Of a DNA stretch of 64,000 nucleotides, positions 1 through 64,000 are shown piece after piece. The position numbers were made by a program, and so were the translations under genes. The notes below the pieces were generated by a model, which was given only the letters and a program-made list of their open reading frames with translations, searched no databases and was not told the origin of the DNA. Numbering within the stretch: position 1 is the first letter of the stretch; each line of letters starts with the position of its first letter. The DNA is from Candidatus Woesearchaeota archaeon (lineage in GTDB: Archaea > Nanobdellota > Nanobdellia > Woesearchaeales > SKIA01), in assembly GCA_043771635.1 (NCBI GenBank), contig JAYVHA010000007.1:2233-66232 (forward strand), read 5' to 3'.

Positions 1-3000
1 TGCTCTCACAGATCCAATAGATAATAAACAAACTGCCTCACAGCGTTCTGAACCCAGCTCACGATCCCTTTTAATAGGTGAACACCCTCACCCTTGGCCG
101 CTTGTGCACGGCCAGGATAGGAAGAGCCGACATCGATGTAGCAAGCCGCGCCGTCGATTTGAGCTCTCGGGCGCGACAACTCTGTTATCCCCGGAGTAAC
201 TTTTCGGTCATACCTAACTCCCATCAAGGAAGTATAGGGGTTCGCTAGGCCACGGTTTCCCGACTGGAATCTGTCTTGTTATGATTCCAGTTAAGCTGAC
301 TTTTACCCTTGCATTCTACGTCCGATTTCTGTCCGGACTGAGTCAACCATTGGGCACCATCGATACCGTTTCGATGGTGTGCCACCCCAGCCAAACTGTC
401 CACCTGCAGGTGTTCTCTTGTGGAGTAAGCGATGTAATAATCGAAGGGTAGTCTTACACCTTTCGCCTCCCCGTTACCTGGCGGCAACGGATCGACAGCT
501 CCTACCTATACCTCTACAACAATCATCACACCACAGCTACAGGCTACAGTAAAGTTTCACGGGGTCTTCACTTCCCATTGGATCTCTCTGGCTTTTGCAC
601 CAGAAAAGAGTTTTCGGAGGGTTCCAGATGGGGACAGTGGGAATCTCGTTGCGCCATTCATGCAGGCCGTCAATTAAACGGCAAGGCATTTCGCTCTGAT
701 TTGTTACTGTCTTCGTAAGAAGAACTGGCATACTAATTTCTTGCACGCTCAGAAGTAAAACTTCTGGCGTCCCGAAACTTTCGTTTCGTGGATGCTCTGC
801 ATATCGCTATGCAGGTCGGACTCTATCTTCACACTTGCGTGCGTTCAGCGTATTAGTCTCTGAGGATTCTGTACTTGCGTACAGTCTTTCCTGCTGATTG
901 GCTCCAGCACACGAATTGTCACTGCTCTTTCGAGCGAGTATCGGTGCATACTATGAATTTGTTACAATTCACGTACAAGAAATCTCTATTTCTGTGTACC
1001 GAGCTTTTCCAGCATATGGCTGAATTAACACTCACAGCCTCGCGGCCATGGTGCAGAAGTTCTTGCGAAATCCTTATATCTCGAATTACTTGGCGCGTCT
1101 GTTTGTTTAACAAGCAACTACTCGAGTCTTAAAGCAACGATTTACCTTAAGAGAGTTATAGTTACCCCCGCCGTTTACCAGCCCTTAGCTCGGTTGAACC
1201 CGAGTTTTAGGTACTGGCACTGGGCAGACGTCACCAGCTATACTCACCCTTACGGGCTTGCAGCTAGTTGTGTTTTTGTTAAACAGTCGGACCCCCCTAG
1301 TCACTGCGCCCTGCGCTCGCCTTGCGACGAGTACAGGGACCCCTTATGCCGAAGGCACGGGGCTATTTTGCCGAGTTCCCTCACCTGGATTGATCCCTTC
1401 ACACCTAAGGCTTCTCACCTAGGGGCACCTGTGCCGGTTCTGGGTACGGACAGAGTGGACTTGTATGCACTCCTTTTTCATGGGCACCAGGCATCAGCGT
1501 AATACAACTTGCGTCATACCATTCCTATGATTACTCCTCCGCTCATCGCTACGATACTTGGAGGACTTGCCATAGTTAGCGGCTCATCGCCGTACACCTA
1601 GCCCGATGCGTCAGTAGTTGCAATTTCGTTGCCGACTACCACTCCGGTTCCGGACTATTAACCGGATTCCCTTTCCGCGATACCTCGTTTTCCGAGGTTC
1701 GTTAGGACCGACTAACCCTCGGCTGATTTACATTGCCGAGGAACCCTTGCCCTTTCGGTGACGTGGATTCTCACCACGCTTTGATCCTACTATCACCAGG
1801 ATGCTCATTCCTGCGCGCTCCACCACAACTCACGAAGTGGCTTCTACGCACGCAGGACGCCTTACCTACCGCACACCCAATGGGTGGCCTAATGTATCGG
1901 TGAGCAGTTTAAGCCCCGTCCGTTTTAGGCGCCCGCGCTCTTGACGAGTAAGCTGTTACGCACTTTTTAAAGGATGGCTGCTTCTAAGCCAACCTCCTCG
2001 CTGTCTGTGAGCGCAGACAACCTTCACCCTTTAACACTGAACTGCTACTGTGGGACCTTAACATTAGTCTGGGTTGTTCCCCTCTCCCAGCGCAAGTTTA
2101 CCCCGCGCCGGCGTCTCCGGACGTCTACGATGTCCACGCATTCGGAGTTGGACAAGAGCCCGAACCCTTTCGAGTCCTGAAGCCCCAATCCGTCGCTCTA
2201 CCGCGCAGACTATCTCAGTCCAGGCTTGACTACGGCCAACTTTGGTAGGAACCAGCTATCACGGTTCTCGATTGGCTTTTTACCCCTACTCCCAGGTCAG
2301 AAGAACACTTGTACGTAGAACCTCTGCGGCCCTCCACGCAGTTTTACCCGCGCTTCAGCCTGCCCAGGGGTAGATCGAACCGCTTCGGGTCGTAAATCTG
2401 TGACTGCAGGCACTTTCATACCTCGCCCCTCATTGCTTGCGGGCTTGTCGCTTTCGCTACGCATACCTCTCTTCGAGTTATGCTTGCCACTGACATACAC
2501 TCCCTGGCTCGTTATTCAAAACGAACGATGCACGACCAATCTTTCGGCCGCGCATCACACTATCAGTAATTGGTTTCAGATTCTTTTCACTCCCTGTTAC
2601 GGGTTCTTTTCAGCTTTCCCTCGCGGTACTATTCGCTATCGGACTCTATTTGTGTTTAGCGTTAGAGGTTGATGCCCCCTATCTTCATGCCTCATATCCA
2701 AGAGGCACTACTCTTGTGCAACCATTACCCTTCCGCATACCCCTACGGGTCTGTCACCCTCTCAGGAGCCTCGTTCCAGAGGACTTCGGGTCTGCGGTGT
2801 CGGGTAGGCGATGCACCCACATCTCCTGCATATTTCTATGCACGATTCAGTTTGCGCTGTGCCGTGTTCAGTCGCCCTTACTAGCGGCATCTCAATTGAT
2901 TTCTCTTCCTGCGGTTACTAAGACGTTTCAATTCACCGCGTTCGCTATCCTTTCGGATTCCATGGCGAGGTCGCATTCGGATATCCCGGGTTCAATCCCC

Positions 3001-3100
3001 GCGTGCGGGTCGCCCGGGCTTTGTGCAGCTTGCCACATCCTTCTTCGCCAATAGAGCCAAGCCATCCACCAATTACTATCATTATCAGATCATTTAATTA
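1..3100 (-). rRNA. rrl: 23S rRNA, partial (3' end lies left of window); contains ~445-nt intervening sequence
   Basis: Reverse complement of 1-230 reads GGGGATAACAGAGTTGTCGC...CATCGATGTCGGCTCTTCC (23S domain V). rc of ~540-565 gives AAGACCCCGTGAAAC. rc of 3040-3095 gives GGTGGATGGCTTGGC..GGCGAAGAAGGATGTGGCAAGCTGC (23S 5' region). Boundaries approximate. Confidence 0.9.
696..1142 (-). other. intervening sequence/intron inside 23S rRNA (no ORF), inserted in the helix 69-71 region
   Basis: Exon sequence on the rRNA sense strand reads ..GTAACTATAACTCTCTTAAGGTA | ~445 nt | AGCGAAATGCCTTGCC..CCTGCATGAATGG. The universally contiguous GGTAGCGAAAT is interrupted. Junctions are approximate to a few nt. 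Confidence 0.6.
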
Positions 3101-3380
3101 TCACCAAAGGTGTTATTTCCGAAATTCTACGGTATTGCTACTGTAAAATCCAGTCTTAACTTATATTGGAATCATCCCTGCCTATGCACGACCACATGAA
3201 CGTAATGTTGGACATTCGTTTAGGTCCTGTGAGCCACAAGTTTCCTTGTGACTGGCACCCCAATCTCTCTTTGGGGACACGCACGTATTGCGCCTGGTTT
3301 GGTCATTTAACTTTCGTTATTTGACCGATGGACTCGCCGGTAACCGCGCACTTTCGTGCTTGGGAACCGTCTTCGTCCGA

Positions 3381-3452
3381 TGGACTCGCCGGGATTTGAA
3401 CCCGGAGCCTCCCGCGTGCAAGGCGGGCGCTCTACCGTTGAGCTACGAGCCC
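3381..3452 (-). tRNA. tRNA-Ala (anticodon TGC) in 16S-23S spacer
   Basis: rc = GGGCTCGTAGCTCAACGGTAGAGCGCCCGCCTTGCACGCGGGAGGCTCCGGGTTCAAATCCCGGCGAGTCCA. Cloverleaf with 7-bp acceptor stem (one G-T), anticodon loop CTTGCAC, T-loop TTCAAAT. No encoded CCA. Confidence 0.85.
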
Positions 3453-3631
3453 TTCCTTGCGGAGGCTTCTCCATCCTGCTGTTTCCAGCCGGACGGCAGA
3501 GTCCTAAAATATATACACGGAAAGTCTTTCGAAAATTCACCTTAGTTACCACGCCACGTGTTTAACTAAAGTTCAACCTCTCATTTACTGACAATCATCG
3601 CCCGAAAGCGCGACTATCTTAAAATAGAGTG

Positions 3632-5102
<1,471 letters not shown>

Positions 5103-5743
5103 GTTAGAATTGTACGTTACGTCTTTATGGACGCACGACTGCACACTAAAACTTTAATCGATTGACTTTCCGTGTACCCGTACTAGACACTGCTGTCTGG
5201 CACGTTTTTTTATGTTACGAAGACTTCGAAAAGCCTTCTAAGCATATCCCGATAGCGCGAGGCTGTTGGGAGTGTGGCGCGGATGATTTCGCAATTGAAT
5301 GCGATACTCGATGGAACTCGGCCCCTTTTATAAGCTTATCGGCGCAGCTATTTTGCATGATATTTCTGCAAGCACATACATTCGCTGTGGCGCATTAGTT
5401 TAACAAATTTGTGATTTACCCTCGGAGAAATGTCGCTTGTAAGCGGAGACCTGTGCGGAATTTATGCAGAGTACGCAGAACTTGAAGCGCATTGAAGTGC
5501 ATTCCGGACAAAATTTCAAGTAATTATTACAGCAATTTATACCTAAATTTTACGCTGACAAAATCATGAAAAAATGTACTAACCTATTGATTAGCTGAAA
5601 CAGTCATCAATAATCCCTATTATTTGTGCACATCAGTTATGAAGATAGATAGTAAATAGCATTCAGTCTGGCAGGAAGCGGAATCAATAGATAGTACTGA
5701 GCACACGTAGTAGTCTTAAAGGTATAATAGCGCACGCAAACAC
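5103..5743 (-). promoter_or_regulatory. rRNA operon upstream/promoter region (AT-rich, non-coding)
   Basis: 640 bp non-coding AT-rich stretch immediately 5' (in transcript sense) of the 16S start. No individual promoter mapped. Confidence 0.4.
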
Positions 5744-6433
5744 TCAAAAGCGCTCGTATCCTGATTGGCTTTCAGCATGCAGGTACCAAGACGCAGCAAG
5801 CCCAGTTTGAGTAGAACCTCTAGTTACTGCGTGTGAAATATCATCAAGCGTTGCGAGCGCATAGATTGGAACGGAGTGGCCTGCCAAGTCAGAGAATCGC
5901 TCATGCAGCTGATTTAGAGTTTTTTCTCGACGCTTTGCGCGCTCAGTAGCTAGTAGTGAAATAACGCCACGGCAAGACTTCAGCGAACGCGAACCTAAGT
6001 TAGACTTAGTAACTAAATTCCGCGCACCTTTTGCAGTATGGGCGTCCAAGTACACAATCCCTCTCGCCTCTTCAACGAAGTCGTCATTTGCTGCCCCAGC
6101 AATAATAGACATATAATTTGTAGCGCGCATAGGAACGAACGCGTTTCCAAGTAAATGAAAAGTACTTGCCGCACTTCTTAGGGATGTGACCAATTGCTCA
6201 AGACTCTTTGGAGCGGTAAGCGGTACTGCAGAGAAACATAGCTCTTTGGGATGGACCGGCTCGTTAAAATCCGGACCTACTCCATCTTGAAAGCCTATAG
6301 CGCCACTAGAAATAAGCAAACTAACGTAGTCGCTGTGTCCAGGCCAGTCCGCAGTACCGTTCTTCATTTTAAACCGGAGCGACTCCTGATTTATAGGAGT
6401 TATGCTATTGTCTAAATTGAATACGCTACACAA
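5744..6433 (-). CDS. hypothetical protein (229 aa)
   Basis: Long ORF with protein-like composition. No motif recognised with confidence. Confidence 0.4.
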   Translation of the reverse strand: MCSVFNLDNSITPINQESLRFKMKNGTADWPGHSDYVSLLISSGAIGFQDGVGPDFNEPVHPKELCFSAVPLTAPKSLEQLVTSLRSAASTFHLLGNAFVPMRATNYMSIIAGAANDDFVEEARGIVYLDAHTAKGARNLVTKSNLGSRSLKSCRGVISLLATERAKRREKTLNQLHERFSDLAGHSVPIYALATLDDISHAVTRGSTQTGLAASWYLHAESQSGYERF

Positions 6434-6661
6434 ACCAACACTAGAATAAGTAGATTAACTACTTACTTGTTGCGACGACGGCGCTTCTCTTTCTTCATAC
6501 GCTTACGCTGCCACTTCCAGCGCATCTGGCCTTTCTTCTTCCAGCGTCGTGAACTTCGCTTCATCAATTCCTGAGGAAAAATTGTCGGTTTATAAAGCTA
6601 TGGGTGCGGTGCATTTTAGAATGAAATTATTAACGTTCTATCAGGACTGCCGTCGCTGCGC

Positions 6662-7384
6662 TTATCGCTTTTTTTTACTCCGCCGTCCTTCTTGCAGTAA
6701 ATCTATCTCCATTTCTTGCATCTCAAGTAGGCGATGCCACTGCTGTTGCGTCAGATAATCAATCTTTTCGTGCAACTGCCGTATCTGTAGTTCCGCCTTG
6801 AGATTAACTTTGTAATCGTTTTCAGCGCGCAGTTCACTGCGCTTGCTCTGTACGTTTTGACTAATCATAATGAACGTAGCTAGAAAGATTGCCTCGAGTG
6901 AAACCACCATAGTTAACAGACCATACGGGAAAGGATCGAACACAAGACCCGCGCCAAAATGCCCGTCGTTTACCAGAATCCAAGCTATAAACCAAACGAT
7001 ATGTAAGCAAACAAAAAGCATGGAGCCGGAGAACGCAGTAATCGCATCAGAGATACGGATACCAATAGTGCGTTTGCGCGCTATCTGTGCATCAATGTTG
7101 CGTGCAAGAGTCTCGTGATTTATTAGACTCTTAATAACCTCGTGATCAATTTTTGTCAGTTCACCTTTTTCTGCAAGAAGTACATTTTCAATGTGCTTTT
7201 GTCTAAAAGTAACGAGGTCACGTCGACAAACATAGTCCGTCACCTTAAGTTTTGGATAGCGCTGCGCAACTAGTTCTGCAACACTTGGACGAATGCTCTC
7301 GAAAATGCGACACTCTGAGGCGAGCTTATCTTTACCGCATATTCCGCAAACTACGACGCGCCGCGGTACAAGTATTTTGCTCAT
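6662..7384 (-). CDS. DUF1003-family membrane protein with N-terminal Cys-rich (zinc-ribbon-like) segment
   Basis: Motif FDPFPYGLLTMVVSLEAIFLATFIMISQNVQSKRSELRAENDYKVNLKAE. N-terminal CGICGK..C. 4-nt overlap with upstream paralog. Confidence 0.55.
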   Translation of the reverse strand: MSKILVPRRVVVCGICGKDKLASECRIFESIRPSVAELVAQRYPKLKVTDYVCRRDLVTFRQKHIENVLLAEKGELTKIDHEVIKSLINHETLARNIDAQIARKRTIGIRISDAITAFSGSMLFVCLHIVWFIAWILVNDGHFGAGLVFDPFPYGLLTMVVSLEAIFLATFIMISQNVQSKRSELRAENDYKVNLKAELQIRQLHEKIDYLTQQQWHRLLEMQEMEIDLLQEGRRSKKKR

Positions 7385-8238
7385 ACGTCTGAGCCGTCCA
7401 TGTCACGAATACGCTCCTCTTTTGCATCCTCCTTACGGCGCTTAAGTTGCTCGAGGCGCTCTGCCAGCTGCGGCTTACTTTCTTTAGGGTGGAGTTGCGC
7501 GCGTAGCTGCTCTTCCTCGACTAGATCTTCTTGCTCTTTAAGTTCGCGCAGGAGCGCAAGAATCTCAGCCACTCCTTTCTCAGACTTTATGTTCGTTTGA
7601 TAATCAAGTTCTGCGCGTAGTTCACTACGCTTATTCTGTACGTTTTGGCTAATCATAATGAACGTAGCTAGAAATATTGCCTCAAGCGACACTATCATAG
7701 TTAGTAGACCATACGGAAACGGATCAAACACAAAGTCAGCACCGAACTGACCACCATTAAGCGCAATCCAAAAACCGAACCAAGCAATGTGGACATACAC
7801 AAACGTCATGCTGCCCGCAAAATTGGTAATAAGTTCTGCGATGCGTACCTGCACAGTTTCTACTTTTTCATATTCTACGTTCAGGTTTTTTGCTATGAAG
7901 TCAATAAGATTGTCAGTTGGTACCCAGCTAACTGCATCCGGCGCAACTTCTCCCTCGTCAGGAACTGTAAAATGCTCGCCTTTTTTGTACGCTTTCAGTT
8001 CATCGTTTTCTAGGCATTCGTACACTCCTGAGAAGGGTACAGTGTCGCCTACCGAATACTCACTCTTTCTGAGTAAGCCTAGATGGTATCGTCCGCGTTT
8101 TGCTGCGACGTTAACATCTCCAATAAGTTCGTCAGCCGATGGTATCGCGCCATTTGACGAACTAGATTTTGCTCCATCAGGCGAGGCGACTTGAGTCGGA
8201 GTTGCTTTTAAATCCTGATGTTCGCGATCGTCACTCAT
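7381..8238 (-). CDS. DUF1003-family membrane protein (paralog); start taken at internal Met (MSDDREHQ..)
   Basis: FDPFPYGLLTMIVSLEAIFLATFIMISQNVQNKRSELRAELDY near C-terminus. The maximal ORF runs to 8409 but would overlap the divergent gene at 8379. Confidence 0.5.
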   Translation of the reverse strand: MSDDREHQDLKATPTQVASPDGAKSSSSNGAIPSADELIGDVNVAAKRGRYHLGLLRKSEYSVGDTVPFSGVYECLENDELKAYKKGEHFTVPDEGEVAPDAVSWVPTDNLIDFIAKNLNVEYEKVETVQVRIAELITNFAGSMTFVYVHIAWFGFWIALNGGQFGADFVFDPFPYGLLTMIVSLEAIFLATFIMISQNVQNKRSELRAELDYQTNIKSEKGVAEILALLRELKEQEDLVEEEQLRAQLHPKESKPQLAERLEQLKRRKEDAKEERIRDMDGSDV

Positions 8239-8378
8239 AATAAATTGTGGAACTTGCGCTTTTAAACCGTTCCGGTTTATGTGTAAATTCTCAGCGGGAA
8301 TCCTTGGAGAGATTGACTCGGCCCAATAACGCAAGCGACATCCATAACACCTATAAACGCAGCCTTCTCCATACCTGC

Positions 8379-8876
8379 ATGAATTCGCGAAAATCAAACA
8401 AAAATCCAAATTTTATTGTGTTCGCGACACTTATGCTCATAGCACTATTTGTTTCGGCTTGCTCACAGAGTACGCCCCTGACCTCACCAGTAATCCCTAA
8501 TTCTTCGACACCAGCCCCAATAGTTCCGACACCAGAGGTTCGACCTCCAATAGTTCCAACACCAGTCATACCAGGTGCTCCTGAGGAGAAACCAGTATCG
8601 CCACCTATTGTTACTGAGCCCGCACCTACAAAATCAGAAAGTATTACGGCCGCGGAACTTGCCTCTCACAATACCCGCAGTGACTGTTGGGTCGGATTTC
8701 AAGGAAACGCATACGATGTTACAGCTTGGCTTCCCAGGCATCCTGGAGGAGTTAGTTCAATCGCACGATATTGTGGAACTGCAAATGAGTTTGCTCAAGC
8801 ATTCGCGAATAAGCACGGAAGTGGAAAGGTCAATCTTCTGAAGAAAGAAGGTACACTAATGGGCGCGCTAGCCTGA
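8379..8876 (+). CDS. secreted/lipoprotein-like cytochrome b5-like heme-binding domain protein with Pro/Thr-rich linker
   Basis: Signal-like MNSRKSNKNPNFIVFATLMLIALFVSAC. PT-rich repeat (PIVPTP). C-terminal b5 fold motif DCWVGFQGNAYDVTAWLPRHPGG. Confidence 0.55.
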   Translation: MNSRKSNKNPNFIVFATLMLIALFVSACSQSTPLTSPVIPNSSTPAPIVPTPEVRPPIVPTPVIPGAPEEKPVSPPIVTEPAPTKSESITAAELASHNTRSDCWVGFQGNAYDVTAWLPRHPGGVSSIARYCGTANEFAQAFANKHGSGKVNLLKKEGTLMGALA

Positions 8877-8887
8877 GTCATAATAAA

Positions 8888-9832
8888 TTACTTTGAGCTC
8901 GAAGACGCGCGGCCTGTCGAAACATAATGCGTTATTGTGCCACGCTCGTTAGTAACGGGAGTGATTTTCTTTTCTTCATAGTAGAGTTCTCCGTTCTTTT
9001 TCTTGTCTATAAATATTTCTTGAAACGTCTTTCCTGCCTTAATGGTTTTCCAAAGCCGCTCGTAAAATTCTCGCCCGTACACACCTGACTTCAGCACACG
9101 CGGGTTTTTCCCTAGCAACTCGCGCTGCGTATATCCCGATGACTTCTCAAATGCTTCATTCACATATTCTATGCTGCCCTTGCTATCAGTAATGCAAATA
9201 ATTTGTTCTGAATCCTTTATCGCCGCTAGTGCCGACGCAAGTTCGTCACGAATTGAGCATAGTCGAGTGCGGTTTTCTACAAGAATAATTAGCAATGGCT
9301 TGTCTCCATTTAAGCGCGTAATTGTAAGTCGGACTAATGAATCAAACTTATCTTTTAGCTCCGGCGATGCGCTCACTCCAGAATCAAACTGTCGTAATAG
9401 TAGTTTGCGCAGAGAAACGCTGGGCTTCGCCGTAAGAGTTTGGGCAAATGCTTTTCCAAGGCCACCATATACTTCCTGAAAGGCCGCATTTGCACGGCAC
9501 ACCATAAGACTATGATCGACTATTGCAAAACCTGTCGGCACTTCTTCAGTTACTTGGGCAAGCAATTGCCTCGTAAGCGGTAATGCAGACGATAGTGATC
9601 CTGATTGTAGCGGCGAGCTAGGATACCAAAGCGTCGCTGCACCCACTTTTCGATGTATCGCAATCCCTTCGATTTCTAGAAAGTGCAGATGCTTGGCCAT
9701 TGTGTGACGCTCCATCCCAAGCGTCTGCGCAAGACGCATCGTTGTGATTCCATCCAGTTTGTGTGTAAAAAGTGCCCTAACAATCGTTTCATGTCGCCAA
9801 GATGTTCGTACCATAAACACACTAGTATTCAC
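8888..9832 (-). CDS. transcriptional regulator, N-terminal winged-helix HTH plus PAS sensor domains
   Basis: N-terminal HTH-like region (MRLAQTLGMERHTMAKHLHFLEIEGIAIHRK). PAS-like blocks (ELLGKNPRVLKSGVY..FYERLW.., ITPVTNERGTITHYV). Confidence 0.55.
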   Translation of the reverse strand: MNTSVFMVRTSWRHETIVRALFTHKLDGITTMRLAQTLGMERHTMAKHLHFLEIEGIAIHRKVGAATLWYPSSPLQSGSLSSALPLTRQLLAQVTEEVPTGFAIVDHSLMVCRANAAFQEVYGGLGKAFAQTLTAKPSVSLRKLLLRQFDSGVSASPELKDKFDSLVRLTITRLNGDKPLLIILVENRTRLCSIRDELASALAAIKDSEQIICITDSKGSIEYVNEAFEKSSGYTQRELLGKNPRVLKSGVYGREFYERLWKTIKAGKTFQEIFIDKKKNGELYYEEKKITPVTNERGTITHYVSTGRASSSSK

Positions 9833-9919
9833 GTATTTAAATAAACTACCTGTACTGGTAATAAATTGAATTATAGCTTATATAGTTACTAGATTTTACC
9901 AGTATATGAGGGGATACAT

Positions 9920-12900
9920 ATGAGCAAAGTATCTGCGAGTAGCTTTTTCGCAATGTTTATACTGCTAATTTCAACCGCAGGTGTAAGCGCGCTTCCCGCG
10001 GGCTTTGAGCAAGTAAATGTTTTTACGGGCCTTGACAGCCCTGTGGCTGTGCGCTTCGCACCTGATGGTAGCGCGTTCGTTGCGGAGAAAGGGGGCAAGA
10101 TACAGTATTTTGCAAATCTAACAGCGACTAAAGTACTTACTGCTGACTTTAGTGCTGATGTGTATTCAAATGATGGCACCGATACAGGCTTGCTCGGTCT
10201 TGCTGTACACCCTCAGTACGGCGCCGGCAAAAATTATGTCTATGCACTATACACTCGCGAAAATTCTGTCTATCCTAGCGGACGACTTGTCAAACTGACA
10301 GTCAACCCACTCACAGGAATTATGCTTGACAGCGAAACAATTCTTGAAGGTTGGTGCCAAATGTCAAACACGCACTCCATTGGAGACTTACACTTCGGTC
10401 CCGACGGCGCACTTTATGTAAGCGGCGGGGAGGGCGCAAGTGCAGATAGCCTTGACTATGGACAAGTCGACTCGTCATCATACCCAGGTCAAACGTGCCA
10501 AGATCCGTTTGACGAAGCTGCAAACATACGCGAAGGCGGCTCGCTACGAAGCCAAGATATGATGACGGACACAGACCCGACAGGTCTCTCAGGTGCCATC
10601 CTTCGCATTGATCCGGAAACGGGACTTGCTATGCCAGGAAACCCTAACTACGGCAATGCTGATGAGAACAAAGCACGCATAATTGCATTCGGAGAACGTA
10701 ACCCCTACCGATTCACATTCCACCCACAAACAGGAGAAATTTGGACACAGAATACGGGCTGGTATAGCTGGGAAGAACTAAACCGCATTGAAGACCCAAC
10801 AGACGCCGTCATTGAAAACTTCGGCTGGCCGTGTTTCGAAGGCGACGTAGCTCAACCTGAATTTAAAACTAAGAACATAAGCATTTGTAATGCGCTTTAC
10901 GCAGATGATACTACGACTAAACCACATATTAAATTTACGTATGGCGATCGAAGATCCAGCTCAGGCCTTGCCTTCTACGAAGGAAGCACGTATCCTGCCG
11001 AATATAATGGAGCTCTGTTTGTAGCGGACGTAATTGGATACTTCACGCAAACTGATACTATCAGAGTAATTTATCCTGATGCTGATGGCTTGCCTGACGC
11101 GAGCCACATAGAATCCTTCGCAGGCCCATCCCTCGGACCTGTAGACTTGCAACTCGGTCCGGACGGTCTCATTTACGCAGCAGACATTTCTACATACACA
11201 ATTGTTCGAATTGAATATCATGCAGCAAACCCAGAAAGCTTTGGTACGCTCGCAATAACCAGTACTCCTCAAGGTGCAAGCATATCAATCGACGGAGCAC
11301 CACAAATTAACAGAACACCTACATCATTTGTGCTGCCGCAAGGAAATTATAGCATTACGTTAAGCATGACTGGTAGAAAAGATGCTACAGTTTCTACTAC
11401 TATAACCGCAAACAAGACAACGGACGTGCCTGTTTTGCTTGCAGTGGTAGATACTGGTATGCGATTTAATGCGGGCGGGCCAACCTATATTGACACGCAA
11501 GCTCGAACTTGGGCGCCCGACACAGCATACGTCATTGAACCAAGCGACTTTTTCACAAATCCCGCACCTATTTCTGATTCAGTTGAAGACGCACTATATC
11601 AAAGTGAGCGCTCGGCAATTCCAGGTAGCACTCAACTGGGTTACGAGTTTCCCGTACCAAATGGTAATTACATCGTCACACTACACTTCGCCGAAATTGA
11701 TTCTGCATTTCACCTTGAAGGGCTACGCGTATTCGATGCCTATGCTGAAGGAGAGGTAGTTAAGAACGACCTAGATATTTATGCGATTAGCGGCGCAGAC
11801 ACATCTAGTTCATACTTTACAACCGTGCCAGTTAGCGACGGAAACCTTTCAATTAACTTTGATGCCTCTGCAGGGTATCCTAAAGTTTCCGCAATTGAAA
11901 TTGTTCCGGTAGCAAATCAGTACACGTGCGCAGCAATCCATCAACATGACGATCCACTTACGGATTGCTGGCTCGTAGTTGACAGCTCTGTTTTTGACGT
12001 TACTGAAGCCTCGAAGTGGCATCCCGCAGCATACCACTGTGGAGAGAACATATCGGAAAATTATCATAGCAATCACGGACTTGTTATTAGGCCGCAGATG
12101 CTCAAGTTTCAAATCGGAATAACTGCCGATGTATGTCTGGCATACCAGCCAGAAGTAAACAATACTGATCCTAATCCAGTCACTGAACTATTTGTGCCTG
12201 AAGGCAGCTGGAACCCGCTTGAACTTATTAGTATTGTAGAGAGTACCAGCCACTCACTCCTGTTTGTTGACGGCACAACACACTCGCCAGTAGCGAGAAT
12301 TCATGATATTGGTGATAGACCCCACACTTCAGTATTCAGCCCTGAGGGCGATTTAATGTACATAATTTCGCGAGACGGATGGCTCTCAAAAATTGACTTG
12401 ACAACCTTAAAAGTAGCAGATTCAGCGCACGTTGGTGAGGACGCGCGCGGCACAGCAATAACTTCAGACGGCGCCATAGTGGCGGTCGGCAACTACGATC
12501 CACGCACAGTCGTACTGTTGAGCACACAAACTCTATCGACACTTGCAACATTCGAGCTAGTAGTAGAGCAGAATGGCACTAACGTAACATCACGCGCTGG
12601 TGCGCTGCTTGAGGATGGCGACAATATAATCGTTGCGCTTAAAGACGTAAATAGCGTATGGGTTATTGATGCTAAGACACTAACAGTTACACACAAGTAC
12701 TATAACATCGGCTCAAGCCAAACCCCACTTCACGATGGATTCGTCACGCCGAACGGTCAATACTTTATCGTAGCGGCGCAAGGCTCGAACACTGCATGGG
12801 TGCTAGACCTGGATACAATGACGCCTGTCGGTGAAGTACCCACAGGCCGTACGCCGCACACCGGCCGCGGCGCAGTATGGGGCGACTACGCGTTCGTTCC

Positions 12901-15250
12901 TGCGCTCGGCGAAGGCAATATTACCGCAATTGACATGCGCACTTGGGAGCCCGCAGCATACATTGCAACGGGTGGCCCTGGACTCTTTGTTCGAAGCTAT
13001 GATGCAAATCCACTGTATCCTTACGTGTGGGCTGACACCTCATTTGGGGAGCACCGCGACGAAATATATGTTATTGACGGTGCGAGCCTTAAGATTGTGA
13101 AAACACTCGTGCAAATTCAAGGCAATACTTCCATGCAACCAGAATTTACGAGAGATGGACGTTACGTGTACATTGCAGTGACTGACGGTGACGCAGTATA
13201 CGTATATGATTCGCTCACGTTTGAAATCGTAGCTACACTTGAGGCTACTACGCCGACCGCTATTTCCGCTATTGGAACCAGATTGCCTGTGCATTCACCA
13301 GTAACAGACAATAACATAATTGCGCGCATAAATGTCGGCGGCAATGCTTACAATGATTCGCATGGACAGCAATGGTCGGCAGACACTTATCCGCTTGATA
13401 CACATACCGTATCATCCAGCGCCAACATTAAGGGAACTGTTGATCACGCAATTTATCAGAACGCGCGGCGTACGGACGCGGACGCGCTCACGTACGCATT
13501 TGCAATTCCTGATGGGAAATACCAAGTTAGATTACATTTTGCAGAACTAGGTGCCTTTGAAGCAGGAATTAACGTATTTGACATTATAATCGAAAACGAA
13601 GTGGTGGAAAACAATTTTGACATCTTTGCAGCGGCAGGTATGGCGGCCGCCGTAGTTAAGGAGTACTCAACCACCGTTTCAGACGGAGTATTAACTGTCG
13701 CACTTAATCATAAAGAAGGCGAGCCGCTACTTGCCGGCATTGAAATTATTGCGCAAGATGCTGCGTGCTACGAACCGCAACCAGGCACTTATGTCGCGAA
13801 CGGCGATGATATAGTGGCCGCAACTAATTGGAACCTGACGCAAACTGTGACTGTTGAACTTGGCGAATTCTCCTTTAGTCCAAGTATACTGGCGCTCGAA
13901 GTAGGGCAGCCATACAAAATTATACTTAACAACACAGGACTAATCAAACATGAATTCGAGGCGGAAGAATTCTTCCGCACAGTTGCCTTGCACAAAGCGC
14001 AAGACACACATGCAGAAGTCAAGACAGCGTACTTTAGTGAAATTGAAGTATTTGCAGGAGAACAAGTTGAACTGTATGTAGTTCCATTAATCACAGGCAC
14101 CTATGCTATGGACTGCGCTATTACAGGCCACCACGAAGCAGGAATGTTCGGAAGCATAATCGTGACTGGTTCCGCGACTATTAGCCCGGCTCCGGTTATT
14201 GCACAGGTCTCAGATGGCGACTGGGTGCAGAATGCCGCTAACGTGATAGCAGGTGCGAATTGGACCAACATGCAAACTGTACGCATAGAACTTGATGAGT
14301 TCTCATTTAGTCCGAACAGCCTCGCGTTTGAAGTTGGAAAACCGTACAAGGTCGAGATAGTAAATATAGGAGTCACGCAGCACGAATTTGAAGCGGAAAG
14401 TTTCTTTAGAACTACCGCATTCAGAAAAGCTCAAGACGAAGCAGGCGAATTCAAATCACCATTCGTGCGCGAAGTTGAAGTATTCCCAAGTCAGCAATTG
14501 GATCTTTACTTCATACCCACTAAAGCCGGAACGTTTGGACTTGACTGCGCCATTGCAGGCCACCACGAAGCAGGAATGTTCGGCACAATTACTGTGAGCG
14601 GAAGCGACCTTGAGCAACTTACTTGTGCGCGTCCAACCGGCGCTATGCGTGTAATGTCTTCACCAGCTGGCGCAGCTGTGTTTGTCGACGGCATAAACAT
14701 AGGTGCTGCGCCGGCGACATACAACGCAATTCCGGGCGAGCACACAGTACAATGCGAACTCTCAGGATACACTAGCAGCACAGTCGCCGTGACTATTACC
14801 ATAGGAAGTACAACTGAAGTGGACTGCGACTTACAACGAATAATTAAGCGCAGTTCTGGTGGAGGCGGCGGTGGAGGAAGCAGTAAGCGCATAACAGCCA
14901 TCAATGTAACAAACAATACAGCAGCTGTGCCGCCAGTGAATACTGAAACGGCACCACCCGCACCGCCAGTTGATAAATTACCAACCTCTGACGCGACCTC
15001 AGGCGAAGGAGCTGCAGTTACAGCTAGTGACGCGCAAGCACAGAATGAATTGCAAGGGAGTACAGCACGCGCACCTAATAGCGAGCAAGAAAGTCCTTCA
15101 GCACTCACAGGCGCAGTAACTGGGGAACCTAGCGAATCCACGCAAGGGATTAAGTGGAGGTACGTGTACTATGCCCTGGGAGCAGCAGTAATACTTGGCG
15201 CCGCAGCGCTGGTATTCCGCGCAAGGCGATTGAAACGTAGGCAGGCTTAA
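9920..15250 (+). CDS. giant (1776 aa) C-terminally membrane-anchored multidomain surface protein: GSDH-like beta-propeller, PEGA, malectin-like x2, cyt b5-like, YVTN beta-propeller, cupredoxin x2
   Basis: Signal peptide MSKVSASSFFAMFILLISTAGVSA. LPAGFEQVNVFTGLDSPVAVRFAPDGSAFVAEKGGKI (glucose/sorbosone dehydrogenase family). ARINVGGNAY..YQVRLHFAE (malectin-like). Two CAI(T/A)GHHEAGMFG type-1 copper motifs. PEGA-like MRVMSSPAGAAVFVDGINIGAAP. Gly7 and PT-rich linker. Terminal TM plus RRLKRRQA. Confidence 0.85.
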   Translation: MSKVSASSFFAMFILLISTAGVSALPAGFEQVNVFTGLDSPVAVRFAPDGSAFVAEKGGKIQYFANLTATKVLTADFSADVYSNDGTDTGLLGLAVHPQYGAGKNYVYALYTRENSVYPSGRLVKLTVNPLTGIMLDSETILEGWCQMSNTHSIGDLHFGPDGALYVSGGEGASADSLDYGQVDSSSYPGQTCQDPFDEAANIREGGSLRSQDMMTDTDPTGLSGAILRIDPETGLAMPGNPNYGNADENKARIIAFGERNPYRFTFHPQTGEIWTQNTGWYSWEELNRIEDPTDAVIENFGWPCFEGDVAQPEFKTKNISICNALYADDTTTKPHIKFTYGDRRSSSGLAFYEGSTYPAEYNGALFVADVIGYFTQTDTIRVIYPDADGLPDASHIESFAGPSLGPVDLQLGPDGLIYAADISTYTIVRIEYHAANPESFGTLAITSTPQGASISIDGAPQINRTPTSFVLPQGNYSITLSMTGRKDATVSTTITANKTTDVPVLLAVVDTGMRFNAGGPTYIDTQARTWAPDTAYVIEPSDFFTNPAPISDSVEDALYQSERSAIPGSTQLGYEFPVPNGNYIVTLHFAEIDSAFHLEGLRVFDAYAEGEVVKNDLDIYAISGADTSSSYFTTVPVSDGNLSINFDASAGYPKVSAIEIVPVANQYTCAAIHQHDDPLTDCWLVVDSSVFDVTEASKWHPAAYHCGENISENYHSNHGLVIRPQMLKFQIGITADVCLAYQPEVNNTDPNPVTELFVPEGSWNPLELISIVESTSHSLLFVDGTTHSPVARIHDIGDRPHTSVFSPEGDLMYIISRDGWLSKIDLTTLKVADSAHVGEDARGTAITSDGAIVAVGNYDPRTVVLLSTQTLSTLATFELVVEQNGTNVTSRAGALLEDGDNIIVALKDVNSVWVIDAKTLTVTHKYYNIGSSQTPLHDGFVTPNGQYFIVAAQGSNTAWVLDLDTMTPVGEVPTGRTPHTGRGAVWGDYAFVPALGEGNITAIDMRTWEPAAYIATGGPGLFVRSYDANPLYPYVWADTSFGEHRDEIYVIDGASLKIVKTLVQIQGNTSMQPEFTRDGRYVYIAVTDGDAVYVYDSLTFEIVATLEATTPTAISAIGTRLPVHSPVTDNNIIARINVGGNAYNDSHGQQWSADTYPLDTHTVSSSANIKGTVDHAIYQNARRTDADALTYAFAIPDGKYQVRLHFAELGAFEAGINVFDIIIENEVVENNFDIFAAAGMAAAVVKEYSTTVSDGVLTVALNHKEGEPLLAGIEIIAQDAACYEPQPGTYVANGDDIVAATNWNLTQTVTVELGEFSFSPSILALEVGQPYKIILNNTGLIKHEFEAEEFFRTVALHKAQDTHAEVKTAYFSEIEVFAGEQVELYVVPLITGTYAMDCAITGHHEAGMFGSIIVTGSATISPAPVIAQVSDGDWVQNAANVIAGANWTNMQTVRIELDEFSFSPNSLAFEVGKPYKVEIVNIGVTQHEFEAESFFRTTAFRKAQDEAGEFKSPFVREVEVFPSQQLDLYFIPTKAGTFGLDCAIAGHHEAGMFGTITVSGSDLEQLTCARPTGAMRVMSSPAGAAVFVDGINIGAAPATYNAIPGEHTVQCELSGYTSSTVAVTITIGSTTEVDCDLQRIIKRSSGGGGGGGSSKRITAINVTNNTAAVPPVNTETAPPAPPVDKLPTSDATSGEGAAVTASDAQAQNELQGSTARAPNSEQESPSALTGAVTGEPSESTQGIKWRYVYYALGAAVILGAAALVFRARRLKRRQA

Positions 15251-15432
15251 TGTTAGTAGTGGAATTATGGAAGCATGAGTTTCGCAAGCAACTCAGAATA
15301 TACATATGCAAGTATACTATTTAATTTTTCATATCCTGAATTTACAATTAGAGCTATAGCACTTAATATTGCTAGCATGATATGAATTCATCACAAATAC
15401 ATAGTTCTATGTTAGCAGCTAATTACTTGCCT

Positions 15433-16461
15433 TTAGCCTTGACGCTTTTTCTGACGTACAGGTACACGCTTAGATTTCCGCGTTTTAGCGACGGAAATGC
15501 TTTCCGGCACAATAGCTGCTTTGGGCATGCCAAACTCTCGAATGACGGCGCGAATTATTTTATCGCGAACGCCATGGCGCGCGGCCTCGCTTGTATGCGT
15601 TTCTACAAAAACGACTAGCTTATCACGAGTTATATCAAGTTCAACACGGGGCGAGGGATGCTCGCGAGAAAGATCTGCTCGCACACGCTCAAGGCGCACA
15701 TCAATGTCTGTAGTGAACTCAGTGAACGGCACGCGCACTTGCACAAGCAACTCTTCATGACCATAGTTGTAAAATGATTGTTGCAGAAAGCGTTGGTTTG
15801 GAACTCTAATGTAGTCTGCACGCGTGTCCGGATTTTCATCTAGAACGACATAGAATGTGCCGATGTGCATTACGCGCCCTTCATCTTCACCAATGCGAAT
15901 GTAATCACCCATGCGGAAAGGCTTTTTTGTCAGTAGCATAAACCAGATGAAGTATGCGCCGATAATGTCCCGCATTGCAAACGCAACACCCGTTGTTGCG
16001 AGGCCGAGAAACACTGTTAGATTGCTTGCAGATAACCCGAGCCGCCATAGTATTACTAGGGTTGCAACTATATACGCCGCTAGAATGTAGAATTTTCTGA
16101 CAATGAGTAGCTGTTCAATATGATTCTCGATTGAGAAAATACGCACACCTGCATGAACGGTAAAACGAACAAAAAGTGAAGCTAGCAAATACACACCTGC
16201 AATAACTGCTAATGTTGCTATAGGTGACGCCAGGGAATCCGGCAAGCGCCATGAAGTGTACAGCTGTAGCCCGCGCATACCTAACAATACTACAAGGGCA
16301 AGAATGAAAACAAGAATCCAAGCATTTAGCCCGCGAAGTACGGCACGCTTAGGCTGCACAGTTGATGCAACACCATTCACTCTGGCGCCGTTTGATTCTG
16401 CAACTACCATAACTAATTTTGGCAGAGTGCGATTTATATGTGTGCTCGCAACTTTTCTCAC
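15433..16461 (-). CDS. mechanosensitive ion channel, MscS family
   Basis: Multiple TM helices then MscS signature RMGDYIRIGEDEGRVMHIGTFYVVLDENPDTRADYIRVPNQRF. Confidence 0.8.
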   Translation of the reverse strand: MRKVASTHINRTLPKLVMVVAESNGARVNGVASTVQPKRAVLRGLNAWILVFILALVVLLGMRGLQLYTSWRLPDSLASPIATLAVIAGVYLLASLFVRFTVHAGVRIFSIENHIEQLLIVRKFYILAAYIVATLVILWRLGLSASNLTVFLGLATTGVAFAMRDIIGAYFIWFMLLTKKPFRMGDYIRIGEDEGRVMHIGTFYVVLDENPDTRADYIRVPNQRFLQQSFYNYGHEELLVQVRVPFTEFTTDIDVRLERVRADLSREHPSPRVELDITRDKLVVFVETHTSEAARHGVRDKIIRAVIREFGMPKAAIVPESISVAKTRKSKRVPVRQKKRQG

Positions 16462-16474
16462 TCAGACTTAGTAG

Positions 16475-17461
16475 TTACGCTTGTGTACCGCACGCGCGCT
16501 GCTGCGCTTCTCTTTCACGGCGCGCGTGCTCATTCAAACAAAATCTTGAACAAAAGCCTTGCAGACGTTCAATGCACTTGCTGCAGCCAATAAGTCGCTT
16601 ATCGCACAGTACACGACGACAGTTGTAGTAAGTGTCAGCTGGCAAATGACAATCATGGCATGAAGCTATGGGCTCACTCTGCCCTTCCGGATGAATTGCA
16701 ATGCTGCCGCGTGTGTCAAACACAAAGCAGCGCCCTTCCCAATGGTCGTTGCCGACTTCCTCACCATAGCGAATAATTCCTCCATGAAGTTGCTGTACAT
16801 CAGTAAAGCCGCGCTCCTTGAGTACTGCGCTTGCTTTCTCACAGCGAATACCGCCAGTACAATAGGTAACTATTTTCTTATTCTTGAGTTTACTTAACTC
16901 GTCGGCAACGTCAGTAAATTTGCGAAACACAGAGATGTCAGGCGTAATCGCATTCTTGAAGCGACCTATCGCACTTTCGTAATTATTACGAGCGTCGAGC
17001 AAAATAACCTCCTCTCCACTCTCAAGCAATGCCTTGAGTTCGTTTGCCTCTATGTATGGAGCAGCATTTGTTAAGTTCACTGTTGTACTCGACGTCACTA
17101 TCTCTGGTCGTACCCGCACGATTGTTTTACGAAAACCGTGCTCAGACGCGGGCGTATCCTTAAACTCTAAATCCGCAAATCGCGAATCTGTGCGCATAGC
17201 CGCTTTGTAGTTCTCAGCGTCTTGCTCCGCACCAGTAATGCAACCGTTAATTCCTTCTCGTGCAACGAAGACTTTTCCTTTTAGATTCAGGGATCGCAGA
17301 AGCTGCAAATGCTCGTCCCGAAACGCGTCAGGGTCGACGATTTCGACGTACTTGTAGTACAATAAGTTGCGCATAATAACAAGAGAACACCATAGGTTAA
17401 AAGCGTTTTGCCATGCACGCACAAGACTGTTAAATACCGTAACATGTAGCATCTCATGCAC
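16475..17461 (-). CDS. rhodanese-domain protein, UPF0176/TrhO (tRNA U34 hydroxylase)-like
   Basis: Rhodanese active-site YCTGGIRCEKASAVLKERGF. C-terminal Cys cluster CHDCHLP..C..C. Typical 328 aa length. Confidence 0.7.
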   Translation of the reverse strand: MHEMLHVTVFNSLVRAWQNAFNLWCSLVIMRNLLYYKYVEIVDPDAFRDEHLQLLRSLNLKGKVFVAREGINGCITGAEQDAENYKAAMRTDSRFADLEFKDTPASEHGFRKTIVRVRPEIVTSSTTVNLTNAAPYIEANELKALLESGEEVILLDARNNYESAIGRFKNAITPDISVFRKFTDVADELSKLKNKKIVTYCTGGIRCEKASAVLKERGFTDVQQLHGGIIRYGEEVGNDHWEGRCFVFDTRGSIAIHPEGQSEPIASCHDCHLPADTYYNCRRVLCDKRLIGCSKCIERLQGFCSRFCLNEHARREREAQQRACGTQA

Positions 17462-18133
17462 TTCACAATTCTACTGCCTCCAAGTGAAGGGAAAGTGCTG
17501 CGCGGAACGGGCGCCGCAAAAACCTATTGGACAGCACTCTCACGACACCTACTTCAAGAGTGCACTAGCGGAGATCCTGAAAAACTTTACTCCACTCGGC
17601 GCGCAGAGGCTGTAAGTCTTAACGCAGATGCTTTAACAGCACCGACAATGCCTGCTATTGAGCGATATTCTGGAGTCGTATACAAAGCGCTTGATTACAA
17701 CTCCCTGGAAGCGAAGGAGCAAGAGTACATAAACAATCATGTGCGTATTGAATGCGCACTTTTTGGCCTTGTGCCACCGCAAGAACCAATTCCGAATTAT
17801 GTGCTCAGCATAACTAAACTTCAATGCGCAAAACTATGGTTGGACACAAACTCACGTCTTCTGCACAAAAGTTTTGTTCTGGATTTGCTTCCCGCCGCGC
17901 ACCGCAAGGCAGTTTTGTACCGAAACGGACTAGCTATCGACTTTACAACAAACCGTAATGGCTCGACTAAGCTTACAGGACACGAAGGCAAACGTATCAA
18001 AGGTGTTTACGTACGCTGGCTTGCACAGAACTTAGTTACTTCACAGGACCAGGCGCTACAATTTAGTGAAGACGGTTACAAATGGAACGGAAAAACATTT
18101 CACCAAAATAATGCGCCCAAAAAAAAGCAATAG
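17456..18133 (+). CDS. YaaA/DUF328 (UPF0246) family protein
   Basis: N-terminal MHFTILLPPSEGK and central ECALFGLVPPQEPIPNYVLSI resembling the YaaA family. Confidence 0.5.
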   Translation: MHFTILLPPSEGKVLRGTGAAKTYWTALSRHLLQECTSGDPEKLYSTRRAEAVSLNADALTAPTMPAIERYSGVVYKALDYNSLEAKEQEYINNHVRIECALFGLVPPQEPIPNYVLSITKLQCAKLWLDTNSRLLHKSFVLDLLPAAHRKAVLYRNGLAIDFTTNRNGSTKLTGHEGKRIKGVYVRWLAQNLVTSQDQALQFSEDGYKWNGKTFHQNNAPKKKQ

Positions 18134-18204
18134 CAACCATAAGCTAAACCACTATAGTGACTTCAAGGAGCAACCTTTAAAACTCAGCACAAGTATACCA
18201 TGTT

Positions 18205-19662
18205 ATGGCAGATGAACTCGGCATTCGCGAAAAAAAAGAGCAAGATCCTAACGCATGGTACACAGAAATAGTTACTAAAGCCGAACTAATCGATTATACA
18301 GAAGTTTCCGGATGCTACATTTTAAGGCCTAAGGCGCAGTATATCTGGGACACTATTCGTACAGTTATGGACGCGCGCCTAAAAGAGCGCGGCGTCAAAA
18401 ACGCGTCTTTCCCGTTACTTATTCCTGAGCGACTTCTTAAGACTGAAGAAGAGCACGTTGAAGGCTTCACTCCTGAAGTCGCATGGGTTACGCACGCAGG
18501 TGAGACTCTACTGCCTGAACGACTTGCTATTCGTCCTACTTCTGAAACTATTATGTACCCAGCATACGCTAAGTGGATTCGCTCACACAAGAATTTACCG
18601 CTAAAGCTCAATCAGTGGTGCTCTGTTGTGCGCTGGGAATTCAAACACCCTATGCCGTTTCTTCGGTCCCGTGAATTTTTATGGCAGGAAGGCCACACCG
18701 CGTTTGCCACACAGCAGGAAGCAGAAGAAGAAGCAATGGATATTTTGATTGGCGTGTACAAGTACGTGTACGAAGAGCTGCTTGCAGTTCCGTGTATTGC
18801 AGGCATCAAAACACTTCGAGAAAAGTTCGCAGGCGCAACACACTCACTCTCTTGCGAATGCTATTTGCCAATCGGCAAAGCAGTGCAAGGCTGCACGTCG
18901 CACTACCTGGGCACTAACTTCGCTAAAGCGTTTAACATTACGTACACCGCAGAAGATCAACAAACGCATCACGTCCATCAAAACAGTTGGGGCTTCTCAA
19001 CACGCGCAATTGGCGTGACAGTTATGATGCACTCTGACAATAAAGGGCTAATTTTACCTCCGCGAGTAGCTCAAAATCGACTTTGCATACTGCCAGTATT
19101 CGGTAAAGTAGTTGACGGTAAATCAAGCAACGCAGACGTAATAGAATACTGCGAAACCCTGGCTGAAATGCTGCGCGAGCATGATCCAATTGTGGACAGT
19201 CGCGAGCAGCACACGTTCGGTTTCCGCATAGCAGACGCAGAATTAAGTGGCGTGCCACTACGACTAGATGTTGGACCGAAAGAAATGGTTGAAGGAAAAG
19301 TAACCCTCGTGCGTCGCGACACCGGCGTCAAAGAAAGCGTATTTGTGCGCGACCTTGTAGCATACATCCCGCAAGTGCTTGATTCAATACACAGTAATCT
19401 GTTTGCGAGAGCAAAAGCGGTGCTTGACGGCGCAATCGTTGAGGAGCACGCAAGCGTTGAGCGCATTGCAGCACTTGTAGCTGAAGGCAAGATTGTACTT
19501 ACACCATACGACGGCGACGGCGCAACCGACGACATGATACGCGAGACAACAGGCGGAAAGACACTGTGTATTCCGTTCGGCAAACATCCTGAAGCTGGCG
19601 CCGTTTGCGTGTTCTCTGGTAAGCCTGCAAGGCACGTTGTTTACATCGGTAAAAGTCTGTAG
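18205..19662 (+). CDS. proS: prolyl-tRNA synthetase (archaeal/eukaryotic type)
   Basis: Class II aaRS motifs, WYTEIVTKAELIDY..GCYILRP, FPLLIPERLL, RWEFKHPMPFLRSREFLWQEGHTA. 485 aa typical for archaeal ProRS. Confidence 0.85.
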   Translation: MADELGIREKKEQDPNAWYTEIVTKAELIDYTEVSGCYILRPKAQYIWDTIRTVMDARLKERGVKNASFPLLIPERLLKTEEEHVEGFTPEVAWVTHAGETLLPERLAIRPTSETIMYPAYAKWIRSHKNLPLKLNQWCSVVRWEFKHPMPFLRSREFLWQEGHTAFATQQEAEEEAMDILIGVYKYVYEELLAVPCIAGIKTLREKFAGATHSLSCECYLPIGKAVQGCTSHYLGTNFAKAFNITYTAEDQQTHHVHQNSWGFSTRAIGVTVMMHSDNKGLILPPRVAQNRLCILPVFGKVVDGKSSNADVIEYCETLAEMLREHDPIVDSREQHTFGFRIADAELSGVPLRLDVGPKEMVEGKVTLVRRDTGVKESVFVRDLVAYIPQVLDSIHSNLFARAKAVLDGAIVEEHASVERIAALVAEGKIVLTPYDGDGATDDMIRETTGGKTLCIPFGKHPEAGAVCVFSGKPARHVVYIGKSL

Positions 19663-21450
19663 TTATTTGCTAACCGTAATTGGGGGCAGTACGCCATCGA
19701 AAAAGTATGACGGTGTCGTGGTGTAAGTTACTATTAACGTCTCTTTAGCGCGAGACACAGCTACGTACAATAGGCGACGCTCTTCTTCTTCACGATCAAG
19801 GTATGCGTCTTTAATTAAATCTACAACCGGATGCTCTGAAACTTTGCATGGAAAGTATCTTGACGTCGCGCCAATAACAATTACTGTGCGAGCTTCGAGA
19901 CCTTTGATTGCGTGAACGGTCGCAAGCACCAGTCCTGATGGAGCGCCCTCATCTTCCTCTTTTTTTATGCTATGCGCGACGCCACCTCTAGTTAGCAGAA
20001 CTGACAAATCCTGGAGTTGACGGTTTGTTCGAGCAAGTACAAATATATCAGTGTTTGTTGCATGCTTAAGAATCGCCGCAACCGCGCCGAGTTCCTCTTC
20101 TTCGCCTGTGTACTTGAGGGTTTGTACGGCGCCACCTGCAGTTTGCGCGGCAACTAATTCAGGCAAGTTCATGCCAGCAATAAGTTTGTTCATGAGAGTT
20201 GCTATCACCGGGCGTGAGCGGTAGTTTGTTTGAAGCTGGATTGTTGAATCGGCAACGAACTCCGTGATGTACCTCAACTGGGAGCCTCGCCATCCAAATA
20301 TGCTTTGCCGAGGATCACCAACTACAAATAAATTCTCGGGCTTAAGCAAATCAATAAGTCTTTGCTGCGCAACATTTACATCTTGATATTCATCTACAAG
20401 GACGTGAGTGTACGCAGGGACAGATATGGACTTATTTCTTAGGAGTGCAAGAATGTCTCGCGTTTGTCCCGAATAGTCGCGCAACCCTCTTACAGTTATT
20501 TCTCTTTCTATACGACGCGCAAGTCCAAGGAGCGTACTTGCAAGTGTTGATTTTCCCTTACTTGGCAAAGCCTCGTCTTCGTTTGAATAGTGATCAATTA
20601 TACTGTACACATCACCCATTAATCGTCGCTCTAACTCCTCTTTTGTTGCGCCTTTACGTTGCGCATCAGTAAAATAATCGAACACAAGTTCGTGTAAATT
20701 AATTCGCTCCGCCGAAAGTGCGTCTTGAAATAAGCGGACGCGTTGCCCATAGTTAACCAATGGTTTTGCATATCCGTGTGAGCGAAGTAACTTCTCACAA
20801 AAACCGTTAAAGGTGGTTACTTCTGCCCCCACACTGCTCAGTCTGGCTTGCATTTCTGCACGAGCTTTGCGAGTGAAAGTGATAGCAAGAATACTACTCG
20901 GCTTTACTCCCCGGTAGGCAACTAAAAACTCGATTCGCTTTGTCAGCACAGTTGTTTTACCTGTGCCCGCTCCCGCAACACACAATATTTTTTTAGCAGG
21001 AGAAACAATTGCGTGCTGCTGCTGCACATTATAGGACTTCAGAAAAAATTGGAACTGCTGCATTAATTGCTTAGACAATTCATCCGGCTCACTTATCCCG
21101 AAGCTACTTGCGTAAGTAGTTTTACCAATTTTAGGCGCCTTAAGTTCTCCAATTCCTTTTGCAGTAATTTCTATCACGCGCATGTGTGACTGGCCGCGGG
21201 GATGCACTAGCGCCAAGTGTCCGCTTGCTACAAGACGGTCTATTGTTTGCTCAATTCGGATTTGCGGGTAGGCAGACAGCGCGCTGTACGAATCAAGTTC
21301 CATGTACGTGTCGTTGCTAACCATTTTCTTGCTTACAGCGCCGACGAGTAGCTCGCTTAAGGTTCCTTTTCCCACGGAGAAAGGCAACTCTTGCACCGCA
21401 GCCAGAATTACTGCATGATCCAGGTCCTCCGCATTATTCATTTCATACAA
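19663..21450 (-). CDS. UvrD/PcrA-family superfamily 1 DNA helicase
   Basis: Walker A CVAGAGTGKTT. Motif II VLVDEYQDVN. Motif VI TVHAIKGLEARTVIVIG. Confidence 0.8.
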   Translation of the reverse strand: MYEMNNAEDLDHAVILAAVQELPFSVGKGTLSELLVGAVSKKMVSNDTYMELDSYSALSAYPQIRIEQTIDRLVASGHLALVHPRGQSHMRVIEITAKGIGELKAPKIGKTTYASSFGISEPDELSKQLMQQFQFFLKSYNVQQQHAIVSPAKKILCVAGAGTGKTTVLTKRIEFLVAYRGVKPSSILAITFTRKARAEMQARLSSVGAEVTTFNGFCEKLLRSHGYAKPLVNYGQRVRLFQDALSAERINLHELVFDYFTDAQRKGATKEELERRLMGDVYSIIDHYSNEDEALPSKGKSTLASTLLGLARRIEREITVRGLRDYSGQTRDILALLRNKSISVPAYTHVLVDEYQDVNVAQQRLIDLLKPENLFVVGDPRQSIFGWRGSQLRYITEFVADSTIQLQTNYRSRPVIATLMNKLIAGMNLPELVAAQTAGGAVQTLKYTGEEEELGAVAAILKHATNTDIFVLARTNRQLQDLSVLLTRGGVAHSIKKEEDEGAPSGLVLATVHAIKGLEARTVIVIGATSRYFPCKVSEHPVVDLIKDAYLDREEEERRLLYVAVSRAKETLIVTYTTTPSYFFDGVLPPITVSK

Positions 21451-21650
21451 GCAGTTTTAGGGTTTATAAGCGCTGAGGTCGTTTGACTAGTGGCTAGCAC
21501 AATTGTATTACTAGTTGGCAACAGACACTTACGGATTCTACTAAGCATAAGTGCGTAACTTTGATTTAATATAGAATAAGCTGAGTCGACCTTATGTACT
21601 TCAGTTTTATAACTTCAAAGAATTTCTGGCGACATAGGATAAACTAAAGT

Positions 21651-22466
21651 ATGGCAAACTGGGATAAAATTCAAGAACGAGGAAGGGTCGACGACAGACG
21701 AGGCGCGCCCAAGATGGTTATGGGAGGAATGGGCCTCGGAATGGTAGCGGTTGCCATCATATTTAGTTTAATTTCGGGCGCAGATCCAAGTCAAGTCCTC
21801 GAAAGCGTCTCGCAAGCGAGTGCGAACCAGCCACCACAAACAACCGATACTGGCGAATACGCTGGCCTTGATAGTTACGAAGTTTATGTTTCGAGCGTCA
21901 CAGGTTCTGCGAACACAATGTGGAGTGCAGCATTTGCTAACTCTAACTTACAGTATCGCGAGCCTAACACTGTTCTATTTCGAGGCGCCACAGACTCCGC
22001 CTGCGGTGGCGCGGATTCGCGTTCAGGACCGCACTATTGCCCAGCGGACGAAACAATCTACCTAGATGAAACTTTCTTTGATGAACTCACTAAGCGCTAT
22101 GGTGCGCGCGGCGGGGACGTCGCGGAAGCTTATGTACTCGCGCACGAAGTTGGTCACCACGTGCAAAATCTTCTCGGCGCAACTAAGAATGTTAAAACCA
22201 ATGAAGCATCAATTGCACTAGAGCTGCAGGCGGACTGCTACGCAGGTGTTTGGGCAAAATCAATTGAAGATAGAGGAGTTATCACTTTAGAAGAATTGGA
22301 TCAAGCAATCGATGCCGCTGCCGCAGTTGGCGACGACCGAATACAAAAATCCACGACAGGACGCATTAATCCGGAAACCTGGACACATGGCTCTTCGGCG
22401 CAGCGCAAAGAGTGGTTTCTAACTGGGTTCACAACTGGAGACCCAAGTAAGTGCAAAACCAGTTAA
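21651..22466 (+). CDS. YpfJ-like putative neutral zinc metallopeptidase
   Basis: N-terminal RGRVDDRRG, single TM, HEVGHHVQNLLG (HExxH), LQADCYAGVW. Confidence 0.7.
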   Translation: MANWDKIQERGRVDDRRGAPKMVMGGMGLGMVAVAIIFSLISGADPSQVLESVSQASANQPPQTTDTGEYAGLDSYEVYVSSVTGSANTMWSAAFANSNLQYREPNTVLFRGATDSACGGADSRSGPHYCPADETIYLDETFFDELTKRYGARGGDVAEAYVLAHEVGHHVQNLLGATKNVKTNEASIALELQADCYAGVWAKSIEDRGVITLEELDQAIDAAAAVGDDRIQKSTTGRINPETWTHGSSAQRKEWFLTGFTTGDPSKCKTS

Positions 22467-22511
22467 GCCTTGTTTGTCAGTAGAAATAGTATTCTTGGAC
22501 TGAAGTTTGTG

Positions 22512-23210
22512 CTACAATACATACCACAGCATGAGCCAGAAATGGCAGAAGCTGCCTGCAATAACGAATAAATGCCAAACATCGTGCATGCCGAACCAGC
22601 GCGGATGCCAGCGAATATGATCAAAGCCGAATACAACTGCGCCCACCGTGTAGCAAAGGCCACCTGCAAGTAGCCATAGAAACCCGCCAAGCGAAAGCTG
22701 CTCGCGTAGCGGAATAAAAGCTATTATGACAAGCCAACCCATTAGCACATAGAGCACTGTTGAGACTACCGGGTGATGCGTGCGCCATACAGACTTCCAG
22801 ACAATCCCACTGATTGCAAGCGCCCAAATAATACTGAAAAGAGTCCAACCCCAAGCGCCACGTAGCGTAATAAGACAAATGGGCGTGTACGTTCCGGCAA
22901 TAAGTACATAGATCATGGCGTGGTCGACCTTGCGCATTATTCGTTTTGCGTTTGCAGTAACGGGCAGGAAATGGTAGATCGTGCTCGCCAAATACAGTAA
23001 CACGCAGCTCACCCCGAAAACTGTAAACCCGACAACATGCCACACCGTGCCTTCAAGCACGGCAAAGATCACCAATAGTATAAGTCCTGCAAGCGCGAGC
23101 AGAAAGCCAATAAAATGCGTCAGCGCACTCATTGGTTCATTCTCATCGTACACCATAGCACAATTTACACGCACAAGTTCATTACTTTTGTGGCCGAGCG
23201 GCGGCGACAC
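22512..23210 (-). CDS. hemolysin III / PAQR-family 7-TM channel protein
   Basis: 7 predicted TM helices with His-rich conserved positions (HFIGFLL.., ..DHAMIYVLIAGTYTP.., ..HDVWHLFV). Confidence 0.7.
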   Translation of the reverse strand: MSPPLGHKSNELVRVNCAMVYDENEPMSALTHFIGFLLALAGLILLVIFAVLEGTVWHVVGFTVFGVSCVLLYLASTIYHFLPVTANAKRIMRKVDHAMIYVLIAGTYTPICLITLRGAWGWTLFSIIWALAISGIVWKSVWRTHHPVVSTVLYVLMGWLVIIAFIPLREQLSLGGFLWLLAGGLCYTVGAVVFGFDHIRWHPRWFGMHDVWHLFVIAGSFCHFWLMLWYVL

Positions 23211-23294
23211 TTACGCACGCCTACGAAGCGCAAGTAATTCACAGAGGATTGAAGTTGAATACTTTACGATTATCTGGTTGAGAACAAGTAAACA

Positions 23295-23846
23295 CTAAGC
23301 CGCGTTCCGTCGCTTCTTGTGCGACTCAACGTAAACCGCCGTTAAGTACGCAACAGCGAGCGCAAGACCGTACAAGAACAAGTATAGAAGCGCCGAGTAA
23401 TCAATCGTCTTTGTCAGGGAAAGTACAACAATCGCGAACCAGGTGACCACTGATACGCTGCCGGCAAGCGCAGCTCTCTTCATTAATGCTGGAGGGTAAA
23501 CGCCTGTGAGTACGCTTCGCTTAACTTTTGGCCAAAGTATGCGATGAAGAATATAGCCATTAATAGTCACTATAACGACTAGCGCGAGCTTAAGTTGGAA
23601 TAAACTATTACTCATGATAGAGGGTTTTGCCCATATAAGCAGCGCGCCCGTTACATAAATTATTGCTAAGCAGAGAATTATCAATTTGGATAGTACGGGA
23701 TACAAAAACAAGGATTGTTTCTCGAACCTAGCGCTGCGTAAACCAAGAATATGTATGTAGTCAGTGACAGTTACAGACCCGACCGCAATCATTACAGCTA
23801 GGATATGTATAACTAAAACTTTAGTTATTAGAAGCTCTAGCACCAC
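23295..23846 (-). CDS. hypothetical polytopic membrane protein
   Basis: Hydrophobic ORF with 4-5 TM segments. Confidence 0.4.
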   Translation of the reverse strand: MVLELLITKVLVIHILAVMIAVGSVTVTDYIHILGLRSARFEKQSLFLYPVLSKLIILCLAIIYVTGALLIWAKPSIMSNSLFQLKLALVVIVTINGYILHRILWPKVKRSVLTGVYPPALMKRAALAGSVSVVTWFAIVVLSLTKTIDYSALLYLFLYGLALAVAYLTAVYVESHKKRRNAA

Positions 23847-23879
23847 TCTACGCAGAACGGTCTGTTTATAATATTTAAC

Positions 23880-23932
23880 CTGACGGATTAACTGCTCCAG
23901 CCGACGTATCGATCTGGCAGGTCACGAATCTT
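23880..23932 (+). repeat. dispersed repeat, 5'-block-only copy A
   Basis: ctgacggattaactgctccagccgac...ctggcaggtcacgaatct. Confidence 0.55.
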
Positions 23933-24000
23933 TTGTTTGAGGTCTGTTTCTTGTGGTTCGCCGCAGCGTTAGTCCGGGAGCGTAAACCGATCAAGGACAG

Positions 24001-24495
24001 CTAGATTTCTACGGCAACTTCGTTTCTGCGAAGAAACGGCAACGTCCACGGAGCGTTGTAGCCGAGGACAAACGGCGCTCCCTTCACCCGTATTTTTTCA
24101 GCCGCGAGTATCGCGAGAAGGCGAGCTATCTGCTCGTCTGTTTTCTGTTCAGAAGTAAATCCTGAGAAACGAAGAGCGGCTATGGTGCGCGCAGGAACGG
24201 ATTCAAGTTTCACTGCAGCGGAAATAGGCGCGGGCAACGACTGTTTAGAGTACTCTTCCGGCATAATAAACGCCATAGTGAATGTTTTTATCTTATGACT
24301 CATAACTACAGGAGCCGTCATCGCTATCTGCTTCTTCTCTTTGTTGCCGCCGAAAATATACGAGGCCACCTGCCGAAACGCCAGATTACGATCATCCAGC
24401 GGAAGTTCGGTCTTTGCCATTACGCACGCAGTATATGCGCGCACCTCTACTTCACCAAGCGTTCGTAGAAGGGTGTATTTCGCCTGTTCAACCAC
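24001..24495 (-). CDS. SOUL/HBP heme-binding family protein
   Basis: YTLLRTLGEVEVRAY..IAMTAPVV pattern typical of SOUL domain. 164 aa. Confidence 0.6.
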   Translation of the reverse strand: MVEQAKYTLLRTLGEVEVRAYTACVMAKTELPLDDRNLAFRQVASYIFGGNKEKKQIAMTAPVVMSHKIKTFTMAFIMPEEYSKQSLPAPISAAVKLESVPARTIAALRFSGFTSEQKTDEQIARLLAILAAEKIRVKGAPFVLGYNAPWTLPFLRRNEVAVEI

Positions 24496-24603
24496 ATGAG
24501 AAAAAAGGGACTACTCCGTATAAAGATGCTGAATCATACAGTCATTACTGCAGAGCAAAAGAAGCGATACTAAATCCCCATTCAATAGGGAAAAGACTTG
24601 ATA

Positions 24604-24850
24604 GGTTAACTGCTCCGGCCGGACACAAATACTTCTTGTCCCGAGCAGGGATGTGATGATAAAAAATAGAAAAACTAGTGGTTAACACAATTTTATGAAT
24701 GCTTTTCACCATAAGAAGTCAACCTCAAGCAGACTTCACGGAAAAATACGCTGGCTCAGATTAAAGTTCTGAATCGGCGAGAAAACCGTACAACATCGAC
24801 AAAGACTGACCTGAAGCAGAGTTTATATATTTCTAGACAGTTCTCAACAC
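24604..24850 (+). repeat. dispersed repeat, diverged copy D ending in TATA for gene 24851
   Basis: ggttaactgctccggccggac ... gatgtgatgataaaaaatagaaaaactagtggttaacaca ... gagtttatatatttc. Confidence 0.45.
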
Positions 24851-25954
24851 ATGAACTTACCGACAACCATGCTTAAAACTTACTTGCATGATTCGGGGTG
24901 GCGCACGCATACGTGCAACTCATGTGGAACCGAGGCACTAAAAAAAACAACGGAAGTATGTCTCAATGCCACCTGTCCGCAAGCCGGCTTTATTCCGAGA
25001 ACGACATTCATGAGTCTTGCCGAAGCAGCCGGTAAATTCGACGGCATCCTCGAACATTCACACACAAAACTTTCCCCTGCACCAATCGTTCACCCCACAT
25101 ACTCCTCTCTCTTTGCCAGTGCAGGCGTCAATGCAGTACACGAGACGATTTTTTCGGAAACTGCCGATGAGTATCGTCGAGTATATGTTATACAGCCAGT
25201 TATTCGAACACAGTTCTTTGACGCAGTCTCGTCCAAAGGTTCATCTACATCCTTTGTCAACCCAAGCTTCATGCAACTAACGGCTTCTCCTGACGACCAC
25301 ATATATGGAATTGAACGACTTTTCGACTGTCTCTCTGGTCTTGGCATCTATGTAGGCAATATGGCCCTTTCACTCAGCGAACGAACTTCTCAGTGGGGAA
25401 TAAGTCCTCACCGAAAATTACAGCTCGATGTACACTACCGAGGGTTACAAATTGCTGACGCAATATATACTTCGGAATTTCCTCAAAGCACACGAGATTC
25501 GCTGTCAATGTCAGATATAGGTATCGGTTTGGAACGTGCAGTGTGGCTCGTGAACGGTTCACCATCTTACTTCGATGCAATAGGTCCTCACGCGCACGCC
25601 CTGACACACGCACCTGAATTGCTTGATGGCGTCCGCACTATGACCCTCATGGCATTAGGAGGTGTAACGCCTGGTCGGACGAACCAAGGATACCAATTCA
25701 GAAGACTCGCGAAGCGAACAGCCTCATTACTAACGGTTCCCGACGTGCGTAAGCTTGCGGAGCACTACTCACGACAGTGGCAAACCTATGGCCCTTCAAC
25801 AGTTAGCGACGCAGATGCAATCGCGACTGTCGAGTCCGAGGTAGATAAACAGTTCGCAAACGCGCTCGCAGCAGAAACCGGGTTCACAAAGCAAACGCCG
25901 GATGAAAACACTGAAACGTTCCTGCAACGTTTGCTCCTCCGAGGGTCCACATGA
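24851..25954 (+). CDS. hypothetical protein with class-II aaRS (AlaRS-like) catalytic-core resemblance
   Basis: FASAGVN (cf AlaRS FTNAGMN), IQPVIRTQFFD, DIGIGLERAVWLV (cf AlaRS DTGMGLERL). No tRNA-binding or editing domain. Leaderless start 26 nt after tttatata. Confidence 0.4.
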   Translation: MNLPTTMLKTYLHDSGWRTHTCNSCGTEALKKTTEVCLNATCPQAGFIPRTTFMSLAEAAGKFDGILEHSHTKLSPAPIVHPTYSSLFASAGVNAVHETIFSETADEYRRVYVIQPVIRTQFFDAVSSKGSSTSFVNPSFMQLTASPDDHIYGIERLFDCLSGLGIYVGNMALSLSERTSQWGISPHRKLQLDVHYRGLQIADAIYTSEFPQSTRDSLSMSDIGIGLERAVWLVNGSPSYFDAIGPHAHALTHAPELLDGVRTMTLMALGGVTPGRTNQGYQFRRLAKRTASLLTVPDVRKLAEHYSRQWQTYGPSTVSDADAIATVESEVDKQFANALAAETGFTKQTPDENTETFLQRLLLRGST

Positions 25955-26670
25955 GGGGTTCCTCATCTGGGTCGATTTTTCTTGCAGGCGGCGGCGATGA
26001 ACTCCAGTCACGTGCAGTGGACGAACTGTTCCTCTCCGCACTTCCTCATAAGCGGGTCGCGTACCTTCCTATAGCGCTCGATTCAAAAAAACACCCATAC
26101 GATGACTGTTTGCGCTGGCTATCCGGCGCATTTGAAGCTATTGGACCTGTTTCCATTACGCTTTGGCCATCTCTTACAGGCAAGACGCTCGCCGACCTCG
26201 AGCCATTCGATGCTCTCTATGTGGGCGGAGGAAACACGTACGCGCTTCGCCAAGCGCTACGCGAGGCGAATTTCGACCAAGTCATACAAGAATTCATTCA
26301 GCGCGGCAAGACAGTCTATGGCGGGAGCGCAGGCGCCATTGTTTTAGGGAACTCTATAACCCCGGCCAGCGTCGGCATAGAGGCCGATATCAACACAGTC
26401 GGACTAGCCAACCTGTCCGGGCTGCAGCTACTCGGGCGGTGGAGCGTCCACTGCCACTACCATTCTGTCGATGACGACGAACTGATTCGATTGAGCGAAC
26501 GCGGCCCAATTATGGCGATTCCCGAACATGCAGGCGTCCACATGCACGCAGGCACGTTTTTCGTAATCGGCAGCTCTATCGCGGTATTCGTTACCGGTAC
26601 GAAGTCCTTCCATAAACCGGGCACTCAGATCAGCATAACCGCAGGCGATCTTCGAGGAAATCAATCGTAA
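25951..26670 (+). CDS. peptidase S51 family (dipeptidase E / cyanophycinase-like)
   Basis: LYVGGGNTYAL and VYGGSAGAIVLG (GxSAG nucleophile elbow). Confidence 0.65.
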   Translation: MRGSSSGSIFLAGGGDELQSRAVDELFLSALPHKRVAYLPIALDSKKHPYDDCLRWLSGAFEAIGPVSITLWPSLTGKTLADLEPFDALYVGGGNTYALRQALREANFDQVIQEFIQRGKTVYGGSAGAIVLGNSITPASVGIEADINTVGLANLSGLQLLGRWSVHCHYHSVDDDELIRLSERGPIMAIPEHAGVHMHAGTFFVIGSSIAVFVTGTKSFHKPGTQISITAGDLRGNQS

Positions 26671-27955
26671 TAGATGGAATATTAGAAAGTTCCTCAAGCG
26701 CTATGCGTCGAAGCTCATCCAATCCAGGATTTTTGCCTACAGTGTTGATGATTACCTGCCACGGCTGCGTAAGTGGCTGGCCAGTCTGGCTCGAAAGGAA
26801 CACTTCAACTGAAGTGCCGAGCTCAGCGAAAATACGCTGCGCTATTCGTTGCGCGGCGACGCTGTAGAGCATGCCGATATGATACACAGGATTCTTCCCA
26901 CAAGCACCCTCCATACTATAGGGACGGTTCATATCAATGACACCATTCACCCTATTTCCCCTGCCTACGAAGCCTTCGTCACCCATCTCGATGGACGAAC
27001 CGGTCAGCGTTAGATAAAGTTCAAGCATATCATAGTTGTCGCGCATATTCAGCGATACTTCCGTGCGCAATTCAGGATGTGCAGCGTTTGCAATGCGGAG
27101 GATTTCCACACGAGCAGTTTCTAGGTTTATCTTGTACTGCTGCACATCAAGTACATTCAGACATAGTTGTGGAATGCACGCAGTAATGTGGAGTTCCGTC
27201 CCACAGCGAACGCCTGTGAGCTTGATGTCTGTTCCTATCCAAGGATGCTGCTCACGAAAGTCAGACCCAGTCATATGCGTCTCGATCGTGAGAAGCAAGC
27301 TCGCCGTATTCGTAAGCGGAGCATAACCTGCTCCTGTCGACGTGTCGTTCGCGAACAGCGATCGCAAATATGGCAAATCCGCTTCGTCACGTGGGGCGAA
27401 CCAGTGCGAGCGCGTCGAAGGTGCATCAGCGACATGCACCTGGCCAGGACTACTCCCCGTTTGTACCTCATAGAGGATTATAATATCCCTATCTGCGTCA
27501 ACGTTCGGAAGACGCTGCACTAGGAACGCTCGCGCAGCTCCTTCAAGGAGCTGCCGGACCGGAATTAACCTATCTCCAAACGATACGGACGCTCGGCCGT
27601 TGATAAGAACGCGAATTGGTGCACGCATGATTCCTTTGCCGAATGAGACGAACGCCTTACCGCCCATCAAGCCAACCTTATCGAAGTTGTGATGTAAGAT
27701 GAAACCAAAGTTCTCTATACAGTATGTAGAATATACCCTGGACAGATGCATGGCAAGCATATCAGCTAGCGTGTCAGGATGTCCTACACCTTTTCGTTCA
27801 GCGACCTCGACATTCTCATAGGCATTTCGATGCGAGAACTGGAAAGTAATCTTTTCAGGATTATTTGCATGTAACGAAATGCGATCAGAGAATGATTTGA
27901 GATGATTCATATTTGAAATTAACGCGACCTCTATTTTATGCTTTGCGTTTAACAA
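26630..27955 (-). CDS. mat: S-adenosylmethionine synthetase, archaeal type
   Basis: VEVAERKGVGHPDTLADMLAMHLSRVY..FGFILHHNFDKVGLMGGKAFVSFGKG..LINGRAS and MGDEGFVGRGNRVNG..GKNPVYHIGMLY match archaeal MAT. Confidence 0.85.
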   Translation of the reverse strand: MLNAKHKIEVALISNMNHLKSFSDRISLHANNPEKITFQFSHRNAYENVEVAERKGVGHPDTLADMLAMHLSRVYSTYCIENFGFILHHNFDKVGLMGGKAFVSFGKGIMRAPIRVLINGRASVSFGDRLIPVRQLLEGAARAFLVQRLPNVDADRDIIILYEVQTGSSPGQVHVADAPSTRSHWFAPRDEADLPYLRSLFANDTSTGAGYAPLTNTASLLLTIETHMTGSDFREQHPWIGTDIKLTGVRCGTELHITACIPQLCLNVLDVQQYKINLETARVEILRIANAAHPELRTEVSLNMRDNYDMLELYLTLTGSSIEMGDEGFVGRGNRVNGVIDMNRPYSMEGACGKNPVYHIGMLYSVAAQRIAQRIFAELGTSVEVFLSSQTGQPLTQPWQVIINTVGKNPGLDELRRIALEELSNIPSITIDFLEDRLRLC

Positions 27956-28095
27956 TTCGGAAAATTTTCGGAAAATTCTGACACAGTAAACAGAGTTTTA
28001 CTTGAGATATATCACTGTAACACACATTTTTAAGATGGTGTTCTATAGTGGATAAAGCTGTTGAAAAGAATCCTTTGCTGGGACAAAAAGTATTA

Positions 28096-28379
28096 CTGAT
28101 CCAGCCGACCGCCCGACCTGACAGGTCTCAAGTCTCAGTCTTTCGGGATATTTTTGGCAGTTGTAGGTTCGCCGTAGGCGGCACTTTCGGACGGAAGAAC
28201 AAAGCGTCAAATTCCTCACCTGTTTTTCTCAGAGCGGCCATCCCTCGAGCAAAAGTTGAGATGATATAATAGAGGAACTCCGAGTCTGTAATACAAACCC
28301 GAAAAAACACATGAAAAAACGTTATACAAATATGAGCCTCGTATAAGATTTATAAGCACCTACAGCGCAACCAAATGAG
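28096..28379 (+). repeat. dispersed intergenic repeat, copy C (conserved 5' block, variable middle, conserved 3' block with bidirectional promoters)
   Basis: 5' ctgatccagccgaccgcccgacctgacaggtctcaagtctc. 3' gagatgatataatagaggaactccgagtctgtaatacaa...gatttataag. Aligns to 38834-39116. Confidence 0.7.
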
Positions 28380-28670
28380 ATGGTTGAATTTCCTATCTTT
28401 AAAGTGGACTTCAGCAATCTTGCAAAGTTGTTTCGTCGTGGAAAAATCGACGTGGTATACAACAAGATGTACTCAACTGCATGCGAGTTGGCAGTCTTTG
28501 AAACCCGAAAATTTGCTTCCAGTTTTAAGGAGCCCAATCATACTAACGTTAGAAGCGCGATGGAAGCCCACTTCGACAAAGTATCCAAGTATCAACAGCG
28601 CCGAATTGCTCACCATATGAATGAAATGAAGGATCTGCTAAGAATGCATCTCGAACTTGAAAAAAAGTGA
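28380..28670 (+). CDS. small hypothetical protein (96 aa), leaderless
   Basis: Charged helical ORF starting ~26 nt after TATA 'gatttataa' (28346) at the 3' end of a dispersed repeat copy. Confidence 0.3.
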   Translation: MVEFPIFKVDFSNLAKLFRRGKIDVVYNKMYSTACELAVFETRKFASSFKEPNHTNVRSAMEAHFDKVSKYQQRRIAHHMNEMKDLLRMHLELEKK

Positions 28671-28684
28671 ATAGCCGCAGGGCG

Positions 28685-29464
28685 CTACTGCTTGTTAGCA
28701 ATTCTTTGCGCATGCATTTCTATAAGAATGTCTAGAAGGCTCGCGAAGAACTCAAATGATTTATCGATTAGACCTTGCGTAAACTGTTCTATTTCAACTT
28801 CGGAATCCGAATATCCTAATGCATCTTTCAAAGAATGAGGAACGCTGACAATAATTCGCTCAAAATATTCCGCTACCCCCAGCTGATTTCGATTCATGCG
28901 AAGTTCCATGCTAACGCGCGCTGTTTGAGAGTGATGGTGAAAGACCTTTCCTCGAAAGTCCTTTATCTTTCCAATCCAATCCCAGTTAGCGATAATGATT
29001 TGTGCCACTTTCGACTCTATTGTGTGTTCGTGACTCAATTGCTTTTTCGCGGCCTTAAGGCTCATATCTGAGCTTACCGTCGATTGAAAAACACTTATTA
29101 TTTTAGGCAGATTTTCGAAGGCACTCAGTAGATGGTGAATAGCGTCCTCCAATAGACAAGTAAACTGAAAACGAACTTTTCTTTCAAAAGCCAGCGCCCG
29201 CTGAGTATTACGGGGCACCATAAGAAGCTCATGATTATTGTGCAGTTCTTCTGCTATTATACGCTCAATTTCTCGTTTGGTTTTACGAATCAAGTCAATG
29301 TGGAATACAGTAGCTGCGCATTTATGTCTAAACGTATCTCTAAAGGCCACAATTTGACGGACAGCACGGTCCTGATCAATATCAACACCTATGCTCCAGC
29401 CGCTGATGAGAGATTGGACTTTTGCGATAAGCTCTTCCACCTGCATGCATATGTGAAACAGCAT
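28685..29464 (-). CDS. hypothetical protein (259 aa)
   Basis: Long ORF, no recognisable motif. Confidence 0.4.
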   Translation of the reverse strand: MLFHICMQVEELIAKVQSLISGWSIGVDIDQDRAVRQIVAFRDTFRHKCAATVFHIDLIRKTKREIERIIAEELHNNHELLMVPRNTQRALAFERKVRFQFTCLLEDAIHHLLSAFENLPKIISVFQSTVSSDMSLKAAKKQLSHEHTIESKVAQIIIANWDWIGKIKDFRGKVFHHHSQTARVSMELRMNRNQLGVAEYFERIIVSVPHSLKDALGYSDSEVEIEQFTQGLIDKSFEFFASLLDILIEMHAQRIANKQ

Positions 29465-29541
29465 GCACTTAAATGACTTGAGCTGACGCTAGCCAGACAT
29501 ATAGACGTTGAATTCATAAAGAAGGAGCGACACACTCATTC

Positions 29542-30144
29542 ATGTCCCAGCAGAAAGACGTTGGCCTGCTAAAGAGCATCTCTAAGACCATTCTCAGCCT
29601 AATTCTTGCAGTAGGAATCTTGCTGCTGGGCGCGATCCTAATTGCAGGTGCAGCGTACGGCATGATCTCGGTATTCGCGGCTCCTGAAACGTTGTCAGCA
29701 GCAGACACTACTATAATCGGCTTCATCATATTTGCACTAACGTTGGCAGGTCTAAGCTACGGGGCTGGCTCTAGTCAAGCCCAGGAGCTTAAGCAAGAGT
29801 ACGTTGCCAGAGGAGGCTCCTTTAGCATCGATGCAATTCTTCTGTTTGCAGCATATGCCATATTCCGGGCCGCTCCATTGGCGCAACATGATGTGCTAAC
29901 TCCTTGGATGGGCACGGTATTTCTATGGATGGGACTTTCAGGCGTAATTATCTTCCTGTTTAAATTTCCCCTTGGCTTACTGCAGTTTGTTCTACTGCAG
30001 GCTGGCCTGCAAAAGATGACTTACGAGTGGTTCACGTCGCTTGCCAAGTCCCTTCGAAGTGAACGTGGGATTGTAGCGTATGCAATCTTGCTCTTGCTAG
30101 CTCTAATTATAGGATTGCTGCTTCAGCATTTCATTCCCAAATGA
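29542..30144 (+). CDS. hypothetical membrane protein (200 aa, ~5 TM)
   Basis: Hydrophobic segments throughout. Confidence 0.45.
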   Translation: MSQQKDVGLLKSISKTILSLILAVGILLLGAILIAGAAYGMISVFAAPETLSAADTTIIGFIIFALTLAGLSYGAGSSQAQELKQEYVARGGSFSIDAILLFAAYAIFRAAPLAQHDVLTPWMGTVFLWMGLSGVIIFLFKFPLGLLQFVLLQAGLQKMTYEWFTSLAKSLRSERGIVAYAILLLLALIIGLLLQHFIPK

Positions 30145-30620
30145 GAGAATGCGGGATAGGTTTCCAATACGGATGGGAGAACTCATGGAACGTCTATAAT
30201 TTTACAACTATATCGGGCGCGCCAGAATTCAAAGGAGAAGTTTCTGTAGAATCGGGCGGCGTTCTCCTCCCGACAAATGACGGCGGTAACAGGCTTGGAA
30301 GCGTTATGACGTACATTGGAGCAAGCGGCCTAGCAGGAAGCACATTAATGGTGCAGGCTCGAACAGGAGGCTTTACAAAAAACGGAAGTCCTGTGATTGA
30401 TGTGGAAGCAGTCTTGCGCCTCAACGGCACCAACGTTAAGGACGTTATGCGCCAACAACTACCATTTCACCAACTTACCGACGTTGAGAAATTGAAACAG
30501 CATGGCTTTCGAGTCGCGACGTTTATTGATGGCGAAGTTGTTCCAGGCACTGTCAAAGAATACACACCGGAAACCATTCAAGCGGCGTACACTGAATCAA
30601 TTAAGTGGGTGACTTTTTAG
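30141..30620 (+). CDS. hypothetical protein (159 aa)
   Basis: ATGA overlap with the upstream gene suggests co-translation. Confidence 0.4.
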   Translation: MRECGIGFQYGWENSWNVYNFTTISGAPEFKGEVSVESGGVLLPTNDGGNRLGSVMTYIGASGLAGSTLMVQARTGGFTKNGSPVIDVEAVLRLNGTNVKDVMRQQLPFHQLTDVEKLKQHGFRVATFIDGEVVPGTVKEYTPETIQAAYTESIKWVTF

Positions 30621-30924
30621 CACAAGCTTGCCTTAACGCTTGTTCAGCATAGATGTCCATCTCGACAAGTTTCTGCTGCTCGGCTGGCGACAGTAGTTCC
30701 CAGCTGTGCAGGAGGATTTCTTTGAATTTGTCTACGTCTAGTGTTACAGTGCGTTGTATCATAACTTGTCTTTGATCGTTGACAGTTTTATGTCTTGTCG
30801 TCGGAGACAATGCTCCGCCCGAGCAGTATACCCGGCCACTTAATGTTTCGGGTTTAGATCGCAAGCTGTTCCAGATTTTATCAATTGCAATGCTTTGGGG
30901 AAAGTATATACTTTGGACTTCCAC
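30601..30924 (-). CDS. small hypothetical protein; source gene of the dispersed repeat family (fragments elsewhere)
   Basis: Peptide ..KPETLSGRVYCSGGAL.. and ..KFKEILLHSWELLSPAEQQKLVE... Nucleotide-level relatives at 28096-28136, 38834-39013 (encodes MNEPTITLSVSKFKAILIHSWDLLSPQEQQKLV), 23880, 24604 and 31591. The 5' portion overlaps the 30840-31484 ORF. Confidence 0.35.
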   Translation of the reverse strand: MEVQSIYFPQSIAIDKIWNSLRSKPETLSGRVYCSGGALSPTTRHKTVNDQRQVMIQRTVTLDVDKFKEILLHSWELLSPAEQQKLVEMDIYAEQALRQACAKKSPT

Positions 30925-31484
30925 TTCGAGTCGTTTGCGCTGTAAACTTCGGCGAAATTTGCCTTAAACGAATTGCGAAGCTTTTTCCAAAAAGTAGAAG
31001 TTGATTTATTAGGAACCAGACCAATAGCGCTGTAACGATTTCCAATCCAGCCAACGCCAGACATGCCGATCGATTTCTTGTTTCCCGTATGAATCGTTAG
31101 TAGAAAAACTCCTGGCCAGCCGGCGCCAAAGTACGGAACATAACTGTTTGCTCCGGTTCTCAACTCAGTCCAGCCTCTAAACGGGTCTTCTATCCAGGAC
31201 TGTTTGCCATCCAATTGCAAAAGCGGTAGAGCGCCACTTGGAATGTGCCACAGGTAAAAGACACTACTAGACTTTAGTTCAAATTTACCACTTGCAATCC
31301 ACTGGTGCGGACCATTTGGTAGGATGGCAGCAAGTTCGCCTGACGAGCTAAGCAAGCCGCCAAGAGCTGCTAAATCATCTTCAGTCAAGCAAAGATCAAT
31401 CTGAGGCACTTCGTCATATGCGAAAGGCACTATAAAAAATATTCCAGGCACAAAATACGCCGAGCATGGTACCCGAGCGTCCAA
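30840..31484 (-). CDS. hypothetical protein (214 aa)
   Basis: Long ORF. Start context next to repeat copy E. Confidence 0.35.
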   Translation of the reverse strand: MDARVPCSAYFVPGIFFIVPFAYDEVPQIDLCLTEDDLAALGGLLSSSGELAAILPNGPHQWIASGKFELKSSSVFYLWHIPSGALPLLQLDGKQSWIEDPFRGWTELRTGANSYVPYFGAGWPGVFLLTIHTGNKKSIGMSGVGWIGNRYSAIGLVPNKSTSTFWKKLRNSFKANFAEVYSANDSKWKSKVYTFPKALQLIKSGTACDLNPKH

Positions 31485-31590
31485 AGTCCCACCACTAGTT
31501 TCGGAAGAACGAGCCTAGATACCGAAGACCATCCGGACCAAACGGACCACTTCCGACCAAACTGGAAGATTTCCGGTAAAACGAGAAAAA

Positions 31591-31747
31591 TCTGAGAATG
31601 TATTACAACTGCTCCAGCCGGTCCCCAGGGCAAACAGGTCCTGAACCGGACGTATAAAACCCTCCTAAGCACTTCTGGGCTTTTAAAGCCGAAAATCCTT
31701 CGAATTTTCGCAGCGGGTTTAATAAGGTCGAAACGGCTCCACCCCCC
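31591..31747 (+). repeat. dispersed repeat copy E upstream of the biosynthetic operon
   Basis: tctgagaatgtattacaactgctccagccggtcc ... caggtcctgaa ... gggtttaataagg (TATA ~32 nt before ATG 31748). Confidence 0.45.
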
Positions 31748-32797
31748 ATGGACGCCACTTTCAACCAACGAGTCGTGTGTGGCAAAGGAATAACGGCGCA
31801 GGAGCTTGCTCAGCTACCCTCCGCATGCGTGATTTCAACAAAGTCAGCAGTACGGGCCTTCAAGCAGTATTTGCCAGAAAGCGATTACCCAACGATTATT
31901 ATTCGTTCAAACAACCAAACAGAGATTGAGCGAGTAGTTATCCAAATCCAAGGCAGCAACTGCGAGACCATCATCGGGCTTGGCACGGGCTCGGCGATCG
32001 ATGTCTCCAAAGTAGTTGCGGATGCTGTGAACAAACCACTTGTATGTATTCCAACCGGTCTATCGTGCAATGTCTTTGCAACAAATAAATCCGTGATTTG
32101 TAAGCAGTCTGCTATTTGCACGATTGTTTCCAAAATCCCCGAGATAGTGATCGTGGACACAAATTTACTATCTCTCTCCGACCTTCGCTACACCATTGCA
32201 GGAATCGGCGATGTGCTATCTGTGTACACTGCAATGCATGACTGGGATCTTGCGCGAGTTCATAGCGATGAACCTGACAATTTCACAATACGAACGGTAG
32301 CTGAATCTTTGATAGACCCGATGGTACAGTTAGTTCCAAAGCTTATCCAAAATGATCCGTCGGCAATAGAGCAACTCACGCAACTACTACTGCTTTCTGG
32401 ATACCTGACGAATATGTACGGCTCAGGCCGCCCTGAAAGCGGATCAGAGCACATGTTTGCACGCGCTATAGAAACAGATCCAGTATTCGGTAAACGATTG
32501 CTTCATGGAGAAGCAGTTCTCCTTGGCATCCTTCTCAGTGCAGAACTTCAGGGACGCCCAAGCGACGCAATTCTAGGTATTGCACAAATGAGTGGCTTAA
32601 GGGCGCGCTATGAAGACGCTGAACTAACCGAAAACGATATGGTGAAGTTCTTAATAACAGCGAGTACAATCAGACCTGAACGGTTCTCAATTTTCAACAT
32701 TGTCCACCTAGACGCTACACTCGCACACGATATCGTGAAGCGTGTGCTGGCGAAGCTTTCGGTGCCACATGTCATTCCTGCAGCTACCACACTTTAA
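31748..32797 (+). CDS. DHQS/iron-ADH superfamily enzyme; glycerol-1-phosphate dehydrogenase (EgsA)-like or sugar-phosphate cyclase-like
   Basis: GLGTGSAIDVSKVVA (nucleotide-binding), PTGLSCNVFATNKS, metal-ligand-like SGSEHMFARAIE and HGEAVLLG. 349 aa. Confidence 0.5.
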   Translation: MDATFNQRVVCGKGITAQELAQLPSACVISTKSAVRAFKQYLPESDYPTIIIRSNNQTEIERVVIQIQGSNCETIIGLGTGSAIDVSKVVADAVNKPLVCIPTGLSCNVFATNKSVICKQSAICTIVSKIPEIVIVDTNLLSLSDLRYTIAGIGDVLSVYTAMHDWDLARVHSDEPDNFTIRTVAESLIDPMVQLVPKLIQNDPSAIEQLTQLLLLSGYLTNMYGSGRPESGSEHMFARAIETDPVFGKRLLHGEAVLLGILLSAELQGRPSDAILGIAQMSGLRARYEDAELTENDMVKFLITASTIRPERFSIFNIVHLDATLAHDIVKRVLAKLSVPHVIPAATTL

Positions 32798-33683
32798 ACT
32801 GGACGGCAACAGAGTGATCTTTCTGAACCAATACGAATATCTCAGCACACCGGAAAGGCTTTCGGTGAATAACCCGTTACACCAAAAAGTACTTGTTGAC
32901 GAAGGCATCATTGTCGGTCCTCCACCGCCTGCACCTGCTACAACAAAGTTGCCAGTGCTGTTCATTGAACCTCACTACGATGACATTGCACTATCCTGTG
33001 CGAATGCACTTCTTGTACATCGTGCTAACGGGCATCCCGTGCACGTCGCAACGTTGTTCCCTCGTACTGCGATAGCGACGTTTCCATGGCGAGCACAAGT
33101 TACATTGTCGGCTGAGGCGTATCATAAGCTGCGGCAGGCTGAAGGCTCTGGAGCTATGCATGCTTACCTAGGGGGTACGGTCCACTCATTTGACGAGCGG
33201 GGCGCAAGCCTGCGGGGATCAAAAGAACCATTCGGCCAATATGAAACCGGCGATCAAATTGTTGTTGAACGGCTGTTAGAAGGAGTTGAAGCACTTATAC
33301 AGGAGATAAAGTGCAATAATGTATTTGCGCCTATGGGATTTGGTATGCACCGCGATCACCGCGTGGCTCATGAAATCGGCCTTGCGTTAGCGAACCGCGG
33401 CCATCAAGTACAATTTTACGAAGATCAGCCCTATGCAAGCAACCGGTTCACATTTGCCACCACACTCGGATCGCAATGGCAAATGCACTACACAGACAGT
33501 GGCCCGAACCTTGATTCGATAGCAAATCTCATCACTATGTATCGCTCCCAATTTGACGATAGTACACGATCACAAACACTTGCAACTCTTAAGTGTCAAG
33601 CACGTACAGCGGCAGTTGAAGGTCGAGGCGCCCACGAATTCGGGGATGCAGAGTTTGCTGAACGGACACGGGTGCTTAGATGA
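32742..33683 (+). CDS. LmbE/PIG-L family N-acetylglucosaminyl deacetylase
   Basis: LFIEPHYDDIALSC (PIG-L HPDDE-type metal site) and MHRDHRVAHE. Confidence 0.65.
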   Translation: MCWRSFRCHMSFLQLPHFKLDGNRVIFLNQYEYLSTPERLSVNNPLHQKVLVDEGIIVGPPPPAPATTKLPVLFIEPHYDDIALSCANALLVHRANGHPVHVATLFPRTAIATFPWRAQVTLSAEAYHKLRQAEGSGAMHAYLGGTVHSFDERGASLRGSKEPFGQYETGDQIVVERLLEGVEALIQEIKCNNVFAPMGFGMHRDHRVAHEIGLALANRGHQVQFYEDQPYASNRFTFATTLGSQWQMHYTDSGPNLDSIANLITMYRSQFDDSTRSQTLATLKCQARTAAVEGRGAHEFGDAEFAERTRVLR

Positions 33684-35002
33684 GAATCGCGTTCATCGAT
33701 GACGAACCAGAGATATATCCGCATTCGTACGGTGGAAAAGCACGGACAATACGAACACTTGCAAACGCACTAGCAAATACGCCTTCAGTAGATAAGGTGC
33801 TTATCGCAAGTCGAAGTATCCGAGACTCACGGAAAATATTCTATGAAGAGGGCGTACAGTTTCAATTGCTCGAGGGCTACGGCATAGCAAGTGAGTTGCG
33901 AAGAATCACTCATGAATATGACATTGTAAACGTTCATACTTGCTCGTTTACATTCCCACAGGTGCTTGATACGCCAGCGCGTATTATCAACCACCTCCAT
34001 GATGTTATCTACGCAACATGCGACGCAGGAAGTCATCTTGACAAAGCCCTCGGCGGCCAATGGAGCGGAATTATAGCGCCATCCGAATTCGCAGCTCAAA
34101 CCGCACGGAATGTTGGCTGGTGGAACCTGAGCCTAGACGATATTGCTGTAATTCCTCGCATCATTGACGCCAATCGATTTTTTTTGATGGACCAGAGTGC
34201 TGCACGCCAAGCGCTCGCAGAAGTACTACCGAAGCACGCGCAAGTAATTCGGGACAGCTATCCGTTACTTGCATTTCCGAATCGACCAACCGCAGGAAAA
34301 GGCGGCGCCATACTCGCTGAATTACATGAATTACTCCGTGAAGAATTTGAATCGCCGCTTATTATCACAACCGGCGGCGACAGCGATTCGCATGCAATCA
34401 GTAGCGGCTGGTTGCAAACCAATCAGCTTCGCGCACTGTATGCAGCGGCAGATATATGCCTTGTCCCATCACTTCTTCCTGAGTCATTCTCTCAAGTTCC
34501 TCTGGAAGCAGTTATGTGCGGAACACCAACCATCTCTACGCGATTTGGTAATCTTGGACTGCTTGCAGACACTGTACCGGGAATATACGAAGCGAAACCT
34601 TCAGCAGCACACATTAGAGAGCGAGTGCATGAAGTGCTTGCTGAAGGGAAAGAAGCAGCAGCAGAAGGCCGCACCAGAATTATGACGCAGTATAGCGCAC
34701 GCAGCGTTATTGTAAAACTGCTTGCTGCGTATGATTCGATGCCCGCACATCCAAAACCCGCAGTAACACATAGTTCTCTGGACGCACGGTGGTTTACATC
34801 CCCTCTCCTTGCAGTCTACGGGACAGAGGCATTCCTGGGAACTGACGGTTTGCCTCAGGCAATTGCACTAACAGAGAACGATCGCTCCCTTCTGCAGTAT
34901 TGCGCACGCGCACGAACACAAATCGACTTGAGTCGTTCGGGCCTAGAATACACACAAAGCGTGCGACGGCTCAGTGAAGCAGGAGCACTCATCAAGGCAT
35001 AA
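33680..35002 (+). CDS. glycosyltransferase, GT-B fold (GT4-like)
   Basis: C-terminal ADICLVPSLLPESFSQVPLEAVMCGTPTIST (GT1/GT4 E-x7-E region). Confidence 0.65.
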   Translation: MRIAFIDDEPEIYPHSYGGKARTIRTLANALANTPSVDKVLIASRSIRDSRKIFYEEGVQFQLLEGYGIASELRRITHEYDIVNVHTCSFTFPQVLDTPARIINHLHDVIYATCDAGSHLDKALGGQWSGIIAPSEFAAQTARNVGWWNLSLDDIAVIPRIIDANRFFLMDQSAARQALAEVLPKHAQVIRDSYPLLAFPNRPTAGKGGAILAELHELLREEFESPLIITTGGDSDSHAISSGWLQTNQLRALYAAADICLVPSLLPESFSQVPLEAVMCGTPTISTRFGNLGLLADTVPGIYEAKPSAAHIRERVHEVLAEGKEAAAEGRTRIMTQYSARSVIVKLLAAYDSMPAHPKPAVTHSSLDARWFTSPLLAVYGTEAFLGTDGLPQAIALTENDRSLLQYCARARTQIDLSRSGLEYTQSVRRLSEAGALIKA

Positions 35003-35005
35003 AAC

Positions 35006-36136
35006 ATGGTACAAAAAACTCCCTTCGTCATTAATGACATATTGTTCTTAGAAGAATTCTGCAATCTCGCATGCGGTTACTGTGAAGGTTTCTACCCGAC
35101 TGAATTCAAGTTCAAACCCCGAGAAGGCAAACTCCGTATGCCAACTTCATGGAAAGCCATGGTTGAAGCGGATCAGTCACTGCAAACACGCCTAAGCAGC
35201 GAACCAACTGTTGACAGTTTATTCGATGTCGGAAGAGAAGTGCTTGAGCGCATGAATGAAAAAGCAACCTACCCTATTCTGAAACTTTCAGGAGGCGAAA
35301 TATTTCTCTATGATAAGCTCGTTTCATTTGTTGAATCTATTCATGATCAATACTCAGGCGTTCAGTTACTCACGAATGGCGTTCTCTTTGGTGCCGCCGA
35401 GGTTGACCGTTTAGCGTCACTCGGGAACGTTTACTTTCAAATATCTCTAGATGGCGTTACACCACAAACAAACTCCTCGCGCTCTAAAAGTGGCGCAACA
35501 CTTGATCGAATACTACGGAACATCGATCGCATTCAAGATGCCGGCATGGGACTCGAAATAAACTGTGTATTAACGAATACAAACACTGATTCTTTCCTAC
35601 ATCTTGCGGAATACATGGCGCACCGCGGCACGTCTATTGTAATGCCTCGCCCAGTACGCGGACCACCTGCAAAAACGCAAGCGGCAAGCGATGAACAAGT
35701 GCGCGCATTTGCAACGGTTCGTGAGCGATATAATGATATTGGACACGTGCTTCCACCTGAAGCGTATCTTGATCGAGTCATTAGCGTACTCGAACGTAAG
35801 CAACGAAGTTGGGATTGTTTCGTGCCCTTTTTCGTACTCGGAGAAAACTATTACGGAAAAATTAACACCTGTACTTGTAGTGGAGCTTTACCGGTTCTTG
35901 GAAACGCACTTGACAAGGATACAACCGCATTCCACACACTGAGCACTCGTGCACAATACGATGCAAAGAGTAAGCCCGAGCCATGCGCAGACTGCATAAC
36001 GCAATACGAAGTGTTCAATCTGTATGCAGAAGGAAAAGTGACTGATGCCGAGCTTACCAAACTCGCGACATTCCGTGTACCAAACGCACTTGCAACAGCA
36101 CAGAGAATTAAAGCAGAGCTGCATACTTCGCGATGA
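35006..36136 (+). CDS. radical SAM enzyme (possible SPASM/twitch auxiliary cluster)
   Basis: CNLACGYC (CxxxCxxC). Extra Cys near C-terminus (CTCSG..CADC). Confidence 0.7.
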   Translation: MVQKTPFVINDILFLEEFCNLACGYCEGFYPTEFKFKPREGKLRMPTSWKAMVEADQSLQTRLSSEPTVDSLFDVGREVLERMNEKATYPILKLSGGEIFLYDKLVSFVESIHDQYSGVQLLTNGVLFGAAEVDRLASLGNVYFQISLDGVTPQTNSSRSKSGATLDRILRNIDRIQDAGMGLEINCVLTNTNTDSFLHLAEYMAHRGTSIVMPRPVRGPPAKTQAASDEQVRAFATVRERYNDIGHVLPPEAYLDRVISVLERKQRSWDCFVPFFVLGENYYGKINTCTCSGALPVLGNALDKDTTAFHTLSTRAQYDAKSKPEPCADCITQYEVFNLYAEGKVTDAELTKLATFRVPNALATAQRIKAELHTSR

Positions 36137-37305
36137 AAACTCTTGTACATATTCCATGGAGTTTGCAGCCAGGGTTTATTGGCGGCACCGAACGCTTTGC
36201 AATCGATCTTACGAAGGGACTGCGCAAGCAAGGCAACGATGCGACAATTGTTTGTTCCAACCTTGAAGAGCAATTAATTATCGAAGGCGTACCGGTGTTC
36301 GGACGCATTCCAGCACAATATCGAGATAAAGTTAAAAACTATGGCGCAGCCGACGAACACTTCTTTCGGAACGAAGTGCTTCGCGGATCAGAGCCAGGTT
36401 TCTGTGAACGCATGTCGGCATATGTTGCACAGCAAATAGAAGGGTTTGATTTCGACATCATTCATTTTAACAATATGATCGGCGCGGCAAAATTACCACC
36501 AGCGCTTCTTCGTCGTTCGATTGTAAGCGTACATGACTGTCCTGAAGAGCTAACAAACTATTGGAAAATGCCGTACGAGACAATACGACGCGCTGTGGAC
36601 CAAAATGGCGAACTAGTGCAAGCCGGTGCGCTCGTCGCAAGTACTCAGCACTATGCTGCTCGATTTAGTGCCGACCTCAATTTCACGTTTGCTGTTATTC
36701 CACTTGGTGTGCAACCAAGCGCAGTTACTCAATCCCAACGGAACCCTTCTGAGCCACCCACCATTCTTTTGCCCGCGCGATTTGATGTAAACCAAAAGGG
36801 ACAAGACATTGCCGTGCGAGCGCTTAGTATGCTGAAAGCATGGAACGTACCCGCACGCATGATACTGAGCGGATACCAGCCTGAAACGTATGCTCGCGAT
36901 AAAAAGATGATTGATACACTTATTGCTGAGTGCGGCGCCGAGGAAGAAATAACCATAACCCGATTCGAGCGACGAAGTGATGCATATGCAGCCGCTGACA
37001 TTGTTGTTTCCCCGGAACGTTTTTGTACGTTTGGACTTTCTATAGCTGAATCATTAGCAGAAGGGATACCAACTGTACTTGCACCAATTCCAACGTATCA
37101 GGAAATAACGAAGGGTGCCCCTCATGCATCCTTCGCTGTCGATCACACTCCACTTGCGTTTGCGAATGCACTACGTACCGTGATTCGGAGCGGATACTTA
37201 CGCGATCCTGTAGCTGCAAAACAGTTCCAAGCCGATCACTCGTTTGCAACAACAGTAAACCGCTATAGCGATTTGTATGCCGCAGTTCTGCGGCGAGCAC
37301 AATGA
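36133..37305 (+). CDS. glycosyltransferase family 4
   Basis: N-terminal GGTERFAIDLTKGLRKQGNDATIV. C-terminal GLSIAESLAEGIPTVLAP. Confidence 0.65.
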   Translation: MKTLVHIPWSLQPGFIGGTERFAIDLTKGLRKQGNDATIVCSNLEEQLIIEGVPVFGRIPAQYRDKVKNYGAADEHFFRNEVLRGSEPGFCERMSAYVAQQIEGFDFDIIHFNNMIGAAKLPPALLRRSIVSVHDCPEELTNYWKMPYETIRRAVDQNGELVQAGALVASTQHYAARFSADLNFTFAVIPLGVQPSAVTQSQRNPSEPPTILLPARFDVNQKGQDIAVRALSMLKAWNVPARMILSGYQPETYARDKKMIDTLIAECGAEEEITITRFERRSDAYAAADIVVSPERFCTFGLSIAESLAEGIPTVLAPIPTYQEITKGAPHASFAVDHTPLAFANALRTVIRSGYLRDPVAAKQFQADHSFATTVNRYSDLYAAVLRRAQ

Positions 37306-37943
37306 TTCGTGCAGTACTATTCGACATGGACGGAGTACTCATCAACTCGGAAGAATTATGGCATAGCATCGAACCTGAAATCCTTCGTACTATAGTACCT
37401 GAGTGGAACGAAGCCTTGCAAAAACACATTACGGGCATGAGTTCGCGAGGCGTGTACGCTTATCTCTGTGCTGAGCACGGCGTTACGGAATCGTTTTCCG
37501 TGTTTGAAGGACGCTACCGCGCTGCAGCAAAACGCATTTACGGGAAGGAAGGAGCGCTATACCCTGGTGTGCGTGAAGCACTGGTTATGGCGAGTAAAGA
37601 CGGTCGAAAAATCGCGATTTGCTCATCTTCACCCACAGCCTGGATACAGATGATGGTGGAACACCTCAACATTAAGGATTGTTTCGATGCAGTAGTAAGC
37701 GCAGACCGCATTGGCGGAAAAGGCAAACCTGCACCTGATGTATATTTGCTTACCTGTCAGACACTTGCTGTGAAACCAGCCGAATGTATTGCAATTGAAG
37801 ACTCAAGAAACGGAATCGCATCAGCGAAGGCTGCTGGGATATTCACGTATGGATATCTAAATGGCTTCAACACGCTAGAAGATTTGGCTAACGCGGACGC
37901 CATAATCACAGACTTCGCGCAGATCGAATGGAACAAGCAATAG
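37302..37943 (+). CDS. HAD-superfamily hydrolase (subfamily IA, beta-phosphoglucomutase-like)
   Basis: AVLFDMDGVLINSE motif I. IAICSSSP. IEDSRNGIASAKAAG. Confidence 0.7.
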   Translation: MIRAVLFDMDGVLINSEELWHSIEPEILRTIVPEWNEALQKHITGMSSRGVYAYLCAEHGVTESFSVFEGRYRAAAKRIYGKEGALYPGVREALVMASKDGRKIAICSSSPTAWIQMMVEHLNIKDCFDAVVSADRIGGKGKPAPDVYLLTCQTLAVKPAECIAIEDSRNGIASAKAAGIFTYGYLNGFNTLEDLANADAIITDFAQIEWNKQ

Positions 37944-38727
37944 CGTTGCGCAGCGCAGGTGCATGTTCAGAAAGCAACGCGAGTTTCGTGCGAGCTGAAG
38001 CAGTAATCGATTTCGACGACGCATCACGTTTCTTTCCGAACTCTGCAATTAAATCCCTATTGCGTTTCTTCATTAAGGGCAGCACCTTAGCAGCTTCTAC
38101 TCTATTCAGTGGAAACACGCCGTCATAAGCGCCGAGAAACACTGTTAAACCTTTCAGGTCCAGGCCGTTAGTGCGGGTGATGAATAGCTGTGTGCTGGCA
38201 ATTGCTAGGTCTTGAACTACTGTAGCGCTATGAGCGTCACCAAAGTCAATGAATACTATGCCTCCCTGAGTTCGAATACTATTTTCCCGAGTGATGTCTG
38301 CGTGAATGGTGGCCCGTCGAAGCGAGTTTGGAGCGTTTGAACTTCCCCCAATCGCGCTAAGCGCACGGTGCAGCATCCCAAGAGACTTGCCCACAGCCTT
38401 TGCTACCGGAGTCGAGATTCGCAAGCCAAGCGGTTCACCCTGTACGTATGAAAGAAGCAAAGCCGAACAGTTCTGGTCCACAGTAAAGAGTTTTCCGGCC
38501 TTCGTAGGTATTACTGCAGGCACCGGCGCTGAATGCCCAGTTAGCGCTGCCAGAAGCACCCCTTGTGCTCGCAGCGTTTTGCTCGTTTTTGCAAACCGGA
38601 GTACGTAATCGCGCTTACCGGCAGTGACCTTGAATACAGCGTCCGGACCTCGATTAAGGCGTTTAATCGCGCTTGCGGAAATTCCATACTGCCGCAATAC
38701 TAATTGCACGATTCGGACAGTTGCCAT
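37906..38727 (-). CDS. aminoglycoside/choline-kinase-like phosphotransferase (APH family)
   Basis: IHADITRENSI and FIDFGDA (Brenner and DFG-like motifs of the PF01636 family). Confidence 0.6.
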   Translation of the reverse strand: MATVRIVQLVLRQYGISASAIKRLNRGPDAVFKVTAGKRDYVLRFAKTSKTLRAQGVLLAALTGHSAPVPAVIPTKAGKLFTVDQNCSALLLSYVQGEPLGLRISTPVAKAVGKSLGMLHRALSAIGGSSNAPNSLRRATIHADITRENSIRTQGGIVFIDFGDAHSATVVQDLAIASTQLFITRTNGLDLKGLTVFLGAYDGVFPLNRVEAAKVLPLMKKRNRDLIAEFGKKRDASSKSITASARTKLALLSEHAPALRNAIACSIRSARSL

Positions 38728-38833
38728 GACAACTTGCTTCTAGCAGTGAATTAAAATGTGCCTATCCTGCAAAACGGGAAAAAACGCACTAGTGTCACGA
38801 GAAAGTAGTCAGGAGAGTCTCTGTGAATCTGAC

Positions 38834-39116
38834 CTGACGGGTTAACTGCTCCAGCCGACCCCACGACCTGGCAGGTCTCAAGTCTCCGGGAAAAGGCCAA
38901 TGGCCACTAGCTTTTGTTGCTCTTGGGGTGAGAGCAAGTCCCAGCTGTGGATTAGAATAGCTTTGAACTTCGAAACACTCAGAGTTATGGTAGGTTCGTT
39001 CATACCACCTCTAAAGGTAAGATGATATTTAGCGGGAACTCCGAGTCCGTATAACACGCGACGAAAAACGGCCTAAAAACCGTATAACATATTCGAGATT
39101 TATAAAGGATCAATTC
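38834..39116 (+). repeat. dispersed intergenic repeat, copy B
   Basis: 5' ctgacgggttaactgctccagccgaccccacgacctggcaggtctcaagtctc. 3' gtaagatgatatttagcgggaactccgagtccgtataacac...gatttataaagg. Minus strand retains a 41-codon remnant MNEPTITLSVSKFKAILIHSWDLLSPQEQQKLV.. with SD agaggtgg. Confidence 0.7.
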
Positions 39117-39156
39117 GAGTTTGCATTTGCGGCTCTACTCAGCGTCAAAGTGCTGT

Positions 39157-39726
39157 TTATAATACGCTTCTTCGCTTTAATTCAAAAAAGCATTTTGCAC
39201 ACATTGCTACATCAACTTTTGCATCGTGAGCACCAGAAAATTCACTATCAAACAATTTTTTGTGTAGTTCTTTGAGCGCCGGCCATTTAAATCCTCGATC
39301 GGTTTTTATCGCACAGTATTCAGTGGTTGTTAACATCGTGCATGTTCTAATTGAGTCCCCGAACGGAAATAATAATTCACAACGTATAAACTCTGCGTGA
39401 ATTACTGGTTCATCAAAACTCAAATTATGGGCAATAATGTTCTTAGACTTCTTTACATCTTCTGAAAACATAATAAGTGCTTCTTTTAACAAAATACCTT
39501 CTTGCAGGGCTCTTTCAGTAGTAACGCCATGAATGCGAGAAGCCTCCAAAGGTATAGTATAACCCTCTGGATAAATTATGAAATCCTCTTGTTTGACTAA
39601 GGAGCCCTCACCATCATATAGTTGCCAAGCAAGCTGAACAACCCGAGGCCAGTTTTGCAAATCAGATGGAAGACCTTTGTAGTTTTTTGGTAAACCGGTA
39701 GTTTCAGTGTCGAAAATGAGAAACAT
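39157..39726 (-). CDS. DEDDh 3'-5' exonuclease (DnaQ/RNase T-like)
   Basis: Exo I FDTETTGLP, Exo II HNLSFDEPVI, Exo III HDAKVDVAMCAKCF. Confidence 0.8.
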   Translation of the reverse strand: MFLIFDTETTGLPKNYKGLPSDLQNWPRVVQLAWQLYDGEGSLVKQEDFIIYPEGYTIPLEASRIHGVTTERALQEGILLKEALIMFSEDVKKSKNIIAHNLSFDEPVIHAEFIRCELLFPFGDSIRTCTMLTTTEYCAIKTDRGFKWPALKELHKKLFDSEFSGAHDAKVDVAMCAKCFFELKRRSVL

Positions 39727-39851
39727 TTATTCGGGACTCATTTTTGATTTATATTACTTAACTGAACCCGGCAAGTTAATTACGATCGCACGGAGAACGG
39801 CTCCCGACGCATAATGAGTAAGTATTTAACTCTCAAAACGACAGGCAGAGC

Positions 39852-41603
39852 ATGAAACTAGTAGGGTTAAAACTAGCCTACATTAAGTCTTTTAAAACTC
39901 TGGATTGGAATATAGCCCGAACTAAGGTAATAATTGGTCAAAATGATCATGGCAAGTCCTCAATTCTTAAGATACTAAATTTTGTTCTGAACGAGATTAC
40001 CGACTATCATCTGGATCAAGGATTTTTGGAGCCTGCACTAGCAGAAAAACTAATTCCTGCATTTAGTACGAGCGCTCGCGCCAGGCGCATAACATTAATT
40101 GTGCAAGAAAAAAGCAAATATAAAGAACTGTATATTGATATTGGACGCAATTACTCCATAAAAGTTCATGATAAAATAACGCGGGGCGCTAAAACTACTC
40201 CTGCAGGCAAGAAGCTATTCACAAAGATACGTAGTAAAAATAGGTTTGAACTGGTACCAGCGATAAGAGACGTATCGTCAGAGATATATAAGCAGCTTTT
40301 TTCTACAACGCTACAGCAACACGGACTTTCAAAACTAAAACCCAAAGCCGCGGGTGGAACACAGAGAGAATACAGAGAACTACTAGCTATTAGAAATAGC
40401 ATCGATGAAATTATCCAGCCGTATGTACATAAACGATTGCTGCCCAAGTTAAGTGACGAATTTGGTTTCACGCCACAGCACGAACTTCTTCTAACATTCA
40501 ATAAGGATACAGAGGCAATTGCCGAATGGATTCAAAGCAACCTACAACTTGGTTTCAAATTAGGCAAGGAAGCAGAAGAATATATTTCAATTGATGAAGC
40601 GGGAACAGGAATACAAAGTGCCTTGCTCCTTGCGCTCATAAGATTAAAAAATAGAAGTGAAGCTGACAAGAATGTTCATTTTTTTCTTGCCATCGAAGAA
40701 CCGGAGACATTTCTACATCCACAAAAACAAAAAGAGCTTTACTCTAGCATCAAGGGATTGGAGTCTGATAACCTAACCATAATTATCACGACGCACAGCC
40801 CATACATTGTTTCTGAATCTAAATTTTCTAGCTTAGGGATAGTTCGCAAAGACGACAAGTTCTCAAACCTCCACACTGTGAAGAGCGTGCCACCAAAAGA
40901 TATGGACATATTTGACAGCTATAGTGGTGAAGTAAATTCACAATTGTTTTTTGCGGATAAAGTCATACTCGTAGAAGGAGAAAGCGATAAAAGAGTTATA
41001 GAAACAATTTTACACCGCAAATTTGGAGCCAAGTCATTTAGGTATACAGTAATTTCGGCGGCAGGCAACAGAAATTTTTCGCCATATCTAAAAATGATCA
41101 ACTGTTGGAAAGAATTGAAGATTCCTCATCTAGTTGTTACTGATTTTGATTCATTAACGGCGGGTAGCGATAGAGCCATGAATACTGGCGCAAAGGCCGC
41201 AGGATATTTGCTAAATGCTGAGCAACTGTTAAATCAAAACGTAGACGACGCGATTCAAAAAGATGAAGGCGAGTATAGAAAAATAGCCATTCAAGCAGCC
41301 AATTTCTATGCTCGTTCAGGATTAGAAGTATTCATTTGGACTTGTGACTTGGAGTATGCACTAATTTCGGATAGCAAAATAGACCCAATAGTTCGGGAAT
41401 TAAGTGCAGCGAACAATTCAAGCTATTCAGGCTACACTTGCGCTCAACTGCGTACATTAATCGGAAGCAAAGGCATCCCTCTAAACAGCGGATCAGATGC
41501 ATTAAAGAAACCGTACATACATCAAAAATTGTCGTGGCATTTAGACCTGGATGACACTGAAAGTGATGTATATCGTCTGATTCAAGCAATAAATAAGTTA
41601 TGA
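39852..41603 (+). CDS. OLD-family nuclease: N-terminal ABC-type ATPase + C-terminal Toprim
   Basis: Walker A GQNDHGKSSILK. Walker B/H-loop FLAIEEPETFLHP. Toprim ILVEGESDKRVIE and HLVVTDFDSL. Confidence 0.75.
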   Translation: MKLVGLKLAYIKSFKTLDWNIARTKVIIGQNDHGKSSILKILNFVLNEITDYHLDQGFLEPALAEKLIPAFSTSARARRITLIVQEKSKYKELYIDIGRNYSIKVHDKITRGAKTTPAGKKLFTKIRSKNRFELVPAIRDVSSEIYKQLFSTTLQQHGLSKLKPKAAGGTQREYRELLAIRNSIDEIIQPYVHKRLLPKLSDEFGFTPQHELLLTFNKDTEAIAEWIQSNLQLGFKLGKEAEEYISIDEAGTGIQSALLLALIRLKNRSEADKNVHFFLAIEEPETFLHPQKQKELYSSIKGLESDNLTIIITTHSPYIVSESKFSSLGIVRKDDKFSNLHTVKSVPPKDMDIFDSYSGEVNSQLFFADKVILVEGESDKRVIETILHRKFGAKSFRYTVISAAGNRNFSPYLKMINCWKELKIPHLVVTDFDSLTAGSDRAMNTGAKAAGYLLNAEQLLNQNVDDAIQKDEGEYRKIAIQAANFYARSGLEVFIWTCDLEYALISDSKIDPIVRELSAANNSSYSGYTCAQLRTLIGSKGIPLNSGSDALKKPYIHQKLSWHLDLDDTESDVYRLIQAINKL

Positions 41604-42045
41604 TACTAAAAACCGGCAATGACCTGATTATGCATGGCAAATAAGTACCCGAATTTCAGCTTTTGGGTTCGCTAGAAAAAACAAATCAAAGCTAAATTTG
41701 ACGGAAGTTACGGCGCCCGGCATGGGAGGCAACTCGCGCGCGGGAGCCTCGTATATGGCACAGAATCAGAACAGAGTATTTTCGGGAATGATAAATGGCT
41801 ACGGTTTCGAGCGCTTGCGCAGAAGATTCTAGTACTAAGAAAAGAATCGAAATCTCGTTAATAGCACGTTATCGCATCGTAAACATAATGATAGACGTAC
41901 ACATAACTTCAATTATACGCACACTATGCTGTGTAAGAAATAATGTAGTAACTACTTTGTAGAATCATACTAGCTTATATTTGAATCAATGATTTGCATG
42001 TAATTCTCCCAAAAAGGTTATAACTAAGCGAATCACGGAAATAAT

Positions 42046-45000
42046 TTGGGTGGGCAGATAATCTGCCAAAGAGTGATAGAAGCAACAAGAAAAAACGTAC
42101 TACTCTTTATTGCATTAGTTGCACTTTTTTCTTGCGTATTTTCAGTGCGGGCTGCGGAATATAGTACTGCTACAGCTTTTCCGACAATTCCAGGCTTAGG
42201 ATTGAATACAGGTGTTGTTGCGGCTGCAGATCAGAACACTGGTGCTTTCGCATATAGTTACCAGTTTACAGTCCCTGAAGGTCCTGGCGGTTTAAAACCT
42301 GAGGTAGTACTGTCATATAATTCTCAGGCTGCTCGTGAACAGCGAGGAAACCAAGCAGCTGGCTGGGTTCTTAATAACGAGTATATTGACCGATTCCAAA
42401 ACTATACTCCATACATACTAACGGATGACGAATTCTACTTAGTATCTGGAAACGGGCGTGAGAAACTCATGTACAATGGATCTGGGACTAATAGATGGCA
42501 TACTCAGCACGAGACATTTACTTACATACAGAACTTAACATCAACTTCCAACAACTTTGGGATGTACTGGTCGATAAAGTATCCTGATGGTACAACAAAA
42601 CGTTATGGAGAATCTAGTAGTGAAGAATATGAAACCACTTACGGTGTAATGGCGAAACGCTATCATCTCGACCAGACAAATGACACATATGGCAATAAAC
42701 TACAGTTCCACTATCAACCAGCTGGAGTATTCACCTTAGACTACATAACTTATGGCGGTTCTACCCCAAGAACAGTTCAATTCGTGTATGAACCAAGACA
42801 ATATCCTAGGACCACTTACTATAATGGCTTTGAAGAACAATACACAGCTAGGCTTGCTGGAGTACAAACTACATACGGCGGAACACAAGTAAGATACTAC
42901 GATTTGAACTACTCAGTATCTGATTATTTGGAGCTATTACAATCAATAACTGAGTTATCAGCAACGAATAGCACATCATTACCAGCTACCACATTTAGCT
43001 ACTACTCAGCAACCGGGTGGATCAATCTAACCAGTCCATGGAGTCTTAACCCGCTATACTTCTTTGAATTCGAAGATGGTAAGGATTCAGGCGCCAGGGT
43101 AATTGACATAACTGGAGATGGCTTAGCTGACTACATACGACAAGTAATGTGCAATTCAAGCGCCTATAATAATACGCCTAACGTAAGTACAGCATATATG
43201 CGACAATTCCCTGGCGCAAGCAAAATAACTGTAACGGCGCAAGCATATGGAAATAGTTCTAACATGCAAAACTATGCCGTATCAGCAGGATTTCCACTAA
43301 CTGCAGCTCACAACCTTACGCAATCAGGCATTCTCAGCATCACTAATCAAGAGTATGGTCTTTACATAACTCCGAATAGAAACATATCGCTTCACCGCGT
43401 CAATGGTGATGGAATAGGTGCACCTTTCGAAATTGAGGTATTCAATGTATCATCAAGGATAGAAATCGCATCAGCTATAGGATCGAATGGCTATGCACAA
43501 TTTGACTCAGGCGTAAATTTATTCGCGCACCAGCGATATAGAGTGAGCTTTAAAGGAGCATCGCAAACGTATAGATATGGATCAGGTACAGGAGAGACTG
43601 TCAATTCAACATATCTTGCTATTGAGTGCGGCTACAGATATAATGATCCAAATGAAGGGTACTGCTATTCAATAGCATCATTCTCTATAGAGGAGCTATT
43701 TGAAAACAGCACCACTACAGGTTCCACTACCCTGAATCTAAACAACGGCGTGTACAATGGCAGGATACTTGCGGAAAACCACACGACAAAAACCTTTACG
43801 CTCACAGTTAACGGAACAGGTACGCAGCATGTATCAGATGTAGTTACCTCAAACGACTACTGTGCACCTGTACTGATAAACAACGGAAGCGGATACAACC
43901 TAGACGATGGCACTTGGAGAGTACCTACAAACTACTCGTTCGTGGACAATGGCACTGATTTAGGCACAAGATTTGCAGACATAAATGGAGATGGCCGCGT
44001 TGATCTCGTGCGAAGCGACTGCACCGCCGGAAAAACATTCAACGGAGTGATGCTAAACAATGGAGCTGGCTGGACTGCAACAAACTGGACTGTTCCAGCG
44101 GGTTACTGCATCATAGATGCCGGTTACAACGCAGGAACAGAACTTCTTGACGTAAACGCAGACGGAAGAGCAGATCTAGTAAACGGACGCGATCAAGCGC
44201 CGCTTATACTAAAAACAGCACTAAACACAGGATCTGGCTGGTCTAACTCAACTCAATTTACTCCACCAGTAGCCACAATGACCTACCTTGGAGGAGACGA
44301 CAGTGTGCGATACGTTGATATGAATGGAGATAATCTCGTGGATGTTCTTCAGCAATGCGGAGCTACAGCTTGCAGATCCTCTTACTTGAATAATGGTTCT
44401 GGCTGGAAATCAACGCAGGTATGGTGGACGCCTACCACGTACGCGTTTACTAACGGAATAACTGACGAGGGACTGCGACTAGTGGATCTTAACGGAGACG
44501 GGCTAACCGACATATTGAGGAGAAAGAATTGCACCTCCATTAACTGCTATGGAGTGCTGTTCAACAATGGAAGTGGCTGGATACAAGATACTTCAACATT
44601 ATGGATACCAAACAATACAATGGCGTTTACCATCGGTGAAAAAAACAAAATAATTCGACTAACAGACATAGATGGAGACGGAGCAGTAGATCTTGTTAAA
44701 CGAGATTTGTGTACAACCGCGGACTGTAATACTACACTGCGAAGCTTAGGAGCTAATAACAACCTGCTGCAATCAATAAAGTACAGCACCGGCGGAAACG
44801 TGACCGTTACGTACAACTACTCTGCTCGCAAAAAGAACCTCGGAACAGACAATATCGCAGACATGCCCTACTCTCTACCCGTGGTCGAAACGATAACGCA
44901 GGCAAATGGTATTAGCGGGGCGTCCCAAAGACAAGAAACGACAGGTTACAACTATTCGGGTGCCGTTTACGCAAGAAACGCTTGGACAAGTGAGTTCCGA

Positions 45001-47106
45001 GGATTCGCCACCACAAACCAAACTATAGGTAGAAAAAGAATCTCGACAAACTGGTTCCAATCAACAGGTCTCGAAGGCCGAATTAAGTATCGCGAAACAC
45101 ACGACGGCAGCACAAGGCTCAGAAACGAATCAAGCGACACATTTGTGCACAACTCATCCTATATTTACAAAGCGGTAACGCTGGGCGTTACAACAGCCCA
45201 ATACGATGGAAACTCAACACCTTGGACGACAATAACGAACTTTACGTACGACCAGTACGGAAACGCCCTCACGGAATACTCGCAAGGCGACACAGCAATA
45301 ACTGGTGATGAGCGTCTAAAGAATAAAACTTACACTGCGAACACCGCATTATGGATCATTAATACAGTCAATAAAGAGCAGCTACTGGCTGCAAATAACG
45401 TAACAATTCTGCGGCAAACTAACTACAGCCGAAACACACAAGGATCAGTCAGCGGAGAAGAAAAATTCCTATCTGGAGGAACGAACACGTACAAGAACTA
45501 CACGTACGATGCGTACGGCAACATAAACAGAACAGCAGACGAAAGAGGATACGTAACAGCACAAACGTACGACTCATCCGGAACATTCCCCCTGACAACG
45601 CTTAATGCCCTCGGACAGTACACATACAGAACCTGGAACTCATCGCTTGGCACCTTAATTAGCGAAAACGACAGTAACAACTACTCGACAAACCACATGT
45701 ACGACGCATTCGCAAGAAAACTAACAACAACAAAACCGTACGACACAACAGCATCACCAACAGTATCGCACAGCTATTCATTTGACGGAGTAAGCCCCGA
45801 ATCAATTACAACTACGACAAAGATAAACGCAACAACAAACGCAGTAACAATCCAGTACCTGGACGGCCTAGGAAAAGTAGTACAAACCAAACAACTAGCA
45901 GAAGATGCACTGTACGCAGTACAAGACTTCACGTACGACACTCAAGCACGACTAAACCAAACAACAAACCCATACTACTCAAACAACAGCAGCTACGCAC
46001 ACCCCATACTAACCAACGGTTACTCGGGAATAACATACGACGCACAAGACAGACCAACACAACTAAGGTACGCAGATAGTAGGACAAAAAACACAACCTA
46101 CGCCAAGAACGTCACAACCAGTTATGATGAAAACGCGGAAAGAACAGACACGGTAAAAGATGCATACGCAAATACTATACGGATACTAGAGTACTTGAAC
46201 GGAACTGCATACGCGACTTCGTACACGTATGACGCAGTAAGCCAGCTACTAACAATTGAAGATGCACAAGGCAACGACATAACGTTCAGCTACGACACGT
46301 TTGGCCGAAAGACCTCACTTGTCGATCCTGACCTCGGAACTTGGAACTACACCTACGATGCTGCAGGTAACTTAGTTTCTCAACGTGACGGCCGCGGCGT
46401 GACAGTATCCCTCTCGTACGACGCACTGAACAGGGTAACTCGCAAAAACGGAACATCAAGCGCAATGGACTTCACATACGATACCATCGCAAAAGGAACA
46501 TTGGCAAAAGTGGCTCTGACAAGCGCGAACAAGACATTCGCGTACGACCAACGTTTACGACGCACGCAAGAGAACTTGAGCATAGACGGAATAACATTCA
46601 GCACGAATTATAGCTACGACAGTGCAGACCACCTCATCCAGAAGAATATGACGAATGGGACTAGCATTAGATATACGTATAACGCTTTTAACAAACCTGA
46701 GAGTATTACAGGGATAATTAATGACTTTGATTATGTTGCTGTAGGCCAGCCAAGCGGCCGCGCGTATAACAATACACTCACAACAAACCTGACTTACGAC
46801 ACGAATAGCTTGCGTCTTAGCCGCATATATACGGGCACGAAGCAAAACATGAGTTATAGTTACGATGCTGTTGGAAACATATTGTTAATTACAGATGTCG
46901 CAAATAACGCGTCAGAAACATACACGTACGACGACTTAAACAGAATTAGCACGGCGAACAGAATAGTAAACGGAACAACACAATTTAGTGCAGCATACAC
47001 AGTAAGCCCAATTAACGTAATTACGAAGATAGTCACAAATAGTTGGACTAAGACTTTCAGCTTCGGATCTGCGCCAGTGCATGCTCCAAGCGAGGCAGCA
47101 GAGTGA
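42046..47106 (+). CDS. TcB-like RHS/YD-repeat protein: SpvB-N domain, FG-GAP-like beta-propeller, long YD-repeat shell (no RHS core)
   Basis: Signal-like NVLLFIALVALFSCVFSVRA. SpvB-like PGLGLNTG..YSYQFTVPEGPGGLKPEVVLSYNS..AGWVL. Repeats DINGDGRVDLV, VDLNGDGLTDIL, TDIDGDGAVDLV with NNGSGW. Dozens of YD repeats (YTYDAAGNLVSQRDGRG, YDALNRVTRK). Start codon uncertain (TTG/GTG). Confidence 0.85.
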   Translation: MGGQIICQRVIEATRKNVLLFIALVALFSCVFSVRAAEYSTATAFPTIPGLGLNTGVVAAADQNTGAFAYSYQFTVPEGPGGLKPEVVLSYNSQAAREQRGNQAAGWVLNNEYIDRFQNYTPYILTDDEFYLVSGNGREKLMYNGSGTNRWHTQHETFTYIQNLTSTSNNFGMYWSIKYPDGTTKRYGESSSEEYETTYGVMAKRYHLDQTNDTYGNKLQFHYQPAGVFTLDYITYGGSTPRTVQFVYEPRQYPRTTYYNGFEEQYTARLAGVQTTYGGTQVRYYDLNYSVSDYLELLQSITELSATNSTSLPATTFSYYSATGWINLTSPWSLNPLYFFEFEDGKDSGARVIDITGDGLADYIRQVMCNSSAYNNTPNVSTAYMRQFPGASKITVTAQAYGNSSNMQNYAVSAGFPLTAAHNLTQSGILSITNQEYGLYITPNRNISLHRVNGDGIGAPFEIEVFNVSSRIEIASAIGSNGYAQFDSGVNLFAHQRYRVSFKGASQTYRYGSGTGETVNSTYLAIECGYRYNDPNEGYCYSIASFSIEELFENSTTTGSTTLNLNNGVYNGRILAENHTTKTFTLTVNGTGTQHVSDVVTSNDYCAPVLINNGSGYNLDDGTWRVPTNYSFVDNGTDLGTRFADINGDGRVDLVRSDCTAGKTFNGVMLNNGAGWTATNWTVPAGYCIIDAGYNAGTELLDVNADGRADLVNGRDQAPLILKTALNTGSGWSNSTQFTPPVATMTYLGGDDSVRYVDMNGDNLVDVLQQCGATACRSSYLNNGSGWKSTQVWWTPTTYAFTNGITDEGLRLVDLNGDGLTDILRRKNCTSINCYGVLFNNGSGWIQDTSTLWIPNNTMAFTIGEKNKIIRLTDIDGDGAVDLVKRDLCTTADCNTTLRSLGANNNLLQSIKYSTGGNVTVTYNYSARKKNLGTDNIADMPYSLPVVETITQANGISGASQRQETTGYNYSGAVYARNAWTSEFRGFATTNQTIGRKRISTNWFQSTGLEGRIKYRETHDGSTRLRNESSDTFVHNSSYIYKAVTLGVTTAQYDGNSTPWTTITNFTYDQYGNALTEYSQGDTAITGDERLKNKTYTANTALWIINTVNKEQLLAANNVTILRQTNYSRNTQGSVSGEEKFLSGGTNTYKNYTYDAYGNINRTADERGYVTAQTYDSSGTFPLTTLNALGQYTYRTWNSSLGTLISENDSNNYSTNHMYDAFARKLTTTKPYDTTASPTVSHSYSFDGVSPESITTTTKINATTNAVTIQYLDGLGKVVQTKQLAEDALYAVQDFTYDTQARLNQTTNPYYSNNSSYAHPILTNGYSGITYDAQDRPTQLRYADSRTKNTTYAKNVTTSYDENAERTDTVKDAYANTIRILEYLNGTAYATSYTYDAVSQLLTIEDAQGNDITFSYDTFGRKTSLVDPDLGTWNYTYDAAGNLVSQRDGRGVTVSLSYDALNRVTRKNGTSSAMDFTYDTIAKGTLAKVALTSANKTFAYDQRLRRTQENLSIDGITFSTNYSYDSADHLIQKNMTNGTSIRYTYNAFNKPESITGIINDFDYVAVGQPSGRAYNNTLTTNLTYDTNSLRLSRIYTGTKQNMSYSYDAVGNILLITDVANNASETYTYDDLNRISTANRIVNGTTQFSAAYTVSPINVITKIVTNSWTKTFSFGSAPVHAPSEAAE

Positions 47107-50100
47107 ATCGAATGTTCCTTGCTGTCATGTTCGTTGCATTAGCATTAGCAATTCCTTCGGCATTAGCTGATAACATCACTAATGAAACGAACAACTCAAT
47201 TCCAATACTATTACCGAACGGCACGATCAACACAACAGCCCCAGTAATTATACTCGTGCCAACAGAGAATGTAGTAGAACAGCCTGCTGTAACAATATCA
47301 GAACCAAACCCTAAGCCTGCCGATGAGCCACAAGTAATTGAGGCTCTAGAACTTGTTGTAGCTCCTACTGAACCTCGTGACGCGCCCACACGCGACCCAG
47401 CAACAGTAGACGCACCCATACCTTATTGCGGACATAAGTCATGCGCAAAGGAGATTCTGACTACTGTGCGTGTTTCTGAAACAGCGTTTGGACGGCAGGA
47501 GATACTACAGCTAGAAAAAGATCCAAATTACCCGTGTACCATCGAAGAAGGCGGATTTGTAGTATGCGAGCCAATAACTCCTCAAGGAGAAGCAGCATTA
47601 AGGGCTGCATACGACCTCTCCGAAGGAATTCCCACTACAGACTACCGCCAGCCAGTTTACGAAGGATATTCAAGCCAACTGAGTACAGGCATCGTACGCG
47701 GAGTGAGAATTGGTTCTTACAAACGATCCACGATCAACCCTACCGTCCGGCAAAGATTCGAAATTAACGCTTCCGAACCTGGCGTATTCGTCGTAGGATT
47801 CGCCTCAAACGTCTTTGTCGTGTCAGACTTTAATTACGGTACGTGCGAGAACTGCTCAATTGGCACAACACAAGTAACACTTGAAAACTACCACTCGACA
47901 GACGCAGCACAAGCGCTTTCATGGCGTTTCTCAGGAAACGGACTAGACAGCTCAGGAAACGCAAACACAGCAACATTCGGCGGAGCAGCATACGTAAACA
48001 ACACATTTGCTGATGGTTTCGCGTTTAATGATGCCAATAAACTATCAGCTCCAGATGCCGCTAGCCTTGATATTTCAAACATGACGTTGTCTTTCTGGGT
48101 TCGGTTTAAATCCCTAACAGAAAACCAAACACTGATTTACCGCTACACATCAACAAACGGGTACTTATGCGAATTCGCTAAATACGACACAACAGGAATT
48201 CAATGCTACACAAGAAACTCAACAGCAGGAGGTGCTGCATGGGTACAGACAGGAGGAGCTAGCGAGACACAAAACCCTGACTATGAAATAAACAAATGGT
48301 ACCACATAGTACTAACCTATAACCTAAGCTCAGGAAACCTAAGCATATACCAAGACGGAACACTAAAGCACTCAAAAATTGCAACAAACCACAGCATGTC
48401 GTCAACAGCTTCATTCAAATGGGGAGCGGACTACTTCGACGCGTTCAACGGAACTGTAGACGAAATAAACCTCTACAGCAGAACATTCTCAGCAACAGAA
48501 GTAACATCCCTGTACAACTCGGGCTTATACCTAGTAAACCCATCATACGGAAACTACACAAGCATGATTGACCTCGGCCAATCATCGACTGTTTCAAGTG
48601 TGTCTTGGACTGGAAGTGGAAACCTAACAATAGCAGCAAGAACCGGAGACTATGCAAAACCAGGATTAACAGATACTGGACTATTCGGGTACTGGCCACT
48701 AAACCAATCACTGCTTTGTAAGGATGCGAACAGCCGTTATAACGGAACAGCATCATCAGGAGTAATCTGTGGAAACGTATCAGGACCATTCGTGCTAGAA
48801 AACGCAACATGGTTTGACAGCGACACCGACAAAATAACTCTACCACTCGCGACAAACTTCACCAACTGGTCTGTGCAAGTATGGGTGCGAAGCGATGGCA
48901 CATGTGTCGACGGACAAAACATATTCGCAAAAGGATGGGACTACCGAATATACACAACAAGCTCTTGCGGCATAACCATAGTATCAGCGAACAGCAGTGG
49001 CTCAAACAAATCAATGTCGTCCGTATGCTCAATATCCGACGGCCGATGGCACTCACTAGCATACGTATACAACGACACAGCAAAGACCGCGTACGCGTAC
49101 TGCGACGGAGTACAAAAGTCTAGCGTGACTCAGCAAGGCACAGCAACCTCATCAACTAACTTCACAATCGGCGGAGGAACTTCCGGCTTGACCTTCAGAG
49201 GATCCGTAGCGCAAGTATCATTATGGAATAAGACACTAGCACCAGCAGACCTAGTAGCATGGAACACGTGGAGCAGCACGCTCACATCAGGAAACGACCC
49301 AGGACTAACAGACGGCAGGTATGTACAATATTCAGCAATACTGCGCACGAACGATACTCGCAATACTTCGATGCTGACTAGCGTAAGCGTAGGCACAAGC
49401 AGTTCTTGCTCACTTTCAAACGGAGGTTACAACGTAACCCTAATGAACGGCGCATCAACAGGAAGCGGATACGCAACACTAGATGGAACTGATGATAGAA
49501 TAGATACTGACCTAAATGTTAGTTCTGTACTTAATAACGGAAGCTTCACACTTGCCATGTGGGTGAAAAGTGATGTCGACAGTGGGCAGCGAGCATTCTG
49601 GAGCGCGGACAGTAGCGGAACAGATAGATTCTATTTACGACAGAGCGATATAAGCTCAAACCAAGTAGTGCTCGGCGCCAGTAGCTGGAATCCGGTGTTG
49701 ACAGGTTATGGTGCTTTGAGTAACTGGACACATTACGTCCTGATTATTAACGGAACTAGTGGCCTATTCTACCGTAACGGGTTGAACGTTGCTAACACAA
49801 CAGGAATAACAAAGAACTATCCAGGAAAATACTTACGATTCGGCGCTAACGGCGATACACTAGCAGAAACACACGACGGAAACATAGACGGGATAAACCT
49901 ATACAACCGAGCACTAACATTAACAGAAGTTAGCCAGCTGTACACAAACATAACTGTAACAACCGGTCAAATACTTAGCATAGAATTCAATACCTGCAGC
50001 GCAACAACGAGTTTAACATACGACCCTAACGGAAACATGGTTTACGACGGTACGTATACCTACGAGTATGATTCATTCAATAGGTTGACCAAAATCTGGC

Positions 50101-51218
50101 TTGGTTTAGCGAATACTACCAACGTGTCAGCGTACTTGTATGACGACGAAGGAATTAGAATCAGAAAAATAGAATACAACACCACATCAGGTGCCATTCT
50201 TTCTAGAACATATTACCCTGACGATGACTTTGTACGCGTTTACAACGCAAGCAATCAAACCACTGACGAGGTTTACTATCGTGTCGACGGAACATTGCTC
50301 GCACAAATGAAAGGGAACAACTTGACCTTTATTCATACTAACCATTTGGGAACGCCTGACCTCGTCACGAGCACAACCGGTAGCACGATCGAGACGACAA
50401 AACTCGACCCTTACGGAAACGACATAACAGGGGGGAACAGTCGCTATGTTTTTACTGGCCATGAACGTGATACAGAAACTGGGCTAGATTACATGAAGGC
50501 AAGGCACTATAGTCCAGACCTCGCGATGTTTGTACAACCGGATAGTTTACTAGAAGATATATACTCTCCGCAAAAATTGAATAGATATGCGTATGTTTCA
50601 AACAGGCCGACGATTTATACAGATCCGACCGGGCAGTACAGTTGTGATGCAACGGGAGGATGCATTAGTTTCTGTGTGGGGTTCATATGTCCAATAATGA
50701 ATGCAGTTCCAGATGAAGGAGACAATCCTGACGTAGGTTTATACAACGGCAAAAATGTTCGTTTTGCTAACCAGGAACAAAATGCCTTTATGAGTGCTGT
50801 TATTTCGTTAACAACTATGGGAGGAGTTAGATCGTTTGGATTAGCCTCTAGTACTAAAGTTACCGGCAATAATGCTGTGAATTACGCAGATCTTCCTGAG
50901 GATGTCCAAAACACCCTGGCCAAAGTCAAATCCGGAGAAAAGTTACCCTATGCCAAGGATGGAACAATATATCAAAATAGAAACGAAGCTCTTCCAAAAC
51001 AAGCCGCTAATTATTACCGCGAGTATACAGTCCAAGCAGACCCTGCAAAAGGTAGAGGGACCAATAGGTTGGTAGTTGGAAATAATGGAGAGACTTACTA
51101 CACAACAAACCATTATGGCTCATTCAAAAGGGTCACCTCTGAGCCTGACCGCACTAATTTTAATCAAGCGTATAAAATGCTACAGAGAGCAGTAAATAGA
51201 ATTGGAGGCAATAAATGA
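47103..51218 (+). CDS. secreted LamG x3 - RHS-repeat - RHS core - barnase-family RNase toxin (polymorphic toxin)
   Basis: Signal MFLAVMFVALALAIPSALA. Three ConA/LamG-like domains. YD repeats. RHS core RYVFTGHERDTETGLDYMKARHYSPDLAMFVQPDS..YVSNRPTIYTDPTGQ. C-terminus GTIYQNRNEALPKQ..YREYTVQ..GRGTNRLVV..YYTTNHYGSFKRV aligns to barnase (GDIFSNREGKLPG..WREADI..RNSDRILY..YKTTDHYQTFTKI). Confidence 0.85.
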   Translation: MNRMFLAVMFVALALAIPSALADNITNETNNSIPILLPNGTINTTAPVIILVPTENVVEQPAVTISEPNPKPADEPQVIEALELVVAPTEPRDAPTRDPATVDAPIPYCGHKSCAKEILTTVRVSETAFGRQEILQLEKDPNYPCTIEEGGFVVCEPITPQGEAALRAAYDLSEGIPTTDYRQPVYEGYSSQLSTGIVRGVRIGSYKRSTINPTVRQRFEINASEPGVFVVGFASNVFVVSDFNYGTCENCSIGTTQVTLENYHSTDAAQALSWRFSGNGLDSSGNANTATFGGAAYVNNTFADGFAFNDANKLSAPDAASLDISNMTLSFWVRFKSLTENQTLIYRYTSTNGYLCEFAKYDTTGIQCYTRNSTAGGAAWVQTGGASETQNPDYEINKWYHIVLTYNLSSGNLSIYQDGTLKHSKIATNHSMSSTASFKWGADYFDAFNGTVDEINLYSRTFSATEVTSLYNSGLYLVNPSYGNYTSMIDLGQSSTVSSVSWTGSGNLTIAARTGDYAKPGLTDTGLFGYWPLNQSLLCKDANSRYNGTASSGVICGNVSGPFVLENATWFDSDTDKITLPLATNFTNWSVQVWVRSDGTCVDGQNIFAKGWDYRIYTTSSCGITIVSANSSGSNKSMSSVCSISDGRWHSLAYVYNDTAKTAYAYCDGVQKSSVTQQGTATSSTNFTIGGGTSGLTFRGSVAQVSLWNKTLAPADLVAWNTWSSTLTSGNDPGLTDGRYVQYSAILRTNDTRNTSMLTSVSVGTSSSCSLSNGGYNVTLMNGASTGSGYATLDGTDDRIDTDLNVSSVLNNGSFTLAMWVKSDVDSGQRAFWSADSSGTDRFYLRQSDISSNQVVLGASSWNPVLTGYGALSNWTHYVLIINGTSGLFYRNGLNVANTTGITKNYPGKYLRFGANGDTLAETHDGNIDGINLYNRALTLTEVSQLYTNITVTTGQILSIEFNTCSATTSLTYDPNGNMVYDGTYTYEYDSFNRLTKIWLGLANTTNVSAYLYDDEGIRIRKIEYNTTSGAILSRTYYPDDDFVRVYNASNQTTDEVYYRVDGTLLAQMKGNNLTFIHTNHLGTPDLVTSTTGSTIETTKLDPYGNDITGGNSRYVFTGHERDTETGLDYMKARHYSPDLAMFVQPDSLLEDIYSPQKLNRYAYVSNRPTIYTDPTGQYSCDATGGCISFCVGFICPIMNAVPDEGDNPDVGLYNGKNVRFANQEQNAFMSAVISLTTMGGVRSFGLASSTKVTGNNAVNYADLPEDVQNTLAKVKSGEKLPYAKDGTIYQNRNEALPKQAANYYREYTVQADPAKGRGTNRLVVGNNGETYYTTNHYGSFKRVTSEPDRTNFNQAYKMLQRAVNRIGGNK
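48495..50530 (+). repeat. ~2-kb direct repeat copy 1 (inside main RHS gene), partner at 51609-53650
   Basis: acagaagtaacatccctgtacaactcgggcttatacctagtaaacccatcatacgg.. recurs at 51609 with ~95% identity. Identity decays after the conserved RHS core. Confidence 0.85.
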
Positions 51219-51541
51219 CAAAGGAAAAAACACTGACTAAGAATTTGAACGCAGACATCCTTGTTAATTTGTCCAATGTGGCAAGTAAAAAAAAAGTGTT
51301 CGAGATATTTAGTTCAGAACTATTTTTTCCAGAGTATTTCGGACACAACTGGGATGCGCTATATGACTGCTTAACAGACCTTGTTTGGCTTCCAAAAGTT
51401 AAAACAACTATTACAGTCTGTCTTCCAAAAAGGCTTTCTAACAATGATAAACTCGTTTTAGTAAGATTGCTTCAGGATGTAGACGCCTACTGGGAGCAGG
51501 AAAAGAGACATATTAGGGTCAAAATTGGTAATAACAATTAG
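51215..51541 (+). CDS. barstar-family immunity protein
   Basis: ELFFPEYFGHNWDALYDCLTDLVWLP versus barstar [26 protein letters not shown]. ATGA overlap with the toxin stop. Confidence 0.8.
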   Translation: MTKEKTLTKNLNADILVNLSNVASKKKVFEIFSSELFFPEYFGHNWDALYDCLTDLVWLPKVKTTITVCLPKRLSNNDKLVLVRLLQDVDAYWEQEKRHIRVKIGNNN

Positions 51542-54269
51542 GTCATTAAATTCTGTATTAGAAGCCTGCATAGAGGGAGTTGCACAGTACAATCGCACTA
51601 GATCTATGACAGAAGTAACATCCCTATACAACTCAGGCTTATACCTAGTAAACCCATCATACGGAAACTACACAAGCATGATAGACCTCGGCCAATCATC
51701 GACTGTTTCAAGTGTGTCTTGGACAGGCAGCGGAAACCTAACAATAGCAGCAAGAACCGGAGACTACGCAAAACCAGGATTAACCGATACAGGACTATTC
51801 GGGTACTGGCCACTAAACCAAACACTGCTTTGTAAGGATGCGAACAGCCGTTATAACGGCACAAATTCAAGTGGGGTCATATACGGCAATGTTACAGGCC
51901 CATTTGTTCTAGAGAACGCAACGTGGTTTGACAGTGACACTGACAAAATAACTCTACCACTCGCGACAAACTTCACAAACTGGTCTGTGCAAGTATGGGT
52001 AAGAAGCGATGGCACATGTGTCGACGGACAAAACATATTCGCAAAAGGATGGGACTACAGAATATACACAACAGGTTCGTGTGGCATAACCATGGTATCA
52101 GCAAACAGTAGCGGATCAAACAAAACAATGGCATCAGTGTGCTCAATTTCAGACGGCCGATGGCACTCACTTGCATACGTATACAACGACACAGCAAAGA
52201 CCGCGTACGCGTACTGCGACGGAGTACAAAAGTCTAGCGTTACTCAGCAAGGCACAGCAACCTCATCAACTAACTTCACAATCGGCGGAGGAACATCCGG
52301 ACTAACCTTCAGAGGATCAGTTGCGCAAGTATCGTTATGGAACAAGACACTAGCACCGGCAGATCTAGTAGCATGGAACACGTGGAGCAGCACACTAACA
52401 TCAGGAAACGACCCTTTACTTTCTGACGGAAGATATGTGCAATACAGCGCAATACTGCGCACGAACGACACTCGCAATACTTCGATGCTGACCAGCGTAA
52501 GCGTAGGAACAAGCAGCTCCTGCTCACTATCAAACGGAGGATACAACGTAACCCTAATGAACGGCGCATCAACAGGAAACGGCTACGCAACACTAGACGG
52601 CGTTGACGACCGCATATCAACAGACATGAATGTTAGTTCCGCTCTTAGCAACGGAAGCTTCACGATATCTATGTGGGCAAAAAGCGACGCAGACGCTGGC
52701 CAACGAACGTTCTGGAGCGCAGACACAAACGGCTCCGATAGATTCTACTTCCGTCAATCAGACGTAAGTTTAAACCAAGTTGTACTGGGCATGAGCAGTT
52801 GGAATACAGTATTGACAGGCTACGGGGCTTTGAGTAACTGGACGCACTATGTGCTAGTAATTAGCGGCACGAGCGGAACGTTGTATCGCAATGGCGTAAA
52901 TATCGCAAACATGAGCGGCATAACAAAGAACTATCCTGGAAAATACTTACAACTAGGAGCAAACGCTGAATGGTACGCAGAAACGATGGACGGGAACATG
53001 GATCGAGTTGCAATATACACTCGCGCATTAAACAACACAGAAGTAGCTCAACTATACGCAAATACGAGCGTGAGCAGCGGACGCATATTCAACTTAGATT
53101 TCGACCCTTGCAACGGCAGCACTAGCCTAACATACGATGCCAACGGAAACATGGTTTACGACGGTACGTTCACTTACGAATATGATTCATTCAATAGATT
53201 GACCAAAATCTGGCTTGGATTAGCAAATACTACCAACGTGTCGGCGCACTTGTATGACGACGAAGGAATTAGAATCAGAAAAATAGAATACAACACCACA
53301 TCAGGCGCCGTTCTTTCTAGAACATACTACCCAGACGATGACTTTGTACGCGTTTACAACGCGAGCAATCAAACCACAGACGAAGTTTACTATCGTGTCG
53401 ACGGAACATTACTTGCTCAAATGAGAGGCAACAACCTAACGTACATCCATCCAAACCATCTAGGTACACCTGATTTGGTGACAAACAGTTCTGGAGGAAC
53501 CGTAGAGGTCACAAAACTGGACCCCTACGGAAATGACATAACTGGTGGAAATGGCAGATATGCTTTCACTGGCCATGAACGAGACACAGAAACTGGGCTA
53601 GATTACATGAAGGCAAGGCACTATAGCGCAGATCTTGCGATGTTCGTGCAGCCAGATTCGATTAAAGAGAATGTGTACGATCCACAAACACTAAATCCAT
53701 ACGGCTACGTTAGAAATAATCCGACTAACAAAGTTGACCCGACCGGCATGTTTAGCTCTCAACTCCTCGGACTAGGAGTCTTTATGGCAAGTGCTAATAC
53801 TGGTGCTGCGCTATACGGAGGTCCGTTCGGAATTGGTTTTGCAGCAATAGAAGGCCCAATAACCATTTCAGTTATTGCGACTTCATTCATTATTGATGAA
53901 GATGAGACTGATGAGTATGCTCGTGCTTTTGCTGCAGGTTCGATTTCGGCAGAATTCTTGGTCACTGCCAAGGACATATATAATACGGGATCTGTTTCAG
54001 GAGTGCCATTCACAGGACCAGCAGGCCAAGCGTTATACGGCACATATGGCAATAATAGACGGCAGACCTTCCTGAAAGAAGCACAAGCACGCCAGGACTC
54101 TCAACGAGACAAATCTATCGAGAGGGAGTACAAAGGCAAATCCATGAGTACTCCTAGTGGCAAGGAGGCAAAAATAGATAAAGTGCTGCGAGGTAATAGT
54201 GGTAAGATCTGGGTTATTAGTGAACCCTATAAAAAAAATTCTAATGGCAGTAGTAGGGACAAGAAATGA
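51525..54269 (+). CDS. orphan RHS C-terminal cassette (LamG x2 - YD repeats - RHS core - alternative C-terminal toxin CT2); may lack an authentic start
   Basis: From nt 51609 it is ~95% identical to 48495 onward of the main gene. RHS core RYAFTGHERDTETGLDYMKARHYSADLAMFVQPDS..NPTNKVDPTGMF. Divergent tail with Gly-rich hydrophobic segment GLGVFMASANTGAALYGGPFGIGFAAIEGPITISVIATSFII. Confidence 0.6.
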   Translation: MVITIRSLNSVLEACIEGVAQYNRTRSMTEVTSLYNSGLYLVNPSYGNYTSMIDLGQSSTVSSVSWTGSGNLTIAARTGDYAKPGLTDTGLFGYWPLNQTLLCKDANSRYNGTNSSGVIYGNVTGPFVLENATWFDSDTDKITLPLATNFTNWSVQVWVRSDGTCVDGQNIFAKGWDYRIYTTGSCGITMVSANSSGSNKTMASVCSISDGRWHSLAYVYNDTAKTAYAYCDGVQKSSVTQQGTATSSTNFTIGGGTSGLTFRGSVAQVSLWNKTLAPADLVAWNTWSSTLTSGNDPLLSDGRYVQYSAILRTNDTRNTSMLTSVSVGTSSSCSLSNGGYNVTLMNGASTGNGYATLDGVDDRISTDMNVSSALSNGSFTISMWAKSDADAGQRTFWSADTNGSDRFYFRQSDVSLNQVVLGMSSWNTVLTGYGALSNWTHYVLVISGTSGTLYRNGVNIANMSGITKNYPGKYLQLGANAEWYAETMDGNMDRVAIYTRALNNTEVAQLYANTSVSSGRIFNLDFDPCNGSTSLTYDANGNMVYDGTFTYEYDSFNRLTKIWLGLANTTNVSAHLYDDEGIRIRKIEYNTTSGAVLSRTYYPDDDFVRVYNASNQTTDEVYYRVDGTLLAQMRGNNLTYIHPNHLGTPDLVTNSSGGTVEVTKLDPYGNDITGGNGRYAFTGHERDTETGLDYMKARHYSADLAMFVQPDSIKENVYDPQTLNPYGYVRNNPTNKVDPTGMFSSQLLGLGVFMASANTGAALYGGPFGIGFAAIEGPITISVIATSFIIDEDETDEYARAFAAGSISAEFLVTAKDIYNTGSVSGVPFTGPAGQALYGTYGNNRRQTFLKEAQARQDSQRDKSIEREYKGKSMSTPSGKEAKIDKVLRGNSGKIWVISEPYKKNSNGSSRDKK
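51609..53650 (+). repeat. ~2-kb direct repeat copy 2 (orphan RHS cassette)
   Basis: See copy 1. Confidence 0.85.
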
Positions 54270-54556
54270 ATTCAAAGCAATTTCCCGTGCGTGTGCGACC
54301 AACTCAGTTAATTGCCGGGGCAGTATTCTTTTTCGGCTTTTTGGGACTATTGTTTGCCTTCAAGTATCTGCCACTCCAATCGGCTATCGGATTGACAATG
54401 GTCTACGTAGTGATATTTGCTTTGGTTGTGGCTAACATCAAGAAGTTAATTTTATACGTTGAAAGCGGACTTCTTTATAGACTTCTGGTTTGGTTATTGA
54501 GCCTAATCTTCTTTATACTCTTCATCTTGCAAGTTATTAAGTTACTTTCTAATTAA
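54266..54556 (+). CDS. small 3-TM membrane protein, candidate immunity protein for orphan toxin CT2
   Basis: ATGA overlap with the orphan cassette stop. 96 aa, three hydrophobic helices. Confidence 0.5.
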   Translation: MNSKQFPVRVRPTQLIAGAVFFFGFLGLLFAFKYLPLQSAIGLTMVYVVIFALVVANIKKLILYVESGLLYRLLVWLLSLIFFILFILQVIKLLSN

Positions 54557-55002
54557 GATTCTATTGTGTCTCTCGAACTAGTGTGCTTAGCCCTCAATAT
54601 CTTTAATAGCTACTACGGCGCGCATGATGAGCGGAATACTATTTGTTCTTTATAGCTTAGTAATCCTGGGTTGAGCATTGTTCGTATTTGGTTCTTGTGA
54701 AAGCCTAAGGTATACTTTGACATCCAAAACTTTCCTAAGAAAATACTTTGCAGAGTCGCTTTTATCAGCTGCTTTATTGTTTAAACATTTGAGCGGCTGG
54801 TAGAATTGGCTCTGCCGGTAGAATTTATTTTTCACAGCCCCTGTAAAGTTTATACAGTTAGTTGCCCACTTACAGTTTGGACCGACTTCAGTTACTATCT
54901 TAAACCTCTGCAAATAAGTAATTTACATTTATGTGCGCATTTTGTGGTAGCGTTTTTGGGTACATTTTTGTGTCCTAACTCTATGTTAATTATGACAACC
55001 AT

Positions 55003-55188
55003 ATGTTATGTATGGTTAAAACGCGTCTTGTGGGTTTTCGCGTGAGTGAGGAGCAGTATTTTTTGCTTCGTTTGTGGGCGCGACAGGATGGCTTGGGGGT
55101 TTCTAGCTACGTCAGAATGCGTTTTTTTAGGAAGGAGCGGGCTGCGGGCAAGGAAATGGCCTCTGAGGGCGAGAAAAATGGATATTGA
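55003..55188 (+). CDS. ribbon-helix-helix (CopG/Arc-like) DNA-binding protein
   Basis: TRLVGFRVSEEQYFLLRLWARQDGLGVSSYVR resembles the RHH beta-strand plus two helices. Confidence 0.45.
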   Translation: MLCMVKTRLVGFRVSEEQYFLLRLWARQDGLGVSSYVRMRFFRKERAAGKEMASEGEKNGY

Positions 55189-55351
55189 GTTGCTTCGTGG
55201 TGAGCGGCGTTGCTTTTACTGCACAAATACTGTATGGAACGCCATGTGCGCTTACACCGAGGATTGTATGTCCCGGTCTGAATTCATCCGTGTTGCGATA
55301 GAGGAGAAGCTTCTTCGTGATTCGGAGAATTTACGGGAAAAACGCAAATGA
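55178..55351 (+). CDS. ribbon-helix-helix (CopG-like) DNA-binding protein
   Basis: MSRSEFIRVAIEEKLLRD RHH motif. Start taken at internal ATG 55178 of ORF 55046-55351. Overlaps the previous RHH gene by 11 nt. Confidence 0.45.
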   Translation: MDIELLRGERRCFYCTNTVWNAMCAYTEDCMSRSEFIRVAIEEKLLRDSENLREKRK

Positions 55352-55477
55352 GCATATAAAACTCATTAGCTTAGTTGAAATCACAATGAAGGCTATAGTT
55401 GAACTTTCCAATGAAGAATATGAGACGCTTGCAAAGAATTTCGACGAAGGAACCGGTACACGTATTCGAATGTTTAT

Positions 55478-56269
55478 TCATCTAAATTGAGAGTTAGTAC
55501 GTAGCTGCTTACTCCGCCTTCTAATAGTTACTTCGACGACTCCAGTGTAGCGTGTAAACAGTCTCTGTGCGCGGTATTCGCCTGTTGTTTGCATCGCGAC
55601 GTACAGGCTTGTTGCTGCGAGCGTACTTGGCTTAAGGCCGTTACTGGCATTCATTCCTGCGTATTGTATTGCTAGAGTTACTGTGTTGCTTGGCAGCCGT
55701 AGTCTTGTTGCGAACCGCGGTATGAGGTCTATTGCTTCTATCGTGCCCGTTCTTATTTTTAGAGCTCTTTGAATGTGTTTTGCAGCCTTAAGCAATTCAG
55801 CTTTAGGTATTTCTGTGTGCGCAGTAATTTCTAGCGCTGTTTGCGGCGTTCCGGCGTCGATGCATGCAATGTATACTGCTGCGTATGCAAATGCCTGATT
55901 GCTTCTGCCGATTGTTATTTCTTTATTGGTTACTTCGAGGAACATTCTTTTTGCTTCTGCCGCTACGGTTTTAGGTGCTTTAATTCTTGATACTAGAAGG
56001 TCTATTTCGCTGCATGTTGCTCGGAAGTTTTTTTGTTTGGTTGTTAATAGCCATGATTCTGTTAGGTGTCTTCCGTTTGTGTTGAAGGTGCCTGCTTGCG
56101 CTAAGGCTGGATGTGATGCGTGGCTGCCTTCGGATAACAAGGTACTTTGTTCTATTCTGTTGTCTTCAAGCACTAACCCGCAGCCTAGGCACACTAGCTC
56201 TCCTTGGGATTCTCTAAATCTCTTTTCCGCGCATTCAGAGCACCGCATTAGAATCTTCGCCTCCTTCAT
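55478..56269 (-). CDS. tfb: transcription initiation factor TFB (TFIIB) homologue, short form
   Basis: N-terminal Zn ribbon CSECAEKRF..GELVCLGCGLVLED. Cyclin-fold region NQAFAYAAVYIACIDAGTPQTALEIT. Confidence 0.7.
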   Translation of the reverse strand: MKEAKILMRCSECAEKRFRESQGELVCLGCGLVLEDNRIEQSTLLSEGSHASHPALAQAGTFNTNGRHLTESWLLTTKQKNFRATCSEIDLLVSRIKAPKTVAAEAKRMFLEVTNKEITIGRSNQAFAYAAVYIACIDAGTPQTALEITAHTEIPKAELLKAAKHIQRALKIRTGTIEAIDLIPRFATRLRLPSNTVTLAIQYAGMNASNGLKPSTLAATSLYVAMQTTGEYRAQRLFTRYTGVVEVTIRRRSKQLRTNSQFR

Positions 56270-56507
56270 CGGTAAAGTATAGTAGTACTGGCATTGTCTT
56301 CTGTTCGGAGAGTTTTTCGAGCCTGCTTAGCACTTGTTCTTTGCTTAGGCATAGCTCCATAACGTATTCTACTTTTGAGCTGCTTGAGCTGAATAGCTGT
56401 CGCACGGGTAATTTTAGATCTATTCTTCTTCGGCTATCGTTGTAGAGTACTTTCCCTGTTATGGTTACGATTTTGTTTGTTGTGCCGAATAGTATTTTTT
56501 CTCCCAT
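56235..56507 (-). CDS. hypothetical protein (90 aa)
   Basis: ORF lying between the ATPase and TFB genes in the same orientation. Confidence 0.3.
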   Translation of the reverse strand: MGEKILFGTTNKIVTITGKVLYNDSRRRIDLKLPVRQLFSSSSSKVEYVMELCLSKEQVLSRLEKLSEQKTMPVLLYFTDEGGEDSNAVL

Positions 56508-56617
56508 CCCGTATACATATACTGTATTTCATAATTTATCTACTTTCGCGTGATAATTTCAATGTATTTCCGGCGTTTCCGGATTACCGACGGCGCCACC
56601 CCTAAATCCAGGCCTAA

Positions 56618-59617
56618 TCACTCTTTTACGGCGTGCACAGGCCGTGCGCCACCCCTAATTCTTGCAGGAGATCTATGGGAGAACAGATTAGAAAGTAGGC
56701 CTGGTACTTCGTTGCGTACGAGTATTGGTCGCTCGAGGGTACGCTCGTAGGCTCGTTTGAACTCTGCGTCTGTCAATACTATGTGTACTTCGTCGTACTG
56801 CTCGTCTAGGTCAGCGAATTTTTGTTGTATGTTTCTTCTGTTCTTTTTGTATTGAGATCCTGTTTCTACTTCTATCGCTATATTTCGTCCTCTTGTGTCC
56901 TTGAATACCACGTCTGCGTCGCTTACAATGTTTACTTCTACTTCTTGCGTGTGTTGCTTGATGTGTTCTTTGATGTTTTGTACTAGGAACGTGTGCGCTA
57001 TTGTCTCTACTTTGTTTGTTTTTACCCAGCATTCTTCTTGCCTTGGCTTTCCTATAGGCACGAACATTCCTTTCACGTATCCGTTGTGTACTAGGTAGTT
57101 TTTGTCTGCGAAGCTCATTCCTGTGCCGTATATGAGTCCTTTCTCTGTGTTTACGGTTATGTCTACTTCTTTTTTTTCATCTGGTTTTGTTATTGTCTTT
57201 GTTTTTTCGTTCGGGTTTGTTGTAATTAATTCGTGTTCTTTCTCTGAGGCTATTACGCTTAGTTCCTGGTGGTCGTTGTCGAGTATGAGAATTCCTTTTC
57301 CTTGTGTTGCTGTGAGTAGGTAGTTCTTTTCTGGTGTGCTAAGGTGGAATGTTCGCACTACGCTGTCTATTATGGCTGGTTTTTGTCTTAGGAGAAATGT
57401 GTAGCTGCTGTTCGCTAGTACCGCGTGTCCTGCGTTGCTGTTCACTAGGTCTGCCACGTCTTGTGTTATTAGGAGTAGTCCCATGTTGAATTTTCTACAG
57501 GTTTTTACTATTTCGAATAGGTATCCTGCTTCTTCTGTGTGGCTTAGAAGGCTCCATGCTTCGTCCACGACAAGCATTTTCTTGCCTGGACGGGTCTTCA
57601 TGTTCATGTATGCGTAGTCAAGAATTAGGAACATTACTATTGGCTTGACTTGTTTTGGCATGTCGCCTATGTTGAAGCATACGAAATTGTTTTCGTAGTT
57701 GATGTTTGTTTGTCTGTTAAGAAAGTTGTATACTCCGTCAGTGTACATGTAGAGTCTGTTGATGAGTGCTCTGTACGTTATTTTCTCTGATTGCGCGGCT
57801 TTCCTGTCCATTTCGACGAGTGTTTTGTATAAGTCTTTGAGAATGGGTGGTTTGTTCTTTTTTCCGCGGTCAGCTGTTATGCCTTTTCTTGCGTACGTCT
57901 CGTTTACTGCCTTGTCGAGTATGCTCTTTTGAACTTCGCTTAGCTCCCCGAACATTATTCTGAACAAGTCCATTAGTGCCAGTCGTTTCTCGATATAGTC
58001 GTGTCCCATTAAATCCAAGGGGTTAATCATCGTCTTGCTGGTGCGACTTATGCTGATCTGCTCTCCGTTGCATGCTTGCACGAGCCCCGTATACTCTCCT
58101 TGGGGGTCGATGACGGTTACGCTTGTTCCATTGAGTATTTGGCGGCTTACAAGGAGCTTTGTGAAGTAGCTTTTCCCTGCGCCACTCGTTGCCAATACTA
58201 TTCCGTTTGCGTTGTTTAGGTTGAATATGTCTTTGATGTACGGCACGTTATTTTTGTTGAGACCTAGAAGGGTTCCGCTTAACTCCATTGTTAGGAACGG
58301 GCTTGTGAATGGGAAGAACGCGCTTAAGGCGCCGGTTGTAACGTTTCTTCGCTCTCCCAGGTAGTTTTTGCCGAACGGCATCATTGACTTGTATGCCGCA
58401 AGCTGCCGAAAGAGCGGCGCTTTCGGGATAATCATTATGCTGTGCAGCTCTGCTTCGACTTTTCTTGTGAGCAGGTTAAGCTCTTCTTTCGTGTTGGCTT
58501 TGCAGGCTATGAGAAGGCTTACGTTGAATAGTTTCTCTTCGCCCTTTTGAAGGGCTTCAAGGACTTTGAGTGTGTCTCGGTACTTAATTTCAAGGCTCGG
58601 GTTAATACTCTTTCTCTGCTCTTCAGAGTACAGGTCGGCTCTTTGCTTTTGGAGTTCTTGGTTTAGAATAAGCATGGTTGTTTCTATGCTGAAAGGCTCT
58701 ACGTGAATGCTTATGTCATAGTCTTCGTTACTGCTAATTATTTTATCTAGGAACCCGCTTTCCACATTTCTAGGATACCCTGTCGCGACCACTACGCGCA
58801 CAAGCTTCCCGTCAACGTCCAGGTAATCAGCGTGATCCTTGATTCTTCCCGGCGCTACAAGGGAATGCACTCCTTTTACGCTGCTAGGGTGCTCTGACGG
58901 TTTAGTATTGTAGGATTGCGCCAAGAACTCTAGCAACGCATTCTGCCCTAGCCGCTCTACTTGCAAGCCCATGCTTTCAAGCCTATCTTGACATAGCTTA
59001 GATTGAATACTGAGATCTGCTCTTTTTGGTATTATGACGAAAAACTCTCTGTTTCTTTGCGTTGCTGTTTTGGCATTTATGTACATTGAAAACTCTTCGA
59101 ACCGTTGTTTGTCTTTAGTTCGCTCCTCTAAGCTCGCGAGGTATTTGTCAAGGTTCAGAGTTTGCGTGTTTACTAGTATTTGTACTGGAAAGTCAAGGCT
59201 GTTCAGGAACTTTTGGAAACCAGCTATAATGCCTTCCTTCTCCGCATCAGTTTTTATGCCGAAGTTGATAGTGGCAACTCTTAGAACAGCGACGCTATCC
59301 TCAGCGATTATGGTGTCGTTTACGACTTCTTTAATGGGAAAAGCCTGGCTCATGTGCTTTGTACCGAGAAGTACTTCTCTGTGGCGTATGTAACCTATTG
59401 CGTTCCTTACCCATGACCACATGTTAAAGAAAATAAACAGTACGCCAAGCACTATCGGCACAACTGCCACACCCATCTTAACGTACAGCGATAGATTACT
59501 TGCGAGCGCGGCAAGTACGAAGAACCCGAAGAATGCAGCCCAGCCAAGCTGCGTAAACGTCAGGCCAAAAACTATTCGCTCTTTGTGCTGAAGCTGCTGC
59601 GGAATTTCGTAACTCAT
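56618..59617 (-). CDS. VirB4/TrbE/CedB-like (HerA-FtsK superfamily) DNA-transfer ATPase with N-terminal TM segments and C-terminal PD-(D/E)xK-like nuclease-like domain
   Basis: N-terminal TM helices. Walker A IVLATSGAGKSYF. Walker B KKMLVVDEAWSLL. ..LLLITQDVADL. C-terminal ~200 aa with DADVVFKD..RNIAIEVETGSQYKK (D..E.K-like). Confidence 0.75.
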   Translation of the reverse strand: MSYEIPQQLQHKERIVFGLTFTQLGWAAFFGFFVLAALASNLSLYVKMGVAVVPIVLGVLFIFFNMWSWVRNAIGYIRHREVLLGTKHMSQAFPIKEVVNDTIIAEDSVAVLRVATINFGIKTDAEKEGIIAGFQKFLNSLDFPVQILVNTQTLNLDKYLASLEERTKDKQRFEEFSMYINAKTATQRNREFFVIIPKRADLSIQSKLCQDRLESMGLQVERLGQNALLEFLAQSYNTKPSEHPSSVKGVHSLVAPGRIKDHADYLDVDGKLVRVVVATGYPRNVESGFLDKIISSNEDYDISIHVEPFSIETTMLILNQELQKQRADLYSEEQRKSINPSLEIKYRDTLKVLEALQKGEEKLFNVSLLIACKANTKEELNLLTRKVEAELHSIMIIPKAPLFRQLAAYKSMMPFGKNYLGERRNVTTGALSAFFPFTSPFLTMELSGTLLGLNKNNVPYIKDIFNLNNANGIVLATSGAGKSYFTKLLVSRQILNGTSVTVIDPQGEYTGLVQACNGEQISISRTSKTMINPLDLMGHDYIEKRLALMDLFRIMFGELSEVQKSILDKAVNETYARKGITADRGKKNKPPILKDLYKTLVEMDRKAAQSEKITYRALINRLYMYTDGVYNFLNRQTNINYENNFVCFNIGDMPKQVKPIVMFLILDYAYMNMKTRPGKKMLVVDEAWSLLSHTEEAGYLFEIVKTCRKFNMGLLLITQDVADLVNSNAGHAVLANSSYTFLLRQKPAIIDSVVRTFHLSTPEKNYLLTATQGKGILILDNDHQELSVIASEKEHELITTNPNEKTKTITKPDEKKEVDITVNTEKGLIYGTGMSFADKNYLVHNGYVKGMFVPIGKPRQEECWVKTNKVETIAHTFLVQNIKEHIKQHTQEVEVNIVSDADVVFKDTRGRNIAIEVETGSQYKKNRRNIQQKFADLDEQYDEVHIVLTDAEFKRAYERTLERPILVRNEVPGLLSNLFSHRSPARIRGGARPVHAVKE

Positions 59618-61638
59618 TAGATTACTCCGCCGAGATACTTCGCAGCTTGAGCGACGCTTCCTCCCATGTCGCCTAGAGCCGACTTAGTGATGATGTGCTT
59701 GCCGAGAACCAAGAATAGCAAGTTAACGAGCAGAAAGCACGTTATCATGATAACTATCTTGAAATTTTGAAACAATTCAACTTGTACGAGCATACTGCTT
59801 GCAAGAATGATAATGGAAGCTAGAAACGTACTGAAAATTGCCATGCCAAGCAAGTTAAGAATGAGCTTACCATAACTGCGGAGCGGAGGCACGAAGTAGC
59901 AGAAAATACCAACAGGAGCAAATATGACACCCGCAGCAACCACCAAGTACCGAAGCGTAAGAACCACGATCGTGGCGAGCAAAACCACGGCGTAGGTGAG
60001 AACGAGCAAGAACTCAAGAGCAACATTCACCACGTTATCTGCAGTTAACTGAAAGAACGCAGGATCAACTTGCACTAGCACCGTACTTGCGAGAGCGGAA
60101 CCGAGCTCAAGCATAAGACCGTACAAGTAAAAGCTAGCTTGAACGAAAATAATTAGCAAAATAGCATTCTTTAGCGACTCCTTAGCAAGCTCGCGCTTAA
60201 CTACATCATGACCACTCGTCATAAACTGATAACCAGCGTACAAAAACAAGAAACCATAAAGAATACTCAGCAACGCTACAATTACTTGCCACACGCCTTG
60301 AAACAATGCGATACTTGGCGGATTCTCGATGAGACTGCGCGTAAAGTCAAGCAAAGGCTGCAAAGGAGCATTCAAAGCGCCAATCAGGAACTCGAAGAAC
60401 TTCTGGGGAATACACGTCGCAAGATTGGTTATACCACAATCATCCGCTCGGACACCAGGAAGAGCTGCAATAGCTGCCAGAACGACGCCGAACAGCGGCG
60501 GGAACTTCTTACGAGCAAATCGTATCAAAACAAGTATCAAGAGAATGAGAAGAAGCAGCTTGAAACCGAACTTAAGATCGGACGAGAATCTAGTTTGTTT
60601 GAACGGCGTGAAAATAGCACCAGTAATATTTCTCGCGCAAGACAAAGTCTTAGTGTCGAAGAAGTCGCTAAGAACGAGGTTGCAAGCGCTCGAGTCCTTA
60701 ACCGTTACCGACCCATTACTGTAAAACAGGTTCGTAGGATACTCTTGACGCTGCCTCGTGGCTTGCAATGCAATAAAGTCGTACGGTGCCTTTGTGAAAT
60801 TAGCAGAGTAAACGAACTCACCAACAAGTAGATGGCTTTGGTTAAAATCTAAACGGACATACGTCAGATTGTCTTTGGTAAGCTCTCCGCCAACACTATC
60901 TGCGTATTGCGTGGTGAGAATGAAAGATGCGTTAGGTGAATGATTGTATGCCGCGACAGTTTGGTAATCCTGAAGAGTCAGGTTATCTAATTTGTACGTA
61001 GTGAGACTGAATGAACAACTATAGCAAGTGCTTTCGCACGCTAACCCGCAACACCGGGCAGTTGTACGGTACGTATCAACTTTAGTTGTAGCTGACAATT
61101 CTAAATTTGCTCGTATAACTGAATCTACAGGCACGGAGAAATTACTTATTTTATTTGAACCAACCGTTTCACCGTTTAGTACAATACTATAATTCTCTTG
61201 CGTATCCTCTAGCGAATATAGTATTTTGCAAATGCTACCTGTGACGCGGTTTGAATTTCTATAATCTGGCGGCAGTTCAATGGAGTAACCGTACTCGCTC
61301 CGCGCAGTTACTATTGCGGGAACATACGTGCGCCCCTCAAATAACATACTCGGCTGAATGGAGAGCAGTACAAGCCAAGCGTCTTTAATAACACCCTCAG
61401 AAGTATTTTGATAACCTTCTGGGGGACCGGTAACGATGATTCCATCATTGTACGACGCAACAAACTCGTGATCTGGCGAGCTAGTGTTCGTATAGATAAG
61501 GTTAGCAATCGCGCCAGGCGATGTTACGCTCAGCGCAAGACACGCCTCGTAACTGGGCGAAGCGAATAGCGAACAATCAAAAGCGTAAACTCCACCAACA
61601 AGCGACGACAAAAATAGAAGAAAAATAAATGATTTCAT
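59617..61638 (-). CDS. VirB6/TrbL/CedA-like polytopic membrane protein with N-terminal glycosylated Cys-rich extracellular domain
   Basis: Signal MKSFIFLLFLSSLVGGVYA. ~340-aa sequon-rich ectodomain with CCGLACESTCYSC. 6-7 TM helices in the C-terminal half. TAATG overlap with the ATPase start. Confidence 0.6.
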   Translation of the reverse strand: MKSFIFLLFLSSLVGGVYAFDCSLFASPSYEACLALSVTSPGAIANLIYTNTSSPDHEFVASYNDGIIVTGPPEGYQNTSEGVIKDAWLVLLSIQPSMLFEGRTYVPAIVTARSEYGYSIELPPDYRNSNRVTGSICKILYSLEDTQENYSIVLNGETVGSNKISNFSVPVDSVIRANLELSATTKVDTYRTTARCCGLACESTCYSCSFSLTTYKLDNLTLQDYQTVAAYNHSPNASFILTTQYADSVGGELTKDNLTYVRLDFNQSHLLVGEFVYSANFTKAPYDFIALQATRQRQEYPTNLFYSNGSVTVKDSSACNLVLSDFFDTKTLSCARNITGAIFTPFKQTRFSSDLKFGFKLLLLILLILVLIRFARKKFPPLFGVVLAAIAALPGVRADDCGITNLATCIPQKFFEFLIGALNAPLQPLLDFTRSLIENPPSIALFQGVWQVIVALLSILYGFLFLYAGYQFMTSGHDVVKRELAKESLKNAILLIIFVQASFYLYGLMLELGSALASTVLVQVDPAFFQLTADNVVNVALEFLLVLTYAVVLLATIVVLTLRYLVVAAGVIFAPVGIFCYFVPPLRSYGKLILNLLGMAIFSTFLASIIILASSMLVQVELFQNFKIVIMITCFLLVNLLFLVLGKHIITKSALGDMGGSVAQAAKYLGGVI

Positions 61639-61964
61639 GCGACCAAGTACTGGATAACATAAGGAGCTATCCAGATCACCCCTAGGCCAACAATAACATA
61701 GCCAGCCATCTTCTTAGCCTGAGAACGCGCAGCCTGATCATCACCACTAGTGATAAAAGTAACACCAGCAAAGACCAAGAACAAAACCGCAATTACGGAA
61801 GCAGCGTACTTAATGAAATTATAGACCTTCATAACAGGCGACAAAATCAAATCGAAAGTAGCCTGATCCTGCGCACTAATAACCTGATTATAATCAACAG
61901 CAAAAGCAGCAGGCAACAAAACAAATAATACAGCCAAAATACCATACAATAACTTCTTCATCAT
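61635..61964 (-). CDS. VirB2/TrbC-like pilin candidate (signal peptide + two TM helices)
   Basis: 109 aa. MMKKLLYGILAVLFVLLPAAFA signal, then two hydrophobic helices. Strong SD AAGGAGGTGG before ATG. ATGA overlap with the downstream gene. Confidence 0.5.
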   Translation of the reverse strand: MMKKLLYGILAVLFVLLPAAFAVDYNQVISAQDQATFDLILSPVMKVYNFIKYAASVIAVLFLVFAGVTFITSGDDQAARSQAKKMAGYVIVGLGVIWIAPYVIQYLVA

Positions 61965-62426
61965 TCCACCTCCTTAAGCTCCATATGAGCTATGGCATCC
62001 AAAAGCCGCAAATATGCCTCGACAGAACCATACTTCCAAGTCAGAAAAGCAGCACAAGAAAAGCAAAAAGCAACATCAGAACCAGCAAGCCGTCCACCAC
62101 ACAAAGCACATTCAGCTACAAACACCATACAAACCTAAGAATTGCGATGACTAAAGTAAGGAACTCAGAGAATGTATAACAAAGCCGGCACTTATCTAGA
62201 GCTAACTCGCTGCCAACGGCGACTGCATTTTTTACATGTATAATCTGTTCGAAAATCCGTTACAGCAACAGGTCTAGATTCTGTTCGAACAACAGACCAG
62301 TTAGAATGCCGCGACTATGTTCAAATCATAACCATTCTAACTCGGAGAATGTAATACGCATGACTGTAACATACCTGTCGCATACCCGACAAGCTTTAAT
62401 TCGCATAACACTTTTAGGTTAATGTC

Positions 62427-62882
62427 ATGCTGTCCACACTCGAAAAAGAAGTTAACGCAGAACTAAGCAGAACCGATGAGAACTTTCGGCAGTTGGACAA
62501 CAAGATATCGCAAATAACAGCAGTAAACACGGGTTTAATCGTATTATTTACGAGCATAATCAAGCTTAACGAGTTGGAGGGTCTTGCTACCGTCGGCTTC
62601 TCGATAGGAATCTTGGGGTATATAGCGTCTTTGATAGTGTTGATTGTAGCTTACACTCCACGATCGTCCGAGGCAATAGACACTTTCAAACTGCTTGCGA
62701 AATTTGAAAAAAAAGGATTCAAGAGCGAAGATGAACTTAGAAAAGCCATTTTGGGTGGCCTCGCAGAGTCCACCAGTCAAACAAAAAAGCACAGCAGTAA
62801 GAAAAGCAAGCTGCTAACTTGGGGCATTGCTATATGCCTTTCGTCCACAATCTTGCTTAGCATCATACTTACGGTAAAATAA
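62427..62882 (+). CDS. hypothetical membrane protein (151 aa)
   Basis: Two hydrophobic helices. Divergent from the transfer operon. Confidence 0.35.
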   Translation: MLSTLEKEVNAELSRTDENFRQLDNKISQITAVNTGLIVLFTSIIKLNELEGLATVGFSIGILGYIASLIVLIVAYTPRSSEAIDTFKLLAKFEKKGFKSEDELRKAILGGLAESTSQTKKHSSKKSKLLTWGIAICLSSTILLSIILTVK

Positions 62883-63095
62883 TGACGGAAGAACCTAAAC
62901 CAAATAGAAAGCCTCCCTTCTACGACCCTGAGATAATGGGGACAAGAGACGAAACGCTTCAATACAAGTCGAACGATCCTCGTAAGGGCAAAGATTCAAA
63001 ATAATTTTTAACTTCTTTTACACTTTCAAAGCAGAAAGATATGAGCGCAACCTAGAATGTGAAGCATCAGACATTCGTTCAACGTTGGGCGCCCA

Positions 63096-63809
63096 CTACA
63101 CATCTATACGTCTTTGAGCTGCCTTGACGAATTCGGGGCTGAGTTCGCACCCTAGGAAGTCTCTTCCGCTGATTTTGGCCGCTACAGCTGTACTACCAAT
63201 CCCTATAAACGGGTCAAGAACCACATCGCCCTCTTGGCTACTTGTCTCAATAAGTCTCTTGAGAACGCTCAATGGTTTTTGAGTGGGGTGAAATGCCATT
63301 CCGTTTTCTTGCTTTAATCTTTCTCTGCCTTGAAGCGCCGGTGTAATGAAAATGTTTTTCATGGCGGGTTGACTTTCGAAATTGAATGTTATTTTGTTGA
63401 GTTTTGTTTTGTCGTTTATTGCGTATATGATGTATTCGTTTGCGAATACCCAGTTCGTTTTACTTAATCGAGGCGGAGGGTTCGTCTTACTCCATACGAG
63501 AAGGTTTCTGAAGAACCAGTTTTCTTGGAATATTTTCATATATACTGGGATTTGTTCTGTGCTGCAGAACACGTAGATTTGCCCGTTTGGTTTTAAGACT
63601 CGTTTGATTTCGCGCATTACTGGCACCGGATCAAAGTTGTAGTCCCACTCACCAAAATCTTTACGGATTACTCGTCCCTGAAATAATATGTTGGTTTTGC
63701 GCGATACGTTGTATGGTGGATCCGTCACGACGAGATCTACACAATTGTCAGGAAGTGTTTTCAAGTACTCCAGACAATCCATGCAAGCGATCGTGTTAAG
63801 TGCGAACAT
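63096..63809 (-). CDS. beta-class N6-adenine/N4-cytosine DNA methyltransferase
   Basis: Motif IV DLVVTDPPYNV precedes motif I VVLDPFIGIGSTAVAA (beta-class order). Confidence 0.8.
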   Translation of the reverse strand: MFALNTIACMDCLEYLKTLPDNCVDLVVTDPPYNVSRKTNILFQGRVIRKDFGEWDYNFDPVPVMREIKRVLKPNGQIYVFCSTEQIPVYMKIFQENWFFRNLLVWSKTNPPPRLSKTNWVFANEYIIYAINDKTKLNKITFNFESQPAMKNIFITPALQGRERLKQENGMAFHPTQKPLSVLKRLIETSSQEGDVVLDPFIGIGSTAVAAKISGRDFLGCELSPEFVKAAQRRIDV

Positions 63810-63841
63810 AGAAGCATAAAGTTCGCCTTAACCTATATCAA

Positions 63842-63864
63842 GAACTCAGAGAATGTATAACACT
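63842..63864 (-). promoter_or_regulatory. conserved promoter/operator motif upstream of methyltransferase gene (GTTATACA TATA + ACTCnGAGT palindrome)
   Basis: Minus strand reads gtgTTATACAttctCTGAGTTcttgatatagg..ATG. 46 nt from the TATA end to the ATG, identical spacing to repeat copies B and C. Related copies at 62161-62182 and 62338-62360. Confidence 0.45.
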
Positions 63865-64000
63865 AAATGAATCAGTTTAGCATACTTCAAATATAGCGTG
63901 TATTCGTGTCGCTCCTGTGATGTGATTCTAAAGAGGGTATACTCTCCAAAGATAAGTTTCCTGTTCGCGTGCTTTTTATCCACAATGCCAGCGTCTCAGG

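Follow-up and report, generated by a model that had tools for sequence, protein, structure and literature searches.

A minimal type IV secretion module with a restriction-endonuclease-fold domain fused to VirB4 on a tRNA-integrated island of a DPANN archaeon

Background

Because no relaxase has ever been recognized in archaeal conjugative elements, it is still debated how these elements make their DNA ready for transfer (PMC9905601; PMC12857230). The cargo of the relaxase-less type IV secretion systems (T4SSs) of ultrasmall symbionts (CPR, DPANN) likewise awaits identification. We analyzed a locus in a 64-kb window (the whole stretch of DNA examined) from a Woesearchaeota-type archaeon, in which an earlier note had seen a conjugation- or Ced-like DNA-transfer module. 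Our analysis supports this interpretation of the module, with revisions to several of its parts. A search of open-access papers and bioRxiv found no prior description of DPANN VirB4-nuclease systems.

A translationally coupled operon with a pilin and a VirB6-like protein

The ORFs reported earlier are all present at the positions given. Its minus-strand genes for a pilin (61635-61964; 109 aa), a membrane protein (59617-61638; 673 aa) and the ATPase VirB4 (56618-59617; 999 aa) are indeed coupled as proposed, with an ATGA overlap joining the first two and a TAATG overlap joining the membrane protein and VirB4. The earlier note lacked a fourth coupled gene, the first of the operon (61961-62128, minus strand), which encodes a 55-aa Zn-ribbon protein, overlaps the pilin start by ATGA and has homologs that immediately precede the pilin gene in some 20 related loci.

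The three hydrophobic segments of the first-described protein (aa 5-23, 54-72 and 86-104) agree with the signal peptide and two transmembrane (TM) helices ascribed to it. It matches PF18895 (46.5 bits, cut-off 26.6) and PF04956 (29.2 bits, cut-off 27.9), both above the gathering score, and is thus a T4SS pilin of the VirB2/TrbC type. No Ced model matches either the pilin or the 673-aa protein. Of 83 loci, 58 have the pilin gene upstream of virB4.

The 673-aa protein combines a signal peptide, a Cys-rich ectodomain with an Ig/FN3/PKD-like β-sandwich (aa 23-350; 60589-61572, minus strand) and a polytopic membrane domain that begins with a pilin-like segment (aa 355-673; 59620-60576, minus strand). 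The architecture described earlier, a glycosylated Cys-rich ectodomain followed by 6-7 TM helices, is largely borne out: all 10 cysteines and 12 N-x-S/T sequons fall within aa 1-350, and about 7 TM helices lie in aa 357-650. Glycosylation of the ectodomain is probable. Its faint resemblance to rotavirus VP8* in a profile search (E 0.19) was not significant. As to the proposed VirB6/TrbL/CedA likeness, the VirB6 part stands on fold, topology and gene position: the membrane domain has the VirB6 fold and at least 5 TM helices, its N-terminal part is pilin-related, and the gene is immediately upstream of virB4 in most loci. The pilin relationship is seen in a sub-threshold T4SS_pilin match at aa 449-494 and in BLAST clustering, which merges this protein with pilins; the same relation of membrane protein to pilin has been reported for CedA/CedA1 and VirB6/VirB2 (PMC9905601). 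No TrbL/VirB6 family of Pfam or NCBIfam matches the protein or 8 of its homologs, and a profile search against PDB sequences retrieved no match. PF19590 is listed in precomputed annotations for 4 of 17 homologs; our local search did not reproduce it.

A VirB4 ATPase with a VirB3-like membrane hairpin

The ATPase begins with a VirB3/PrgI-like membrane hairpin (aa 5-64; 59426-59605, minus strand), whose two TM helices span aa 21-39 and 46-64. Its PrgI match scores 21.2 bits, under the cut-off of 27; the same HMM matches 35 of 39 VirB4 family members at E <= 0.01, with a best E of 3e-6. The motor core (aa 111-798; 57224-59287, minus strand) matches NF045971 conju_CD1110 over aa 111-781 with 330.7 bits (cut-off 325), the Mycoplasma ICE model VirB4_plasma with E 5e-104 and PF19044 with 92.2 bits (cut-off 25.8). 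Pfam matches in the core are to the TraG P-loop, DUF87, AAA_10 and TraC_F_IV families. The Walker A (GAGKS) and Walker B (VVDEAW) motifs noticed earlier are at aa 479 and aa 683, and 39 homologs show no variation at G479, G481, K482, S483, D685, E686 or W688.

What separates VirB4 from the FtsK/HerA housekeeping ATPases is a TraC/VirB4-type N-terminal domain. This domain is present: PF11130 (TraC_F_IV) scores 28.6 bits against a cut-off of 28.1 and is matched in 34 of 39 homologs. Together with the NF045971 score, it upholds the earlier assignment to VirB4 rather than to a housekeeping clade. The precomputed PF26593 label, which we considered for the C-terminal extension and rejected, likewise refers to this N-terminal "TraC-like" domain and is carried by all VirB4 homologs. 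The PHROGs label "terminase large subunit" was set aside as a generic P-loop/VirB4-like label, the NCBIfam and Pfam matches being specific for VirB4.

A restriction-endonuclease-fold domain at the C-terminus of VirB4

Beyond the motor, aa 824-985 (56663-57148, minus strand) comprise a small β-α-β-β unit followed by a second domain. In the predicted structure the last ~180 aa adopt a confident restriction-endonuclease-like fold (pLDDT 88), with the α-β-β-β-α-β core of the PD-(D/E)xK superfamily. The earlier proposal of a PD-(D/E)xK nuclease or Hjc-like domain is therefore sustained for the fold and fails for Hjc, since neither specific similarity to that Holliday-junction resolvase nor its E...D...ExK active site was found. 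The "D..E.K"-like motif that had been read in this region is not the conserved one, and the canonical D...(D/E)-x-K motif is lacking. The invariant residues are instead H875, D902, E916, E918, G920, K933, Y957 and R968, giving the motif D902...E916-V-E918...K933 with Glu at the Lys position and K933 on the next helix. The three acidic residues occupy the canonical metal-binding positions (at the start of β2 and in β3), and this triad, H875, K933 and Y957 are invariant among sequences only 30-50% identical. The motif is BamHI-like; in BamHI the D...E-x-E variant is catalytic.

Foldseek searches with the domain recover BamHI and OkrAI, and its core is common also to Can2/Card1/VC1899, Hef/XPF, NucS and Hjc. 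Like PD-(D/E)xK nucleases in general, it has an Asp at the start of β2 and acidic residues in β3. It differs from them in the displaced Lys, in the preceding β-α-β-β unit, in being joined to a T4SS motor or a TM anchor, and in sequence: neither Pfam (E <= 10) nor a PDB phmmer search with the C-terminal 200 aa returned a match. Profile matches in PDB to ubiquitin, extending over 31-35 residues with E 0.03, were rejected as chance.

The fusion was rightly called unusual for a VirB4-like ATPase. It is fixed in hundreds of Woese- and Pacearchaeota VirB4s, and none of more than 5000 VirB4s from plasmids has it. The domain also occurs as an independent protein with its own TM anchor. Four stand-alone proteins of this kind (P0139, P0148, P0143 and P0166) lie on short contigs without T4SS genes and were not accepted as an independent link to T4SSs.

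Element-encoded regulators and a shared promoter motif

Between virB4 and the TFB gene we found a conserved 90-aa gene (orf90; 56235-56507, minus strand) that was absent from the earlier note and is always paired with the TFB gene; the pair follows virB4 in about 20 loci. Its product has no Pfam or PDB match even in profile searches, and an AbrB-like N-terminus, considered for it, was dropped as unsupported. The TFB itself (55478-56269, minus strand; 263 aa) has a Zn-ribbon (PF08271, 32.4 bits, cut-off 29) and two cyclin repeats (PF00382 in two stretches, 74.9 bits, cut-off 23.6) with a shortened B-reader/linker. It reaches 118.6 bits against NF001658, below the equivalog cut-off of 384, with aa 77-257 aligned to model positions 119-303 and a ribbon-to-core linker about 40 residues shorter than in the model. 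It is hence a divergent paralogue, in keeping with the short TFB noted downstream in the same orientation. The purine-rich coding strand attributed to the module is a feature of VirB4, orf90 and TFB (purine fraction 0.58-0.60, against about 0.51 in core genes), whereas the pilin and membrane protein genes are pyrimidine-rich (0.44-0.45).

On the plus strand are two ribbon-helix-helix (RHH) genes overlapping by 11 nt. The first (55003-55188; 58-61 aa) encodes a NikA/MbpA-like protein, just below threshold for PF21983 (26.1 bits, cut-off 27; E 9.5e-6). The second gene had been taken as a 101-aa ORF. Its homologs, 64-80 aa long and found in 9 other loci, align only to aa 44-97 of that ORF, so that the gene is better placed at 55178-55351, encoding a 57-aa CopG-like protein with a weak RHH_1 match. 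These homologs often adjoin an integrase or TFB gene, and the pair of NikA-like and RHH genes recurs in locus L034.

A 21-nt promoter-like motif, TGTTATACATTCTCTGAGTTC (62162-62182, minus strand), precedes the Zn-ribbon/pilin operon, its 14-nt core starting 34 nt upstream of the ATG. An identical 21-mer (63843-63863, minus strand) stands at the same distance from the ATG of a DNA methyltransferase gene. The sequence ACATTCTCYGAGTT has three exact copies, all inside the island described below and all on the minus strand, a count reached in 0 of 100 shuffles. The motif is also found upstream of the Zn-ribbon gene or virB4 in two further loci (L013 and L054). An element TFB acting with this common motif would exemplify a mobile element that brings its own basal transcription factor.

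An integrative island at tRNA-Glu

The earlier suggestion to look beyond the window end for an integrase or att sites proved fruitful. The module lies in an island of about 27.9 kb (38858-66745), which extends past the end of the 64-kb window and has a 67-nt direct repeat at its two edges, with the 3' end of tRNA-Glu forming part of the repeat. The left copy (38791-38857) is identical at 53 of 67 positions to the right one (66746-66812, in the extension) and contains the exact 11-nt tRNA-Glu 3' end. The local alignment scores 64; the next-best unrelated score is 29 and the background 14 +/- 2.6. An exact-repeat search (>= 13-14 nt) had found no att sites, and the repeat emerged only after the tRNA was located and mismatches were allowed. 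Just past the window end, 128 bp from tRNA-Glu, is a tyrosine recombinase homolog of a family whose member in locus L038 passes the Phage_integrase cut-off (29.7 vs 27.1). The island thus has both a site-specific recombinase and flanking direct repeats at the integration site, as expected of an integrative conjugative element (ICE). Its GC content is 0.435, between flanks of 0.473 (left) and 0.475 (right). The empty-site junction pattern had 0 matches in metagenome contigs, as did a control flank, the flank of this organism being absent from that collection. In 14 other tRNA-bearing loci no convincing distal att repeat was found within 10-kb flanks; a 22-nt repeat in L029 was discarded as an att candidate, as it lies inside hsdM with no integrase present.

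Neither the island nor the recurrent neighbor clusters of 80 loci contain a relaxase or type IV coupling protein; the sub-threshold NikA-like accessory protein is all that turned up. The cargo includes the N4/N6 DNA methyltransferase mentioned above (63096-63809, minus strand; CcrM-like, E 2.5e-45), with a member of the same cluster near the module in 22 loci, and, between 39157 and 54556, an RNase_T-like exonuclease, an OLD-family ATPase-TOPRIM protein and three RHS/YD polymorphic toxins with immunity genes. Related modules occupy islands that carry an integrase and sit at a variety of tRNAs; some genomes have several copies, and the cargo varies. Such islands show that DPANN archaea host a widespread ICE-like family shuttling defense and toxin genes.

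Proposed function and alternatives

Having identified the parts, found the fusion to be fixed across the clade and no relaxase or coupling ATPase to be encoded in the island or among recurrent neighbors, and delimited the island together with its integrase and tRNA, we propose, with about even confidence, that the module is the DNA-transfer part of an integrative conjugation-like DPANN element in which a VirB4-tethered nuclease processes the DNA. This ~27.9-kb element, integrated at the tRNA-Glu 3' end in the chromosome of a Woesearchaeota-type archaeon, would build a minimal archaeal T4SS from one translationally coupled operon. The operon would supply a Zn-ribbon protein, a VirB2-type pilin, a VirB6-like channel with a large Ig-like ectodomain and a single ATPase uniting a VirB3-like hairpin, the VirB4 motor and the restriction-endonuclease-fold domain. 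The element-encoded TFB with its 90-aa partner, the RHH pair and the common 21-nt promoter motif would form the control module. The pilin and ectodomain may make cell contact, and VirB6 and a VirB3-VirB4 hexamer may form the membrane conduit. At the cytoplasmic mouth of the VirB4 ring, the tethered nuclease would nick or cut DNA to yield the transfer substrate, taking over the DNA-processing role that relaxase and coupling protein have in bacterial conjugation, and the element would spread from cell to cell.

A bolder formulation, which we advance tentatively, is that the VirB4-tethered nuclease is the missing DNA-processing activity of archaeal conjugation, or else belongs to a T4SS running in reverse for "feeding", TFB-driven in either case. 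In the conjugation version a single protein combining VirB3 anchor, VirB4 motor and nuclease would stand in for relaxase, coupling protein and VirB3, whereas in the feeding version DPANN episymbionts would pull in and cut up foreign DNA through the T4SS; in both, the element-encoded TFB would recognize the element's own promoter motif.

The main rival to a conjugation-like element, which we consider possible but somewhat unlikely, is a DNA-import apparatus, Ced/Ted- or ComB-like, carried by the island as useful cargo. The pilus would contact another cell or free DNA, VirB4 would pull DNA inward, and the fused nuclease would, for example, degrade one strand or trim ends of the incoming DNA, which would then be used in recombination or supply nucleotides to an organism whose own biosynthesis is poor. 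Some systems without VirD4 are importers, ComB being one, and the module too is without a coupling ATPase or relaxase. Its component set (only VirB2-, VirB6- and VirB4-like) equals the Ced/Ted minimum, and Ced is under the TFB paralogue TFB3 just as a TFB paralogue is linked to the module here (PMC9905601). Moreover, the related relaxase-less T4SSs of Patescibacteria with VirB2-like pilins are essential for epibiotic growth and suspected of taking up host macromolecules, and the occurrence of the nuclease domain as an independent membrane-anchored protein also suits import. However, the module has not settled at one chromosomal location as a domesticated system; its integrase-bearing islands at many tRNAs, multiple copies and variable cargo fit the self-interest of an element better, and no Ced or Ted HMM match is meaningful (CedD, 26.8 bits against a cut-off of 600).

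Compatible with either direction of transport, but unlikely, is a C-terminal domain that is a non-catalytic DNA-binding or oligomerization module with a nuclease-derived fold, as in ERCC1/FAAP24. Such a domain would recruit DNA to VirB4 in the manner of a coupling protein and leave the cutting to another factor. The invariant acidic triad at the metal-binding positions with H875, K933 and Y957, a typical active-site pattern, argues against it, as do the Foldseek recovery of BamHI and OkrAI and the catalytic D...ExE of BamHI.

Improbable on present evidence is a host-interaction secretion system of an episymbiont that delivers proteins or draws material out of the host. Attachment to the host cell would be through the pilus and Ig-like ectodomain, the neighboring RHS toxins could be among the proteins delivered, and the nuclease domain would serve either for "feeding", by degrading DNA or RNA, or as an anchor. 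The DPANN origin, the large adhesin-like ectodomain and the three RHS/YD toxins in the same island are in keeping with this, as are the giant surface proteins of nanohaloarchaea, which contain VirB4-like domains and for which an action on hosts has been proposed (PMC10266531). But RHS genes are not conserved neighbors (3 of 83 loci), the module occurs patchily and on islands instead of being universal, and a nuclease predicted to be cytoplasmic, C-terminal to a cytoplasmic ATPase, cannot act in a host.

A defense system, in which a membrane-anchored ATPase-nuclease of a defense island would detect and destroy invading DNA, with the pilin and VirB6-like genes as mere leftovers, is very improbable: ATPase-nuclease fusions are common in defense and the neighbors are rich in restriction-modification, Gabija-like, OLD and RT genes, but no PADLOC-type architecture is implied, most loci conserve the pilin, the VirB6-like gene and virB4 together and in translational coupling, all three with their family signatures kept, and the defense genes vary while the T4SS frame is constant, and so look like cargo.

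A nuclease-fold domain fused to the T4SS motor, whose acidic triad is kept intact across hundreds of DPANN lineages, is a testable candidate for the missing DNA-processing step, and may explain how archaeal systems of this kind handle DNA without the nicking enzyme usual in bacteria. If true, the VirB4-tethered nuclease would define a relaxase-independent start of DNA transfer. The compact four-gene machine is well suited to structural and biochemical work.

Comparison with known systems

Among the closest systems is MPF_FATA, the conjugative T4SS class of Firmicutes and Mollicutes ICEs and plasmids (CD1110/Mbov_0397 VirB4; PrgI, PrgH). The module shares its VirB4 family, has a minimal gene set of monoderm type and, like an ICE, comes with an integrase; the N-terminus of its VirB4 is probably PrgI-like. 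The best plasmid relatives of this VirB4 are Firmicutes VirB4s beside PrgI genes. Identity is no higher than 25-33%. Unlike MPF_FATA, the module has a VirB3-like hairpin fused to VirB4, a C-terminal nuclease-fold domain that no plasmid VirB4 has, and a VirB2-type pilin, normally absent from that class; it lacks VirD4, relaxase, VirB1 and VirB8, and its regulators are archaeal (TFB).

The T4SSs of Patescibacteria (CPR) likewise belong to ultrasmall episymbionts, usually have no relaxase nearby and combine an MPF_FATA-derived VirB4 with VirB2-like pilins (PF18895/PF04956) and VirB6 (Quinonero-Coronel et al. 2025, PMC12102498). No VirB3-VirB4 fusion is reported in that study, which makes no mention of a nuclease. 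The CPR systems are near-universal, chromosomal and often near the origin (PMC12102498), whereas the archaeal module is island-borne with integrase and tRNA, and the nuclease fusion is fixed in it.

The Ced (Sulfolobales) and Ted (Thermoproteales) importers have the same trio of VirB2-, VirB6- and VirB4-like proteins, a VirB6-like channel whose N-terminus resembles a pilin, no relaxase and, for Ced, control by TFB3 (Beltran et al. 2023, PMC9905601). The module is not a member of the Ced family, the sub-cut-off CedD score being the only match. Both importers have been domesticated on the chromosome and have no integrase, and their ATPase has no fused nuclease; HerA-NurA nuclease/helicase partners are merely hypothesized for them (PMC9905601).

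Archaeal conjugative plasmids (the pNOB8 family and pT33-3) are, like the module, DNA-transfer elements without a recognizable relaxase. Where these plasmids have a VirB4-like as well as a VirD4-like ATPase and lack a recognizable pilin, the module has one ATPase, a clear VirB2 pilin and the nuclease fusion.

Architecture of the operon

On the minus strand, ORF calls delineate a 109-aa pilin (61635-61964), a 673-aa VirB6-like membrane protein (59617-61638), a 999-aa VirB4 ATPase (56618-59617) and, downstream, a 263-aa TFB (55478-56269), all lying where an earlier note on the bare sequence had placed them, and the ATGA and TAATG overlaps that it reported between the operon genes are present in the sequence. 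A fourth coupled gene codes for a 55-aa Zn-ribbon protein (61961-62128), which has an ATGA overlap with the pilin gene, and a 90-aa gene (orf90, 56235-56507) lies between virB4 and the TFB gene, overlapping the start of the latter. Simple hydropathy reproduces the topologies proposed for the membrane proteins, namely a signal peptide and two helices in the 109-aa protein, and a signal peptide, an ectodomain and about seven TM helices in the 673-aa protein, whose N-x-S/T sequons (12 of 12) and 10 Cys all fall within the ectodomain. The VirB2-like nature of the 109-aa protein is borne out by Pfam, as it exceeds the gathering scores of both T4SS_pilin (46.5 vs 26.6) and TrbC/VirB2 (29.2 vs 27.9). 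The 673-aa protein shows a weak T4SS_pilin match at the start of its TM domain and is grouped with the pilins by BLAST clustering; the same channel-pilin relation is seen in CedA/CedA1 and VirB6/VirB2 (Beltran et al., PMC9905601). Related loci often encode the ectodomain (~450 aa) and the VirB6-like part (~275 aa) as two distinct genes. The purine-rich coding strand attributed to the module holds for virB4, orf90 and the TFB gene (0.58-0.60 vs ~0.51 in core genes) but not for the two membrane proteins, which are pyrimidine-rich (0.44-0.45), and the bias looks like a consequence of amino-acid composition rather than a signal.

The VirB4 ATPase and its C-terminal nuclease-fold domain

The ATPase scores 330.7 against a cut-off of 325 for the VirB4-like CD1110 family (NCBIfam) and, over aa 17-798, matches the Mycoplasma-ICE VirB4 model (E 5e-104), with further matches to the TraG P-loop, DUF87, AAA_10 and TraC_F_IV. 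Together these matches agree with the VirB4 type originally proposed and place the protein among the conjugation-type VirB4s of monoderms (MPF_FATA), not with the housekeeping FtsK/HerA ATPases. Its N-terminus contains two TM helices by simple hydropathy, and aa 1-64 give a PrgI (VirB3) match that is below threshold and is seen again in 35 of the 39 members of the family, a recurrence which argues for a VirB3-VirB4 fusion.

Residues ~800-999 match no known family in sequence searches. This region is conserved family-wide despite only 30-50% sequence identity, with H875, D902 (consensus KPDI), A914, E916, E918, G920, K933, Y957 and R968 invariant. A confident structural model (pLDDT 87.7, pTM 0.78) comprises a small beta-alpha-beta-beta unit and, after it, an alpha-beta-beta-beta-alpha-beta arrangement, in which the second core strand begins at D902, the third carries E916 and E918, and K933 falls in the next helix. 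The model thus lends moderate support to the nuclease fold suggested in the earlier note, but the motif is D...E-x-E rather than D...E-x-K. This is the BamHI arrangement (D94, E111, E113), and the domain is probably an active nuclease; it is less likely that it serves as a non-catalytic DNA-binding module.

A profile of the domain retrieves 674 cluster representatives among 1.84 billion. In addition to VirB4 proteins, it finds complete proteins of 285-400 aa in which 2-4 N-terminal TM helices and a charged (K/E-rich) linker precede the domain (P0139, P0140, P0143, P0144, P0148, P0156, P0165 and P0166, in loci L084-L089), and ~175-aa stand-alone forms comprising the small unit and the nuclease fold (P0146, P0151, P0154 and P0160). 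No T4SS genes were seen near these non-VirB4 carriers on their short contigs; an integrase lies near the membrane-anchored protein of L089.

A putative island integrated at a tRNA gene

The host DNA is an archaeal chromosome, with an rRNA operon at 1-5102 and flanking genes for ProRS, an archaeal SAM synthetase and glycosyltransferases; the named ProRS homologues are from Woesearchaeota or Nanoarchaeota. The LSU rRNA gene (1-3093) contains a group I catalytic intron on the minus strand at 797-1121 (Rfam RF00028, 55.3 bits vs a gathering score of 50).

The source contig continues for 5.6 kb past the window end, where the earlier note had suggested looking for an integrase or att sites. In order, there follow a gene for a 445-aa protein adjoining the N4/N6 DNA methyltransferase (MTase) gene (63096-63809), a 439/470-aa protein whose neighbour cluster has a member above the Phage_integrase cut-off, and, 128 bp from the latter, a tRNA-Glu gene. 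A 67-nt direct repeat (53/67 identical) is found at 38791-38857 and ext 66746-66812 (window numbering continued along the contig) and includes an exact match to the terminal 11 nt (3' end) of tRNA-Glu; the two copies align with a score of 64, vs 29 for the next-best unrelated pair and a background of 14 +/- 2.6. Between the copies lies a putative element of ~27.9 kb (38858-66745), with a GC content of 0.435 vs 0.473/0.475 in the flanks. Excision is predicted to join ext 66745 to 38858, leaving the empty site ...GACGGGTTAAC-TGCTCCAGCCG-GGATTCGAACC...

Of the 21 tRNA genes in 52 related loci, 13 have a tyrosine recombinase no more than 183 bp away, and the tRNA-integrase-T4SS order prevails; the tRNAs concerned are Glu, Gln, Asp, Ile, Leu, Gly and Cys. 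In 14 other tRNA-bearing loci, the 10-kb flanks yielded no convincing distal att repeat. The conserved frame of the related loci is (Zn-ribbon)-pilin-VirB6 ... VirB4 ... orf90-TFB ... RHH ... integrase, and variable RM, Gabija-like and other genes sit between its parts. Neither this island nor the recurrent neighbours of related loci include a coupling ATPase (T4CP) or relaxase.

The island additionally codes for an RNase_T-like exonuclease, an OLD-family ATPase-TOPRIM protein, a PycTM-like protein, the MTase, and three RHS/YD toxins with immunity genes. The exonuclease and the OLD-family AAA_15/TOPRIM protein (Gabija GajA-like/PARIS-like) occupy the left end (39157-41603). The RHS/YD-shell polymorphic toxins (1686, 1371 and 914 aa) stand in tandem at 42046-54556; the second has a C-terminal barnase-type Ribonuclease domain and is followed by a Barstar immunity gene, and an ATGA overlap couples the third to a 96-aa ORF with 3 TM helices. 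These toxins are not conserved as T4SS neighbours among related loci. The 445-aa protein (L001 4394-5731, or 63887-65224 in window numbering, the last 38 codons being inside the window) has no family match; its C-terminus (DILAYD...VLVISCKRS) resembles a restriction-endonuclease motif, and it may form a type II RM system with the MTase. Elsewhere, the virB6-virB4 gap holds defence or other cargo, often on the opposite strand (L004, L007, L015, L028, L043, L060), such as the Gabija-like OLD-family ATPase-TOPRIM and UvrD helicase pair at L015 4740-8349, and virB4 and orf90-TFB flank a second hotspot of insertion (L009, L022, L028, L043).

Control genes and a shared promoter-like motif

The TFB combines a Zn-ribbon with two cyclin repeats, its ribbon-to-core linker falling ~40 residues short of that in the canonical model, and is always preceded by orf90. 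Of the two RHH genes, one is NikA/MbpA-like (26.1 bits vs a cut-off of 27) and the other, at 55178-55351, encodes a 57-aa CopG-like protein; the two are found together again in L034, and the second is also present in 9 other loci. An identical 21-mer, TGTTATACATTCTCTGAGTTC, containing a TATA-like TTATAC, occurs upstream of the Zn-ribbon/pilin operon (62162-62182) and of the MTase gene (63843-63863); in both cases the 14-nt core begins 34 nt from the ATG. The third exact copy of the core, ACATTCTCYGAGTT, is at 62339-62352; all three copies are inside the island, a count reached in 0/100 shuffles. The core also occurs in other elements (L013 6481 and 9954, L054 4384), upstream of the Zn-ribbon gene or virB4. 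It is possibly a target of the element TFB or the RHH proteins, and one may speculate that this TFB reads the longer promoter-like motif. Upstream of the pilin operon, the divergent intergenic region also contains an inverted repeat with perfect 10-nt arms, AGTTAGAATG - 24 nt - CATTCTAACT (62299-62342), overlapping the distal motif copy.

Phyletic distribution

A full-length search recovered 802 VirB4 homologues, nearly all ~1000 aa long and covering 96-100% of the query, those with names being from Woesearchaeota, Nanoarchaeota or Nanoarchaeia. Scanning one genome per species yielded 347 confirmed loci, the best 80 of which are all from DPANN MAGs, a few mislabelled. Every complete VirB4 of the surveyed loci possesses the nuclease domain, which is covered by 0/5000 of the best plasmid VirB4 matches; these are Firmicutes proteins with 25-33% identity, ending near residue 800-830. 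Some genomes have 2-3 VirB4 copies: the CAYFMJ01 genome has three on different contigs (L027/L032/L077), and JAHWHZ010000001.1 (L019/L030) has two modules separated by ~20 kb that contain tRNA-Ile and an integrase, possibly a case of tandem element accretion. N-terminal VirB4 fragments of 127-136 aa (L074 9947-10357, with tRNA-Ser directly after it, and L068 10001-10384) point to module copies that have decayed or been interrupted.

Functional implications and relation to known systems

These observations reveal a minimal VirB2/VirB6/VirB3-4 machine with a fixed nuclease-fold fusion, lacking relaxase and T4CP, in a tRNA-integrated, recombinase-bearing island. Such a machine would move DNA across the envelope, with the VirB4 ring anchoring the nuclease domain on its cytoplasmic side, where the domain might cut or nick the transported DNA. 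Because the module accompanies integrases at numerous tRNA sites, exists in more than one copy in some genomes and encloses changing cargo, we favor self-transfer of the element by conjugation-like export, the nuclease acting in place of a relaxase, a proposal to which we would give an even chance. DNA import, as in Ced/Ted or ComB, is the main rival; the single-ATPase, relaxase-less design is common to those systems, and Ced is controlled by a TFB paralogue (PMC9905601), but given the linkage to integrases and cargo we consider import less probable. A role in host interaction, as proposed for CPR and nanohaloarchaeal systems, is less likely, as is a role of the module in defence.

In open-access papers and bioRxiv we found no published description of this DPANN system, of its nuclease fusion or of the elements; some of the VirB4 homologues are already annotated as VirB4 by NCBI. 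In a 2025 study of Patescibacteria T4SS (PMC12102498), no VirB3-VirB4 fusions are reported and nucleases go unmentioned. A T4SS review of December 2025 states that no relaxase is known, and its archaeal coverage consists of the Sulfolobus plasmids and pT33-3 only.

Follow-up and report, generated by a model that had tools for sequence, protein, structure and literature searches.

The window, that is the whole 64-kb stretch of DNA that was analyzed, carries an rRNA region at positions 1-5102 (genes for 23S rRNA, this one with a group I intron, for tRNA-Ala and for 16S rRNA) and is archaeal. On the minus strand, an ORF with a full frame of 263 aa is present at 55478..56269. Homologs and other gene callers begin with MRC(S/P)EC and a GGAGG is located 11 nt upstream of the ATG at 56248, therefore the real start is probably M8, which yields a product of 256 aa (55478..56248). 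The protein is a TFB/TFIIB homolog, in which a Zn ribbon is followed by a remodelled short linker, two cyclin repeats and a C-terminal HTH (GVVEVTIRRRSK). In Pfam, the TFIIB Zn ribbon (PF08271, E 6.7e-8) and, in two stretches, the TFIIB repeat (PF00382, E 5.4e-21) were matched. Thus, of the 263-aa TFB with intact Zn ribbon and cyclin fold described in an earlier sequence-only reading, the domains were confirmed, also by a fold model, and the length is to be corrected.

An AlphaFold model of the protein, built from 18 aligned sequences, reached a pLDDT of 79 and contained a ribbon of three strands, two cyclin folds of five helices each and, at residues 36-73, a disordered segment. With Foldseek, the modelled core could be superimposed on Pyrococcus woesei TFB in its TBP-DNA complex (1d3u_B, rmsd 2.0 Å over 193 columns) and on human TFIIB in TBP-DNA complexes (rmsd 1.6-1.9 Å; 1.6-1.8 Å for 1c9b and 1vol, with 1c9b_A at 1.6 Å over 179 columns).

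The nearest relatives in a word-indexed protein search were eight proteins of 249-273 aa with 36-68% identity, and past those eight the canonical TFBs of Woesearchaeota, Nanoarchaeota and Micrarchaeota (~300-320 aa) followed at 30% identity or less. An exhaustive profile search of 1.84 billion protein representatives gave ~10,000 TFB-like representatives, among which ~35 clusters (50% identity) had full-length, single-stretch matches of 246-280 aa. This clade, referred to here as the short TFBs, is found in Woesearchaeota/Nanoarchaeota MAGs and is rare, as just 16 full-length loci were obtained from 185,579 species genomes. Its members are 31-68% identical to each other; canonical Woesearchaeota TFBs form 120 clusters that are 77-99% identical. 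No relative of the short TFBs was found in the viral contig collection searched. Scored with the housekeeping TFB model (NCBIfam PRK00423 subfamily), the window TFB obtained 118.6 bits, which is below the cut-off of 384. Both this score and the link of the clade to VirB4 modules (see below) mark the protein as a divergent paralog, in agreement with the TFB paralog proposed in the sequence-only reading.

An alignment with canonical TFBs had been suggested as a check, and its outcome was mixed. The ribbon cysteines C10, C13, C27 and C30 are invariant in both the short and the canonical clade. The C-terminal HTH is also kept: GV(I/V)EVTIR is invariant and is placed as the canonical GVTEVTIRNRY, so that the HTH is predicted to read the BRE. 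The flanks of the recognition helix, around the conserved V and R, differ from the canonical GVTEVTIRNRYKEL (GVT to GVI, RN to RK and RY to RS). None of the aligned short-clade members has the B-reader, neither its helix (EWRxF) nor its loop (RTGAP), while all aligned canonical DPANN TFBs have both, and the B-linker (GLxTxI ... LRKWQxR) is mostly gone, with a single Trp (W73) that aligns. For P. furiosus TFB1, the positions of the reader and linker elements and their role in promoter opening have been described (PMC13502027), and their loss is unfavorable for a standard initiation factor. The fourth Cys and the GR motif of the first cyclin repeat are 87-92 residues apart in the short clade versus 124 in canonical TFBs, and the linker is 32-37 residues shorter. 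Judged by its conservation, the remaining linker is not degenerate: A52, G53, G59, W66, T70 and K73 are invariant within the clade, which has its own replacement motif AG[TS]x4-5G[RK]IxKxxW. This conserved replacement segment may offset the loss of reader and linker to some extent, and P. furiosus TFB2, a natural TFB in which reader and linker are divergent, is known to be active (PMC13502027).

Directly upstream of the TFB gene, an orphan basic protein of 90 aa, here called small90, is encoded on the same strand (56235..56507, minus), with an overlap of 14 nt between its stop and the start of the TFB gene. To compare gene neighborhoods, 18 loci from the 185,579 species genomes and 60 loci from JGI metagenomes were used, of which about 45 belong to the short clade and 25 are canonical controls; the locus records bearing names are DPANN-type MAGs or evidently mislabelled. 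By tblastn, small90 was detected directly upstream of the short TFB in 44 of the 45 loci with at least 250 nt of upstream sequence, compared with none of the 25 canonical-TFB loci. The sole exception (L054) is a rearranged fragment. The two reading frames usually overlap. The small90 homologs are 81-91 aa long, are better conserved than the TFB and share the consensus GKVxYNDRRRRIDLKxPxRxLF...YxMELCLS...PVLLYF (also written as GKVFYNDRRRRIDLKKPIRDLF...YxMELCLS...PVLLYF). Searches of Pfam, NCBIfam and PDB sequences gave no match for small90; its AlphaFold model was poor (pLDDT 54) and Foldseek returned nothing below E=1. At the sequence level, small90 could be rejected as a split-off B-reader/B-linker, as hhalign against canonical TFBs gave a probability of 0.3%. 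VirB4 could be identified by tblastn within 10 kb in about 24 of the 27 short-TFB loci with enough flanking sequence (it was missing in L017, L031 and L036) and in none of the 25 control loci.

In the window, the cassette of small90 and TFB lies on the same strand as a set of secretion genes. These encode a VirB4/TraC-like ATPase of 999 aa that has a PrgI/VirB3-like membrane part at its N terminus and an unassigned extension of ~200 aa at its C terminus (56618..59617, minus; PF19044, E 3.6e-26), a 673-aa membrane protein that is conserved in the module and may be a VirB6-type channel component (59617..61638, minus), and a TrbC/VirB2-type T4SS pilin (61635..61964, minus; PF18895, E 3.8e-12). 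The C-terminal extension of VirB4 resembled a nuclease by eye and was dropped as such, as support in Pfam or PDB was not obtained. The pilin operon starts with an ORF for a Cys-rich, Zn-ribbon-like protein of 55 aa (61961..62128, minus), which is found at the same position in related loci. Beyond this operon, genes for an N6/N4 DNA methyltransferase (63096-63809) and a PycTM protein are located. Two small RHH genes (55003..55351, plus) are convergent with the TFB gene and encode a NikA-like protein of 61 aa and a CopG-like protein of 56 aa (from 55181). Among the scanned genes of the window and the contig flank, no VirD4 coupling protein or relaxase was found, only the NikA-like RHH proteins. 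Among the cargo are RHS/YD toxins together with a barnase-type RNase and barstar, as well as a nuclease of the OLD family and a protein resembling RNase T. By the criterion of VirB4 plus a VirB2-type pilin, the element would be classified as a putative conjugative element (T4SS of the MPF-FATA type/ICE).

The borders of this element could be identified when the source contig (ENA ERZ27315199 k141_1533156, 83 kb) was used to extend the sequence past the end of the window. There, a tyrosine-type integrase of 439 aa (window-equivalent ~65262-66581) adjoins an intact tRNA-Glu(UUC) gene (window-equivalent ~66802-66876). An att-type repeat, consisting of the 3' end of tRNA-Glu and about 60 nt downstream of it, is present at 38791..38885 (minus) and forms the left ICE border. 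Because the tRNA-Glu 3' end is repeated at this position and the integrase lies beside tRNA-Glu, the TFB gene is located inside an integrated element of ~28 kb, which extends from the att-type repeat at 38.8 kb to tRNA-Glu/integrase at ~66.9 kb. More degenerate copies of the tRNA-Glu end were observed at 28077-28135, 23873-23931, 24595-24621 and 31607-31640, and remnants of older elements are found further left of 38.8 kb. Over about 400 aa, the integrase shares 39-41% identity with proteins of the Phage_integrase family near short TFBs in at least 12 other loci, and the homologous integrase adjoins a tRNA gene in four loci, among them L011 (Gln), L022 (Gln) and L048 (Ser). The transfer module and the accessory island in which the TFB had been placed from the sequence alone are therefore both supported, the former by the VirB4/TraC, membrane protein and pilin genes on the same strand and the latter by the integrase next to tRNA-Glu and the repeated tRNA 3' end.

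A conserved promoter motif of the form GTTATACA..ACTCnGAGT had been proposed for the island and for a dispersed repeat. As written it could not be found, since GTTATACA(N0-30)ACTCNGAGT gave 0 matches, and its ACTCnGAGT part corresponds to the dispersed-repeat copies read on the opposite strand. The real motif that underlies it is the 22-mer TGTTATACATTCTCTGAGTTC, of which the island has two exact copies, at 62160-62181 and 63841-63862 of the minus strand. The corrected motif is TGTAWTACRTTCTCCGAGATYC, with the universal core TCCGAS.T. A PWM was trained on eight sites upstream of pilin operons in related loci, and with this PWM six matches were obtained in the window, all on the minus strand, versus 0.6 expected from shuffles. 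The copies at 62160..62181 (TGTTATACATTCTCTGAGTTCC) and 63841..63862 both end 31 nt ahead of an ATG, which belongs to the pilin operon's first gene and to the methyltransferase gene, respectively. A degenerate copy at the left ICE end (39035..39056) ends 31 nt before an ORF of 41 aa (38878-39003). Another degenerate copy, CGTATTACATTCTCCGAGTTAG (62337..62358), lies in the same intergenic region as the copy of the pilin operon and has no ORF at +31. The remaining two, both degenerate, are located in the dispersed repeat, at 28274..28295 beside the older tRNA-Glu fragment (28077-28135) and at 31586..31607. No Rfam match was found in the intergenic region at 62.1-62.4 kb.

In 503 kb of short-TFB loci, 32 PWM matches were detected, 24 of which were outside the training set, versus a single match in 330 kb of canonical-TFB loci. 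The sequence TGTAWTACRTTCTCCGA(G/C)(A/T)T is found upstream of the pilin operon also in loci whose proteins are just 35-60% identical. Sub-clades with another distal half (AGTCCCCT..., AGACACCTCACA... or A/T-rich) keep the core both before the pilin operon and before virB4. Covariation of HTH variants with variants of the core motif was not detected. The 5' half of the motif, GTAWTAC, has dyad symmetry and in some copies this holds also for CTCSGAG; many copies (CTCCGACAT) are non-palindromic.

The distance from the end of the motif to the start codon was 31 nt in 14 sites and 30 nt in 2 sites, and the genes behind the motif are the first gene of the pilin operon, virB4, the methylase, the small ORF at the left ICE end and the integrase leader. 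When the 16 sites were aligned on the start codon, the motif occupied -53..-32, followed by an A/T-rich, TATA-like box at about -28..-22 and by A(G/A)CC at -15..-12. The TATA-like boxes of host genes in the window are equally far from the ATG, and the sequence upstream of these boxes is unrelated to the motif. The TAWTAC inside the motif had also been considered as TATA box and was dropped; the downstream A/T box matches the TATA-to-ATG distance of the host genes. Archaeal TATA boxes are centered about 26 nt upstream of the site where transcription starts. From this rule and the distance of the TATA-like box, the ICE transcripts are probably leaderless, the start site being deduced from geometry alone, and the TCCGAS.T core appears to take the position of the BRE, abutting the TATA-like box. 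In its corrected form the motif is therefore a plausible candidate for the cognate promoter that had been suggested, as it is conserved in distant elements, is placed 31 nt from start codons and lies at the position of the BRE. The small90-TFB cassette itself has no motif. It has a strong Shine-Dalgarno sequence (GGGGGT/GGAGGT), and the BRE/TATA located before it in the window is purine-rich and looks ordinary.

We consider it somewhat more probable than the opposite that the gene encodes an alternative TFB of an ICE with its own promoter set, i.e. an ICE-specific regulon. According to this model, the small90-TFB cassette would be transcribed by the housekeeping TFB of the host or by read-through from virB4, because the motif is absent, a Shine-Dalgarno sequence is present and the BRE/TATA looks ordinary; a motif-free cassette with a strong Shine-Dalgarno sequence would fit a cascade. 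The short TFB, probably in complex with small90, would then bind TBP at ICE promoters via its cyclin core, and its HTH would read TCCGAS.T, which stands directly before the TATA box in place of the normal BRE. The canonical Zn ribbon would bring in the host RNA polymerase and the leaderless first genes of the pilin operon, virB4, the methylase and the integrase would be switched on. Binding of the motif by the short TFB, its complex with small90 and activation as the direction of regulation are inferred from the architecture, linkage and geometry given above. Since the B-reader and most of the B-linker are absent, promoter opening would have to depend on other factors, and opening as well as start-site placement might be achieved via TFE, the linker segment of the clade, small90 or the AGCC at -15..-12. 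In a more speculative version, which we regard as rather unlikely, small90 and the short TFB form a two-subunit, element-specific initiation factor, in which small90 supplies the role of B-reader and B-linker in trans, e.g., by reading AGCC at the bubble's upstream edge (-15..-12) or the motif's distal half. In that case, the ICE would have an orthogonal, sigma-factor-like code of its own, TCCGAS.T-TATA-AGCC, which is leaderless and unused by the host TFB. The 22-nt motif reaches -53, beyond the known contacts of TFB, and this counts against the model, as does the dyad symmetry, which would suit a dimeric regulator (e.g., the ICE RHH) better than the asymmetric HTH of a TFB.

Another ICE regulator (an RHH protein or small90 alone) might instead use the motif as its operator, with a short TFB that is not selective for it and boosts initiation on the ICE or has an unrelated role. 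The partly palindromic GTAWTAC and CTCSGAG and the RHH genes beside the TFB gene in the window and in some other loci speak for such an operator, and so does the 5' half of the motif, which varies by sub-clade while the TFB and small90 stay conserved. However, homologs of the RHH proteins were detected by tblastn in few loci only, unlike the universal TFB and small90, the core, also universal, is situated exactly at the place of the BRE, abutting the TATA-like box, and the many copies of the CTCCGACAT type lack the palindrome. We therefore see an operator as possible but doubtful.

Reader and linker mutations in model systems disrupt promoter opening (PMC13502027), which would be in line with a short TFB that is defective in initiation and competes for the TBP-promoter complex or for the dock on RNA polymerase. 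ICE genes would then be kept poised or silent until a signal arrives, or host transcription would be dampened during transfer. Against such a competitor, the strong conservation of the shortened linker suggests that it has kept a function in the polymerase cleft and has not decayed, the natural TFB2 with its divergent reader and linker still initiates (PMC13502027), and the conserved co-translation with small90 suggests that a complex is built; this makes a competitor improbable. No second tfb gene was found inside the 64-kb window or the retrieved flanks, which leaves some room for a housekeeping TFB that by chance lies near a secretion system. Such a role is very unlikely, because the gene is inside an integrated element bounded by integrase, tRNA-Glu and att repeat, its score against the housekeeping model is low, and the short clade is rare and divergent while canonical Woesearchaeota TFBs are uniform.

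TFB paralogs in mobile elements have been described before. In the passages that Krupovic et al. (2019, PMC6563490) devote to thaumarchaeal ICEs, all of these elements encode TFIIB homologs, usually in an operon with ParB, and this coupling is described as specific to thaumarchaeal ICEs. TFIIB homologs near type IV pilus and secretion loci have been reported for other archaea as well, and a changed promoter specificity has been suggested (PMC6563490, PMC5797428, PMC4858521). As far as described in the relevant passages of Krupovic et al. and of Abby et al. (2018, PMC5797428), the thaumarchaeal proteins resemble the short TFB in being divergent paralogs within a tRNA-integrated ICE with VirB4 and a VirB2-like pilin. 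They differ in having ParB as partner in place of the orphan protein of 81-91 aa, and the elements studied here belong to DPANN-type MAGs. Unlike in the thaumarchaeal ICEs, as presented in those passages, no VirD4 was seen beside the short TFB. A candidate cognate promoter is proposed here, and the same passages mention none for the thaumarchaeal ICEs (PMC6563490, PMC5797428). No ParB domain was found among the neighbors of the window TFB. Compared to the known ICE-associated TFB paralogs, the remodelled N-terminal linker, the obligate small partner and the candidate regulon are new.

P. furiosus TFB2 is a chromosomal, stress-linked paralog, and TFB3 of Sulfolobus/Saccharolobus acts as an activator alongside TFB1. 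TFB2, with its divergent reader and linker, is active and weak at promoter opening, and is rescued by TFE; no dedicated partner, mobile-element context or special BRE is given for it (PMC13502027), in contrast to the short TFB, which has such a context. TFB3 is a truncated paralog without B-finger and HTH that activates the genes of the Ups pili and the Ced DNA importer (PMC6101591, PMC6101594). Like the short TFB it is shortened, lacks the B-finger and is tied to a DNA-transfer machinery. However, TFB3 is devoid of the HTH and most of the C-terminal core, whereas the short TFB keeps both cyclin repeats and the HTH and could therefore in principle bind TBP-DNA alone. The alternative sigma factors of bacterial phages and mobile elements are a functional analogy only, in that an element-borne specificity subunit redirects the host polymerase to a distinct upstream sequence; they have no homology to the short TFB, and the archaeal system works via TBP/TFB. 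Full-text literature searches returned nothing on a DPANN clade of short TFBs, its small partner or the promoter motif.

A single basal promoter code is used by archaea, and little has been learned so far about the way in which mobile elements set their own temporal program on it. To our knowledge, the TFIIB homologs of archaeal ICEs have been noted and never linked to target promoters. With the elements described here, ICE-like elements that carry T4SS genes and integrate at tRNA genes are documented for DPANN-type archaea, a group in which cell-cell biology is still little understood. The short TFB is in addition a natural experiment on initiation without B-reader and B-linker. As a defined protein pair, a three-element promoter architecture at fixed distances and about 45 natural variants are now at hand, the re-targeting of archaeal RNA polymerase by an element-encoded TFB would be directly testable in vitro.

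Canonical TFBs of Woesearchaeota and Nanoarchaeota were found to be unusually uniform, with 77-99% identity among the best 120 clusters (clustered at 90% identity). In contrast, the shortened TFBs carried by integrative conjugative elements (ICEs) share only 31-68% identity within their clade. The titles of several public MAGs that contain this archaeal module (the records with the TFB loci L010, L013, L016, L017, L019, L021, L023 and L025) give the organism as 'uncultured Methanosarcinales' or even as 'Bacteroidota', and these titles probably result from automated mislabelling or mis-binning.

The cargo of the ICE includes a defence-type set, consisting of an OLD-family ATPase/TOPRIM nuclease, an RNase T-like exonuclease and a PycTM-domain protein (39157-41603 and 62427-62882), and three giant RHS/YD-shell/Laminin_G proteins encoded on the plus strand (42046-54269). 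A barnase-type ribonuclease forms the end of one of these giant proteins, and a barstar gene (51215-51541) comes after it. The RHS region also contains an internal duplication of ∼3.1 kb, in which 48495-50199 and 51609-53313 are 80-90% identical. In the VirB4 protein (56618-59617, minus strand) a PrgI/VirB3-like membrane segment is fused to the N-terminus, and the C-terminus is extended by ∼200 aa, for which no match was obtained in Pfam or PDB. By eye only, and without backing from these databases, a D...ExK-like pattern was seen in this extension.

The ICE promoter motif occurs a second time, with a high score, on the minus strand 177 nt upstream of the first copy, in the region 62182-62358. 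No ORF was present at the usual +31 spacing and no Rfam match was found in this region; this second copy may be a duplicated promoter, or transcription of a short non-coding RNA may start from it. At the far end of the ICE from the integrase, another motif copy precedes an ORF of 41 aa (MNEPTITLSVSKFKAILIHS..., 38878-39003, minus strand), a homolog of which is present in another element (at ∼11071 of the TFB locus L030). Because its position adjoins the att repeat, this ORF could encode a recombination directionality factor.

Elsewhere in the window, a group I catalytic intron (797-1121, minus strand; Rfam RF00028, 55 bits) lies within the 23S rRNA gene. The 3' end of tRNA-Glu(UUC) and its downstream sequence recur as direct repeats at 23873-23931, 24595-24621, 28077-28135, 31607-31640 and 38827-38885, with glycosyltransferase, radical-SAM and SAM-synthetase genes located between them. 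The intact gene is found just past the window end, and this arrangement suggests that serial integrations, or decayed islands, have piled up next to a single tRNA gene.
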